DNA of 51,553 nt, from positions 248,001-299,553 of the forward strand of contig JAWLHK010000004.1 of assembly GCA_041690355.1 (NCBI GenBank). The letters are read 5' to 3'. This DNA is from a bacterium (GTDB lineage: Bacteria > J088 > JAWLBW01). The notes under the pieces are model-generated. The model saw only the letters and a list, made by a program, of their open reading frames with translations. It searched no databases and was not told where the DNA came from. Positions 1-51,553 of this stretch are shown piece after piece. The position numbers and the translations under genes are program-made. How positions within the stretch are numbered: the first letter of the stretch is position 1; each line of letters opens with the position of its first letter.

Positions 1-1022
1 ACGGACGGGCTTTCGCGCCCGAACAGATCCGTCGCCGTGACGTAGATGATATCGTCGGGTTCTTCGACGTTGCCGGGGACGCTGCCATCGCCGATGCCGA
101 CCGGTCCGAACGAGCCGTCCTCTCGAACGAGCACCTCGCCCAACTGCCGGCTCAGGTTGCGATCGGCGTACACGCGCAGCCGCGTTCCGGCTTCGGCGGC
201 ATCGGCGAGCCCTTCGAGACGATCCTCCGATCCGGGGGGCGCCGTGTGCACGACCAGCCGGTCAACCAACGGGGGATACGGCGGGTTCGTCTTGACGACG
301 ATGTCGTCGGTGACGGCCTCGGCAAACTCGCCGTAGGAATTGAAAAAACGCGCGTATACGGTCTTGCGCCCCTGCCCCGCAGACAGTTGGAAGCCGACCG
401 TGCCGCCGGCGACGAAGGAGATCGGCAAGACCGCGTCGAGGTCGGCAGACGATTCAGCCAGGGAGACGCGCGCGCCGTTCACCGCCTGCAGGCGAACCGC
501 GACCGTGTGAGAACGGGTCTCGGGCCGGTCGTCGTCGAGGACGATCGAGAGCCCCGAGAGCGGCAGGGGGGGCTCCTCCTCCATCCCCGAAGTCTCGTCC
601 GGATCGGCGGGCTGCTCCTCGCCGCCGTCGGCGTCGGTGGCCCGGACGACGACGATGACACCCGGCAGACCACCCGAACCGACACCGAGCGCGCGCCCGT
701 CGGCGCGCGCGTCGCCGTCGACGTCGACCACGGCATCGAACCGGCCTTCGACGCGGAACACGGCGCGGCCCCCGGCATCGGTGCGCGCCGAGGTCCAGTC
801 TGTCGCAACGGCCGGATAACGCTCCCGCGCATCGGCAGGGGCCAGGTAAACGGAAACGCCGGCGGCCGGCGTACGGGAGTCGTAGGTCGACCCGCCGCGC
901 ACGATACGGTCGAGCCAGACGACATGAACCGAAAGGTCGGCACCGACCTCATCGCGCCCGCACGCCGCGCTGAGCAGCAGAAGCGACGCAACGAGCGGGC
1001 GGATGTGCGTTTTCGGCTCCAT
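1..1022 (-). CDS. Lipoprotein with Ig-like repeat (runs off the left edge; absent from the ORF track)
   Basis: ATG at 1022 gives MEPKTHIRPLVASLLLLSAAC (lipobox). The frame is open to the window edge. Contains FQLSAGQGRKTVYARFFN...DDIVVKTNPP, similar to repeats in the 4599-8762 protein. Confidence 0.8.
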   Translation of the reverse strand, partial: MEPKTHIRPLVASLLLLSAACGRDEVGADLSVHVVWLDRIVRGGSTYDSRTPAAGVSVYLAPADARERYPAVATDWTSARTDAGGRAVFRVEGRFDAVVDVDGDARADGRALGVGSGGLPGVIVVVRATDADGGEEQPADPDETSGMEEEPPLPLSGLSIVLDDDRPETRSHTVAVRLQAVNGARVSLAESSADLDAVLPISFVAGGTVGFQLSAGQGRKTVYARFFNSYGEFAEAVTDDIVVKTNPPYPPLVDRLVVHTAPPGSEDRLEGLADAAEAGTRLRVYADRNLSRQLGEVLVREDGSFGPVGIGDGSVPGNVEEPDDIIYVTATDLFGRESPS

Positions 1023-1085
1023 GGCGTGACCGCACACAGTCTATCACGCGCGCAGACCGGTCAACCAACCGGGTCGCTGCGGCCG

Positions 1086-3134
1086 CTACAGCCCGGCAGA
1101 CTCAATCAAATCGTAGAGCGCCACCAGGAAGTTGTACCCCTGTGGATCGCGCGCCATCTCGAGCTCCCGTCCCCAGTACCAGAGGTCGGGCACGGTGCGC
1201 AGATACCCGAACGGATAGCTGGTGAAGCTCTCCCGGTCGACCGCGAGCTCGTCCAGGGGAAATCGATAGGTACCCGCCTGACGCGCGGCCAGCGCGATCC
1301 CGCGATCACGAAGCGATTCGGCACGGGCCAGCGCGCGGGCCCAAGCGAGGTCGTCGCCGCGCACGCCGGCGAGTACGACGTCGTAAAGAGACCGCATGAA
1401 GCGCGCGCGTATGGCATTCATCTGCAGGCCCAGCAGAAACTCCCGGTGGATGCGGCGGGGCGGCGCGGGAATGCGGTCGCCGAGCGTAGCCCAGCGCTGT
1501 GCATGTCCTTCACTCTCTTCAACGATGCCGTCGAGCTGGGGCAGTTCGGCGGCGGCAAAGGCCTCGGCCGCAGCGAGGTCCATTTTCGCGACTTCGTAGA
1601 GCCGCACCCGGATGGGCTGCGCGTGGATATCCGCGAAGTGCCCGATATCATCCGCGGCGTCCCAGGCAATGAGCCAGCGGATACCGTTCTTCTCGAGCAG
1701 TTCGTCGCCCTGCCAGCGGGTGTGCGCGTCGAAGGCGGCGACCGCGTCATCGGCCGCGGAACCGAACATGCTGAAGACGCGGCGCACGGGCGCGAGATAG
1801 TCGGCATCGGGAGCGTAAACGTGCCAGGCCGCCGCCAGATCGTTCAGCCAGTATCCCCATTCGAAACCCGAACTGAAGTTGATCTGCCCGTCCATGCCGC
1901 TGTCGCGCAGGTTGTACAGATCGAGCCAGCGCGCGTAGACGTACTGGGGAAGAAAGAGCGGGATGTCGTTGTCGAACGTCACCCAGTAGGCCGTCTCGGG
2001 GTAGTAGAAGACCTCGCGCTTCCCGATCTCCTGCAGCAGGAACTCGCGCATGTCGGTGAAATCCTCCCTGTCGTAGGTCGGTCCCGTACGATACAGGTCG
2101 TACCATTGCACGCTATGCGGCATGACCCCTACGTTGCCGTCGGCGAACTGCGGAATATAATTGAAGTTCATGTCGCCGAAGCTCGGGGCTTTCTGATTGA
2201 CCGTGCAGTGCACCTTGGTGGCCGCGCGCACGCCCGGCCATGCCTCGTCGAGATAATCGGCGAGAAATTCGAGAAGCTCCACCTGTTCCACATCGGAGAC
2301 GGGAAAGAACTCGCTCGCTCCCATTTCGACGTTGATACGATCCCAGCCCGCCTGCATGAGCCAGTCGACACTGGCGGCGATCTGCTCGGTGGCCGGCGCG
2401 GGATTCTCGCCGTCGACGAGGAAGAAGGAATTCTGCTGGCGGAACGCAATGGGCGCGACGATACCCATCGCAAATCCGCGCGCGTGGGCCCGGCTCACCA
2501 TCTCGGACGCGTGAATAATCCACCGTTCGTCGTCGACAGTGCGCAGTAGATTCCACTCCAGGTAATTCTGACGGCGCGCAATCAGCCAGCCGAGAAACCG
2601 GTCGAAGCGCTCGAGCACGGCCGGGTCGTGTCCGAGCAGCGTCGACTCGTATTCGATGGGATGCATGGTGTGCACATGCGTTCCGCGCATCGAGTACGTG
2701 GGGCTGAACGTCTCGTCGACGGTCCCCACGCAAGCGACGCAGAGCGCCGGCGGAAAATACGTCTCTTCCGGATGCAGAAAGAGTATGCCCGCGCGCTCGA
2801 GGATCTCGTAGGCGCCGTACTGCAGCCCGAGCGCGTCGGTGGCGCGGACGGCGTACCGGCCCGCTGCGCCTTCGATGCGGAATGCACCCGCGATCAGCGC
2901 CGGATCGTCTACCCGATGCAGCGCAATGGTCATTTCCGGCGATCCGCTCCAGTCCAGGCGTCCGTCGGGGTCGCGGGCGTCGAGATCCTTGCGGAGAACG
3001 ACCGGCAGATCGCCCGCGCCCGCACCGTCGACGATCGCGAGCGGCAGCGGCTCGAGGCGCACCTCGCCGCCGGACGGAACATCGACCGAACAGGCCGCGA
3101 ACAGAAGCAGAGCGGGAAGCAGGGCGCGTTTCAT
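1086..3134 (-). CDS. Uncharacterised lipoprotein with glycoside-hydrolase-like (GH20/GH67 N-terminal-type) domain
   Basis: Start MKRALLPALLLFAAC at 3134 with upstream AGGAG. YAVRATDALGLQYGAYEILERAG resembles the N-terminal domain of GH20/GH67-type hydrolases. The longer ORF-track start overlaps mvaS. Confidence 0.75.
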   Translation of the reverse strand: MKRALLPALLLFAACSVDVPSGGEVRLEPLPLAIVDGAGAGDLPVVLRKDLDARDPDGRLDWSGSPEMTIALHRVDDPALIAGAFRIEGAAGRYAVRATDALGLQYGAYEILERAGILFLHPEETYFPPALCVACVGTVDETFSPTYSMRGTHVHTMHPIEYESTLLGHDPAVLERFDRFLGWLIARRQNYLEWNLLRTVDDERWIIHASEMVSRAHARGFAMGIVAPIAFRQQNSFFLVDGENPAPATEQIAASVDWLMQAGWDRINVEMGASEFFPVSDVEQVELLEFLADYLDEAWPGVRAATKVHCTVNQKAPSFGDMNFNYIPQFADGNVGVMPHSVQWYDLYRTGPTYDREDFTDMREFLLQEIGKREVFYYPETAYWVTFDNDIPLFLPQYVYARWLDLYNLRDSGMDGQINFSSGFEWGYWLNDLAAAWHVYAPDADYLAPVRRVFSMFGSAADDAVAAFDAHTRWQGDELLEKNGIRWLIAWDAADDIGHFADIHAQPIRVRLYEVAKMDLAAAEAFAAAELPQLDGIVEESEGHAQRWATLGDRIPAPPRRIHREFLLGLQMNAIRARFMRSLYDVVLAGVRGDDLAWARALARAESLRDRGIALAARQAGTYRFPLDELAVDRESFTSYPFGYLRTVPDLWYWGRELEMARDPQGYNFLVALYDLIESAGL

Positions 3135-3317
3135 GAGGTCGACTCCTCTTTGGGACGGAAGGGTAGTATACCAAACGCGCGCAACGATCAATCTCGTGAA
3201 CGGGTGTATGCTCGCATTTGTGCTACATATCCGACCGATCGGTTTGTTGATGCGGCTGCAGTCGTATGCTAGCTTGCACGATGTATACAACTGTTCACTC
3301 ACGGCCCCGGAGAATCC

Positions 3318-4496
3318 ATGATCGGTATCGACGCCCTCGGCTACGCCTTTCCCCGTCATTACCTGCCGCTTTCGGCCCTCGCCCGCGCCCGCGGCGCGGC
3401 CCCCGAGAAGTTCGAGCGCGGGCTCGGCTGCGTGCGCATGGCCGTACCGCATCCGGCCGAAGACACCGTAACGCTCGCCGCCGCCGCCGCGCGCGAAGCC
3501 CTGGCCACCGGGAAAGTTTCGCCCGCCGACATCGGGCTCCTGATCGTCGGCACCGAGACGGCTGTCGATCACGCCAAGCCCGTCGCGTCCTATGTGCAGG
3601 GGCTGCTCAATCTTCCGGCCGACTGCCGGGTGTTCGAAATCAAGCACGCCTGCTATGGCGGAACAGCGGGGATCCTCACGGCCTGCGAGTGGATCGCTTC
3701 GGGCGCCAACCGGGGGCGCAAGGCGCTCGTGATCGCCGCCGACATCGCCCGGTATCCGCTGGGGAGTCCGGGAGAGCCGACGCAGGGGGCCGGGGCCGCG
3801 GCACTGGTGATCGCGGCCGATCCGCGGATTGCCGAAGTCGACTTCCTGCACACCGGCCGGCACAGCCGCGACGTGCACGACTTCTGGCGGCCTCTCTCCG
3901 AATCGGACGCCCGCGTCGACGGCGCGTTCTCGCTGGCCTGCTACATGGAGGGGGTGCGGGAGTCGTACGCCCGGTACCTGGCCACGGGAGGAGAAGCGGA
4001 AGCGGCCTGCGACGCCCTGCTCTTCCACATGCCCTTCGCGCGCATGGCCGAGAAGGCGCACGCCGAGCTGCTCGCGGCAGCACGGGGCCCGCTCGAAGCG
4101 GAAAGCATCAGCCAGGACTTCGAACGCCGGGTGGCGCCGGGAACGGCGATTGCGAGAGCGGTGGGCAACACCTACAGCGCTTCGCTATGGTGCGGTCTGG
4201 CCGGCCTGCTGCACGCGGGCGACCTTCCGCGTGACACACGCGTCGGCTGTTATTCCTACGGCAGCGGATTCTGCGCCGAGTTCTTCACGCTGCGCATGCT
4301 GACGCCTGAGATCATGCTCCCCTCCGTGGACGCGCTGGCCGTACGGCAGGAGATCGACGTCGCCACCTACGAAGCCTGGCGAGGGCTCCGAATGCAGAAC
4401 GACGGATGGGATCTTCCGTCCGATCTGCCGTTCGCCTTCGTCGGACGCGTCGACGAAGTCCGGCGGTACAGGGCCGCGGAACCCCTTTCTTCCTGA
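3318..4496 (+). CDS. mvaS: Hydroxymethylglutaryl-CoA synthase
   Basis: GTETAVDHAKP, EIKHACYGGT (catalytic Cys), GEPTQGAGA, FHMPF, GNTYSASLW, SYGSG motifs; GGAG RBS. Confidence 0.92.
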   Translation: MIGIDALGYAFPRHYLPLSALARARGAAPEKFERGLGCVRMAVPHPAEDTVTLAAAAAREALATGKVSPADIGLLIVGTETAVDHAKPVASYVQGLLNLPADCRVFEIKHACYGGTAGILTACEWIASGANRGRKALVIAADIARYPLGSPGEPTQGAGAAALVIAADPRIAEVDFLHTGRHSRDVHDFWRPLSESDARVDGAFSLACYMEGVRESYARYLATGGEAEAACDALLFHMPFARMAEKAHAELLAAARGPLEAESISQDFERRVAPGTAIARAVGNTYSASLWCGLAGLLHAGDLPRDTRVGCYSYGSGFCAEFFTLRMLTPEIMLPSVDALAVRQEIDVATYEAWRGLRMQNDGWDLPSDLPFAFVGRVDEVRRYRAAEPLSS

Positions 4497-4598
4497 GAGG
4501 TTTCGGCAGGCGCAAAGATTCGGGCAAATGTGATCCACCGCATTGCAGGCGCGCGCAACCGCATGATTGAATGACCCTTGGGAACCTGGAGCGCAATC

Positions 4599-7500
4599 AT
4601 GACATACCGCACACGAGGCGCATCGGCCGCCGCACTGTTTCTCGTTTCGCTGGTCTCGGCCTGCGGAGCCGACCTGGATCACGCCGGACCGTTCGATCCG
4701 CTGGCGCCCGCCGAGCAACAGGCGCGGGCACGGCTCACCGGCACCGTCCGGCTCGAGGGGGAATCGGACCACCAGGGCGTCGCCGTCGAATTGCAGAGCG
4801 GCATGCATACGTACACGGTGGAGTCGCGGCCCGACGGCAGCTTCGAGCTCGCGGGGATTGTCCCCGGTGTCTACCGTGTGCGGATGCACGCCCGCTACTT
4901 CCAGACGGTAGAGGAGCAGATCACCTTCGCACTCGGCGCCACGGTCGAACTGGAAGGGCGCCGGCTGCCGGCGCGTACGGTCGACGTCTCCGGCACCGCC
5001 CTTGCGGAACGCATCCTCAACCGGCAGTCGCTGATTGAAGGCGGGGTGCTGCTCAGCCTGCAGAAGAGCGGCTCGATCCGCACCGGCGGCGCGCAGGGGG
5101 CCCCCGGCGCCTATCAGCCGATGGCCTCGGCGGTGACGGCCATGGGAACGGTCTCGGGCATCGACGGCTCCTTCACGTTCCGGGACGTACCCGCCGGCGT
5201 ATACGTGCTCGTCGCCTCGGGTTCGGGCATGGGGCTCCAGAAAGTCGAGGGGATTCAGGTGACCGGAGATGAGTCGGTCGTCCTTGAAGAGATCTTTCTC
5301 GAACCGCTCACCGGCTGGGTCGACGTCATCGGGTCGACCGGCGCGGGAGAGCGCGAAGACGTAACCAGTACGCGCGGCGTCACTCTGCGTCTGGCGGGAT
5401 TCAGCGCCGATCGCGTGGCCCTCGGCGAAAGCGCCACCGGGTTCGGCAGCGACTGCCTGTTCGACGACCCGATTGCATATCAGGCCTCTGTCTCTTTCGA
5501 GCTGTCGCCCGGCGACGGACTGAAGACCGTGTGCGCGAAGTACTTCGGCGCGGGGGACCGCGAGACCGAGGCATTTCTCGATCAGATCGTCCTCGACACG
5601 ACCGGGCCGCACAGCGCGGCGATCGTCCTTGCGCCCGAGGTGCCGGGGGGCGCCGAGTACCTCACCGACCCGGGTGGGCTGACCATGCTCGCCCTGAGCG
5701 CGGCCGATGCGCTGGGGGCGGTGACCCGCATGCGGCTCGCGAATCTCACGTCCGGCACCTGCAACGACGCCGTCTACGAACCCGCCGAGAGCTTCGCGTC
5801 GACCCGCGCGTGGATGGTCGCGAACCCGGGCACGGGCCGCGAAGCGGCGCGTACCGTCTGCGTGCAATTTCAGGACGAAGCGGGCAACTGGAGCGCGCCG
5901 GTAAGCGACGATATCTTCTACGACACGCTGGCCCCCACCATCGGTCCCGTCGCGCTGCTCGGCATAGAAGGGGTGCCAGGCCGCACGCGGGAGCAGCGGG
6001 TCGCCGTCGACCTCGGCAGCGCTTCGGCCGACGCCGACTGGATGATCGTCGCGAACGACAGCGGCTTTCTGGGCGCGACCTGGCAGCGCGTCGCTCTCAC
6101 GAGCGGACATTACCTTTCGTCTGGCGAAGGTCTGAAGACCGTCTACGTCAAGGTGCGCGACGTCGCGGGCAACGAGAGCGCCACGTTCGAACCGCAGATC
6201 ACGCTCGATCAGACGGGTCCCGAGGCCCCGGTGCTCGCGCTCGCCGATCTTCCGCTCGACGCCGACTCGTTTCCCCTCAGCAGCACGAGCGTCGAGCTGG
6301 CCTGGACCACCCCCGCAGATCCCAATCTCGCCTGGTACCGGCTCGAACGGTTCGTCGAGGGAATCGACAGCGGCTTTCAGCCCCTCGGCCCGCCGATGCT
6401 GACCGATGCGTTCTACAAGGATTCCGTCGCGGGCACCACCGGGCTCGTTCATCATTACCGCGTACTCGCCGTCGACGATCTGGGCAACGCGTCGTCGTAC
6501 TCCATCGTCGTCACGGCACGCCCGTTCGCGCCCATCGAGGCCATGGTGCAGCTGCGCGGCGAGGCGGATTCCAAGTATTTCGTCCGCCCGAATGCGGGTA
6601 CCTTTCTCCTGTCGGCTGACTGGTACTACGACTCTCCTTTTCCCGGCCTTGAGGTTCGCAGCCAGCTGGGCTTCAACGTCCTGAGCTGGGATCGGGTCTC
6701 GAACTTTTCGGGGTTCAACGACGAGTTCCGCCTGCGCATGTCGAACCAGGACAATACGCTCGTCTACGAAAGCCGCTTCAGCCCGCGCATCGACGAGCGC
6801 GGCTTCGGCGGACTCACCTTCGCCGGCGGCAGCAATGCAAACATCGGCATCGACGCCGCCGGCGGCGTGCACATGCTCTACTCCAATTCGGGTCTGTGGT
6901 ACCTGAGCAACGCCTCGGGCCAATGGTCGGGCGCCGCGCGCTACACCACGATTCTGATCGGCGGCAACCCCAAGGCAGATACCGCGCCGGACGGGACCAC
7001 GGTGGTCATGATGTCGATGGCCGCCGCGCTGGGGCAGCTCCCGGTCGATGTGCGGGCGGCCGACGGCACATGGTCGTCGACACTGCTCAACGACACCACG
7101 GTCTACAACCCGTCGGCCTACCAGATCGTCATGGACGAGTCGGGACGCGCCCACATGGTTTACGCATCGGGGTTGATGTCAGACAGCTTCGGCGACCAGA
7201 TCGGCGTTCGCTACCTCGTGCGCAACGCCGACGGCACGTGGAGCGGCCCATACATCTACGACGGCGCATCGGGTACCCGTGCGACGAATGTTTCCATCGC
7301 GCGCGGCAACGCGCGCACCTGCATGAGCTTCGTGCGCAACTCCACGACCAACGTCTACTACGCTTGCCGTACCGACGCCGGGGGCACGGTGGGTCCGAAC
7401 TATATCGGCACGGGCGCCGCCGAAACCGCGATCGCCGTCGACCGGAACAACGCCGTCCACGTGGCGTACCGGGAGTCGGCGACCAACGACCTCAAGCTCT

Positions 7501-8762
7501 ACTCCTCGTCGGGCGGCGCTACGGTCACCCTCGATGGCGACGGCCAGACGCCGGCCATCGCCGTCGGCGAGAACAACGTCGTGCACGTCGCCTTTCGCAG
7601 CGTCGCCTCGCAGAACCTCGTCTACACGCACAACGCATCGGGCTCCTGGGTGAAACGCACGCTCTCGAGCCTCGGAAACCAGGGGGTCACCCCGGACATC
7701 GCCATCGCGCCCGACGGCGCCGTCCACATCGCCTACAGCGACGCATACAACGGCCAGCTCGGTTACGTGCGGCTTGAACCGCCGCCGGCCCGGATTCTCG
7801 CGCCCCTCACACAGGTCGTCGACGCCGTGCGCACCAGTGACGGAAACGTCCATGTTGCCTACCGGTATACCGCGACGGGCAGCCTCTATTATGGCGTCTG
7901 GAATGGCAGCGCGTGGAGCAGCCGCTATCTGGACGGGGACCTGAGTCTGAACCACGGCCTCGAACTCGCGGTCGACGAATCGACCGGCCGTATTCACATC
8001 GCGTATCTGAACGAGGCCGAGACGGCACTGCGGTACGCGACGGGAATCGCGGCCAGCTGGACCACCGAGCAGGTGATGACCGTCGACGCGGTCACGGCGC
8101 GGCCGCAGATCGCCATCCACGCCGGCACCGTTCACCTCTTCTACAACACGAAGTATGCCGTGGGCACCGCGGGCGTCTGGCAGACCGAATCGAACGGCCA
8201 GCTCCCCAGCGGCGAGTCGGACATGACGGTCGGGGCAGACGGCGTCGTGCACATCGTGGGCTATCCGGCCTACCTCATCGACATCGGCAAGTTGACCCAC
8301 CATTACGGAAGCCGGACCAACTGGACGCAAGGGTTCCATGAAACCGGCTGGTTTCAGACGCCACGCATCCGGGTGGGCGCCGGGGGCAAGGTCGGCATCG
8401 CCGCCGAGTTGAGCAACGATCTGTTCTTCGTCGAGGGGTCGGGCACGTCCTGGAGCCGGCGCATGATAGACACCGCGGGCGACGTCGGTATCGGGGTCGA
8501 CTTCGGCTTCGATCCCGACGGCAGGCTGCACTTCGTCTACGGCGACCAGACGTCCGGCGCGCTGAAGTACGCCACCGACGCCATCGACGGCTCTTTCATC
8601 CCGGTACAGCTGGCCACGAGCGACGTGCTCACCGAGGCGCGCCTGTTCTTCGACGCCGAGGGGAAACCGGAAGTCGTCTTCGGCAACGGCAGCACCATCC
8701 ACTTCTCGGGTTTCCTGCGCGAGCTCGCCGCCGATACGGTCGATCGGACGACGGCTTACTAA
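4599..8762 (+). CDS. Large surface lipoprotein (carboxypeptidase-regulatory-like, Ig/FN3-like repeats, C-terminal beta-propeller-like repeats)
   Basis: Lipobox LVSAC; DGSF(E/T)..VPxGVY modules; three KTVxV...LD(T/Q)TGP-type repeats; many (V/I)H(V/I)AY blades. Confidence 0.8.
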   Translation: MTYRTRGASAAALFLVSLVSACGADLDHAGPFDPLAPAEQQARARLTGTVRLEGESDHQGVAVELQSGMHTYTVESRPDGSFELAGIVPGVYRVRMHARYFQTVEEQITFALGATVELEGRRLPARTVDVSGTALAERILNRQSLIEGGVLLSLQKSGSIRTGGAQGAPGAYQPMASAVTAMGTVSGIDGSFTFRDVPAGVYVLVASGSGMGLQKVEGIQVTGDESVVLEEIFLEPLTGWVDVIGSTGAGEREDVTSTRGVTLRLAGFSADRVALGESATGFGSDCLFDDPIAYQASVSFELSPGDGLKTVCAKYFGAGDRETEAFLDQIVLDTTGPHSAAIVLAPEVPGGAEYLTDPGGLTMLALSAADALGAVTRMRLANLTSGTCNDAVYEPAESFASTRAWMVANPGTGREAARTVCVQFQDEAGNWSAPVSDDIFYDTLAPTIGPVALLGIEGVPGRTREQRVAVDLGSASADADWMIVANDSGFLGATWQRVALTSGHYLSSGEGLKTVYVKVRDVAGNESATFEPQITLDQTGPEAPVLALADLPLDADSFPLSSTSVELAWTTPADPNLAWYRLERFVEGIDSGFQPLGPPMLTDAFYKDSVAGTTGLVHHYRVLAVDDLGNASSYSIVVTARPFAPIEAMVQLRGEADSKYFVRPNAGTFLLSADWYYDSPFPGLEVRSQLGFNVLSWDRVSNFSGFNDEFRLRMSNQDNTLVYESRFSPRIDERGFGGLTFAGGSNANIGIDAAGGVHMLYSNSGLWYLSNASGQWSGAARYTTILIGGNPKADTAPDGTTVVMMSMAAALGQLPVDVRAADGTWSSTLLNDTTVYNPSAYQIVMDESGRAHMVYASGLMSDSFGDQIGVRYLVRNADGTWSGPYIYDGASGTRATNVSIARGNARTCMSFVRNSTTNVYYACRTDAGGTVGPNYIGTGAAETAIAVDRNNAVHVAYRESATNDLKLYSSSGGATVTLDGDGQTPAIAVGENNVVHVAFRSVASQNLVYTHNASGSWVKRTLSSLGNQGVTPDIAIAPDGAVHIAYSDAYNGQLGYVRLEPPPARILAPLTQVVDAVRTSDGNVHVAYRYTATGSLYYGVWNGSAWSSRYLDGDLSLNHGLELAVDESTGRIHIAYLNEAETALRYATGIAASWTTEQVMTVDAVTARPQIAIHAGTVHLFYNTKYAVGTAGVWQTESNGQLPSGESDMTVGADGVVHIVGYPAYLIDIGKLTHHYGSRTNWTQGFHETGWFQTPRIRVGAGGKVGIAAELSNDLFFVEGSGTSWSRRMIDTAGDVGIGVDFGFDPDGRLHFVYGDQTSGALKYATDAIDGSFIPVQLATSDVLTEARLFFDAEGKPEVVFGNGSTIHFSGFLRELAADTVDRTTAY

Positions 8763-8862
8763 GGGGGGCTGGTTTGTCAGCCGGTCCCTTTGCGCGCCGT
8801 CCTCCCTTTGCCGTTCGCTTTAACGGATGGTTAGAATGTCTCCGACGAACCGGAGACGCGAA

Positions 8863-10005
8863 ATGATCCCAGAAAACCGGCCCGCTCAGACCGATCAGGA
8901 TGTTGATCGGCTGGTCCGAGCCGAACAGGTCGAAGTGATTTACCGGCAGGCCATCCCGGCCATGCTGATCAGCATCGCCGTCGCCAGCCTGCTCTCGGCG
9001 ATCCTCTGGGACGTCACCCCGCGAACGAAGCTCATCGCCTGGTTGGCGGCGATTATCGTGGTCGCCCTGGTTCGGGCCGGGATCGTCTTCTTCTACTGGC
9101 GTACCTCGCCGCGCGGCCTTGGCGTGCTCGCCTGGGAACGGCCGTTCATTCTCTCGCTCATGGTTTCGGCCGCGGTGTGGGGCATCGGCGGCTGGCTGCT
9201 GCTTCCCGCCGACTCGACGCTGCACCAGGCCGTCGTCTATTTCTTTCTGATGGGCATGACCGGCGGCTCTGCCGCCTTGTATTCCGCCCATTTCTTCGGG
9301 GTCGCGTTTACGATCCTCATCATCCTGGTGCCTGCCACGGTTGCCCTCTTCGCAGAGAGAGCGCTCATTCCGGTCGGATTGGCGGCGGGCGGCTGCATAT
9401 ACGTTCTTTCGACGCTCCGATCGGCAAAGCTGTTCGCCTTCTTCCGGCGACGCTCTGCGCAGCTTGCCCATGAGCTGAGCCACGCGCACGCCAAGGCCGA
9501 AGAACTGGCGCGAACCGATGAACTGACGGGACTTCACAACCGCCGGTCCTTTCTGGAACTCGGCCGGCTGGTGCTCGACCAGGCGGGCCGCTTCGAACAT
9601 TCTGTTTCGCTCGTGATGCTCGATGTCGACTACTTCAAGCGCATCAACGACACCCACGGCCACGCAGCGGGAGACGCGGCTCTTCAGCATGTCGCCCGGT
9701 TCCTGCAAGAGAACCTGCGAAGCGCCGATATCTGCGGACGGCTCGGGGGCGAAGAATTCGCGGTCCTCCTTCCGGCGACCTCTGCGGACGATGCCCTCGC
9801 GGTGGCCGAAAAGCTGCGGGAATTGCTCGCGGCCTCGCCGGTCGCCTTTCAAGGAATGGAATTCCAGGTGACGGCGAGCTTCGGCGTGGCCGCGACCCCG
9901 GGTCAAGTCGAGGAGCTGCTGCAACGCGCCGACGCGGCTCTCTACCGCGCCAAACACGAGGGGCGCAACCGCGTAATGCTGGATGGCGGGGTGGTTCGGG
10001 CTTAG
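8863..10005 (+). CDS. Membrane-bound diguanylate cyclase (GGDEF)
   Basis: Several hydrophobic helices, then TDELTGLHNRR, DVDYFKRINDTHGHAAGD and RSAD-x5-GGEEF (I-site plus active site). GGAGA RBS before ATG 8863. Confidence 0.92.
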   Translation: MIPENRPAQTDQDVDRLVRAEQVEVIYRQAIPAMLISIAVASLLSAILWDVTPRTKLIAWLAAIIVVALVRAGIVFFYWRTSPRGLGVLAWERPFILSLMVSAAVWGIGGWLLLPADSTLHQAVVYFFLMGMTGGSAALYSAHFFGVAFTILIILVPATVALFAERALIPVGLAAGGCIYVLSTLRSAKLFAFFRRRSAQLAHELSHAHAKAEELARTDELTGLHNRRSFLELGRLVLDQAGRFEHSVSLVMLDVDYFKRINDTHGHAAGDAALQHVARFLQENLRSADICGRLGGEEFAVLLPATSADDALAVAEKLRELLAASPVAFQGMEFQVTASFGVAATPGQVEELLQRADAALYRAKHEGRNRVMLDGGVVRA

Positions 10006-10077
10006 TGCTTCGAATCCGTAACGGTACTGGCGGCGGACCGACCGCCCCGGATATCGTGGAGGCGATAGGAGAATGGA

Positions 10078-10482
10078 ATGAACACGCTCAAGACGCCGCT
10101 CCGATTCGTGCTCGCCGCCGCTATGGTCTTCATCGGCGTGCTTCACTTCGTGCGCCCCGACCCGTTCGTCGCCATCGTTCCGGGCTTTCTCCCCGCCCCC
10201 CTGGCGCTCGTCTGGATCAGCGGCGCCTTCGAAATTCTCGGCGGGCTCGGACTGCTCGTTCCGCAGACGCGGCGCGCGGCGGCCTGGGGGTTGATCCTGC
10301 TTTACATCGCCGTCTTTCCAGCGAACATCAACATGGCGGTCAACGAGATCCCGCTGGATGGCCAGCAAGTTTCTCCTGTCGCCCTCTGGTTGCGGCTCCC
10401 CCTGCAGGCCGTCTTCATCGCGTGGGCCTGGTGGTATACGCAGTGCGAGCCGGCAACGGGCGCGGCGGGAGAAATGGTTTAA
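10078..10482 (+). CDS. DoxX-like membrane protein
   Basis: GVLHFVRPDPF...ISGAFEILGGLGLL...AVFPANINMA; four hydrophobic segments; AGGAG RBS. Confidence 0.85.
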   Translation: MNTLKTPLRFVLAAAMVFIGVLHFVRPDPFVAIVPGFLPAPLALVWISGAFEILGGLGLLVPQTRRAAAWGLILLYIAVFPANINMAVNEIPLDGQQVSPVALWLRLPLQAVFIAWAWWYTQCEPATGAAGEMV

Positions 10483-10540
10483 GGCGCCTGTTCCTGGGTG
10501 ATCGTGAATTCCGCTTCCATTCCAGAGGAAGCTCAACAGC

Positions 10541-10589
10541 GAAAAAAACAAAAAGGGCTTCGGATGTCTCCGAAGCCCTTTGTTTTTTC
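10541..10589. terminator. Bidirectional intrinsic terminator between the DoxX gene and tRNA-Ala
   Basis: AAAGGGCTTCGGA-TGTC-TCCGAAGCCCTTT hairpin flanked by A-rich and T-rich runs. Confidence 0.85.
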
Positions 10590-10594
10590 TATCT

Positions 10595-10670
<76 letters not shown>

Positions 10671-10851
10671 GAGGTCTCTGGGCAGGCGACCGTGGCCACC
10701 TGAAACTTTTAGAATATCCGAAAGGGGAGACAAGAGTCAAGGCTGACGTTGGTCTTCGGACGTCGGACGCCGGACGTCGGCTAAAACAAGTGCAGGCCCG
10801 GCAGTTGCGGATCAACCACGGAGACTCCCCAAGGACGCCGACCGGTAGGAT

Positions 10852-11027
10852 ACCCACGCCCTTGCCGGAAATTCGTCACTCGTCACTCGGGAGAGCGCCG
10901 AGCACTGAGCACTGAAGAGGCCGCAAGGTCTACTGTAAGGTGCCCCCCTCGGGGGAACGCTTTCGGCAATTGCTTTCGAGATGGAGGGGGGCAAATCGTC
11001 AATCGTAAATCGTCAATTGTAAATTCG
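10852..11027. repeat. Composite intergenic repeat built of heptamers, copy A
   Basis: CGTCACT x2, GAGCACT x2 and AATCGT(C/A) runs. 10852-10886 is the exact reverse complement of 34261-34295. Confidence 0.8.
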
Positions 11028-11778
11028 TGAGCACGCCCGGTTCCCGCAGGAATCCCGCGACCGCCGCCACGTCGGCTTCCGTGAGTCCCGCGACCGTTTC
11101 GAGCGCCTCGCCGAACGCCATCTCCGCCTGCAGGGCCCTCATTAGTTCCGCCTGGGGGACGGGGAGCACGACGGTGCGCACCGTGAGGTCCGGGTCGCGC
11201 CAGACGAGCACCGGTTCGGGGCGGTCCGCGAGATCCAGTTCCGCCTCGTTTCCCGGCGCGTCGACCAGGGCGCGCAGGGTCGCAATCGGCCAAGGGGAAT
11301 CGACGAGCGCCGCCGCCGGCGCAAAGCGGGGTCGCCAGCGGGCCAGCACATCGGCATCGGCAGGAAACTCGGGGGCGCCAGCACTTCCCCGCGCAAAGAA
11401 CGCCAGGTGCACGGCGTGCTCCAGGCGCGCCAGATCGCCGAGGAAGGGAAAGTCGGCCAGCTCCGGCTCACCCTGCAGGAACGCGGGGAACCGATTGCCC
11501 GCGCGGCCGAGATCCCAGGTGCGCGAACGGTGCCCATCCGCAAACCGGTGCGCCAGGATCTGGAAGTTCTCTTCGCCCAAAATCCTGCGGACGGCAGGAA
11601 ACGCCTCGATCAACGCCTCGTGCAGCCGCGCGCGGTAGCCCTCGACGTAGACGTCGAACCGGTGCGCGCTATCGGGGGCCAGCAGCGACCGGAGGCGGGC
11701 AAGTTCACCCTCGTTCCCCGAAAAGAGCGCGTCGAGCAGTGTCTGCTGGAAGGTAGCCAGCGTACGGTCAGACGTCAT
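10999..11778 (-). CDS. DUF2063-family MNIO partner protein (BufC/HvfC-like)
   Basis: [41 protein letters not shown]...[22 protein letters not shown]. Alternative ATG at 11793. Confidence 0.88.
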
Positions 11779-11822
11779 GCCGCAGCGCGCCATGCTTGAT
11801 AAATCGGAAACACATGTAAAAC

Positions 11823-11851
11823 TTTACCAGCCTTGGGCAGGGCGGTACAAT
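11823..11851 (+). promoter_or_regulatory. Putative sigma70-type promoter of the poly-HAMP kinase
   Basis: TTTACC-N17-TACAAT, 60 bp upstream of ATG 11912. Confidence 0.45.
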
Positions 11852-11911
11852 CTTGGCGACCCTTGTCCGGCAGGGCCCCGAAGCGCCCGCCCCCCTTTTC
11901 GAGGACTTTCC

Positions 11912-14900
11912 ATGGCCACGACACGAATCCTTGAAGACGCCATCGATACCACCCAGCTTCTCAAAGTACTGACCGCCGTCAAGAAGGGCAACTTCGCCGT
12001 ACGCATGCCGCTCGATTCCGACGGCGTGGCCGGCAAGATCTACGACGCCCTGAACGACATCATCGACATGAACGACCGCCTGAGCAAAGAGCTCGAGCGC
12101 ATCTCGTCGTCGGTGGGTAAAGAGGGCAAGCTCACGCAGCGCGCTTCGCTCCCGGGTTCGAGCGGCCGGTGGAAAAGCTCCATGGAGGCGATCAACAACC
12201 TGATTACCAACCTCGTGCAGCCGACGACCGAAATGGCGCGCGTCATCAACGCCGTCGCCAAGGGCGATCTGACCCAGAAGGTGAGCACCGAGGTCGAGGG
12301 GCGCCCCCTGCGCGGCGAGTTCCTGCGCACGGCCCGCGTCGTCAACGGCATGGTCGATCAGCTCTCGTCGTTCGCCTCGGAGGTGACCCGCGTCGCCCGC
12401 GAAGTCGGCACCGAAGGCAAGCTGGGCGGACAGGCCGTCGTGAAGGGGGTGACGGGGACGTGGAAGGATCTCACCGACAACGTGAACTCCATGGCCAACA
12501 ACCTGACGTCGCAGGTGCGCAACATCGCCGAGGTGACGACGGCCGTGGCCCGCGGCGACCTCTCCAAGAAGATCACCGTCGACGTGCGCGGCGAAATTCT
12601 CGAACTCAAGAACACAATCAACACGATGGTCGATCAGCTGTCGGTCTTCGCCTCGGAAGTGACCCGCGTGGCGCGCGAGGTCGGCACCGAAGGGCGTCTC
12701 GGCGGCCAGGCGGTCGTGCGCGGCGTAGCGGGAACGTGGAAGGATCTCACCGACACCGTAAACGCCATGGCCTCGAACCTCACTTCGCAGGTTCGCAACA
12801 TCGCCCAGGTGACGACGGCCGTGGCCACCGGCGACCTCTCGAAGAAGATCACCGTCGACGTGAAGGGGGAGATCGCCGAGCTCAAGGACACCATCAATAC
12901 GATGGTCGACCAGTTGAACTCCTTCGCCTCGGAGGTGACCCGCGTCGCCCGCGAAGTGGGCACCGAAGGCAAGCTCGGCGGGCAGGCGCAGGTGACCGGC
13001 GTCGGCGGCACGTGGAAGGATCTCACCGAGACCGTGAACGCCATGGCCTCGAACCTCACCGGCCAGGTGCGCAACATCGCCGAAGTCGCCACCGCCATCG
13101 CCCGCGGCAACCTCTCGAAGAAGATCACGGTCGACGTCAAAGGCGAAATCGCGGAACTCAAGGACACCATCAACACGATGGTCGACCAGCTGAACTCCTT
13201 CGCCTCGGAAGTGACCCGCGTCGCCCGCGAGGTCGGTACCGAAGGCAAGCTCGGCGGACAGGCCAAGGTCGAAGGGGTCGCCGGCACGTGGAAGGATCTG
13301 ACCGACACCGTGAACTCCATGGCCTCGAACCTGACGAACCAGGTGCGCAACATCGCCGAGGTCTCGACGGCCATCGCCCGCGGCGATCTGTCCAAGAAGA
13401 TTACCGTGGACGTGCAGGGCGAAATTCTCGCCCTCAAGGAAACCATCAACACGATGGTCGACCAGCTCTCATCCTTCGCCGCCGAGGTGACCCGCGTCGC
13501 CCGCGAAGTCGGCACAGAGGGAAAACTGGGCGGGCAGGCCAAAGTCGATGGCGTGGCCGGTACGTGGAAGGACCTCACCGACAACGTCAACTCCATGGCC
13601 TCGAACCTGACGTCTCAGGTGCGCAACATCGCCGAGGTCACGACGGCCGTGGCCCTGGGCGACCTGACCAAGAAGATTACTGTCGACGTGAAGGGCGAAA
13701 TCGCCCAGCTCAAAGGCACGATCAACACGATGGTCGATCAGCTCTCGTCCTTCGCCGCCGAGGTGACCCGCGTCGCCCGCGAGGTCGGTACCGAAGGCAA
13801 GCTGGGCGGACAGGCCGTCGTACGCGGCGTCGGCGGAACGTGGAAGGATCTGACCGACACCGTCAACTCGATGGCCTCGAACCTTACGAACCAGGTGCGC
13901 AACATCGCCGAAGTCGCGACCGCCATCGCGCGCGGCGACCTTTCGCGCAAGATCACCGTCGACGTGCGCGGCGAAATCCTTGAACTGAAAATCACGATCA
14001 ACACGATGGTCGACCAGCTCTCCTCCTTCGGTTCCGAAGTGACCCGCGTCGCCCGCGAAGTCGGCACGGAGGGTAAGCTCGGCGGACAGGCCATCGTGCA
14101 GGGGGTCGGCGGCACGTGGAAGGATCTCACCGACAACGTGAACTCCATGGCCTCGAACCTGACGAACCAGGTGCGCAACATCGCCCAGGTCGCCACCGCC
14201 ATCGCCCGCGGCGACCTCTCACGCAAGATCACCGTCGACGTCAAGGGTGAAATGCTCGAGCTCAAGAACACGATCAACACCATGGTCGACCAGCTGTCGT
14301 CCTTCGGCTCTGAAGTGACGCGCGTCGCCCGCGAAGTGGGAACAGAAGGTAAACTTGGCGGCCAGGCGCGCGTGCAGGGGGTCGCCGGCACGTGGAAGGA
14401 TCTCACCGACAACGTGAACCTGCTGGCCGCCAACCTGACCACCCAGGTGCGCGCCATCAGCGACGTGGCCACCGCTGTCGCCAAGGGCGACCTGAGCCGT
14501 TCGATTCAGGTCGTGGCGGCCGGCGAGGTGGCCGCCCTGAAGGACAACGTCAATGAGATGATCCGCAACCTCAAGGAGACGACGCAGATCAATACGGCGC
14601 AGGACTGGCTCAAGACCCACATGGCCAAGTTCTCGCGCATGCTTCAGGGGCAGCGCGACCTGCTCACCGTCTCGCGTAAGGTGCTCTCGGACCTCGCACC
14701 CCTCGTCAACGCGCAGTACGGCGTATTCTATCTGGCCGACGATCACGAAGACCCGACCCTGCGTCTGCTCGCCACCTACGCGTACAAACCACGCAAGGGG
14801 CAGCCCACGGAGATCCGCTTCGGCGAAGGACTGGTCGGCCAGTGCGCCATCGAGAAGCAGATGTCGCTGCTCAACAATCTGCCCGACAACTATGTGCACG

Positions 14901-17332
14901 TCAGCTCGGGGCTCGGTTCTGCGCCGCCGCGTAACGTGATCGTGCTGCCGGTGCTCTTCGAAGGGACGACGAAGGCGGTCATCGAGCTCGCCTCGATGGA
15001 GCCGTTCAGCGAACTCCACCTGACGCTGCTCGAGCAGCTCGCCGACGCCCTCGGCGTGGTCATCAACACCATTTCGGCGAATGAGCGCACCGAAGAGCTG
15101 CTCAAGCAGTCGCAGCAGATGACCGAAGAGCTCCAGAAGCAGCAGGAGAAGCTTCGCCACACGAACGCAGAGCTCGAAGAGAAGGCGCTGCTGCTCGCTC
15201 AGCAGAAGCGCGAGGTCGAAATCAAGAACGCCGAGGTCGAGTTCGCCAAGCGGACAATCGAGGAAAAAGCGAATCAGCTCGCGCTGACCTCCAAATACAA
15301 GTCCGAATTCCTCGCGAACATGTCGCACGAGCTGCGCACGCCGCTGAACTCCCTGCTCATTCTCTCGAAGATGCTCTCGGAGAATACCGACGGCAATCTT
15401 TCTGAGCGCCAGGTGGAATTCGCCGAAACCATTTACTCCTCTGGCAACGATCTGCTCGAGCTGATTAACGAAATCCTCGATCTTTCCAAGATTGAGTCGG
15501 GGACGATGGCCGTCGACAAGACCGACGTCTCCTTCCGGGATCTTCAGGAGTACGTCGAGCGCACCTTCAGCCAGATCGCCGTCAACAAGGGGCTGGAGTT
15601 CCGCATCCGGGTCGACGACGCCCTCACACCCTCCATGCACACCGACGTGAAGCGCCTGCAACAGGTGCTCAAGAACCTGCTGTCCAACGCCTTCAAGTTC
15701 ACCGACGCCGGCGAAGTGGAGCTGAGTATCTTCAGTGCGACCGAAGGGTGGAGCCCGGGCCATCCGACGCTCGGTGCCGGCGACCAGGTCGTCGCCTTCT
15801 CTGTCCGCGACACGGGTATCGGTATCCCGGCCGACAAACAGAAGATCATCTTCGAGGCTTTTCAGCAGGCAGACGGAACCACAAGCCGCAAGTACGGCGG
15901 CACCGGCCTGGGACTTTCCATCAGCCGCGAGATTGCAAAGCTGCTGGGCGGCGAACTGCGCGTCACGTCAAACCCCGGCGAGGGGAGTATGTTTACGCTC
16001 TTTGTTCCGGTCGGCGACGTTGCCCGCACCTGGACGGCCGCACCCGTGCTCCAGCCTTCGGAGAAGGTGCACCGGCCCGAGCGGGAGCGCGAACGCGGCG
16101 AAAGCTACCCCCTCTTCTCCGGCGACGACCGTGACATTGTCCAGGCCGACGATCTGAGTGTCCTTATCATTGAAGACGATCCCCACTACGCCCAGATCCT
16201 GGTCGACGCCGCGCGCGCCACCGGCTTCCGGGGCGTGGTTGCCACCAACGGCGCAGCGGCCCTGCGCGATGCGCGCACGCTGCGTCCGCAGGCCATCACG
16301 CTCGACATCCGGCTCCCCGACATGGACGGCTGGGCCGTGCTCGACCGGCTGAAGCACGACCCCGCCACGCGGCACATTCCCGTGCACATCGTGTCGATCG
16401 ACGAAGCCCTGCACCGGGGGATGCGGCTCGGGGCCTACGCCTTCGTGCAGAAGCCGAGCGATCGGGCCCAGGTCGAGGGGATCTTCGCGCGCCTGAAGTC
16501 GTTCTCGGAGCGACCGGTGCGCCGCATGCTCCTGGTCGAAGACGACGACGTACAGCGGCGCAGCCTGCGCGAGCTGATCGGGCACGAAGACATCGAGATC
16601 GACGAGGCGCGCAGCGGCGAAGAAGCCGTCGTGAAGCTCGGCAGTGACCGCTTCGACTGCATCGTGCTGGATCTCGGGCTCCCCGACGTCGAAGGCATAG
16701 AGCTCGTTCGGCGCGTGAAAGAGGCGGCCGGCCCCGTGCCCATCATCATCTATACCGGCCGCGACCTCGCGCCGCAGGAAGAGACCGAACTCCGCCGGTA
16801 TGCCGAAAGCATCGTCGTCAAGGGTCCGAGCGCGCCCGAACGCCTTCTCGACGAGACCGTCCTGTTCCTGCACCGCGTCTACACGGGCCTGTCGAACAAC
16901 CAGCGCGAGATGATCCAGGCCGCTCACCTCAACGAGCCGCTGCTCGACGGCCGTAAGGTGCTCATCGTCGACGACGACGTGCGCAACATTTATGCGCTCA
17001 CCAGCGTTCTCGAGCGCTATCGCATGAACGTGGTGCACGCCGAGAACGGCCGGGACGCCATCAGCCGCCTGCAGAACCAGACCGACATCGACATCGTGCT
17101 CATGGACGTCATGATGCCCGAGATGGATGGCTACGAAACCATGCGCTCCATCCGGCGCATCCCGCGACTGGCGGCACTGCCGATCATCGCCGTGACCGCC
17201 AAGGCCATGAAAGGCGACCGCGAGAAGTGCCTCGAGGCCGGCGCCTCGGAGTACATCACGAAGCCGGTCGATCCCGAGCACCTCGCTTCTCTGCTGCGCA
17301 TCCTGCTGTCGCGCGAAGGACGCACGTGCTGA
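11912..17332 (+). CDS. Hybrid sensor histidine kinase: poly-HAMP, GAF, HisKA, HATPase, three receiver domains
   Basis: GAGGA RBS; tandem 92-aa HAMP repeats; [15 protein letters not shown]-box; [23 protein letters not shown]; three REC domains (IIEDD, LVEDD, IVDDD). Confidence 0.95.
12340..14560 (+). repeat. Intragenic 276-bp tandem repeats (poly-HAMP)
   Basis: The WKDLT-coding sequence recurs eight times at a 276-bp period from about 12461 to about 14393. Confidence 0.92.
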
Positions 17333-18129
17333 GAACCCCCACACCGCTCGAAGTCGACCTGCTCCTCGAGGCCGTACGCCGGCTCAGCGGGTGCGATTTC
17401 AGCGCGCACTCGCGGGCCATGCTTCTCGAGCGGATCGAAGCCTTCTGCGGTGACAGCGACGTCACCACGATGCCGCAGCTCATCGATCGCATCCTGGTCG
17501 ACGACGGCGAGCGCCATGCGCTCATCGTCGCCCTTACGCGCGCGCCGGGTCCGCTTTTCCGCGACGTCCCCTTCTTCGAGGCCGTTCGCGACCGGGTTAT
17601 TCCGCTCCTGCGCACCTATCCCTCGATCCGCGTGTGGAATCCGGGGTGCGGCAACGGCGCCGATGCCGTCACCCTGGCCGCGCTGCTCGCCGAGGCGAAC
17701 CTGCTCGCACGGTGCCGGATTTACGCGACCGACCTGAACCAGAGATCGGTCGACGCGGCCGGCCGCGGCGTTTTCGACGACGTCTTCCGCCTTGAGGCGC
17801 AGGGGCTTCTCGCGCGCTATCCCGGATACTTTGTGCGACAGGGCCGGCGCATCCGTGCGCGGCCGGAACTGCGCCGGAACATCCTCTTTGCGGTGCACAG
17901 TCTGAGCACCGACGCCGACTTCAACGATTTTCACTTCATCCTGTGCCGTAATACCCTGCCCGCCTACGCGCCCCCGGTTCAGGCGCGCGCGTTTCGCCTG
18001 TTCCACCGCAGCCTCGTCTCTCTCGGCTTTCTCGCGCTGGGTCGGGGCGAGACTCTCGGCAGGCATCCCCACAGGCATGTTTACGAACCCCTGGATGAAG
18101 ACGCACGCATTTACAGGAGGCTGTCATGA
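17326..18129 (+). CDS. cheR: CheR-family methyltransferase (divergent)
   Basis: GTG overlaps the kinase stop. [32 protein letters not shown] motifs. Confidence 0.82.
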
Positions 18130-18157
18130 CACCCGTTGCCGAGCGCCGGAGCGGCTC

Positions 18158-19795
18158 ATGAACACTCCCCAGCGCGCACCCGTGCGCATCCTGCTCGTAG
18201 ACGATCTGGCCGCCAATCTGGTGGCCCTCAAGGAGATGCTGGCGAGCCCGGAATATACCCTCGTGACCGCCGCGAGCGGCCGTGAGGCCCTGCGGTGCCT
18301 GCTTGAAGGGGATTTCGCGGTCATCCTGCTTGACGTTTCGATGCCCGAGATGAATGGCTTCGAGGTCGCCGAGGCCGTCAAGGCGCGTGACCGGACCCGC
18401 GGCACGCCGATCATCTTTCTCACCGCCCTGCGTACCGACGTCAACAGCATCTATCGTGCCTACTCGGCGGGCGGTGTGGACTATCTCGAGAAGCCGCTCG
18501 ATGCGGAGATCGTCCGGGCCAAGGTCGCCGTCTTCGTGGAGCTGTACCGCCACAAGAGAGATCTCACGCTTAAGAACGAGCAGATCGCGCGGCAAGCCGA
18601 GCTCCTGCGTGAGAGCGAGCGCCGCGAGCAGGCCTACCGTCTGGCCGAGCTGCAGCGGGAGAGCGCCATCCGCTATCGGAACCTGGCGGAATCGATTCCG
18701 CAGATTGTCTGGACGGCCCGCCCCGACGGCGGGGTCGAATATATGAATGCGCGGTGGTCTGAGGCAACCGGGATGGCGCTGGCCGATGCACACGAAGAGG
18801 GCTGGCTCGAGGCCGTCGATACCCCGCAGCGGGAGGCATTCCTGATCGCCTGGCGGCAATGCCTGCGTGACCGGCGCCCCTTCGAGTCAGAGTGCCGGCT
18901 GCGCAGGGCGGCAGGCGAGCCTCGCTGGTACCTCTGCCGCGCGCTCCCCGAAGTCGACCGCGATGGCACGATCATCAACTGGCTCGGGACCTTTACCGAC
19001 ATCGACGAGGCCAAGCGCGCCTCTGAAGAGCGCGCGCTGCTGCTGGAGCGAGCCAATCGCGCGGTCGAGATCCGGGACGAATTTCTCTCGATTGCCTCCC
19101 ACGAGCTCAAGACGCCGCTGACCGCGCTGCGGCTGCAGCTTCAGCTGCTGCAACGGCGCCTCCAGATGGGCGGTGCCGATGACCCCCGGACGATGATTGA
19201 AGAAAAGCTCGGGCTGGTGAGCGGAGCCGTCCGGCGCATGACCGATCTGATCGACAATCTCCTGGATGTGACCCGTGTCGCCGCGGGGGTTCTCGAGCTC
19301 GACCGGAAAGAAACGCTGCTGAACGAGGCTGTCGAATCTGTGATCGCCAATCTCACGGCCGGTCACACGCCGGAGGTTCGCTTGCGAAGCGTCGCGCCGG
19401 TGGCGGGGTACTGGGACCGCCTGCGCATCGAACAGGTGCTCACCAATCTGGTTTCCAATGCCTTGAAGTACGGGGACGGAAAGCCGGTCGAGGTGTCAAT
19501 TGCCGAAGAGCCGGGCTGGGCCGTCGTAAGCATCCGCGACCACGGGATCGGCATCCGCAAGGACAAGCTCGGCACAATCTTCGACCGATTCGAGCGGCTC
19601 GTCGGCGGCAGACAGTACCCCGGCCTCGGGCTCGGGCTGTACATTTCCCGCGAAATCGTGCAGGCCCACGGCGGGCGGATCGAGGTGGAGAGCGCCCCTG
19701 ACTATGGATCCAGCTTCACCGTGCGTCTGCCCCTGGCCCGGCCCGGGGTCGCCGATGAACCAGCCGCGGGCCCGGCTGAACCGCTCTCGTCCTGA
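18158..19795 (+). CDS. Hybrid response regulator / PAS histidine kinase
   Basis: ILLVDD...LLDVSMPEMNG receiver; PAS (ESIPQIVW, WLGTFTDIDE); EFLSIASHELKTPL; NLVSNALKY, DHGIGI, GLGLGLYI. Confidence 0.93.
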   Translation: MNTPQRAPVRILLVDDLAANLVALKEMLASPEYTLVTAASGREALRCLLEGDFAVILLDVSMPEMNGFEVAEAVKARDRTRGTPIIFLTALRTDVNSIYRAYSAGGVDYLEKPLDAEIVRAKVAVFVELYRHKRDLTLKNEQIARQAELLRESERREQAYRLAELQRESAIRYRNLAESIPQIVWTARPDGGVEYMNARWSEATGMALADAHEEGWLEAVDTPQREAFLIAWRQCLRDRRPFESECRLRRAAGEPRWYLCRALPEVDRDGTIINWLGTFTDIDEAKRASEERALLLERANRAVEIRDEFLSIASHELKTPLTALRLQLQLLQRRLQMGGADDPRTMIEEKLGLVSGAVRRMTDLIDNLLDVTRVAAGVLELDRKETLLNEAVESVIANLTAGHTPEVRLRSVAPVAGYWDRLRIEQVLTNLVSNALKYGDGKPVEVSIAEEPGWAVVSIRDHGIGIRKDKLGTIFDRFERLVGGRQYPGLGLGLYISREIVQAHGGRIEVESAPDYGSSFTVRLPLARPGVADEPAAGPAEPLSS

Positions 19796-19807
19796 TTGCG
19801 CCCAGGC

Positions 19808-20671
19808 TCAGCGCGGGGCAAGCGCCGCTGACGCACGCTCACGGGCGCGGTCAGCCTCTTCGGCAAGCCGGGCAAACGCGGGGACGTCGGTATCCCACTC
19901 GATCAGCGTGCTCACCGGCCTGCGGGCGTGCCGCAGGGCTTCGGTGTAGAGGTCCCAGACGACGTCGGGCGTGGGCCCGACATGGTCGTCGAAGAGAAAA
20001 TCATCGCGCCGCGAGTGGCCGGCCACGTGAATCTCCACGATTCGCTCGGCAGGCATCCGCCGCACGTAGTCGAGCGGGTCCAGTCCATGATTGAAGGCGT
20101 TGACGACGACGTTGTTCACGTCGAGCAGCAGCAGGCAGTCGGCGCGCGCCGCCACTTCGGCCACGAATTCAGCCTCGGAGATGGTGTCAGCGCGGGTGCG
20201 GACGTAGGTGGAAATGTTTTCCACGGCGATGCGGCGGCCGAGCCGATCCTGGACGCGCAGAATGTTCTCGACGGCGATGCGCAGCGCCTCGTCGGTCAGG
20301 GGCAGGGGCAGGAGGTCATGGGAATGATGGCCGCCGAGGGAGCTGAAGCAGAGGTGATCCGAGATCCACATCGGTTCGATGGCCGCGGCCAGTTCCGCCA
20401 GGTGATCGAGGTAGGCCGCATCGACCCCGTCGGCGCTTCCGAGCGACATCGCGACGCCGTGCAGCGCGACCGGATGGTTCGCGCGGATCGCCTCGAGCTG
20501 GCGCCGCGCCGGCCCGTGAGAGTCGAGGAAGTTTTCGGTGATCGCCTCGAACCAGTCGACACGCCCCGGCGCTTCGCGGATCTCCGCATAGTGCGCCGAC
20601 TTGAGGCCGACACCCATGCCGACGTATGCCGGCCAGGATCGATGTTCAATGGCCAATGGTTGACCCTTCAT
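19808..20671 (-). CDS. DUF692 multinuclear non-heme iron oxidative enzyme (MNIO; BufB/HvfB-like)
   Basis: GVGLK..HY, WFEAITENF, HGVAMS, SDHLCF, DLLPLP, ENISTY, LLLDVNN, EIHVAGH, DDH, LIEWD. Start at 20671 after GAGGGGGG; the longer track start lies inside the IS. Confidence 0.95.
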   Translation of the reverse strand: MKGQPLAIEHRSWPAYVGMGVGLKSAHYAEIREAPGRVDWFEAITENFLDSHGPARRQLEAIRANHPVALHGVAMSLGSADGVDAAYLDHLAELAAAIEPMWISDHLCFSSLGGHHSHDLLPLPLTDEALRIAVENILRVQDRLGRRIAVENISTYVRTRADTISEAEFVAEVAARADCLLLLDVNNVVVNAFNHGLDPLDYVRRMPAERIVEIHVAGHSRRDDFLFDDHVGPTPDVVWDLYTEALRHARRPVSTLIEWDTDVPAFARLAEEADRARERASAALAPR

Positions 20672-20688
20672 TCGGGTCCCCCCTCGGG

Positions 20689-21990
20689 CTAAGCATTGAT
20701 CACATCTTTTGGCCTGGCTAACAGCCAGCCCAGTTCGTAATCGTGTAGTTTTTCCAGTCCGCGCCCTATTGTGAGCCACCCTGGAAGCCCATTTTGTTTC
20801 AGGTGCCCACCCAATGACGCGACGGTCGTCAAGGCATCCTGCACGGTCTTAAGCGGGAGGTTCGCCGTTCTTGGAAGGACTCGTAGAATTTCGAGCTGCG
20901 TTGGATTCAGCACCTCTGAAGCCGGCCGGTCGCCTCCGATGCGGGCGAGGGTGCGTAGTGTCAGCATTTGCAGCGCCATGGGTACAAAGATGCCCAAGGC
21001 AACCAGCATGTTCTCATACGATTCGAGCTGCCGCTTCTCCAGCTGGCAGCCGGTTTTCAATGCTTTAAAATACTCCTCCACTATCCACCGCGCACGGTAT
21101 ATGTCGACGATTCGCAGCATCGCCTCCGGCGTCGAAATACTCTCCGTGCTGTAGAGCAGCCACTCCACGGGCTTTACGTCGTCCGGTGCATTCACCTCCG
21201 TCACGCAAACAATATTCACCGGAATCCGACCGCTCGTCGTTTCGAGCTCGACACTGGTCGCGGCAATCGAAAGGGTGGCCAATCGGGCGTCGCGGGGTGG
21301 ATGGGCCTTCTGGTCCTCCTTGTTACCGGATTTTCTCCGACTCGGTAATTCAATCTCCCGCTCTGCCGCAACTTTCGCACGGGAGAGCGCTGTGGAGACG
21401 CGCTTGTCATCGCCAGCGATGCGACGATCGATTCTTCCCCGAATAACAAAGGCGCACTGCGAGGAAATGAGTTCAAAAAGGAGCTTGCCGTCGTCGCCCT
21501 CGCGATCCATCACGTGAATGGCTCGTCTGTCGAGGCACCTTTCGGACGCCTTGACTCCTTCCAGCCAACGGAGCTGTTCACTTGCAGCGCCTTCAGCCTT
21601 CTTCTCGTGCGCACCTCGAGGGCTCGGGATCACGCTCGCTAATCCCAATGGGACTCGGTTTTCAAGCTCCACGGCCAGCGACACATGGCAACGAAAATCA
21701 ACGGACGCGCTGTTGACGTCGGTGGTGTCGTGGAGGACAAGCAGGCTGCTCTGGCCCGCTGCGCGGGCCCTTGTCTGTGAGTAGTGCCCGGACAGAATTT
21801 CCGGCAATGATACCCGTTCGTTCCTGATAAACCGGTACGTTCCCTCGAGGTCACTGGATTTCATCGCCGCTGGAAAGCTTAATGAGGGATCGCTACGAAG
21901 CCTGTCGGCGATATGAATCAAACGGTTTTCAAGGCGCCTGTCGACCAGGCGCGAATATCGAAAATCACCGACGAAGTCGAAGGCTGACAT
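20689..21990 (-). CDS. IS4-family DDE transposase (Tn5-like)
   Basis: DRRLENRL...YRFIRNERV N-terminal domain; LHDTT, MDREGD, YRARWIVEEYFKALK (DDE/YREK). Stop codon coincides with the element end. Alternative GTG at 22014. Confidence 0.93.
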   Translation of the reverse strand: MSAFDFVGDFRYSRLVDRRLENRLIHIADRLRSDPSLSFPAAMKSSDLEGTYRFIRNERVSLPEILSGHYSQTRARAAGQSSLLVLHDTTDVNSASVDFRCHVSLAVELENRVPLGLASVIPSPRGAHEKKAEGAASEQLRWLEGVKASERCLDRRAIHVMDREGDDGKLLFELISSQCAFVIRGRIDRRIAGDDKRVSTALSRAKVAAEREIELPSRRKSGNKEDQKAHPPRDARLATLSIAATSVELETTSGRIPVNIVCVTEVNAPDDVKPVEWLLYSTESISTPEAMLRIVDIYRARWIVEEYFKALKTGCQLEKRQLESYENMLVALGIFVPMALQMLTLRTLARIGGDRPASEVLNPTQLEILRVLPRTANLPLKTVQDALTTVASLGGHLKQNGLPGWLTIGRGLEKLHDYELGWLLARPKDVINA

Positions 21991-22066
21991 GGAGACCCCA
22001 TAGCGCGTGTGCACTATATGGGATCAGAACCGACGATCCGTGTCCAGAGATGTGTATGATCTTTAG
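20689..22066 (-). mobile_element. Complete IS4-family (IS50/Tn5-like) insertion sequence, 1378 bp
   Basis: 19-bp ends CTAAGCATTGATCACATCT (20689-20707) and CTAAAGATCATACACATCT (reverse complement of 22048-22066), 13/19 identical. 9-bp target duplication CCCCTCGGG at 20680-20688 and 22067-22075. Visibly lower GC than flanks. Confidence 0.95.
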
Positions 22067-22122
22067 CCCCTCGGGGGACGACAGGGGGGCCTGAAGGAGC
22101 CGGCTGAAGTCCTGACCGCAGC

Positions 22123-22380
22123 TTACTTCGGTTCCTTCAGACTCGCGCCCTTGATCTTCAGGCACGCGTCCTTGTCCATCTTGACCCAGCCCTTACCCTT
22201 GCAGGCATTCAGGCCCATGCAACCGTGCGACTTGGTGGCGCACTCGGTTTTTCCCTTGCAGGAGTTGCCACCCCAGCATTGGACTTTTTCGCCGCCGGCA
22301 GCAGGCTTCTCGGCGGCTTGAGACGGGGCGGCAACGACGAGACCGGCCAGCGCGGCGGTCAACAGGGCAGACTTCTTCAT
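22123..22380 (-). CDS. Secreted Cys-rich RiPP precursor (bufferin BufA2-like), 85 aa
   Basis: Signal peptide MKKSALLTAALAGLVVAAPSQA; core CWGGNSCKGKTECATKSHGCMGLNACKGKGWVKMDKDAC with six Cys and two NxCKG motifs; GGAG RBS; 64 bp upstream of DUF692 once the IS is removed. Confidence 0.88.
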   Translation of the reverse strand: MKKSALLTAALAGLVVAAPSQAAEKPAAGGEKVQCWGGNSCKGKTECATKSHGCMGLNACKGKGWVKMDKDACLKIKGASLKEPK

Positions 22381-22473
22381 GCGGAAACACTCCAATCGCG
22401 CGGCCGTGGAAAAGGCCGCTGTTCAACATGGTACCGGACCAGCGCAGGGCATGGCGAACGCCGAGCGCGCTGC

Positions 22474-22500
22474 AAGGAAAGGCGCCCCCGGAGGGGCGCC
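22474..22500 (-). terminator. Putative terminator after yceI
   Basis: GGCGCCCC-N4-GGGGCGCC hairpin followed by TTTCCTT on the minus strand. Confidence 0.6.
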
Positions 22501-22522
22501 AGGCATCAGGAAAACGCGCGGC

Positions 22523-23113
22523 TTACTTCGCGGGCTTCGGATTCGCTTCGACAAAGAGCTCGATCTCGACGTCGTCACCCACGACAATGCTGCCGGTCTC
22601 GGTGATCTTGCTCCAGGCAATGCCGAAGTCCTTGCGGTTGACCTTCGTGGTGGCCTGGAAGGCGGCGGCATCGCGGCCGTAGGCGTCCTTGGTCATGCCG
22701 AGAAAGACGGCATCGAGGACGATGGGTTTCGTGACGCCGCGCATCGTCAGGTTGCCGTGAATCTTGAAGCCGCTCCCCTCCGAAACGACCTTCGTCGACT
22801 TGAAGATCAGCTTCGGGTGCTTCTCGACGAGAAAGAAGTCACCGCTGCGCAGGTGATCGTCGCGCTTCGCATTGTTCGTGTCGATGGAGGCAGCGTCGAT
22901 CTCAAACACGACCTTCGAGTTTTCGATCTTTTTGGCATCCCAGGTGAACTCGCCGGAGAACTTGTTGAACTGCCCGCGTACCTTGGCCAGCAGGTGGCGC
23001 ACGGTAAAGTTCACGTTCGTGTGCGCCGTATCCACGACGAAGTCCTGGGCCGAGGCGCTCCCGGCGAACAGCGCGACGCCGAGCAGGGCGCCGAGGATAG
23101 AATTCCTATTCAT
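22523..23113 (-). CDS. yceI: YceI-family periplasmic lipid/polyisoprenoid-binding protein
   Basis: Signal peptide; VDTAHTNVNFTVRHL, ASIDTNNAKRDDHLRSGDFF, GNLTMRGVTKPI, NRKDFGI. Confidence 0.93.
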   Translation of the reverse strand: MNRNSILGALLGVALFAGSASAQDFVVDTAHTNVNFTVRHLLAKVRGQFNKFSGEFTWDAKKIENSKVVFEIDAASIDTNNAKRDDHLRSGDFFLVEKHPKLIFKSTKVVSEGSGFKIHGNLTMRGVTKPIVLDAVFLGMTKDAYGRDAAAFQATTKVNRKDFGIAWSKITETGSIVVGDDVEIELFVEANPKPAK

Positions 23114-23277
23114 GGTTCTGGATTCCCTTCTTCTGTTTTCAGCGTCAAAAAAAGCCCCCCGTTCTGCGGGAGGCCGTACGGACAATTCCAATATCATGAG
23201 ACGCACGGGCGCGGCGAATCGTTCACGTCAGGCGGGCCGCGTCAGTCAAGAACAGCGGATCGCGTCAGTGAAGATGA

Positions 23278-23694
23278 TCAGCGGGAACCGTCTTCGGGCG
23301 GATAGACGGATAGATACTCGGCTTCGCGATTGGTCGGCCAGACGCCGGCGCGGTTCAGCTCCCATTCGGCATAGCGCGGGAGCGCGCCGTCGGTCCACGC
23401 GAAGCGCACCACGTACCGATCGATCGGCTGGGTCTCGGCATAGGCATACCATCCGTCGACGCGGACGGCCGCGGTCGCTTCGCCCATGTAGGTCTTGACG
23501 GCTTCGCGCACGGTGCGGAAATAGCCGTGGCCCGGCGTGAACAGGACGGCGCGGATCGCGCTCCGGCCCACGACCGACGTCTCGCGGGCGTATCCGCCGG
23601 GCGGCACGAACTCCCGTTGGGGGAGCGGGTCGCAGGCGAACAGGGCCGCCGCGAGGAAAAGCAGGGGTAACCAACGCACGGTATATGGTACCAC
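23278..23694 (-). CDS. Small hypothetical lipoprotein
   Basis: RWLPLLFLAAALFAC lipobox; follows the SDR gene by 18 bp. Start may be GTG 23679. Confidence 0.65.
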   Translation of the reverse strand: MVPYTVRWLPLLFLAAALFACDPLPQREFVPPGGYARETSVVGRSAIRAVLFTPGHGYFRTVREAVKTYMGEATAAVRVDGWYAYAETQPIDRYVVRFAWTDGALPRYAEWELNRAGVWPTNREAEYLSVYPPEDGSR

Positions 23695-23712
23695 CGTGCG
23701 AGGACCCGGAGA

Positions 23713-24564
23713 TCAGTCTTTGCGGTCGGGATCCAGGTAGCTCGCCGTCCGGGCACGGGCGGCATCGTCGCCGCCGAGGTAGTCGGGGATCTCCCAGATG
23801 TCGCCCCAGTTCTGGGCGCCGCCGTCGACGGCCAGGGTTTCGCCGCTGATGAAATCCGATGCGGGCGACACCATGAACGCTGTGGCCCAGGCGATCTCCT
23901 CCTCGGACCCGAGGCGCTTGGCGGGGATGGCGTGGCGGCTCGTCGCGACCAGCTCGGGCGGATACTGCTTCATGCCGGTGGACTGGATGGTGCCGGGGGC
24001 CACGGACGTAACCTGGATGTTGTACCTGGCCCACTCGGTGCCGAGGGTCTTGGTCATGTTGACGACGCCGGCGCGCGCGGCCCCCGTGTGCACCATGCCG
24101 GGGAACCCTTTCCACATGTTCGCCGTGATCGTGCAGATCTTGCCGCCGCCGTTTTCAATCATCCACTTGAGCGCCACGGCGCGCGTCATGTTCCACGTGC
24201 CGTTCAGGTTGTTGGTCACCACGGCGGCGAACCCGTTGGGCGAGATCATCTCGGCCGGCGAGGGGAACTGGCCGCCGGCATTGTTGATGAGGATATCGAT
24301 GCGTCCGTACTCCTTGAGCACGGCGTCGACGAAGGCGTCGACTTCGTCAGCCTTGCGGATGTCGCAGGTATGCACGAAGGTGGCAATGCCGCGCTCCTTC
24401 AGCTCGGCGGCGCCCGTCTGCAGCTTCTCGAGGTTGCGGCCCGAAATGGCGATCTTCGCGCCCAGGCGCCCGAGCTCGCGGGCGATGGCCAGACCGATAC
24501 CCGCGCCGCCGCCGGTGACGATGGCGACCTTGTCCTTGAACAGACCTTCAGCAAACACGTTCAC
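23713..24564 (-). CDS. SDR oxidoreductase (trans-2-enoyl-CoA / 2,4-dienoyl-CoA reductase-like)
   Basis: TGGGAGIG, NNAGGQF, HTGAARAGV, SGETLAVDGG; GGGGAG RBS. Confidence 0.9.
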   Translation of the reverse strand: MNVFAEGLFKDKVAIVTGGGAGIGLAIARELGRLGAKIAISGRNLEKLQTGAAELKERGIATFVHTCDIRKADEVDAFVDAVLKEYGRIDILINNAGGQFPSPAEMISPNGFAAVVTNNLNGTWNMTRAVALKWMIENGGGKICTITANMWKGFPGMVHTGAARAGVVNMTKTLGTEWARYNIQVTSVAPGTIQSTGMKQYPPELVATSRHAIPAKRLGSEEEIAWATAFMVSPASDFISGETLAVDGGAQNWGDIWEIPDYLGGDDAARARTASYLDPDRKD

Positions 24565-24670
24565 GGCAACTCCCCTTGCAGAAAGTGCTCATTGTATCCA
24601 ATGCGCTCCGGGGAGGCACGGGTGCGGAGATCAGAGTCCAGAGTCCAGAGTCGAGAGTCGAGGGCGGGTG

Positions 24671-25612
24671 TCAGCGGCCGGCGCGGCGTTCGCCGCGGCG
24701 TGGCCGCCGTCCCTCGTCCTCCGGCCTTACGTGCAGCGGGAGCTCCCGCTGGATGGGGGGAAGGAAGGCGTCTGCGTACTGGCGGGCAAAGCGCTCGAAG
24801 GGGCTGGGCCGGTGGTGGGTCAGATCGAGAACCGTTTCGGTGACGTGGGCGGCGCCGTTGTCGATGTGAAAGGCGGCGCGCTCGATGAGAAGCTCGGCGA
24901 GCCACGCCGGGACGCCCGCCTCGGCGTACCGGTCGATCATCTCTTCGGCACTGACCGCAACGTAATGGATCTCGCGCTGCAGCGTGGCCGAGAGCCTCCG
25001 GGCGACCTCTTCGGCCGTCAGCGCCTCTGGGCCCGTCAAGGTGTAGGCGTTACCCGCATGCGCTTCGGGGCGCAGCAGTACCTCGACGGCGGCAGCGGCG
25101 ACGTCGAGGGCGTGAATGTAACTGACGCGGGCATCCCCCTCGGCCAGGTAGAACTTCCCTTCACGCCGGATGCTCTCGCCATGCGTCATCGCGAACTTCT
25201 GCATGAAGCAATTCGGTCGCAGAAACGCGTGCGGAATGCCGGATTCCTCGATGTAGCGCTCAATCTCCCGGTGACGGCGCGCCATCTCGAACGACTCGGT
25301 GTCTGCGCCGAGCGTCGACTGCTTGACCAGAAACTGCACGCCCGCCCGGGCGGCGGCATTGACGATGTTTCGCGCCAGGCGTACCTGATCGGGGGCATCG
25401 GGCGTGACCTGATAGAGAAAGCGGCACCCCTCGAGGGCCATGTCGAGGGTCTCGGGCCGGTCGTAATCGACCACGACGTGCTGCGCTTCGGGAGCGGCGG
25501 CGAGAATTTCGCCCGGATGGTGGACGGCCGCCCGAACACGCGCGCCGCGAGCGAGCAGGCGGGCGACCAGTTCGGTTCCTACGGTCCCTGACGCGCCGGT
25601 GACGAGGATCAT
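24671..25612 (-). CDS. NmrA-family NAD(P)-binding protein
   Basis: MILVTGASGTVG, HREIE, LRPNCFMQ, YTLTGPEALT. Confidence 0.9.
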   Translation of the reverse strand: MILVTGASGTVGTELVARLLARGARVRAAVHHPGEILAAAPEAQHVVVDYDRPETLDMALEGCRFLYQVTPDAPDQVRLARNIVNAAARAGVQFLVKQSTLGADTESFEMARRHREIERYIEESGIPHAFLRPNCFMQKFAMTHGESIRREGKFYLAEGDARVSYIHALDVAAAAVEVLLRPEAHAGNAYTLTGPEALTAEEVARRLSATLQREIHYVAVSAEEMIDRYAEAGVPAWLAELLIERAAFHIDNGAAHVTETVLDLTHHRPSPFERFARQYADAFLPPIQRELPLHVRPEDEGRRPRRGERRAGR

Positions 25613-25810
25613 ACCGCCACCGTAGCACAGGCGGAATCGGGGCGGGAGCCTGGGGGCGCGTGCTCCGGAGGGCTCGCTTGAACCCTGCAGGCAAAGTGCT
25701 GGAATCCGTCGGAGCCCGGTCCGTGTCTCTTCACGGCCGCACGGGTCTCCGCGGATGCCTGACAAGGAGTCTACCCGGTCAACATTACCGGTTGATGACC
25801 AGTGAAAGTA

Positions 25811-25845
25811 TAAAAAATGGGGGAACGGAGCAGGTCCGTTCCCCC
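25811..25845 (-). terminator. Intrinsic terminator after the Ig-repeat lipoprotein
   Basis: GGGGGAACGGA-N5-TCCGTTCCCCC with a T run on the minus strand. Confidence 0.8.
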
Positions 25846-25866
25846 TTGGAAATGCCGGCGACTGGC

Positions 25867-28800
25867 TTACAGATCGCGTCCGATCTGCCAGCCCAGTGAG
25901 CTCGGATCGGCGTAGTAGTAGGTGCCGTCGGCGGACCAGTTCACGCCCACCAGCGCGTAGCCGGAGGAATAGGGTCCGAACTCAACGAGCCCTTCGGCGA
26001 CGAACGGATACCAGAGGCCGGTATCGATGCCGCTCAGCTTGCCGTACACCGTCTGGTTCAGGGCGGTGTTCGACCACTGGTCGAGCACGGTGATGCCGCC
26101 TATTTCGAGCCGGCCCCCCTGATAGTTCAGCAGCGAGACGTAGGCCGTCGTGGAGCTGAACTTGACCCAACCGGTGACCCGGGCGGCGAGGTTGGAGCTC
26201 TGCACCGAGCCGGTTGCTACCTGCCGGATCCCATAGTATCCACCGGAATAGGTGTCGAGCAGGACGCGGGTCGGACTCGTCCAGGTGCTCTCCACGTAGG
26301 CGGCGACGTCCAGCAGCGTACTGCTCGTCGCCGCAACGTCATACTGAGCGCCGTCCATGAACCAGAGCTGCGATTTGAACGTGCCGTTCTGCAGGGCCGG
26401 CATGCCGGTCACGGCACCGCTGAGGTCCGTGGGCGCCATGTCGACCTTCACATAGGGCCCCGTGACGCAGTTGCTGGCGTTATAGGTCGTGTTCACCGCG
26501 CAGACCGTCACGGTGTAGTTGTTGTTGAAGCTCTCGCCCTGCTGGTGCGCGACCGTGACTTCACCGTTCGCATCGACCGCGAAGACCATATCGTTCGAAG
26601 CCGTGTACGTGAACGATTCGGCGGTCGGACTGCCGGCATAGCCGTTGGAGACGGTCGCCAGAACCTGGAAGGTCGCACCGTCGGCATAGCGGGCCATGTA
26701 GGGTGCATACCCGGCCGACAGCTCGCTCACCGGATTGTACACGTACATGTTGCGCGTGACGGCACTGCCGCTCGTCTGCGGCGTCACGCGCAGCCGGTTC
26801 CAGTTCGTCCACGACGACGAGTTCGGCAGGTTGACCTTCGTGAACGTGACCGTGGCCGACGTCGCGTCGAGGGGCGAAATCGAGAGCTCGCCGTAGGTGC
26901 TGCCGACGTAGTCTGCGCTGAACGTGTAGCTCTGCGCCACCACGTCGTTCAGGTAGTTGCGCCCCTCGGCCCAGACCACGATCGTTTCGCCGGGCTGCAG
27001 ATAGGTCTTGCTAGACTGCGTGAACAGGCTGACGTTGGTCACGACAGACGGATCCTGCGCCGTCAGCGTGATCGCGCCGTACCGCGTGGGGCTGTTGCAC
27101 GTGCCGCCCACATAGGCGCGGAGGGTCGAATTGCCATTTCCGGTCGCCGTGGCCAACCCCGTTTCGTCAACCGTGAACGTGCTGCCGCTGTAGACGCACC
27201 AGGAGAAGCCGACCCCTTCGATCTGCGAACCCTGATAGTCGTAGGCCGTCGCCACGAGCTGCCGCGACCCGTCCTTGGCGACCGTGGTGCCGCTCGGCGC
27301 CGAGACGCCGATCGAGTTGACGTCGTTGGTGCCCCAGATCGTGAAGCTGAAGGTGCTCCCGTACTGCGTGCACTCCTCTTCCAGCGTCGTGTACTGCGCG
27401 GGGCAGAGCCAGGCGTTCACCGTAACCGATCCGCCCGTCGCAACACTCCCGGCCTGGAAGCTGATAGCGGTATACCCACCTGAGTAGCTGCGCGACACCT
27501 CGCTCAGCAGATCGGAGTTCGAGCTCGTGTAGACCAGGCGCGAACCGGGGTCAATCTGGTAGTAGCCTGCGTTGATGACGCTGGCATAACAGGTGCCCGC
27601 GTTGCCCGCATACAGAGTCGTTCCGCTGCAGTAGGCATACGAGATACTGGTCGGCTCGCCGGCGTCATAGACGTTGAACGTGATGTATGCCTGTGCGTCG
27701 TCGCCACCGGTCTGACTCGGAACGCTGGCGGTGAAGGCCCGCGCTCCCGTCCCGGTGAAGGTCACGACGCCGGACTCCGACATGGTGGCGCCTTCGGGCA
27801 CGGTCCACGTCGCGCTCACCAAGCCGAGGTACCGGCCGTTCAGATTGTAGCCGCGTACGCTGAGCGTCGGGGTCGCCGTCGAGGCGATATTGCGCGTACC
27901 GTGATTCTGAGCGTCGTCGCCGTCATAGCGGATCTTGATGCTCTGCAGGCGGTTATCCTGCGCGGTCACGTAGATGACGCCGGTTTTGCCGTTGGCGGTG
28001 GCGCGGATGTAGGTGGAACCCTCGGTTCCCCCGGCCGTCACGGTGGCGGTCGACGAGCTCCCTTCGACGCCGGCGACATTGTAGTTATCGCTCGACCACG
28101 AGAAGCTGACCCCGGGAATCTCTTCATTCCCGTAGTTATACGCCTTGGCGTTCAGCGCCAGCGACGAGGTCGCGTCGTTGGTCCGAACCAGCGTTCCGTT
28201 CGACGAGCTGACGACGACGTAGGAGATGTCGTTCTGGTCGAAAACCGTGAACGTGAGCTCGCGCGTGAGCGAACCGGCCACGGCGCGAATGGTCGTCGTG
28301 CCGGCAGCCGCCGGTGTTATCGTGGCCGTCTGCTGCTGCGCCGCGAGGGTGGCCACGTTCGTGTTCGTCGACGTCCAGGTGACCGTAGCGCCGCTGAGGT
28401 ACGTACCCGCGTAGTTGTAGGGATAGGCCGTGCAGCTCACCGCGTCTCCGCCGGCGACCGCCCGCGACTTCTGGCACGACAGGTACAGCGACGTCACCGC
28501 GTTCGGGTTGTAGACCGTGATGCTGCGGTCGGCATAGACGCCGCCTGAGACGGCTCGGATGGTCGCCGTACCGGCGGCCAGACCGTTCACGCGCCCCTGG
28601 CTGTTCACGGTGGCGAGGTTCGCGTTTCGCGACTGCCAGTCGACCGTCGCATTGTCGATGATCTCGTTGTACTGGTTGTAGACCGTCGCCGACAGCTGCA
28701 CGGAGCCGCCGGTCTGTACACTGCTGCCGCCCGTCACGTAGACGCGCGCCGGCTTGCGGTCGAACTCGCGCACGCCGACGGTGTAATTGGCGCTGGCTTC

Positions 28801-29979
28801 CTCGGCGCTCACGGTAATCTGGGTCTCGCCGGCGCCGGTTCCGCTGACCAGGCCCGATTCGCTGACGGTAGCCACGGCCGAATTGCCGGTCGTGTAGGTG
28901 AACTTCACGTTGCGCAGGGTCTCGCCGCAATTGTTCTTGGCCGACGGGTAAAGCTGCACGGTCTTGCCGACGCTGATCCGGCTCGCACTCGCATGAACGC
29001 TGACCTCCGAAACGGCACTCGAGCACTCGCGCCCTTCGCCATCATAGCGCCACCAGGAGCGGCTGCCTGACTTCCACAGCTGATAGTAATAGAGGCCCGG
29101 ACGCCCCGCCCGATCGGTCCACGCGTCGCCGGCGGGGTTCTGCCCCTGCGTCCACGCGGGACGTTCAGAGAACTCGGCTTTCGGGCCGCGGCCGTAGTAG
29201 TAGACGCCGTATTCGGCGCGCGGCTCCTGCGTGACCGTATAGCTGTAGTTGCTGTAGGCCTCGTACTTGCTCGTACCGTAGAGAAAGCGGAAGTCGGCCG
29301 CCGAGGCAACGAAGGTCTTCACGTCGGTCTGGCGTTCGTACTCGTAGAAGCCGTTGTAGGCCGTGCCGCCGTACTTGTCAGCCGACTCGGGGATCGCAAA
29401 GTGCCACTCGCCGCGCACGTGCTGGGCGCTGACTGCTTCGTTGCGCATCCACCAGGTCCAGCCGAGCAGGCCCGTATTGGCGTCGGTGGCCGTCCAGCCG
29501 CTCCAGATCGTACGCACGTTCGAGGGCCAGGCCTGCGTCAGGTCGGCAGCCGGATCGGTCTTGTACCAGAAGGTGTATCCGTTGTATTCCCGCTTGTACC
29601 AGCCGGTGGTGCCATCGGGGCCCGCTTCGTCGGCGGCGACGTAACCGGTGGACGTGACCATGATGCCCCCCCGCAGGCTGCGCGCCGTGCGGAACACGTG
29701 GGCGGGCTCGTACGCGCCGTCGCCGGCGCCCACGGCGGGCTGGTCCTTCTGCGGCGGGACGATCAGTTTGGCGTCGCCGGAAAGGGTGGAATTCAGATTC
29801 GAGAGCGTCTCGACGAGATTGGCCTGGATCTCGGCCTCGGCCTCTTTCGAGAGCTCGGCGGCGAGGGCGCCGGGAATGGTCACCGCGGCCGGCTTCGGCT
29901 GCGGGTCTTCGTTGGACGAACAGGCCGCAAGAAACACGCCTGCAATGCCGATCGCACGGATCAGATTACGAACCACCAT
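25867..29979 (-). CDS. Large lipoprotein with bacterial Ig-like (Big_2-type) repeats
   Basis: GGAGGAG RBS; lipobox FLAAC; repeated modules such as WQSRNANLATVNSQGRVNGLAAGTATIRA and YTTGNSAVATVSESGLVSGTGAGETQITV. Confidence 0.88.
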   Translation of the reverse strand: MVVRNLIRAIGIAGVFLAACSSNEDPQPKPAAVTIPGALAAELSKEAEAEIQANLVETLSNLNSTLSGDAKLIVPPQKDQPAVGAGDGAYEPAHVFRTARSLRGGIMVTSTGYVAADEAGPDGTTGWYKREYNGYTFWYKTDPAADLTQAWPSNVRTIWSGWTATDANTGLLGWTWWMRNEAVSAQHVRGEWHFAIPESADKYGGTAYNGFYEYERQTDVKTFVASAADFRFLYGTSKYEAYSNYSYTVTQEPRAEYGVYYYGRGPKAEFSERPAWTQGQNPAGDAWTDRAGRPGLYYYQLWKSGSRSWWRYDGEGRECSSAVSEVSVHASASRISVGKTVQLYPSAKNNCGETLRNVKFTYTTGNSAVATVSESGLVSGTGAGETQITVSAEEASANYTVGVREFDRKPARVYVTGGSSVQTGGSVQLSATVYNQYNEIIDNATVDWQSRNANLATVNSQGRVNGLAAGTATIRAVSGGVYADRSITVYNPNAVTSLYLSCQKSRAVAGGDAVSCTAYPYNYAGTYLSGATVTWTSTNTNVATLAAQQQTATITPAAAGTTTIRAVAGSLTRELTFTVFDQNDISYVVVSSSNGTLVRTNDATSSLALNAKAYNYGNEEIPGVSFSWSSDNYNVAGVEGSSSTATVTAGGTEGSTYIRATANGKTGVIYVTAQDNRLQSIKIRYDGDDAQNHGTRNIASTATPTLSVRGYNLNGRYLGLVSATWTVPEGATMSESGVVTFTGTGARAFTASVPSQTGGDDAQAYITFNVYDAGEPTSISYAYCSGTTLYAGNAGTCYASVINAGYYQIDPGSRLVYTSSNSDLLSEVSRSYSGGYTAISFQAGSVATGGSVTVNAWLCPAQYTTLEEECTQYGSTFSFTIWGTNDVNSIGVSAPSGTTVAKDGSRQLVATAYDYQGSQIEGVGFSWCVYSGSTFTVDETGLATATGNGNSTLRAYVGGTCNSPTRYGAITLTAQDPSVVTNVSLFTQSSKTYLQPGETIVVWAEGRNYLNDVVAQSYTFSADYVGSTYGELSISPLDATSATVTFTKVNLPNSSSWTNWNRLRVTPQTSGSAVTRNMYVYNPVSELSAGYAPYMARYADGATFQVLATVSNGYAGSPTAESFTYTASNDMVFAVDANGEVTVAHQQGESFNNNYTVTVCAVNTTYNASNCVTGPYVKVDMAPTDLSGAVTGMPALQNGTFKSQLWFMDGAQYDVAATSSTLLDVAAYVESTWTSPTRVLLDTYSGGYYGIRQVATGSVQSSNLAARVTGWVKFSSTTAYVSLLNYQGGRLEIGGITVLDQWSNTALNQTVYGKLSGIDTGLWYPFVAEGLVEFGPYSSGYALVGVNWSADGTYYYADPSSLGWQIGRDL

Positions 29980-30125
29980 GGACTCCTCCCACTCAATTTT
30001 CAGATAAGGGTGCTGCCGGAAAGATAGAAATCGAGTGCTTAGTATAGCGCAAATGACGCAGCCGGCCAAAGCGCTCGGCGGTCGGATCGTATATGTCCTG
30101 GCCGGTCGGCTGGAAGGGGGCAGGC

Positions 30126-30160
30126 AAAAAAAGGGGGAATCCCTTTCGGAATTCCCCCTT
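30126..30160 (-). terminator. Intrinsic terminator after nrdJ
   Basis: AAGGGGGAAT...ATTCCCCCTT hairpin with a T run on the minus strand. Confidence 0.8.
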
Positions 30161-30183
30161 CGGTAACCGTAATCAGAAACCGC

Positions 30184-33100
30184 TCAGGAGCAGCCCGAGG
30201 TCTCGCCGCAGCTGACGCACTTGAGGCAGGTGCCGTTGCGCACGAGGGTCATCTGGCCGCAGTTCGTGCAGGGGTCGCCCTCGTAGCCCTTCTGGCGGGC
30301 GATGGCGACCGCCTCGAGCCGCTCGTCGCGCGCGCGCGGCGGGGGCGGGAGGTGATCGGAGGGCACAACTTCCTGCATGCCGCCCGACGCGGCCTGATAA
30401 CCACCGCCGTTACCGCCGCCCGACTCCGTCGCGAACGGGCGTACGTGCGAAGAGTGCCGGGGCGCAAGGCGCAGGCCGAGCTGGCGCGGATCCATGTCGG
30501 ATTCTTCTTCCTCGTCAAAGTCGGGTTCGCGGCCGAGCGTGTCGTGGCGCAGATCTTCAGGCTGCACCTGCGCGAGATCGGTGCGGCCCAGGTAGGTCAC
30601 GGCCAGCTCGCGGAAGATGTAGTCGATGACCGAGGTCGACATCTTGATGTGCGGGTTGCCCATGACCACGCCCTGCGGCTCGAAGCGCGTGAAGACGAAG
30701 GCGTCGACGAACTCTTCGAGGGGCACGCCGTGCTGCAGGCCGAGGCTCACGGCGATGGCGAAACAGTTCATCAGCGAGCGGAAGGCAGCCCCTTCCTTGT
30801 GCATGTCGATGAACAGCTCGCCGAGCGCGCCGTCTTCGTATTCGCCGGTGCGCAGGTAGACCTTGTGGCCGCCCACGACCGCCTTCTGGGTGTAGCCGGC
30901 GCGGCGATCGGGCAGGCGCCGGCGGCGGGCCAGGTAGCGGTAGATCATCTTCTCGGCGATCTGGATTTCGCGCGGCTGGGCGGGGGCTTCGGCCCGTGCC
31001 TCTTCTTCGGCGGCATCGGCGTCGTCGTCGAGCGCAATGGCGTTCAGCGGCTGCGAAAGCTTCGAGCCGTCGCGATAGAGCGCATTGGCCTTGATCATGT
31101 ACTTCCAGCTGGCCATGTACGCTTCTTTGACGTCTTCGACCGAGGCTTCGTTCGGCATGTTGATCGTCTTGGAGATGGCGCCGGAGATGAACGGCTGCGA
31201 CGCGGCCATCATCTTGATGTGCGCCATCGTGGGGATGAAGCGCTTGCCGTACTTGCCGCACTTGTTCGCGCAGTCGAACACCGGCAGGTCTTCTTCGCGC
31301 AGCTCGGGCGCGCCCTCGATGGTCATGCGGCCGCAGACGTAGTCGTTGGTCTCTTCGATCTGCTGCCTCGAGAAGCCGAGGTGGGTGAGCAGATCGAAGC
31401 CGGGGTTGAGCAGCTCCTTGTCGGTCAAGCCGAGCTTGCCGCGAACGAAGTCGTCCCCGAGCGTGAAGCGGTTGAAGGCGAAGCGGATGTCGAATGCCGA
31501 CTTCAACGCCTCATCAGCCTTCCGGAGCGCGTCATCGTCGAACCCCTTCTCGCGCAGCGAGTCGGCGTTGATGTGCGGAGCGCCCACGAGGTTGCCGCTG
31601 CCACGCACATATCGGATGATGCCGTCGATCTCCTTCTGGGTGTAACCCAGCCGCTTCAGCGCCGCGGGGACGCTCTGATTGATGATCTTGAAATAGCCGC
31701 CGCCGGCGAGCTTCTTGAACTTCACGAGAGCGAAGTCCGGTTCCACCCCCGTGGTGTCGCAGTCCATGACCAGCCCGATCGTGCCGGTCGGGGCGATGAC
31801 GGTCACCTGCGCGTTGCGGTAGCCGTGCTGCTCGCCGAGCGAGAGGGCGCGATCCCAGTCTTCGCGCGCCGCACGCAGAAGTTCGCCGGGGGTGAACTTC
31901 GGATCGATCCCCATCGGCGTGATGGTGAGCCCCTCGTATTCCCCCTTCTCTGCGTTGTAGGCGGCGCGGCGATGATTGCGGATGACCCGCAGCATCGAAT
32001 CGCGGTTGCGCTCGTAGCCGGGAAAGGCGCCGAGCTCACGGGACATCTCGGCCGAGGTGGTGTAGGAGACGCCGGTCATGATGGCCGTGATGGCGCCGCA
32101 GATCGCGAAGGCCTTCGGGCTGTTGTAGGGAATGCCCATGACCATGAGCAGCGTGCCCAGGTTGGCGTATCCCAGGCCGAGCGTGCGGAACTCGTAGGAG
32201 AGGCGCGCGATCTCGGAGGAGGGGAACTGGGCCATCAGTACCGAGACCTCGAGGACGATCGTCCACAGGCGGCACGAGTGGCGGAAGCTCTTGACGTCGA
32301 ACTCGCCGCTCTCGGCGTCGTAGTACTTCATCAGGTTCGCCGACGCCAGGTTGCAGGCCGTGTCGTCGAGGAACATGTATTCGGAGCACGGATTCGAGGC
32401 GTTGATCGGGCCGTCGGTCGGGCAGGTGTGCCACTCGTTAATCGTCGTGTCGAACTGCAGGCCCGGATCGGCCGAGGCCCACGCGGCGTAGGAGATCTCT
32501 TCCCACAGATCGCGCGCTTTCATGCGCTTGGCGACCTTGCCGTCGGTGCGGCGGGTCAACGTCCACTCGGCGTCGTCTTCGACCGCCTTCAGAAAGGCGT
32601 TGGTGACGCGGACCGAGTTGTTCGAGTTCTGGCCTGAAACGGTGCCATAGGCTTCGGAGTCCCAGTTGGTGTCGTAGGTGGGAAAGTAGATCTCCTTCCA
32701 CCCCTGCTCGGCCAGCTGGATGACGCGCTGGATGTAATTCTCGGGCACGAGCGCCAGGCGCGCTTCGCGGATGGCGCGCTTGAGGTCGCTGTTCTTCTTC
32801 GGGTCGTACTTCTCGGCCGCGGCGCCCCAGCCATGGCACGCCTTCATGATGGCGTTCAGGTGGCGGTTGGCGAGCTTGCTGCCCGAAACCAGCGAGGCGA
32901 CCTTCTGCTCTTCGAGCACCTTCCAGTTGATGAACTGCTGCACGTCGGGATGATCGATGTCGAGGCAGACCATCTTGGCGGCGCGGCGCGTGGTGCCGCC
33001 CGACTTGATGGCGCCGGCGGCCCGGTCGCCGATCTTGAGAAAGCTCATGAGCCCCGAGCTGCGTCCGCCGCCCGAGAGCCGTTCGCCTTCGCCGCGCAGC

Positions 33101-33810
33101 TTCGAGAAGTTGGTGCCCGTGCCGGAACCGTACTTGAAGAGGCGCGCCTCGCGCACCCACAGATCCATGATGCCGCCGTCGCTGACGAGGTCGTCGCTGA
33201 CCGACTGGATGAAGCAGGCATGGGGCTGGGGACGCTCGTAGGCGCTGGTGGACTTGGTCAGCTTGCCGGTCTTCGGATCCACGTACAGATGGCCCTGGGC
33301 GGGACCTTCGATACCATAGGCCCAGTTGAGGCCGGTATTGAACCACTGCGGAGAGTTGGGGGCGCCCATCTGCGAGGCCAGGATGTAGGCCATCTCGTCA
33401 TAGAAGGCGCGGGCGTCCTGCTCGCTGTCGAAGTAGCCGTACTTGTAGCCCCAATAGGTCCAGCAGCCGGCCAGCCGGCGGAACACCTGGCGGGCGTCGC
33501 GTTCGCCGACGATGCGCTCGTCTTCGCTCATCTTGGCCATCCCCTTTTCGTCGGGGACGTGCTTCTGCAGCCACTCGGGAATGCCTTCTTCTTTCACCGC
33601 CTTCAGCTTCGCGGGCACGCCGGCCTTGCGGAAGTACTTCTGGGCGATGATGTCGACGGCGACCTGGCTCCACTCCGCGGGCACATCGATGTCTTTGGCC
33701 TCGAAGACGACCGAGCCGTCGGGATTCGTGATCCGCGACGTGCGCTTGGCAAACTCGATGCTGTCAAAGGGCTCTTTGCCTTCGCGGGTATAGAGGCGGT
33801 CGATCTTCAT
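30184..33810 (-). CDS. nrdJ: Adenosylcobalamin-dependent (class II) ribonucleotide reductase
   Basis: [48 protein letters not shown]-terminal Cys4 ribbon and SGCS; AGGAG RBS. Confidence 0.96.
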
Positions 33811-34005
33811 GGACTCTCCTGAAGGGGGGCGGCTGCGGAAACGGATCGCGCCGGGCACCCGGAAACGGTTGCGCAGTGACTACAAAAAACTACAAATAGT
33901 ACCAGTCTGTCGGCCGCCGGTCGAAGCTTGAGACGGGGATGAAGAGACGGTACCCAACTCGCTGAGGATTGGGGCGCACCGCACGGGGTGGCGGAGGCCT
34001 CGTGT

Positions 34006-34052
34006 ACACAACATTTTGTGGACGGGGAACACTATAATCCAACCTGTAGCGG
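34006..34052. promoter_or_regulatory. Tandem NrdR boxes
   Basis: ACACAACATTTTGTGG (34006-34021) and ATCCAACCTGTAGCGG (34037-34052), 31 bp apart, resemble the acaCwAtATaTwGtg consensus. A possible third box AAACTACAAATAGTAC lies at 33887-33902. Confidence 0.8.
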
Positions 34053-34060
34053 TGGGTCAA
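34031..34060 (-). promoter_or_regulatory. Putative sigma70 promoter of nrdJ
   Basis: TTGACC-N18-TATAGT on the minus strand, with NrdR box 2 in the spacer. Confidence 0.65.
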
Positions 34061-34206
34061 GAAAAAATCGTATCACGTTCCGGGCCCGCTCGGCATGCGG
34101 TTCCGCACCGTTCCGGTGGACGATCCCGGGTCCCGGAGCGGACCGCACCGCACCCGATCGCTGAGCCCCGCTTGGCATCGTAGCGCGCGGCCGGGACAGC
34201 CGTTGT

Positions 34207-34460
34207 CGATTTACAATTGACAATTGACGATTGACGATTTGTCGAAGTGACGAGTTACGGGTGACGAGTGACGAATTTCCGGCAAGGGCGTGGGTCCCTT
34301 TGTACTTGCTGGTTGGCGCTCAGTGCTTGGCGCTCGGCGCTTTTTCGAAATGACGAGTTACGAGTGACGAGTGACGAATTTCCGACCAGGGAGCGCGCAG
34401 CGTGTGCGCCGGGCGTGCACGTTGTCCCCCACTCTCCCACTCCCCCACTCTCCCACTCCG
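34207..34460. repeat. Composite intergenic repeat built of heptamers, copy B
   Basis: ATTGAC(A/G) runs, two GTGACGAGTGACGAATTTCCG blocks and CCCACTC(T/C) octamers; inverted relative to 10852-11027. Confidence 0.8.
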
Positions 34461-34481
34461 CGCGGCGGACCCCCGCGCACA

Positions 34482-37400
34482 TCACCCCTCGCCGAAGATA
34501 TCCCGCAGATCCTGCACGGAAAGCTGCCCCGCTACGTCACCCTCGCCGAGCAGCTGGTCGACCAGGCCACGCTTCGCCTGCTGCAGCTCGAGCATGCGCT
34601 CTTCGACCGTGCCCTGCGCGATCAGCTTGTAGACGAAGACCGGGCGCGTCTGGCCGATGCGATAGGCGCGATCGGTCGCTTGATCTTCCACGGCCGGATT
34701 CCACCACGGATCGTAGTGGACCACGTAATCGGCTGCGGTCAGGTTGAGCCCGGCGCCCCCCGCGCGCAGCGAGATGAGGAAGACGCGGCACTCCGGATCC
34801 TCCTGGAAACGGCGCACGGGCGCTTCGCGATCGGCCGTGCTTCCATCGAGGCGCGCATAGGCGTGACCTGCCTGCGTGAGGGCCGTTCCCAGGCGATCGA
34901 GCATCTCGGTGAATTGCGAGAAGACGATGATCTTGTGATCCTCCTCCACCGCATCGGCGACGAGTTCGAGCAGCGCCTCGCGTTTTGCGGATTCGGTCAC
35001 GCGCTGCGCTTCGTCGAAGGGGAGAAGGGTCGGGTCGCAGCAGGCCTGGCGCAACCGGAGCAGCGCTTCGAGCACGTGCATGCGCGCCTTGCCGATCCCT
35101 TCCTTGTCGATGCGATCGAACAGGGTGACGCGATAGCCTTCGCGCACCATTTCGTAGACGTTGCGCTGCGCATCGCTCAATTCGCAGGGCAGGATGATCT
35201 CGGTCTTGGGCGGCAGTTCGGCCGCGACGTTCTTCTTCAGGCGCCGCAGGACAAAAGGGGAAATCCGCTTGCGGAGCCGCTCGGCCACGTCGCTCCCGGG
35301 AACGCCGATGCGCTTCACGTAGCGTTCCTGAAAGTGACGCTCGGAGCCGAAGAAGCCGGGCATGGCGAACTCGAAATAACTCCAGAGTTCCCCCAGATGG
35401 TTTTCGAGCGGGGTGCCGCTCAGGGCCAGGCGGAAATCGGCGGGAACGGCGCGGGCGCACTCTGCCGTCTGCGAGCGGGCGTTCTTGATGGCCTGCGCTT
35501 CGTCGAGGACGAAATTGCGCCAGCGATAGCGCGCCAGCAGCCCGACGTCGCGGCGCAGCACGCCGTAGGTGGTGAGCACGACGTCGACCTCGGCGAGGCG
35601 GTCCACTTCGTTTCCGCGTTGATCGCCCGTCCAGCGGAGGACCCGCAGCGACGGCGCGAACTTCTCGAGTTCCCGCACCCAGTTGAAGACGACGCTCGAC
35701 GGCGCGACCACGAGCGTCTGCGCGCGCCGGAGGGGCGCCGGGTCGACGGCGTCGGTAGACTCCGTACCCGCCGGTACGTTCTCTGGAGGTGAAGCCGGCT
35801 CAGTCGCGGAATTCCCCGGGGCGTGCGCTTTGCGGTGCAGAAGGAACGCGATCGTCTGCAGCGTCTTGCCGAGGCCCATGTCATCCGCAAGAATTCCGCC
35901 CAGGCGGTTTACAGCGAGCAGCGCAAGCCAGTCGAGCCCCTGTTGCTGATAGGGGCGCAGCGTCGCCTGCAGGCCGGCGGGCGGCGGGATCGAACCGGGA
36001 TGCTCGAGTTCGCGCAGCGAGCGGACGACCTCGCGCCACCCCTCGTCGACGACGGCCGTGGGAACTTCGTCGAGCAGGGTGGTCAGGAGGGCAGCCTGGG
36101 CGCGGTGAACCTTGCCGTCGGGGGGAATTTCGTCGAGCCGATCGCGCAGGCGCTCGAGCTGTTCGACCGGAAGGCGCACATAGCCGTCGGGGGTGAGAAT
36201 GTAACGGTTCTTGAGCTCGCGCAGCAGGCGCCAGACGTCGAAGGCCTGATCGCCGATCGTGAATTCGAAGCGGGTCTCGAACCACTCGACCCCCGACTTC
36301 ACCTGGGCGCGCGGCGCGAGCGTTCCGGGCGCCATGCGCAGGGTCGTGAGGGTCTGGCGTCCGTAGACCTCGACCCCCTCGGCCTCGAGACCGGGCACGT
36401 CTTCGTCGAGAAAGCGGATGCCGCGGATGGCTTCGAGAATCCACTCGCCGCTGTCCTTGCCGGTCTGATACTCGCTGGCGAGAAAGCGTTCGTAGAGCAG
36501 CCGGCGCCACGCATGTTCCGCATGCGGATCGCGGCGGTACCAGCGGTTGTCGTCGAGGACGGGTCCCTCGTCGGCGGCGGTCACCAGCTGTTTCGCCTCG
36601 CCGTAGCGGGCACAGGCGGTCACGCGCAGGGTGCCGTTTTTTTCCTCAAGCAGGAGGGCGCGCACGGGCGTCGTTTCGATGATCTGCGGCGTGCGCGTAT
36701 CGCCGATCTCCACCGGTCCCCAGGTACGGATCTGGGGAAGCAGCTCGTCGGCCCAGCGCACGAGCTCCGCCGGGCGCACGTTGAAGCCGGCGATGAGCAA
36801 GGCGTCGAGCAGCGGTGTGGCGTCGGGCGCTTCGAGGGGAACGATGCGCCGATCGCCGTCGTACAGGAACGCGAGCTCGCCCGCGGCGATCACGAGCGCG
36901 CCGGGCTGTACGGGAATGGGTTTGCCCTCGCCGTCGAAAGCGGTCCCCTGCACGTAGATCCCCTGTTCCGCATCCCGGGTGGAGAAGCTCAGGCGCCCGG
37001 CCTTCTCGTCCCAGTGGAGCGGTGACGCGGGGTCTTCCAGAAAGGTGTGGGCGCGGGCCAGCAGGGGGAGCAGAAAGCGCAGCCGCTGCGGGTCAACCAT
37101 GAAGCGGGTCCGGTCGGCGCCGCGCCGCAGGCTCTCGAGCAGCTTGCGGGCCGTCTCGTCGGCGTAGGGGGGCGCCTGGTTCATCAGGCTCGGCACCGGC
37201 AGCCGGTCGAAGACGTGGTATCCGGGGCGCACGCGGGCGCCGAAGAAACCGAGCCGGCCGTCACTCTCGAAGATCAACTGCCAGCCGAGTACGCGCACCC
37301 CCTCGGTGGCCCGCGCCTCCTGCACCTTGCCCTGCAGCAGGGCCAGCGCTTCGTCGAGGGTCTTCGGACTCGCCTTTCGTTCGGCCTCGGCGACGGCGCG

Positions 37401-37703
37401 GGGGTTGCGGGCCGCCATGACGAGCGCGACGGGATGCGGGCAGGCCCCCTCTTCCATCTCGGGGCAGGTGCAGGAAAAACGGGAGCGCACGGGGCTGTCG
37501 CCCGGGTGGATCATGGTGCGCACTTCGCCGCCGCGCACGGCGAAAGCGCCTTCGAGCAGATCGGCTTCGTTGCGATCGAGACGGGGCGGGGCGCCGCGCA
37601 GCAGTTTCAGCGCGCGCCGGTAGACATCGTCGCCGACCCAGGCGCGCAGGTCGGCATCGGTCCACTGGTCGATAACACGGTTTCCGGTTTCGGCAGAAGG
37701 CAC
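34482..37703 (-). CDS. SWIM-domain SNF2-family helicase/ATPase
   Basis: SCTC...CPH SWIM; LRPYQ, LADDMGLGKT, LDEAQAIKN, LSGTPLEN, FSQFT, DPWWNPAVEDQATDRAYRIGQ. Start uncertain (GTG 37703 or ATG 37811). Confidence 0.92.
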   Translation of the reverse strand: MPSAETGNRVIDQWTDADLRAWVGDDVYRRALKLLRGAPPRLDRNEADLLEGAFAVRGGEVRTMIHPGDSPVRSRFSCTCPEMEEGACPHPVALVMAARNPRAVAEAERKASPKTLDEALALLQGKVQEARATEGVRVLGWQLIFESDGRLGFFGARVRPGYHVFDRLPVPSLMNQAPPYADETARKLLESLRRGADRTRFMVDPQRLRFLLPLLARAHTFLEDPASPLHWDEKAGRLSFSTRDAEQGIYVQGTAFDGEGKPIPVQPGALVIAAGELAFLYDGDRRIVPLEAPDATPLLDALLIAGFNVRPAELVRWADELLPQIRTWGPVEIGDTRTPQIIETTPVRALLLEEKNGTLRVTACARYGEAKQLVTAADEGPVLDDNRWYRRDPHAEHAWRRLLYERFLASEYQTGKDSGEWILEAIRGIRFLDEDVPGLEAEGVEVYGRQTLTTLRMAPGTLAPRAQVKSGVEWFETRFEFTIGDQAFDVWRLLRELKNRYILTPDGYVRLPVEQLERLRDRLDEIPPDGKVHRAQAALLTTLLDEVPTAVVDEGWREVVRSLRELEHPGSIPPPAGLQATLRPYQQQGLDWLALLAVNRLGGILADDMGLGKTLQTIAFLLHRKAHAPGNSATEPASPPENVPAGTESTDAVDPAPLRRAQTLVVAPSSVVFNWVRELEKFAPSLRVLRWTGDQRGNEVDRLAEVDVVLTTYGVLRRDVGLLARYRWRNFVLDEAQAIKNARSQTAECARAVPADFRLALSGTPLENHLGELWSYFEFAMPGFFGSERHFQERYVKRIGVPGSDVAERLRKRISPFVLRRLKKNVAAELPPKTEIILPCELSDAQRNVYEMVREGYRVTLFDRIDKEGIGKARMHVLEALLRLRQACCDPTLLPFDEAQRVTESAKREALLELVADAVEEDHKIIVFSQFTEMLDRLGTALTQAGHAYARLDGSTADREAPVRRFQEDPECRVFLISLRAGGAGLNLTAADYVVHYDPWWNPAVEDQATDRAYRIGQTRPVFVYKLIAQGTVEERMLELQQAKRGLVDQLLGEGDVAGQLSVQDLRDIFGEG

Positions 37704-37844
37704 GCCGTACAGGGTGCCAGCCGGGGGCGGGCGCCTGCCAGTACCGTGGGTTTGCGGCGGGGGGGTTCCGCACGGGAACGGACCGCGGTAGTCTGGGGAA
37801 AACGGCAACATTCATTTCACCCAGGAATCCAGGAGAGTCGCGTC

Positions 37845-38228
37845 ATGGACGAGAATCAGGCGCCCGGCGAGGCAAAGATGCCGCAGGCCAGTCAGGCCGA
37901 AGAGGCCCTGCGGAAGCTCGAAGATCAGGCGAGCCGCTGGCTGCAGAGCGTGCAGCGGTGGGTCAACCAGGGAGACGAACTGCTGACCAGATCGCGGCAA
38001 TGGCTCGACGAGCACCCGGTGTCGCGCGACCTGGCCGAGAAGGCGGTGCGCAAGGCGCAGGAGATTCGCGAAACCGGCGTGGGGCCCGCCCTGCGCCAGC
38101 AGACCGAGGGGCTGCGCGGGACGGCCAACCGCGGGGTCGGCTATGCGAAACAGAATCCGATGGAGACGCTGGCAATCGGCGCCGTCGTGGCGCTAGCCGC
38201 CGCGCTTGCCATCCGTTCGATGCGCTGA
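37845..38228 (+). CDS. Hypothetical tail-anchored protein (DUF883/ElaB-like C-terminus)
   Basis: AGGAG RBS; helical body ending YAKQNPMETLAIGAVVALAAALAIRSMR. Confidence 0.7.
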   Translation: MDENQAPGEAKMPQASQAEEALRKLEDQASRWLQSVQRWVNQGDELLTRSRQWLDEHPVSRDLAEKAVRKAQEIRETGVGPALRQQTEGLRGTANRGVGYAKQNPMETLAIGAVVALAAALAIRSMR

Positions 38229-38318
38229 GGGCGATCAGCGCTCGCTCCTTCATGGGGTCTTCACAGGGGGAAGACAGGACCATCCAAAGGCAGGCTGACG
38301 CCTGCCTTTTTTCTGCCC

Positions 38319-38948
38319 TCAGAACGGCAGGGTAAGCTGGTTCGTGCGCGTGAGGGGGGCGCCGGTCAGCTCGAGCAGAAAGCGGCGCACCATTGTCTCG
38401 TCGAATTGCGGAAATCGGTGCACGGTGGCCGAGACGGCCTCCTGCTCGCTGCGGTGTTTGCGCAGCTGCTGACGATAGGAGAGCTTGATCGCCCCCCGAT
38501 CGCGCGGCCGCAGCTCGTTCAGGCGTGTGGGGTGGAGGTCGGCCATCGCCGCCGCCTGCTTTCTGCGATCGGCATTCTCGCAGGCGTAGACATCGCCGGT
38601 GCAGCCGAGCAGACGGGCGACGTGCTGCCAGGCGGGGCTGTGGTCGGCGCGCTGGTGCCAGGCCATGCAGTAGGCGTGCGCCGCCTCGTGGGCGACGACG
38701 TCCTGCCACATCGACGCCCCCTGCCGGTAGGCCGACCAGGCGATGGCGATCTTGAGCACCACCATGCGGTCTTTCTCGCGGCGAAAGGCCGTGTATCCGT
38801 AGCAGCGGCGGATCCGGTTCGAGACGTAGAGCCGGATCTCGGGGAGGGGTTTCATGGCCCGCTTCTGCAGGCGCGCGTCGAGCTCGCGGTAATACGCCTG
38901 GACGGCGACCGTGGCTTCCTGCAGGCGCTCTGGCTTCAGGGCGGGCAT
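38319..38948 (-). CDS. SprT-like zinc metalloprotease domain protein
   Basis: DVVAHEAAH followed by DHSPAWQHVARLLG, matching the SprT HExxH...HxxxW pattern. Confidence 0.75.
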   Translation of the reverse strand: MPALKPERLQEATVAVQAYYRELDARLQKRAMKPLPEIRLYVSNRIRRCYGYTAFRREKDRMVVLKIAIAWSAYRQGASMWQDVVAHEAAHAYCMAWHQRADHSPAWQHVARLLGCTGDVYACENADRRKQAAAMADLHPTRLNELRPRDRGAIKLSYRQQLRKHRSEQEAVSATVHRFPQFDETMVRRFLLELTGAPLTRTNQLTLPF

Positions 38949-39012
38949 GCGGGACAGTGTGCCAGCCCGGGGGCGCCTGCGCCACCGCGTCGGCGGGTCG
39001 AGAAAGAGGGCC

Positions 39013-39278
39013 TCAGGCAGCCCGGCGCTTCATCGCCTTGTCGAGGTCCCAGGTCGCCTGCAGATCCATCCAGAGTCTCGGACTGGTGCCCAACGCTTCA
39101 GCCAGGTCGAGCGCCGCGTCGGCGGTCACCCCCCCCGCTTGCCCTTGATGAATTCGTTGAGCCGGGTGCGGGTCCACCCGATCTGGCGGGCGAAGGCCGC
39201 CTGTGAGGTGCCGCCGGGATTCAGAAACTCCTCGAGCAGCATCTCGCCGGGGTGAAACGGGTTCTTCGGCTGGCGCAT
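39013..39278 (-). pseudogene. higA: HigA antitoxin pseudogene
   Basis: MRQPKNPFHPGEMLLEEFL...LNEFIKGKRG. A G8 run gives a premature TGA; shifted frames continue VTADAALDLAEALGTSPE and LWMDLQATWDLDKAMKRRAA*. Confidence 0.88.
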
Positions 39279-39287
39279 CAGGTCCTC

Positions 39288-39462
39288 CTACCGGTGATAA
39301 TCTTCGACCGCAACGTCATGAGCATTTCCATTCCGCCACACGAAGGTTATCCGCCACTGGTCGTTGATACGGATCGAGTGGCTGCCCTTCCGTTTCCCAG
39401 TCAACGCCTCCAAACGGTTGTCCGGCGGCGTGGCGAGCCGGTTCCCGAACGATTCGAATCAT
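39288..39462 (-). pseudogene. higB: HigB (RelE-fold) toxin pseudogene
   Basis: Frameshift after codon 2; the shifted frame reads ESFGNRLAT-PPDNRLEALTGKRKGSHSIRINDQWRITFVW...DYHR*, missing the central part of typical HigB. Confidence 0.88.
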
Positions 39463-39588
39463 GCAGTTAACGTTATCGAAACCCGGTAACAACTGCACGG
39501 GGAGAGTATACGCTGTCCTCGCCTCGGGGCGGGGCCGTGTCCGGCAACCCTGCGGCGTGGTAAACTGTCGGCCTCTCCGGGAGGCTTC

Positions 39589-41607
39589 ATGAAACGGTAT
39601 GCCATCGCTCTGACCCTGCTGACCCTCGGCGCCTGCTCGACTTCGCCGGCCGACGATCGCGCGGCCGACGGAACCTGCGCGTGGAGCGTCGAACCGCTGC
39701 TCACCGCCTCCGATGCCGCCGCCGCGCAGCTCGCCCCGGCCTCCCCCTTCCCCTCCGATGTCTACACCGTGTCAGCCGATACGCCCACGGGACTGCGCAA
39801 CGACGTGCGCGGCCAGGGGATTCTGTTTCAGGACAGCGTGAACGAAATGGACGGCTGGGCGCCGCACGGACCCATCCGCATCGATTTCAGCGGAACCGTC
39901 ACGACCGCAAGCCTCCCGATGACCGTCACGGCGAGCACCGCGGCCGAGGCTTCGATCCAGCTCGTGCGCCTGGGCGGAACCCCGGAACGGGTCCCCTTCC
40001 GCCTGAAGTTGGGCGACGATGCGAAGCGCGTCTACCTGTTCCCCTTCCGGCCCCTGCTCGAGCAGACCCGTTACGCCATAGTCGTGCGGAACACGATTCG
40101 TCCCGACATGGCCGACTGCTTCGGGCGCAACCGGACCTTCGCGAACATCCTCGCCGGCGGCGAACCGGAGGACTTCCCGGGACACGTGCCGGCGCGCATC
40201 CGCGAAACGATGGCGCGACTGGAAGAGGCCGCCGCCGCGCTCGAGCTCGATCCGGGGACGATCGCATTGGCGGTTCCCTACACGACCCAGTCGGTCACGC
40301 GAACGCTGGTGGAGCGGTACGGCATGGTAACGCAGGCGCCCATCGATCCGTACGCCCTGTTCGCCACCTACGCGGTGGAGAACAATGGTTCGCTGAATCC
40401 GGCCCTCGATGCCCGCTTTCCCGATCTTCCCCAGGATCTCGAGTTCGGCATCGACGTCACCATCGGCAACGTGGGCCACATGGTCATCGGCCGTTTCAAC
40501 AGCGCGAACTTCATGGAGAACGACCTGCTCTCGCCTTCGGTGCGGGGGCGGGAATCGCTCGAGTTTCTGATGACCATCCCGCGGCTCGACCGCGTGCGCC
40601 CCGAATACCGCGCCGCCTTGGGCGATCCGGTCCGCTTTCCCGTCGTCATCTTCGGCCACGGCCTGACGGCGTGCAAGGAGACGCTGCTCGGCGTCGCGCA
40701 CATCTTCTCGGAATACGGCATCGCGCTCGCCGGCATCGACGTCGTCGAGCACGGCACGCGCATCACAGTCTCGAACGACAGCTGCGGCAGCAGCATCGCC
40801 GAGGGGCTGCGCCTGATCCGCTTCGGTAACCCGGCGAGCGGGCGCGCCCAGTTTCACCAGACCGTGCTCGATGAAGTGCAGCTCGTGCACATGCTCGTCT
40901 CGAACGCCGGCCGCAATTACCTCGACGGGGTCACCACAGCGCCCGGAACGCTGCAGGTCGACACGTTCGGGTACATCGGGCAGTCGCTCGGCGGCATCCT
41001 CGGGACCCTGCTGACGACCATCGAACCGCGCATCGGCACGAGCGTGCTGAACGTGCCCGGCGGCGGCCTGCTCGATTATGCCGCGCTGCTCGACGAGGGA
41101 ACCTACAAGCCGTTCGATCTGGACGTGCCCGGCCGCTTTCTCTACGAAAGCATGGCGGGGCTCCAGACGATCTTCGGGCCTTCGGACCCGCTTTACTTCG
41201 CACCCTATCTGGCCCGCGAAAAGGCGGCCGGACTCGAGGATTCGGCGGCCAAGAACGTCCTCGTACAGCAGTCGATGGACGACGGCATCATCCCCGCGTA
41301 CCTGACCGAAAATCTGGCGCGCGCCATCGGGGCCGTGCAGGTAACGCCCGCGCACCAGCCGGTGGAACAGGTGGAGATCGTCGAGCCTCCCTATCGCGGA
41401 ACCGAGGTGACGCTGGCCCTGCAGCAGTACGTCATGCCGGACAAGAACATCACGGGGGGCAAGGACTGGGATCCGCACTATGCCCTGATTCTCGCCAACG
41501 ACCCGAAGGTCTGGATGGCCGAGCAGGAGCAGGCGGCGCACTTTCTCCGGACGGGGATCTTCGAGGGGACGGCAGAGGTCATTGACGGGTACACGCGGGT
41601 TCCGTAA
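39589..41607 (+). CDS. Lipoprotein alpha/beta-hydrolase (lipase-like)
   Basis: GGAGG RBS; lipobox LGAC; PFPSD, VVIFGHGL, GIDVVEHG, nucleophile elbow GQSLGG, PGGG, late D and H candidates. Confidence 0.85.
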   Translation: MKRYAIALTLLTLGACSTSPADDRAADGTCAWSVEPLLTASDAAAAQLAPASPFPSDVYTVSADTPTGLRNDVRGQGILFQDSVNEMDGWAPHGPIRIDFSGTVTTASLPMTVTASTAAEASIQLVRLGGTPERVPFRLKLGDDAKRVYLFPFRPLLEQTRYAIVVRNTIRPDMADCFGRNRTFANILAGGEPEDFPGHVPARIRETMARLEEAAAALELDPGTIALAVPYTTQSVTRTLVERYGMVTQAPIDPYALFATYAVENNGSLNPALDARFPDLPQDLEFGIDVTIGNVGHMVIGRFNSANFMENDLLSPSVRGRESLEFLMTIPRLDRVRPEYRAALGDPVRFPVVIFGHGLTACKETLLGVAHIFSEYGIALAGIDVVEHGTRITVSNDSCGSSIAEGLRLIRFGNPASGRAQFHQTVLDEVQLVHMLVSNAGRNYLDGVTTAPGTLQVDTFGYIGQSLGGILGTLLTTIEPRIGTSVLNVPGGGLLDYAALLDEGTYKPFDLDVPGRFLYESMAGLQTIFGPSDPLYFAPYLAREKAAGLEDSAAKNVLVQQSMDDGIIPAYLTENLARAIGAVQVTPAHQPVEQVEIVEPPYRGTEVTLALQQYVMPDKNITGGKDWDPHYALILANDPKVWMAEQEQAAHFLRTGIFEGTAEVIDGYTRVP

Positions 41608-41723
41608 GCGGGCGCCGGCGTAGCTCGTAGCTGGACGCTGGTCGCTGGTTTCGGAAACCGGCGGAACGAAAAAACCTGAAACCGCGGAACTGAAGTTCGG
41701 CCGCCCCTCCTGTACAATGGTGC

Positions 41724-42095
41724 ATGGGTGACGGTCCCTCGTCACCAGAGAAGGGGTTTGCCTTGGCCTGGCTTTTTTTCGCTGCGTCGGTCCTGTTCGT
41801 GCTCGGCGCCATTCTGACACGGTCGGCTTCGCGCCGGTGGAACCGCGCCGCCTGGGAGTACGCGATGGAGCATCATCGCGACCGCCTGCAATCCGAGTTC
41901 CCCTCCAGCGGCCCCGACGACCGCAACTTTGCCGCTTTCATCCGTTCGCCGAGTGACTTCGGCGATCCCGAACTGGAACGCCTGCGCCTGCGGGCCCTCA
42001 AGGCCTCGCGCAACAGCATGCGTCCGCTCATCGCGCTGCTCATGCTGTTCGTCGTCGTCTACGTCGTGACGGCGATTCTGGCGCTGCTGAAATAG
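41724..42095 (+). CDS. Hypothetical two-helix membrane protein
   Basis: Hydrophobic N- and C-terminal segments; TACAAT 5 nt before the ATG. Confidence 0.6.
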   Translation: MGDGPSSPEKGFALAWLFFAASVLFVLGAILTRSASRRWNRAAWEYAMEHHRDRLQSEFPSSGPDDRNFAAFIRSPSDFGDPELERLRLRALKASRNSMRPLIALLMLFVVVYVVTAILALLK

Positions 42096-42244
42096 GCCGC
42101 CCGGGCCACCACTTCCCCTCCGCCTTCCCGCGGAGACCCTCCTCCCCCAGCGAGGAGGAGGGTGCACCATTTGGATACTTCGTCCTTGCTTCCGTTCTCG
42201 TTTCTCAGGAATCAAGAATCAGGAATCAGGAATCCAGATCGGCG

Positions 42245-43621
42245 TCAGCCGATCTTGGGCAGGGCCGCGAGCGATTTCTCGACTTCCTCGGCCGGATACT
42301 CGTAGTCCTCAAGCTTGCCGCTGCGGTACTGCTCGTACGCCGAAAGATCGAAGTGGCCGTGGCCCGAGAGGTTGAAGACGATGACCTTCGCTTCGCCGCT
42401 CTCTTTCGCCGCCAGCGCCTCCTGCATGGCGCCCCAGACCGCATGGGCGCTTTCGGGGGCCGGCAGAATCCCCTCGGCCCGCGTGAAGCTCTCGGCCGCG
42501 CCGAAGGCCGCCCGCTGCTTCACCGCCTGGGCTTCCATCAAGCCGCCGCTGTAGGCCGCCGACACCAGGGCGGCCATGCCGTGATAGCGCAGGCCGCCGG
42601 CGTGAATCGGCGCGGGCAGAAAGTTGTGGCCGAGCGTGTACATCTTCATGAGCGGCGTGAGCTGCGCCGTGTCGCCGAAGTCATACATGTACTTGCCGCG
42701 GGTGAGGCTCGGCGCCGCTGCCGGTTCCACCGCCACCACGCGGGTCTTCTTGCGCTTGCCCGCGATGTTCTCACGGATGAAGGGGAAGGCGATGCCCGCG
42801 AAGTTGCTGCCGCCGCCGGCGCAGCCGACGACCGTGTCGGGCCAGTCTTCGCCCGCCAGCTCGAGCTGCTTGATGACCTCCTGGCCGATGATCGTCTGGT
42901 GCAGGCAGACGTGGTTGAGCACGCTGCCGAGGGCGTACTTCGTATCCTCGCGCGTGGCGGCGTCTTCGACGGCTTCGCTGATGGCGATGCCGAGCGAGCC
43001 GGTGCTGTCGGGATTTTCGGCCAGGATGCGGCGGCCGGCTTCGGTATCGCGGCTGGGGCTGGGGACGACGGTCGCGCCCCACGTTTCCATGAGAATGCGC
43101 CGATAGGGTTTCTGCTCGTAGCTCACCTTGACCATGTAGACCTTGCATTCGATGCCGAAGTGCTGGGCGGCGAAGCTCAACGAGCTGCCCCACTGGCCGG
43201 CGCCGGTTTCGGTGGCGATACGCTTCACCCCTTCCTGCGCATTGTAGTAGACCTGCGGGACGGCCGTGTTCGGCTTGTGGCTCCCCGCATAGCTCACGCC
43301 TTCGTACTTGTAATAGATGCGGGCCGGGGTTCCGAGCGCCTTCTCCCACTGGTGCGCGCGGATCAGCGGCGACGGGCGCCACAGCCGGTAGAGTTCCTGC
43401 ACGGGCTCGGGAATCTCGACGTAGCGCTCGCCCGTCACTTCCTGCTCGATGAGGGCCATGGGGAACAGGGGGGCGAGATCGGCCGGACCGATCGGCTGCC
43501 CGGTTCCCGGGTGCATGACGGGGGGCAGCTCGACGCCTGCGGCCGGCAGATCGGCGGCCAGGTTGTACCAGTGGGTCGGAGCGTCTTTTTCCGGAAGCAG
43601 AATCTTCGTTTCCTTGGGCAT
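42245..43621 (-). CDS. trpB2: TrpB2 tryptophan synthase beta chain-like PLP enzyme
   Basis: [62 protein letters not shown]. Confidence 0.95.
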
Positions 43622-43755
43622 GGGATCTCCGTGTTTAGAGGGGCGCCCGCGGCGCGCAGACATGGCATTCACCTTACCGGCACTCAAACGGCCTCTGCAA
43701 CCCCGTGAGGGGGCGTGATAAACTGATGGAATCCTCCTCTTACCCGCGTGACCGC

Positions 43756-44943
43756 ATGCTACCGCCGTTCTCTCAGCGCGTCGAAGGGCTGCAAAGCTCT
43801 GCCATCCGCGAAATCCTGCGCGTGGTGAATCGCGCCGACATCATTTCGTTTGCCGGCGGCCTGCCCGCACCCGAGCTCTTTCCCCTCGAGGAGCTTTCGG
43901 CCGCCGTCGAGAGCACGCTTGGCGGAAGCAAGGGGCGGCAGGCGCTGCAGTATGCCGAAACGGACGGTCATCCGGGGCTCCGGGAAGAGATCGTGCGGCG
44001 GCTCCCCTATCGCACGACGAAGTGGACGCCCGGGAACATCCTGGTCACGCAGGGTTCGCAGCAGGGGCTCGATCTGCTTGCCAAACTCTTTCTCGATCCG
44101 GGGGATGAGGTGCTGGTGGAGACCCCCGCCTATCTCGGGGCGCTCCAGGTGTTTCGCTTTTTCCGCGCGAAAGTTACCTTTCTCCCGAGCGACGAACAAG
44201 GGATTCTCCCCGACGCCCTGCGCGAGGCGCTCGCGCGCAGACCGAAGCTGCTCTATCTGACGCCGACCTTTCAGAACCCGAGCGGTATCTGCTATCCCGA
44301 GAAGCGACGCGAAGAGATCCGCGCCGTGCTTCAGGATGCGCCGGTTCTCGTGATCGAAGACGATCCGTACCGCGAGCTCTGGTATGACGCCCCGCCGCCG
44401 CTGCCGCTCACCGACGGGCTGGGCATGGAGAACGTCGTCTACCTCGGCAGCTTCTCGAAGACGGCCGCCCCGGGTCTGCGCGTCGGTTATCTGGTCGGCT
44501 CGCCGGAGATCGTGAAACGGAGCATCCAGGTGAAGCAGGCGACCGATCTGCAGACGAACACGCTCGGCCAGCACGTACTTGACGCGCTCCTGCGATCGGA
44601 GGCCTTCGATCGCCACCTCGATCGCCTCCGGTCAGAATACCGGTTGCGCCGCGATGCCCTCGATTCGGCGCTGCGCGAGCGGCTCGGTGAGGCGCTCGCG
44701 TGGAATCGGCCCGAGGGGGGCATGTTTCTCTGGACGCGCTTGTCGCGCGGAGGCGCGGCGGCTGATCTGCTCCCCCTCGCGCTCGCCGAGGGGCTTGCGT
44801 TCGTCTCCGGCGCCGAATTCCACGCGAAGGGCGAGGGTCAGGATACGATCCGCCTCAACTTCACGCATGCGGCTCCCGATACGCTCCGTGAAGGGGTCCG
44901 GCGGCTCGCGGCGGCCGTAGACCGGTTCGGCGTCGCCAAGTAA
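43756..44943 (+). CDS. PLP-dependent class I aminotransferase (LysN/MocR-type)
   Basis: [59 protein letters not shown]. Alternative ATG at 43726. Confidence 0.92.
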
Positions 44944-45013
44944 GCCGCATCGGAACGGCCGCTTTCGGTCTTTCCGATTTGTACCCCTGCGCCCGGGGCG
45001 ATATGATGGAGCC

Positions 45014-47764
45014 ATGCATAAGTGGCTTCTTTCGGGGCTTTTCCTCGGCCTGTCCCTGACGTTTCCCGGCGCTTCGCATGCGGGCTTCCCGGCCGAGAGC
45101 GGCTGGGAACCGGTATTGCTGCGCGGTGATCCGCTCGCCGATCCGCTCGGCGATTCGAATTCCTCCCGCGACATCGTGGGCGACGCTTCGGCGCCGGCCG
45201 CGTACGTTTACCGCGACGCCACCGGACTCTCGCTGCGCATGCGGCTCGACGACAGCCCGCTCGCCGGCAACGGCTATGCGCCCTTCAGCTGGGGGGTCGC
45301 GCTGGAGTATGACGGCGGCGCCGGCGGTTACGAGGCCATCGTCTGGCTCACCGGTATCTCCACGGATACGCTGCGGGTCTACGCGAACAGCACGACCGGC
45401 ACGAACGGTCCCTGCGACACAGCCGAAGTGGCGGTCGCCGCCGCGGTCGCCGCTCCGCCCGGGACGCAGGCGCGCGTGGTGAACGCGGGGAGCAGCTTCG
45501 GCGGCGATCCGGACTTCTTTCTCGATCTGTTCGTTCCGCAGAGCTGGCTCGACAGCCTCCCGGGCGGTATTCCGCCGGCGGGTGGGACGCAGTTCATCTT
45601 CGGCACCTCGAACAGCGCGCAGCCTTCGCTGGCGGCAGACATCGCGGGTTCGTCCACGAACGCGTGCGACCTCGCCGCCTACCTCGAGGTGCTCAGCGAT
45701 CCGCCCCCGCCGGACGGCTCGTCACCGACCCCCATGGATACAGACGGCGACGGCATGCCCGATTACTGGGAGAACCAATGGAGCTTCGACCCGAATGATC
45801 CGGGCGACGCGGCTCAGGATGCCGATGGCGACGGCATCTCGAACCTGGATGAATACCTGAACGGAACCAACCCGCGCGACGCAGACTCGGACGACGACGG
45901 GGTCGACGACGGCGCCGACAACTGCCCCTTCGCGAGTAACGCGGATCAGGCGGACCTCGACGAAGACGGCGTCGGCGACGTCTGCGATACCGATCGTGAT
46001 GGCGACGGCGTGCCCGACGGCGAAGAAACCGGGCAGTACGGCACCGACCCGACGCTCGCGGATACCGACGGCGACGGGCTGACCGATCGGGAGGAAATCG
46101 ACGGCGGCACGGATCCGACGGATCCCGACACCGACGGCGACGGCCTCCCCGACGGCGACGAGATCGACCACGGCCTGGATCCGCTGAATCCAGACACCGA
46201 CGGCGATGGGCTCCCCGACGGTGAGGAGGTCGAGGGCGGCTTCGATCCGCTCGAGCGCGACACCGACGGCGACGGCCTCGAAGACGGGTCAGACAACTGC
46301 CCCGGCGTGCGCAACGCGGATCAGTGGGACTACGACGGCGACGGCACCGGTGATGCCTGCGAGCCGGCCGATCAGCCGTCGCTGGCCGGCGGGGCCCTCG
46401 GCTGCAGTTCCGCATCGGCGCTTGCGCCCGCGCTGCTGCTGCTGCCCGCCTGGCTGCTGCTGCGGCGGCGGCGCCGATGGGCGGCGGAAACGGCGGCGCT
46501 CTTTTTTTTTCTGATCCTGCTGACGCCGCACGCGGCGGGGGCGGTCTCGACCGAACGGTATGCGATCACGCCGTCACCGACGGGGTGGAACAGCGTCGAG
46601 CAGTTTGACGTCGTCAGCCCCTGGAGCACGTCGGCGGGCTTCTTTCTGGATTTCGGGAAGGATCCGGTCGCCTTCCGCCAGGACGGCGAAATCACGCGCC
46701 GGGTCGTGAGCGGGCGGCTCTCGGGAACCCTGGTGGGCAACCTCGGCCTCATCCGCCGATTCGAGCTGGGCGTCGCCGTTCCCACCGTGCTCTACCAGAC
46801 GGGCGAAGGGGTGCAGCCGGGGCGCACCGCCGAGCCCGTCGCTTTTTCGCTGGGGAATATCCGGCTGAATCCCCGCATCGCCCTGATCCGTGCGGGCGAC
46901 CTCCCCGGCGACTGGGGGCTCACCCTGGTGCCGACCGTTGCGTTTCCGACCGCGAAGACCGGGGCGTTCGCCGGCGAAGACGGCTATGCGGTGCTTCCGA
47001 AGCTGGTCGCGGGGACGCGTCTCGGCGTGTGGAGTCTGGGCGTGAACCTCGGCGCGGCGTTCCGCCCCGACGAGACGCTGGCCAGCGCCAGCGTCGGCGA
47101 TGCGCTCACGTACGGCGCGGCCGTCGGCTGGGCCTCGCCATCGGTCGCGGGTCTGACATGGACGGCCGAGCTGATTGGCGAGACCGGCCTCGCGGCCCCC
47201 TTTTCCGATCTGGCCGCGAACCCCCTCGAACTCGACGCCGGGTTTCTCTACGAGGTTCTCCCCTCCTGGACGATCTCGGCCGTGGCCGGTCCCGGCCTGA
47301 GCCCGGGCATCGGAAGCCCCGTCTTTCGCGTCGTGGCCGGCGTGCGCTGGACCCCCGCCGACGTCGCGGGGCCCTTTGCGGGAGGTGACGAGGCCGAGGG
47401 AGCACGCGCGTCGATTCGCGGCAATCGCATCGAGATCACCGAGAACATCGTCTTCCAGTCGGGGCAGTCGGTCATCCTCGCGTCGTCCTACGAAGTGCTC
47501 GACGCGGTGGCCAAGGTCCTGCGCGACAATCCGGAGCTGCGCGTGCGCATCGTGGGGCACACCGACGATGTGGGAACCGCGGCTTTCAACCAGGCTCTTT
47601 CAGAGGAGCGGGCGGGATCGGTGCGGGCCTACCTCGCGGAGCGGGGCGTCGCTCGCGGGCGCATGATCGCCGAAGGACGCGGCCAGAGCCAGCCCATCGC
47701 CTCGAACCGCACTGAAGAGGGGCGCGCGCTCAACCGGCGCGTCGAGTTCCACCTGATCCGCTGA
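45014..47764 (+). CDS. Secreted TSP3-repeat protein with internal MYXO-CTERM-like tag, barrel-like region and OmpA C-terminal domain
   Basis: Signal peptide; DTDGDG and DNCP repeats; GGALGCSS...LLLRRRRR; second signal-like segment; GHTD...LSEERA...NRRVEF. Confidence 0.88.
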
Positions 47765-48526
47765 TCAGCGCCGCCAGGGGAATTCCTCTTCGGGGGGCAG
47801 CGGTGTCACCGCGGCAGAAGTTCCCGACGGCGTGCGGACGGCGGCAGCGGGGGCGTTGGTCTGCGTGGGCCCGGATGCAGGGGGCTCCACCGGTTCCGCA
47901 GAAGCCGGCCGCGCGAGAATCTCGGGAGCCGGCGCCCTGGCCGCAGCCGGATGGACCGGGGGTGGCGAACGACGTCCGCGCACGGGTTCCGAGAAGCCGC
48001 TCGCGACCAGCTGCGGCAGGCGCGCCACCAGGGCGTCCATGGCCTTCCGGTTGCGGTGGACGGCCGTAAGGGCGAGGGTCCCCTCGACGAGCCCCACGAG
48101 CAGGCTCACCTCCAAGCGCGTCGGCTGGACCAGATGGTCCAGCAGGCGTTGCTCCCAATCCTCGAAGTAGGCCGCAAGCTGCAGGGCGAAGAGCGAGCCC
48201 GGTTCGGTCTCGCCGACGAGGCGCGAGAGCGCCGGCACCCGGCGAAAACCGTCCCCCTCGAGCTGGTCGCAAAGCCACGACAGCCAGGATGCCAGCCCTT
48301 TTCCCAGGTCCCCCTGCAGGAACTGGACCATTCGGTCTAGCTGAACGGCCCCCAGGTGCATGACGGCCTCGGCGGCGAGTTGTTCCTTGCCGCCGGGGAA
48401 GTGGTGGTAGAGGGAACCCTTGGGGACTTTGGACCAGGTGAGAATCTCCTGGACCGAAGCGCCGGAGTATCCCCGGCGCAGCAGGGCGTCGGCCATGGCG
48501 GCCACGAGGCGATCACGCGTGCGCAT
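47765..48526 (-). CDS. TetR-family regulator (LmrA/YxaF-like) with Pro/Ala-rich tail
   Basis: TRDRLV..MADALLRRGYSGASVQEIL...PKGSLYHHFPGGKEQLA. Confidence 0.92.
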   Translation of the reverse strand: MRTRDRLVAAMADALLRRGYSGASVQEILTWSKVPKGSLYHHFPGGKEQLAAEAVMHLGAVQLDRMVQFLQGDLGKGLASWLSWLCDQLEGDGFRRVPALSRLVGETEPGSLFALQLAAYFEDWEQRLLDHLVQPTRLEVSLLVGLVEGTLALTAVHRNRKAMDALVARLPQLVASGFSEPVRGRRSPPPVHPAAARAPAPEILARPASAEPVEPPASGPTQTNAPAAAVRTPSGTSAAVTPLPPEEEFPWRR

Positions 48527-48540
48527 GGGAAACAGGATAC

Positions 48541-48707
48541 TAGACGGAGCGGTCTACCAGCAAGGCCTTCGGAAGGTGCCCGCCCGCCGGGCGCCGGAAA
48601 TCCAAAGGGACAAGCTTAGACCGTTTGGTCTATACGCCCGGGAAGTTCCCAGGCCGAGGGATCGGTTGTCCATCTCGGCGAATTCGCAGCGTGGACCGCT
48701 TGGTCTA
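48541..48707. promoter_or_regulatory. Three TetR-type operator palindromes
   Basis: TAGACGGAGCGGTCTA (48541), TAGACCGTTTGGTCTA (48617), TGGACCGCTTGGTCTA (48692). The first lies in the spacer of TTGCTG-N18-TATCCT. Confidence 0.8.
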
Positions 48708-49046
48708 CTCGTGCTGCAAGGATTGGCTGAAGAGCATTCCACGCGGAGGCGCGGAGCCGCGGAGAGGAAGAACATTGGAAACAGCGCGCGCTTTTCTTGC
48801 CATTGATTGCGTCCGGCGTCCGGCCACGAGTTTCTAGAGTCGAGAGTCGTCACTCGTCGGTCCATAGTCGTTCGTGTCTCGAAGGCAGGGCTTGACGCGA
48901 CGGTGAGACAGGCCCATGGGCACCAGGTGCGCCCCCTCGCTGTCGGCTTCCACTTCCGTTGCAGCCCGTCAGCTCGGGACGAACGGGGGCCCGGAGTCGA
49001 GTGTCAAGTGTCCAGCGCCCAGCGACTAGCTTCCAGCGCCCAGGCG

Positions 49047-49520
49047 CTACTCCACGCCGCGCTGCGCCCACTCGTTGCGGATGTGTCCCGGGTTGATGTC
49101 GGACATCCGCTCGGTCATTTCGCGCCCGAGTTCCTCCAGGTCGGCCAGCTCGCGCCGGACCATGGGAAACATTTCGGTTTCTTCTTCCGACACATGATGC
49201 TCTACGCTCTCGATGACCTCGGTCATGAGCCGATCGAATTCATCGTTGAGGTAGCTGAGCCCGCTCAGATGAGAGAGCAGCTCGTCGATTTCATAGTGCT
49301 CTTCGAGCGACTCCTCGATCATGCCGGCCGACTCCTTGCCCGCTTTCTTCACGGCGGGATAGAAGATCTCTTCTTCGAGTTTCGTGTGAACGATCAGCTT
49401 GTCAGAAATCTCGTTCGCAATCTGCTTGCGCTCTTCGCCCTCGGCCTTCTCGAACCTGCCGAACAGGCTGCGGACTTCATCATGCTGCTTCTGGAGAAAC
49501 GCGGTCGCTTCCTGGGCCAT
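49047..49520 (-). CDS. Hemerythrin (HHE) domain protein
   Basis: QHDEV, HTKLEEEIFYP, EEHYE, HHVSEEETEMFP; GAGG RBS. Confidence 0.92.
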   Translation of the reverse strand: MAQEATAFLQKQHDEVRSLFGRFEKAEGEERKQIANEISDKLIVHTKLEEEIFYPAVKKAGKESAGMIEESLEEHYEIDELLSHLSGLSYLNDEFDRLMTEVIESVEHHVSEEETEMFPMVRRELADLEELGREMTERMSDINPGHIRNEWAQRGVE

Positions 49521-49633
49521 GGTGCATCCTCGTGACGGAAATGGGGAATCCTTTCCGGCATTCTGGCGCGACCGCGCGCTTCCGGCGACCGCCGGAGGAC
49601 GGGGGGCGGGCACCCGCTCTGAATTCGGGCACG

Positions 49634-50158
49634 TTATTTCCGGCCGAAGCTTTTCAAAGCTGAAATAACAGCCTTCTTGCTGATACTAGGGTATCGCGCA
49701 TATGCGGCGTCGGGGATCTTGTCGACAAACGCTTCCAGCTTCAGAAGCTCTACCCAACCTGATGCAAGCATGTGGCCAACATCCAGCAGGTCACGATCAA
49801 ATCCCCGCACGATTTTGGAGAGTGCCTGCGCATAGGGATCGAAGTGAAAGAAATCCACGTTTCCGATGGTCTGGATGAAGACGTGACGCTGGTCTTCACC
49901 CGGAAGGGAGGGTACGAAATCAGTAGGCCGAACGAGCTCAATGTTCAGGTTCAGCGTTTCTTTCAGCTTCTGCACATGCCGGAAAACGGCGTCATCGTCA
50001 GCCGAAAGATTGGCATCGAGAGTGGATGTTCGCCATCCGCGCTCCGTCGCAGTCGCCCCGCCGGTCAAATAGACACGGAAGCGCCCCTTTCGGGGATCGG
50101 CTGCAGCCAACTCACGCAACAACCGCTGTAGTCTCGACGGGTCGAGTGGCTCTCTCAT
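49634..50158 (-). CDS. DUF6036-like nucleotidyltransferase-fold protein
   Basis: VYLTGGATA...WRTSTLDAN, PTDFVP, DPYAQALSKIVRGFDRDLLDV; ATGA overlap with the upstream gene. Confidence 0.78.
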   Translation of the reverse strand: MREPLDPSRLQRLLRELAAADPRKGRFRVYLTGGATATERGWRTSTLDANLSADDDAVFRHVQKLKETLNLNIELVRPTDFVPSLPGEDQRHVFIQTIGNVDFFHFDPYAQALSKIVRGFDRDLLDVGHMLASGWVELLKLEAFVDKIPDAAYARYPSISKKAVISALKSFGRK

Positions 50159-50604
50159 TTCGTTTGGGCCAACGCATCCGCAAAACTGACGGCCTGACGC
50201 AGCATGGCGCGATAACGGCTGTGCGCGAGCTCGCCCGAATCCTGCTCCATCACTTCATACAGCCTGCGGTGTGGGTCCGGTACGACCTGCCTCCAGCCAG
50301 GCGCAGCTTTGGGAACCGGCACGCCCTCGCGCCGGAGCCGCGCCGCCGCTAAATCAACGACGAGTGCTTCGGGAGACGGCGTGCCCGCAGCATAATCACG
50401 CAGCCCCTGGTCGATCAGCCGCCCCCCGGGAATTCCGAGTGACTCAAAGGTCGGTGCACCGAAGCGGACTTTCATCCAGCGCCTGACGGCCGCATCCGTA
50501 GCGATTGCCCGGCGTGCTTCGGCAGAAAGGGCACGGGCCCGGCGGCGACCTCCCTGGCGGCCTTGCTCCTGGAACCATTGACGTAGTTCTTGCGGGAGGT
50601 CCAT
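50155..50604 (-). CDS. Hypothetical partner protein with basic N-terminal motif (putative antitoxin/autorepressor)
   Basis: GRQGGRRRARALSAEARRAIATDAAVRRW then IPGGRLIDQGLRD...AARLRREG...AHSRYRAMLRQAVSF; translationally coupled to the NTase. Confidence 0.75.
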   Translation of the reverse strand: MDLPQELRQWFQEQGRQGGRRRARALSAEARRAIATDAAVRRWMKVRFGAPTFESLGIPGGRLIDQGLRDYAAGTPSPEALVVDLAAARLRREGVPVPKAAPGWRQVVPDPHRRLYEVMEQDSGELAHSRYRAMLRQAVSFADALAQTK

Positions 50605-50610
50605 GGCAGT

Positions 50611-50639
50611 ATTCTATGCTTACCGGGTAAGCATGTCAA
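50611..50639 (-). promoter_or_regulatory. Near-consensus sigma70 promoter with embedded palindromic operator
   Basis: TTGACA-N17-TAGAAT, 6 nt before ATG 50604; perfect inverted repeat ATGCTTACC-G-GGTAAGCAT (50616-50634). Confidence 0.88.
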
Positions 50640-50881
50640 GCGTCGCATATTTTGATTGCGCCCTGTGAGGGGAAGGCCGTGGACGGCCCCTCTCCAATGC
50701 GTTGACCACGCACCGCGCCTCCTCCATCCGTACGGAGGAGAGGAGGCGAGGCACGGATCGGCAACAGCGCTATCCGTGGTGCATCATGACCCTCCGCCTT
50801 GCGAAGGCGGAGGGTCCGGGTCTGCCGCAGCGGACCCGGGGGAGGAGGTAGACAGCCCCGGGAGAGGCGGTCAACCCCGAA

Positions 50882-51553
50882 TCACTTCAGCAGCATGCGC
50901 AGCACGTAGTGCAGGATGCCGCCGTGGTTCACGTACTCGACTTCGTCGGGCGTGTCGACGCGGCAGCGCGCTTCGAAGGTGACTTCCTTGCCGTCGTCGG
51001 CGCGGGCCTTCACGGTGTAGTTCTTGCCCGGCTTGATGCCGTCGGAGAGGCCGACGATCTCGTAGGTCTCCTTGCCCGTGAGGCCCAGCGTCTCGCGGTT
51101 CTGGCCGTCGAGAAACTGCATGGGAATGATGCCCATGCCGACCAGGTTGCTGCGATGGATGCGCTCGTAGGTCTCGGCGATGACGGCGCGCACGCCCTGC
51201 AGGTACGGGCCCTTGGCCGCCCAGTCGCGCGACGATCCGCTCCCGTATTCCTTGCCGGCCAGGATGATCGTGGGGACGCCATCCTGCTTGTACTTCATGG
51301 CGGCGTCGTAGATCGTCATCTGCTCGCCCGACGGGATGTGGGCCGTGAAGCCCCCTTCGACACCGGGCACGAGCTGATTGCGCAGGCGGATGTTCGCGAA
51401 CGTGCCGCGCACCATGACCTTGTCGTTGCCGCGGCGCGCGCCGTAGGAGTTGAAGTCCTTCGCGTCGACGCCGAGCGACAGCAGGTACTTGCCGGCCGGG
51501 CTGTCCTTCTTGATGGAACCGGCCGGCGAGATGTGGTCGGTCGTGACCGAGTC
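50882..51553 (-). CDS. acnA: Aconitate hydratase A, C-terminal part (continues beyond the window)
   Basis: [64 protein letters not shown]. Confidence 0.97.

Follow-up and report, generated by a model that had tools for sequence, protein, structure and literature searches.

A yceI-associated Buf2-type bufferin cluster, probably dispersed by two insertions

Introduction

Why should the core genes of a bufferin cluster stand kilobases apart, and has their separation brought them under new control? Bufferins are recently described, very widespread copper-binding peptides, whose maturase and partner protein are, as a rule, products of adjacent genes or parts of one protein. In the window analysed here (the whole stretch of DNA, 51,553 nt), the cluster is split twice: by an insertion sequence (IS) between precursor and maturase, and by signalling genes on the opposite strand between maturase and partner. 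A preliminary description had offered two readings of this arrangement, namely an operon whose read-through is antisense to the signalling genes, or a RiPP pathway placed under the control of a poly-HAMP kinase. We argue here that the locus is an ordinary case of insertions disrupting an operon and does not speak for a new regulatory principle. In our reading, it is probably a canonical yceI-associated Buf2 cluster that was dispersed by two independent insertions without being rewired.

Results

Three intact core genes in an unusual layout

The core genes bufA2, bufB and bufC are all intact and lie on the minus strand in the order bufA2-bufB-bufC, as the preliminary description had it, with a YceI-like gene ahead of them:

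22523-23113, minus strand: gene of a YceI-like periplasmic protein, upstream neighbour of bufA2 (Pfam YceI, 167.1 bits)
22123-22380, minus strand: bufA2, Buf2-type precursor of 85 aa (NCBIfam BufA2 NF050166, 68.9 bits, cut-off 60)
19808-20671, minus strand: bufB, MNIO (DUF692) maturase of 287 aa (NCBIfam BufB NF050167, 332 bits, cut-off 310; Pfam PF05114, 329.9 bits)
10999-11793, minus strand: bufC, DUF2063 partner of BufB (PF09836, 67.4 bits, cut-off 27.2), 264 aa long if the ATG at 11793 is the start, 259 aa if translation begins at the ATG at 11778

The genes are not contiguous at either joint: bufA2 and bufB are 1,451 nt apart, with the IS in the gap, and bufB and bufC 8,014 nt apart, with the opposite-strand genes in between. 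The precursor has six Cys residues, aligning with those of the precursors of related loci, and, judged by eye on the translation, a Sec-type signal peptide. Between yceI and bufA2, a strong hairpin with a U-rich tail (22481-22500; fold z -1.92) resembles a terminator. A search of the window for a second copy or remnant of bufB or bufC returned none, except for two stray weak matches. Operons of this kind were also expected often to carry an ECF sigma/anti-sigma pair, which the preliminary description noted as absent here, and indeed none of the scanned ORFs of the window showed a sigma or anti-sigma domain. In the accessible text of the survey of these clusters, that expectation holds for Buf1 but not for Buf2 (six-Cys) clusters, which are without sigma/anti-sigma genes (PMC12452194); since the precursor is of the Buf2 type, the absence is what one would expect.

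How far does the layout depart from that of other loci? Our comparison set comprised 80 BufB loci; in 76 of them, the BufB ORF was readable and left room downstream of it. DUF2063 lies directly 3′ of BufB in 71 of these 76 and is fused to BufB in the other five, which bears out the earlier statement that the core genes are normally contiguous. Because DUF2063 thus adjoins or fuses with BufB in 76 of 76, the layout of the window is beyond chance, and within these loci it is unique. At the other joint, a BufA2 could be detected in 26 loci, and in every one of them the distance from BufB to the nearest copy is 17-234 nt. Upstream YceI on the same strand occurs in 5 of the 80—L024 (Binatia), L021 and L028 (Thermodesulfobacteriota), L023 (Omnitrophota) and L007—and these loci share the window's gene order, yceI-bufA2-bufB-bufC. 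Derived from uncultured bacteria, such yceI-type loci have the closest BufB (49-52% identity) and BufC (31-35%); unlike the window, all are contiguous, and in L007 and L023 BufB and BufC form a single fused protein. No close relative emerged, the best BufB identity among the 80 loci being 52%, nor did we see an empty-site allele; in a search of 5.8 billion proteins, the window's BufC was a singleton whose next match had 35% identity.

The buf2 cluster of Caulobacter vibrioides (CCNA_02999-03001: bufA2, bufB2, bufC2), as described in the available part of its report (PMC11626156), resembles the window in having a six-Cys Sec precursor, an MNIO and a DUF2063 partner, and in containing neither doxX nor sigma/anti-sigma genes. 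Its genes are contiguous, whereas those of the window are split by the IS (A/B) and by 8,014 nt (B/C), and only in the window does yceI precede the precursor.

An IS4-family element between precursor and maturase

The IS that had been noted between the precursor and DUF692 genes could be delimited and assigned:

20689-22066, minus strand: IS4-family (IS50/Tn5-like) IS of 1,378 bp (Pfam Tnp_DNA_bind and DDE_Tnp_1)
20689-22014, minus strand: transposase ORF, whose stop codon is the final three bases of the element
20689-20707 and 22048-22066: 19-bp imperfect terminal inverted repeats, matching at 13/19 positions
22067-22075: copy 1 of a 9-bp target-site duplication, identical to 20680-20688
20680-20688: copy 2 of the 9-bp duplication, holding a purine-rich Shine-Dalgarno-like stretch before bufB

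The transposase scores 232 bits against the NCBIfam IS4-family model NF033590 (cut-off 160), and the DDE transposase, terminal inverted repeats and 9-bp target duplication are together those of the IS4 family (IS50-like). IS50 has 19-bp imperfect ends and a 9-bp target duplication, and the window's element is alike; it also shares with IS50/Tn5-type members a DDE transposase with a Tn5-type N-terminal DNA-binding domain and a transposase stop inside the element end. A plasmid collection yielded no named IS, the best transposase matches there being mostly haloarchaeal and of ~32% identity or less. Taken together, the perfect 9-bp duplication and the 19-bp imperfect inverted ends indicate an ordinary simple insertion. 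Present as one copy within the window, the element has a GC content of 56.7% (window, 65.3%), and its transposase reads toward bufB, ending 17 nt short of the bufB ATG. The reconstructed IS-free site folds with -34.4 kcal/mol over 79 nt (a raw value), at most suggesting a structured spacer.

A signalling operon between maturase and partner

The second split is a segment of 8,014 bp that fills precisely the interval from the bufB stop to the bufC start. Pfam domains confirm the plus-strand block of poly-HAMP kinase, cheR and a further kinase that had been placed between DUF692 and DUF2063 (11912-19795); it forms a self-contained operon of overlapping or closely spaced genes:

11912-17332, plus strand: soluble poly-HAMP hybrid histidine kinase (Pfam: ~9 HAMP, GAF, HisKA, HATPase, three REC)
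17326-18129, plus strand: CheR-type SAM methyltransferase (Pfam CheR, 89.2 bits, and CheR_N)
18158-19795, plus strand: REC-PAS-HisKA-HATPase kinase, third gene of the operon (Pfam)

The translation of the poly-HAMP kinase has no N-terminal membrane segment, and its HAMP region is encoded by a 276-bp tandem array of 7.6 copies (12350-14452). The cheR gene begins with a GTG overlapping the kinase stop. By Pfam, the three proteins do not make up a Che chemotaxis cluster: CheR is there, but no CheW, MCP-signal or CheA-type domain. Nor does Pfam detect a DNA-binding or other transcriptional output domain in the block, which consists solely of HAMP, GAF, PAS, HisKA, HATPase, REC and CheR domains. 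The proposed control of the RiPP pathway by the poly-HAMP kinase is unsupported because the block encodes no DNA-binding output; moreover, CheR is linked to BufB in 0 of the 80 comparison loci, and no comparable kinase block occurs there either.

Where did the segment come from? With nothing but kinase and CheR domains, it holds no mobility gene; no terminal or flanking repeat of at least 9 nt was found; and at 64.5% GC against 65.3% for the window, it bears no compositional signature. By these features, an insertion of the segment looks no different from a relocation of bufC. Four further features lie at its borders or next to bufC:

19796-19807: spacer of 12 nt between the convergent stops of bufB and the REC-PAS kinase gene
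11794-11911: 118 nt of intergenic sequence from which bufC and the kinase operon diverge, AT-rich (up to 67%) on the bufC side
10941-10993, minus strand: structured element with a GC stem of 10 bp and no U tract, just 3′ of the bufC stop
11783-11789 (first codons of bufC) and 19809-19815: 7-nt direct repeat, in the same codon phase in both copies

As the preliminary description remarked, the stops of the DUF692 and kinase genes are 12 bp apart without a visible terminator; none is predicted in this spacer, and the region folds no better than shuffles (z +1.41, +0.52). The 118-nt region has a sigma-70-like site on the plus strand only (11823-11851). On the minus strand, a consensus scan and a relaxed threshold revealed no promoter-like site for bufC, such scans being weak for a high-GC organism. 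The element following bufC has a fold z of -2.44, with 3 of 200 shuffles folding equally well.

BufB and BufC as a pair

Do the separated proteins still belong together? BufB keeps all 27 columns invariant among 70 BufB sequences and 58 of 61 columns conserved to at least 90%, and BufC keeps 15 of 16, both ranks being normal for the family. In the trees of the two proteins, the five nearest rows are an identical set (L024, L027, L021, L028, L026). Their terminal branches are long (BufB, 1.13 vs a median of 0.29; BufC, 1.06 vs 0.44), which could reflect sparse sampling or relaxed constraint. With its N-terminal DUF2063 domain and a length close to 250-260 aa, BufC corresponds to a PME-type 1 partner. 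It scores 58.8 against the NCBIfam HvfC model (cut-off 142), and a candidate C-terminal RRE-type domain is a match to NGO1945_C below the threshold (17.8 bits, cut-off 27).

A predicted BufB-BufC heterodimer scored 0.91 in three runs compared to 0.01 for the best control, with a partner pLDDT of 84 or more and 94% or more of the contacts common to the runs. Of solved complexes, 116 of 157 attain the mark applied to such predictions, as do 2 of 215 mismatched pairs, figures that are rough here owing to our own alignments; since related MNIO-partner complexes have been solved, the pass denotes likeness to these rather than binding by the window's copy. PDB relatives of BufB by sequence are 3BWW and 8HCI/8HI7/8HI8, and a profile of 71 BufC sequences matches 3DEE. 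Judging from trees, conserved residues and the predicted heterodimer, BufB and BufC look like an intact, co-descended and interface-compatible pair. In Caulobacter, the modification requires BufB and BufC, which also suffice for it, according to the accessible part of the report (PMC11626156).

Discussion

How might the cluster have reached its present state, and could it still work? If it was dispersed by two independent insertions, as we consider probable, one event would have been the landing of the IS4-family element in a 64-nt bufA2-bufB spacer, with 9 bp duplicated and the duplicated target preserving the putative ribosome-binding stretch of bufB. In the other, the 8,014-bp segment, equipped with a promoter region of its own and with all three genes of a phosphorelay operon in opposite orientation, would have come to lie between bufB and bufC. 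BufB and BufC would still act in the cytoplasm, turning Cys residues of BufA2 into thiooxazoles, and the modified peptide would be exported by the Sec pathway to bind copper in the periplasm. Separate transcripts would now be needed for the three genes: for bufA2, one starting at a promoter of its own beyond the yceI terminator; for bufB, one arising by read-through or out-reading from the IS; and for bufC, one from an unrecognised promoter within the AT-rich divergent region of 118 nt. On this view, the kinases would be passengers, without a demonstrated link to the RiPP genes.

Would such a scattered pathway still be alive? There is an appreciable, if minor, chance that it is already dead, the insertion or insertions being recent, bufB and/or bufC poorly expressed and decay not yet visible. 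The perfect 9-bp duplication and the low GC content of the IS point to a recent IS event that cut the precursor off from its maturase, no promoter-like site precedes bufC, and the survey, in the text at hand, leaves open the functionality of all such clusters (PMC12452194). Yet the three ORFs are full length with their conserved residues kept, and the GC3 of bufC (0.81) is similar to that of neighbouring genes. Likewise, the ribosome-binding stretch of bufB survived the IS, whose transposase reads toward bufB, and the genome-like composition of the 8-kb block is consistent with an old event outlived by bufC, or equally with an intragenomic origin. An unlikely variant, which we mention for the 7-nt repeat, is that the signalling operon inserted into an ancestrally fused bufBC at this microhomology, splitting one gene into halves that still pair; a new bufB stop codon would owe its last base, and bufC its new ATG, to the ends of the insert, and expression of the obligatory partner half would now depend on the bidirectional promoter region of the poly-HAMP phosphorelay. 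One copy of the repeat falls within the first bufC codons and the other covers the end of bufB, from its last codons to the second base of the stop, a shared 7-mer having a chance of 0.042 before the one-in-three phase condition, and removal of the insert with one copy opens an in-frame read-through from bufB to bufC. MNIO-DUF2063 fusions (at least 500 aa) also dominate the nearest relatives, with 88 of the best 150 representative matches to the window's BufB, and both domains were present in 30 of 30 long matches scanned. The repeat was found post hoc, though, and is suggestive only; the four nearest rows of the representative tree are unfused, and the fused or unfused state changes at least 31 times on this poorly resolved tree, where the window falls in no starred clade that would tell a fused from an unfused ancestor.

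Regulatory co-option, in which bufC and the kinase operon use one bidirectional promoter region, or bufB and the kinase operon are coupled through interference by convergent transcription, is improbable. If true, bufferin maturation would follow signalling state, and the geometry is suited to it: bufC and the kinase operon diverge across 118 nt with an AT-rich patch, and at the other border the convergent stops are closely apposed, with neither terminator nor unusual structure. Against this stand the missing transcriptional output domain, the lack of any kinase or CheR association with BufB among the 80 loci, and the fact that the layout is a single case, in which geometry alone is no evidence of regulation. 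Very improbable is the non-contiguous operon of the preliminary description, for which the sequence gives no argument beyond the absence of a terminator-like site at the bufB end: transcription from bufA2-bufB would have to run as an untranslated antisense transcript through 8,014 nt, head-on to a three-gene operon, to reach bufC. Several terminator-like minus-strand hairpins lie within the block, and long untranslated antisense transcripts are normally halted by Rho-dependent termination. We regard it as just as doubtful that an assembly artefact joined sequences not adjacent in the genome, as a matching 9-bp duplication marks the IS junctions, in keeping with a genuine insertion; no repeat of at least 9 nt that might mislead an assembler is common to the two junctions of the 8-kb block; and both of the latter fall exactly at gene ends, leaving four ORFs intact.

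Natural MNIO-DUF2063 fusions unite these two domains, likewise in this order, and with its genes 8 kb apart, the window represents the opposite extreme. If functional, the separated pair would be a natural test of whether MNIO-partner assembly needs co-translation or operon coupling. In addition, genome-mining pipelines that require adjacency would score the window's maturase as partner-less, which calls for caution.

Other ORFs near the cluster were considered for a role in it. A DoxX-like ORF (10078-10482) was rejected as the missing bufD: it lies on the opposite strand with a weak Pfam match (DoxX_2, 28.4 bits), tblastn finds no match to it among the 80 loci, and the closest clade is without DoxX straight after bufC, as likewise, in the part of its description available, is the Caulobacter buf2 cluster (PMC11626156). 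Of two plus-strand ORFs, 22379-23305, a candidate divergent regulator, is the antisense frame of the yceI gene, and 23798-25591 is antisense to SDR and NmrA-like genes. Finally, a tRNA-Ala is located downstream of bufC.

A Buf2 bufferin locus interrupted twice

The locus shows a genuine, tidy case of operon disruption with a possible gene-fission story, and provides no evidence for a new regulatory architecture. Four relevant genes lie within 10999-23113 on the minus strand: yceI-like, the precursor gene bufA2, the MNIO (DUF692) maturase gene bufB and the DUF2063 partner gene bufC. An IS separates bufA2 from bufB and a plus-strand kinase/CheR/kinase block separates bufB from bufC, confirming the positions and families in the preliminary description.

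Features of the locus (window coordinates, strand)
10999-11793, minus: bufC, DUF2063 protein (67.4 bits, cut-off 27.2)
11912-17332, plus: soluble poly-HAMP/GAF hybrid kinase with three receiver domains
17326-18129, plus: CheR-type methyltransferase; GTG start overlaps the kinase stop, translationally coupled
18158-19795, plus: REC-PAS kinase
19808-20671, minus: bufB, MNIO enzyme (BufB model 332 bits, cut-off 310)
20689-22066: IS4-family element, 1,378 bp, with terminal repeats and target duplication; transposase co-oriented with the buf genes
22123-22380, minus: bufA2, precursor of 85 aa (NCBIfam BufA2 68.9 bits, cut-off 60)
22523-23113, minus: YceI-like protein gene (Pfam 167.1 bits)

By precursor, enzyme and partner, the locus belongs to the Buf2 bufferin family, contiguity being the sole criterion on which it departs. 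Translation and alignment with related precursors revealed a signal peptide and six Cys in BufA2. For comparison, a genome-contig scan with BufB matched 599 stretches, 492 of them confirmed relatives, of which the best 80 loci were kept. In the closest (L007; L021 and L028, Thermodesulfobacteriota; L023, Omnitrophota; L024, Binatia), yceI, bufA2, bufB and bufC follow each other in this order on one strand, contiguously, and DoxX is absent directly after bufC. A survey lists precursor, MNIO, DUF2063 and DoxX as the core of bufferin clusters (PMC12452194), and a Caulobacter study describes a buf2 cluster of bufA2-bufB2-bufC2, without doxX, with BufB and BufC required and sufficient for modification (PMC11626156). 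A DoxX-like membrane-protein ORF at 10078-10482 (plus) was rejected as a cluster member: it lies on the opposite strand, matches weakly (DoxX_2, 28.4 bits), and has 0 matches in the 80 best loci. It follows a GGDEF gene (8827-10005) and probably has nothing to do with the cluster.

The preliminary description noted that the window holds no sigma/anti-sigma pair; its absence is what one would anticipate, since the survey places the pair in Buf1 and not in Buf2 clusters (PMC12452194). In one comparison locus, an ECF-type sigma gene (L019:11705-12484) directly follows a fused bufBC, beside a six-Cys precursor; the same survey reports sigma genes for Buf1 but not Buf2 clusters. A YceI-like gene directly upstream of bufA2 on the same strand occurs in the window and in 5/80 best loci, those with the closest BufB; the word YceI was not found in literature searched for it together with bufferin, DUF692 or MNIO.

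Separation of bufB from bufC

A tblastn search with the window's BufC gave a match immediately after BufB in 52 of the 80 best loci and at no other position in any of them. ORFs downstream of BufB were also extracted and 114 candidates scanned against Pfam. In 76 of these loci the BufB ORF is unbroken and enough sequence lies beyond it to judge; in all 76, DUF2063 stands next to BufB, as a separate ORF in 71 and within a single BufB-BufC fusion of 542-571 aa in five.

Fused bufBC genes in comparison loci
L007:10016-11713
L015:10001-11689
L019:9989-11704
L023:9965-11677
L032:432-2060

Left out of the 76 were L014 and L070, which end too early, and L065 and L069, where the script found no intact BufB ORF; in L069, a BufC match still lies 80 nt downstream. 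Among the 71, L076:5689-7014 is a 441-aa ORF with DUF2063 and DoxX domains, which reflects a BufC-BufD fusion or else a missed stop. None of the best 80 loci carries an insertion between the BufB and BufC genes or a CheR (0/80), and their kinase matches are generic domain hits at other positions. The separation of bufB from bufC is hence unique within this sample. The genome-contig and protein collections searched yielded no close relative of the window organism.

Are the separated genes still a pair? Co-descent, conservation, copy number and a predicted complex indicate that they are. In separate maximum-likelihood trees (quick search, LG+G4) with 69 and 70 other rows for BufB and BufC, respectively, the five nearest rows form an identical set (L024, L027, L021, L028, L026), and L007 and L023 join both lists once fused proteins enter as cut domains. 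The window falls in no well-supported clade in any tree, and its terminal branches, of 1.13 (BufB) and 1.06 (BufC), are long beside medians of 0.29 and 0.44, respectively. BufB keeps 27/27 invariant columns and 58 of the 61 columns at least 90% conserved, BufC 15/16 of those at least 80% conserved; counted from the lowest value, BufB ranks 19th of 70 and BufC 52nd of 71, both within the family's normal range. The window contains no other copy or remnant of either gene. With an alignment supplied for each protein, the predicted BufB-BufC complex scored 0.91 in three runs versus 0.01 for the best control, the partner pLDDT did not fall below 84, and 94% or more of the contacts recurred across the runs. 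The score mark is reached by 116/157 solved complexes and 2/215 mismatched pairs, rates that apply only roughly because our own alignments were used. PDB relatives by sequence are 3BWW and 8HCI/8HI7/8HI8 for the MNIO enzyme and 3DEE for DUF2063. As solved MNIO-partner complexes exist in other subfamilies, a pass signifies likeness to a known kind of complex, not binding by this copy.

Origin of the two splits

The split between bufA2 and bufB is an ordinary IS insertion. The element ends in 19-bp imperfect terminal inverted repeats (13/19 positions match), is flanked by a perfect 9-bp direct duplication (20680-20688 and 22067-22075), has a GC content of 56.7% versus 65.3% for the window and is present there as a single copy; its transposase shares at most about 32% identity with IS4-family transposases in the plasmid collection. 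Removal of the IS and one duplication copy leaves a bufA2-bufB spacer of 64 nt; tblastn detects a BufA2 in 26 of the 80 best loci, its closest copy being 17-234 nt away from the BufB match. The IS ends with the stop codon of its transposase, 17 nt before the bufB ATG. Since the duplicated target holds a purine-rich stretch ahead of this ATG, bufB would retain a ribosome-binding site and might be translated from an RNA that leaves the IS.

The segment between bufB and bufC (11794-19807, 8,014 nt) starts with an AT-rich 118-nt region containing a sigma-70-like site on the plus strand (11823-11851) and ends 12 nt past the last kinase stop. Within it, 11912-19795 (plus) is a self-contained operon. 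The HAMP region of its hybrid kinase consists of 7.6 tandem copies of a 276-bp unit (12350-14452), and the REC-PAS kinase reaches 392 bits with the NCBIfam 'EpsF' model, well short of the cut-off of 900. No mobility gene (Pfam), terminal direct or inverted repeat of at least 9 nt, or deviant composition (GC 64.5%, GC3 0.81-0.86) was found for the segment. Given that bufB and bufC still point the same way, a single inversion would not explain the layout.

Could the segment have split a fused gene? A 7-nt direct repeat lies at both junctions, at 11783-11789 (first codons of bufC) and 19809-19815 (last bufB codons and first two bases of the stop). Both copies are in the same codon phase, and deletion of the segment plus one copy joins bufB and bufC in frame. 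Random pairs of 21-nt and 31-nt stretches from the window have a 7-mer in common in 4.2% of 200,000 trials, a rate cut about threefold by the phase condition. The repeat was noticed post hoc; we consider it suggestive. Searching a 1.84-billion-protein library with the window's BufB gave 6,794 proteins (E <= 0.001); among the best 150 representatives, 88 have at least 500 aa, 53 have 240-330 aa and nine have other lengths, with MNIO followed by DUF2063 in 30/30 long ones scanned. Many of the nearest relatives are single-polypeptide MNIO-DUF2063 fusions of about 540-615 aa (representative proteins P0010-P0048). P0099 (205 aa) was excluded for its short length; in the tree built from the other 149 representatives plus the window, the four rows nearest the window are unfused, which counts against a fused ancestor, and the fused/unfused state switches at least 31 times. 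Gene fission at bufB/bufC is a possible reading. The main texts of PMC12452194 and PMC13097082 contain no mention that we found of MNIO-DUF2063 fusions or dispersed MNIO/partner genes; we do not claim them to be unreported.

Expression and regulation

Downstream of yceI lies a strong hairpin ending in a U-rich tail (22481-22500, z -1.92), and bufA2 thus probably has its own promoter. Ahead of bufC, neither a standard nor a relaxed scan, both weak evidence for this host, detected a minus-strand promoter-like site; the 30 nt beside the bufC ATG reach 67% AT, whereas the genome has 65% GC. The stops of bufB and the REC-PAS kinase are 12 nt apart, with no terminator-like site predicted between them, in agreement with the preliminary description; folding there is not better than in shuffles (z +1.41, +0.52). 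The preliminary description had proposed either a non-contiguous operon with antisense read-through or a RiPP pathway under poly-HAMP kinase control. Read-through from bufB to bufC would have an operon of three genes on the opposite strand to traverse over 8,014 nt, which we consider very unlikely given Rho-dependent termination. Direct control of the buf genes by the kinases finds no support in the sequence, as Pfam detected no DNA-binding output in the three-protein operon. A receptor, CheA and CheW were not detected in it either. We rather envisage three separate transcripts, one each for bufA2, bufB and bufC, from which a working BufA2/BufB/BufC system would still be made. The main rival to this scenario is that the pathway was recently silenced.

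Flanking features

About 330 nt downstream of bufC lies a tRNA-Ala(GGC) (10595-10670, minus) with its own promoter-like site (10713-10740) and a bidirectional terminator-like hairpin (10552-10581); no integrase or island signature was found beside it. Upstream of yceI, 23278-25765 (minus) encodes a putative lipoprotein of 138 aa without a family match and two further proteins:

23713-24564, minus: short-chain dehydrogenase
24671-25765, minus: NmrA-like protein

Long plus-strand ORFs over this interval were dismissed as antisense artefacts. Similar GC-rich palindromes (C runs, GA, G runs) occur on the minus strand at 22067-22090, where the IS inserted between bufA2 and bufB, and after bufC at 10941-10993, where the palindrome folds better than 197/200 shuffles.
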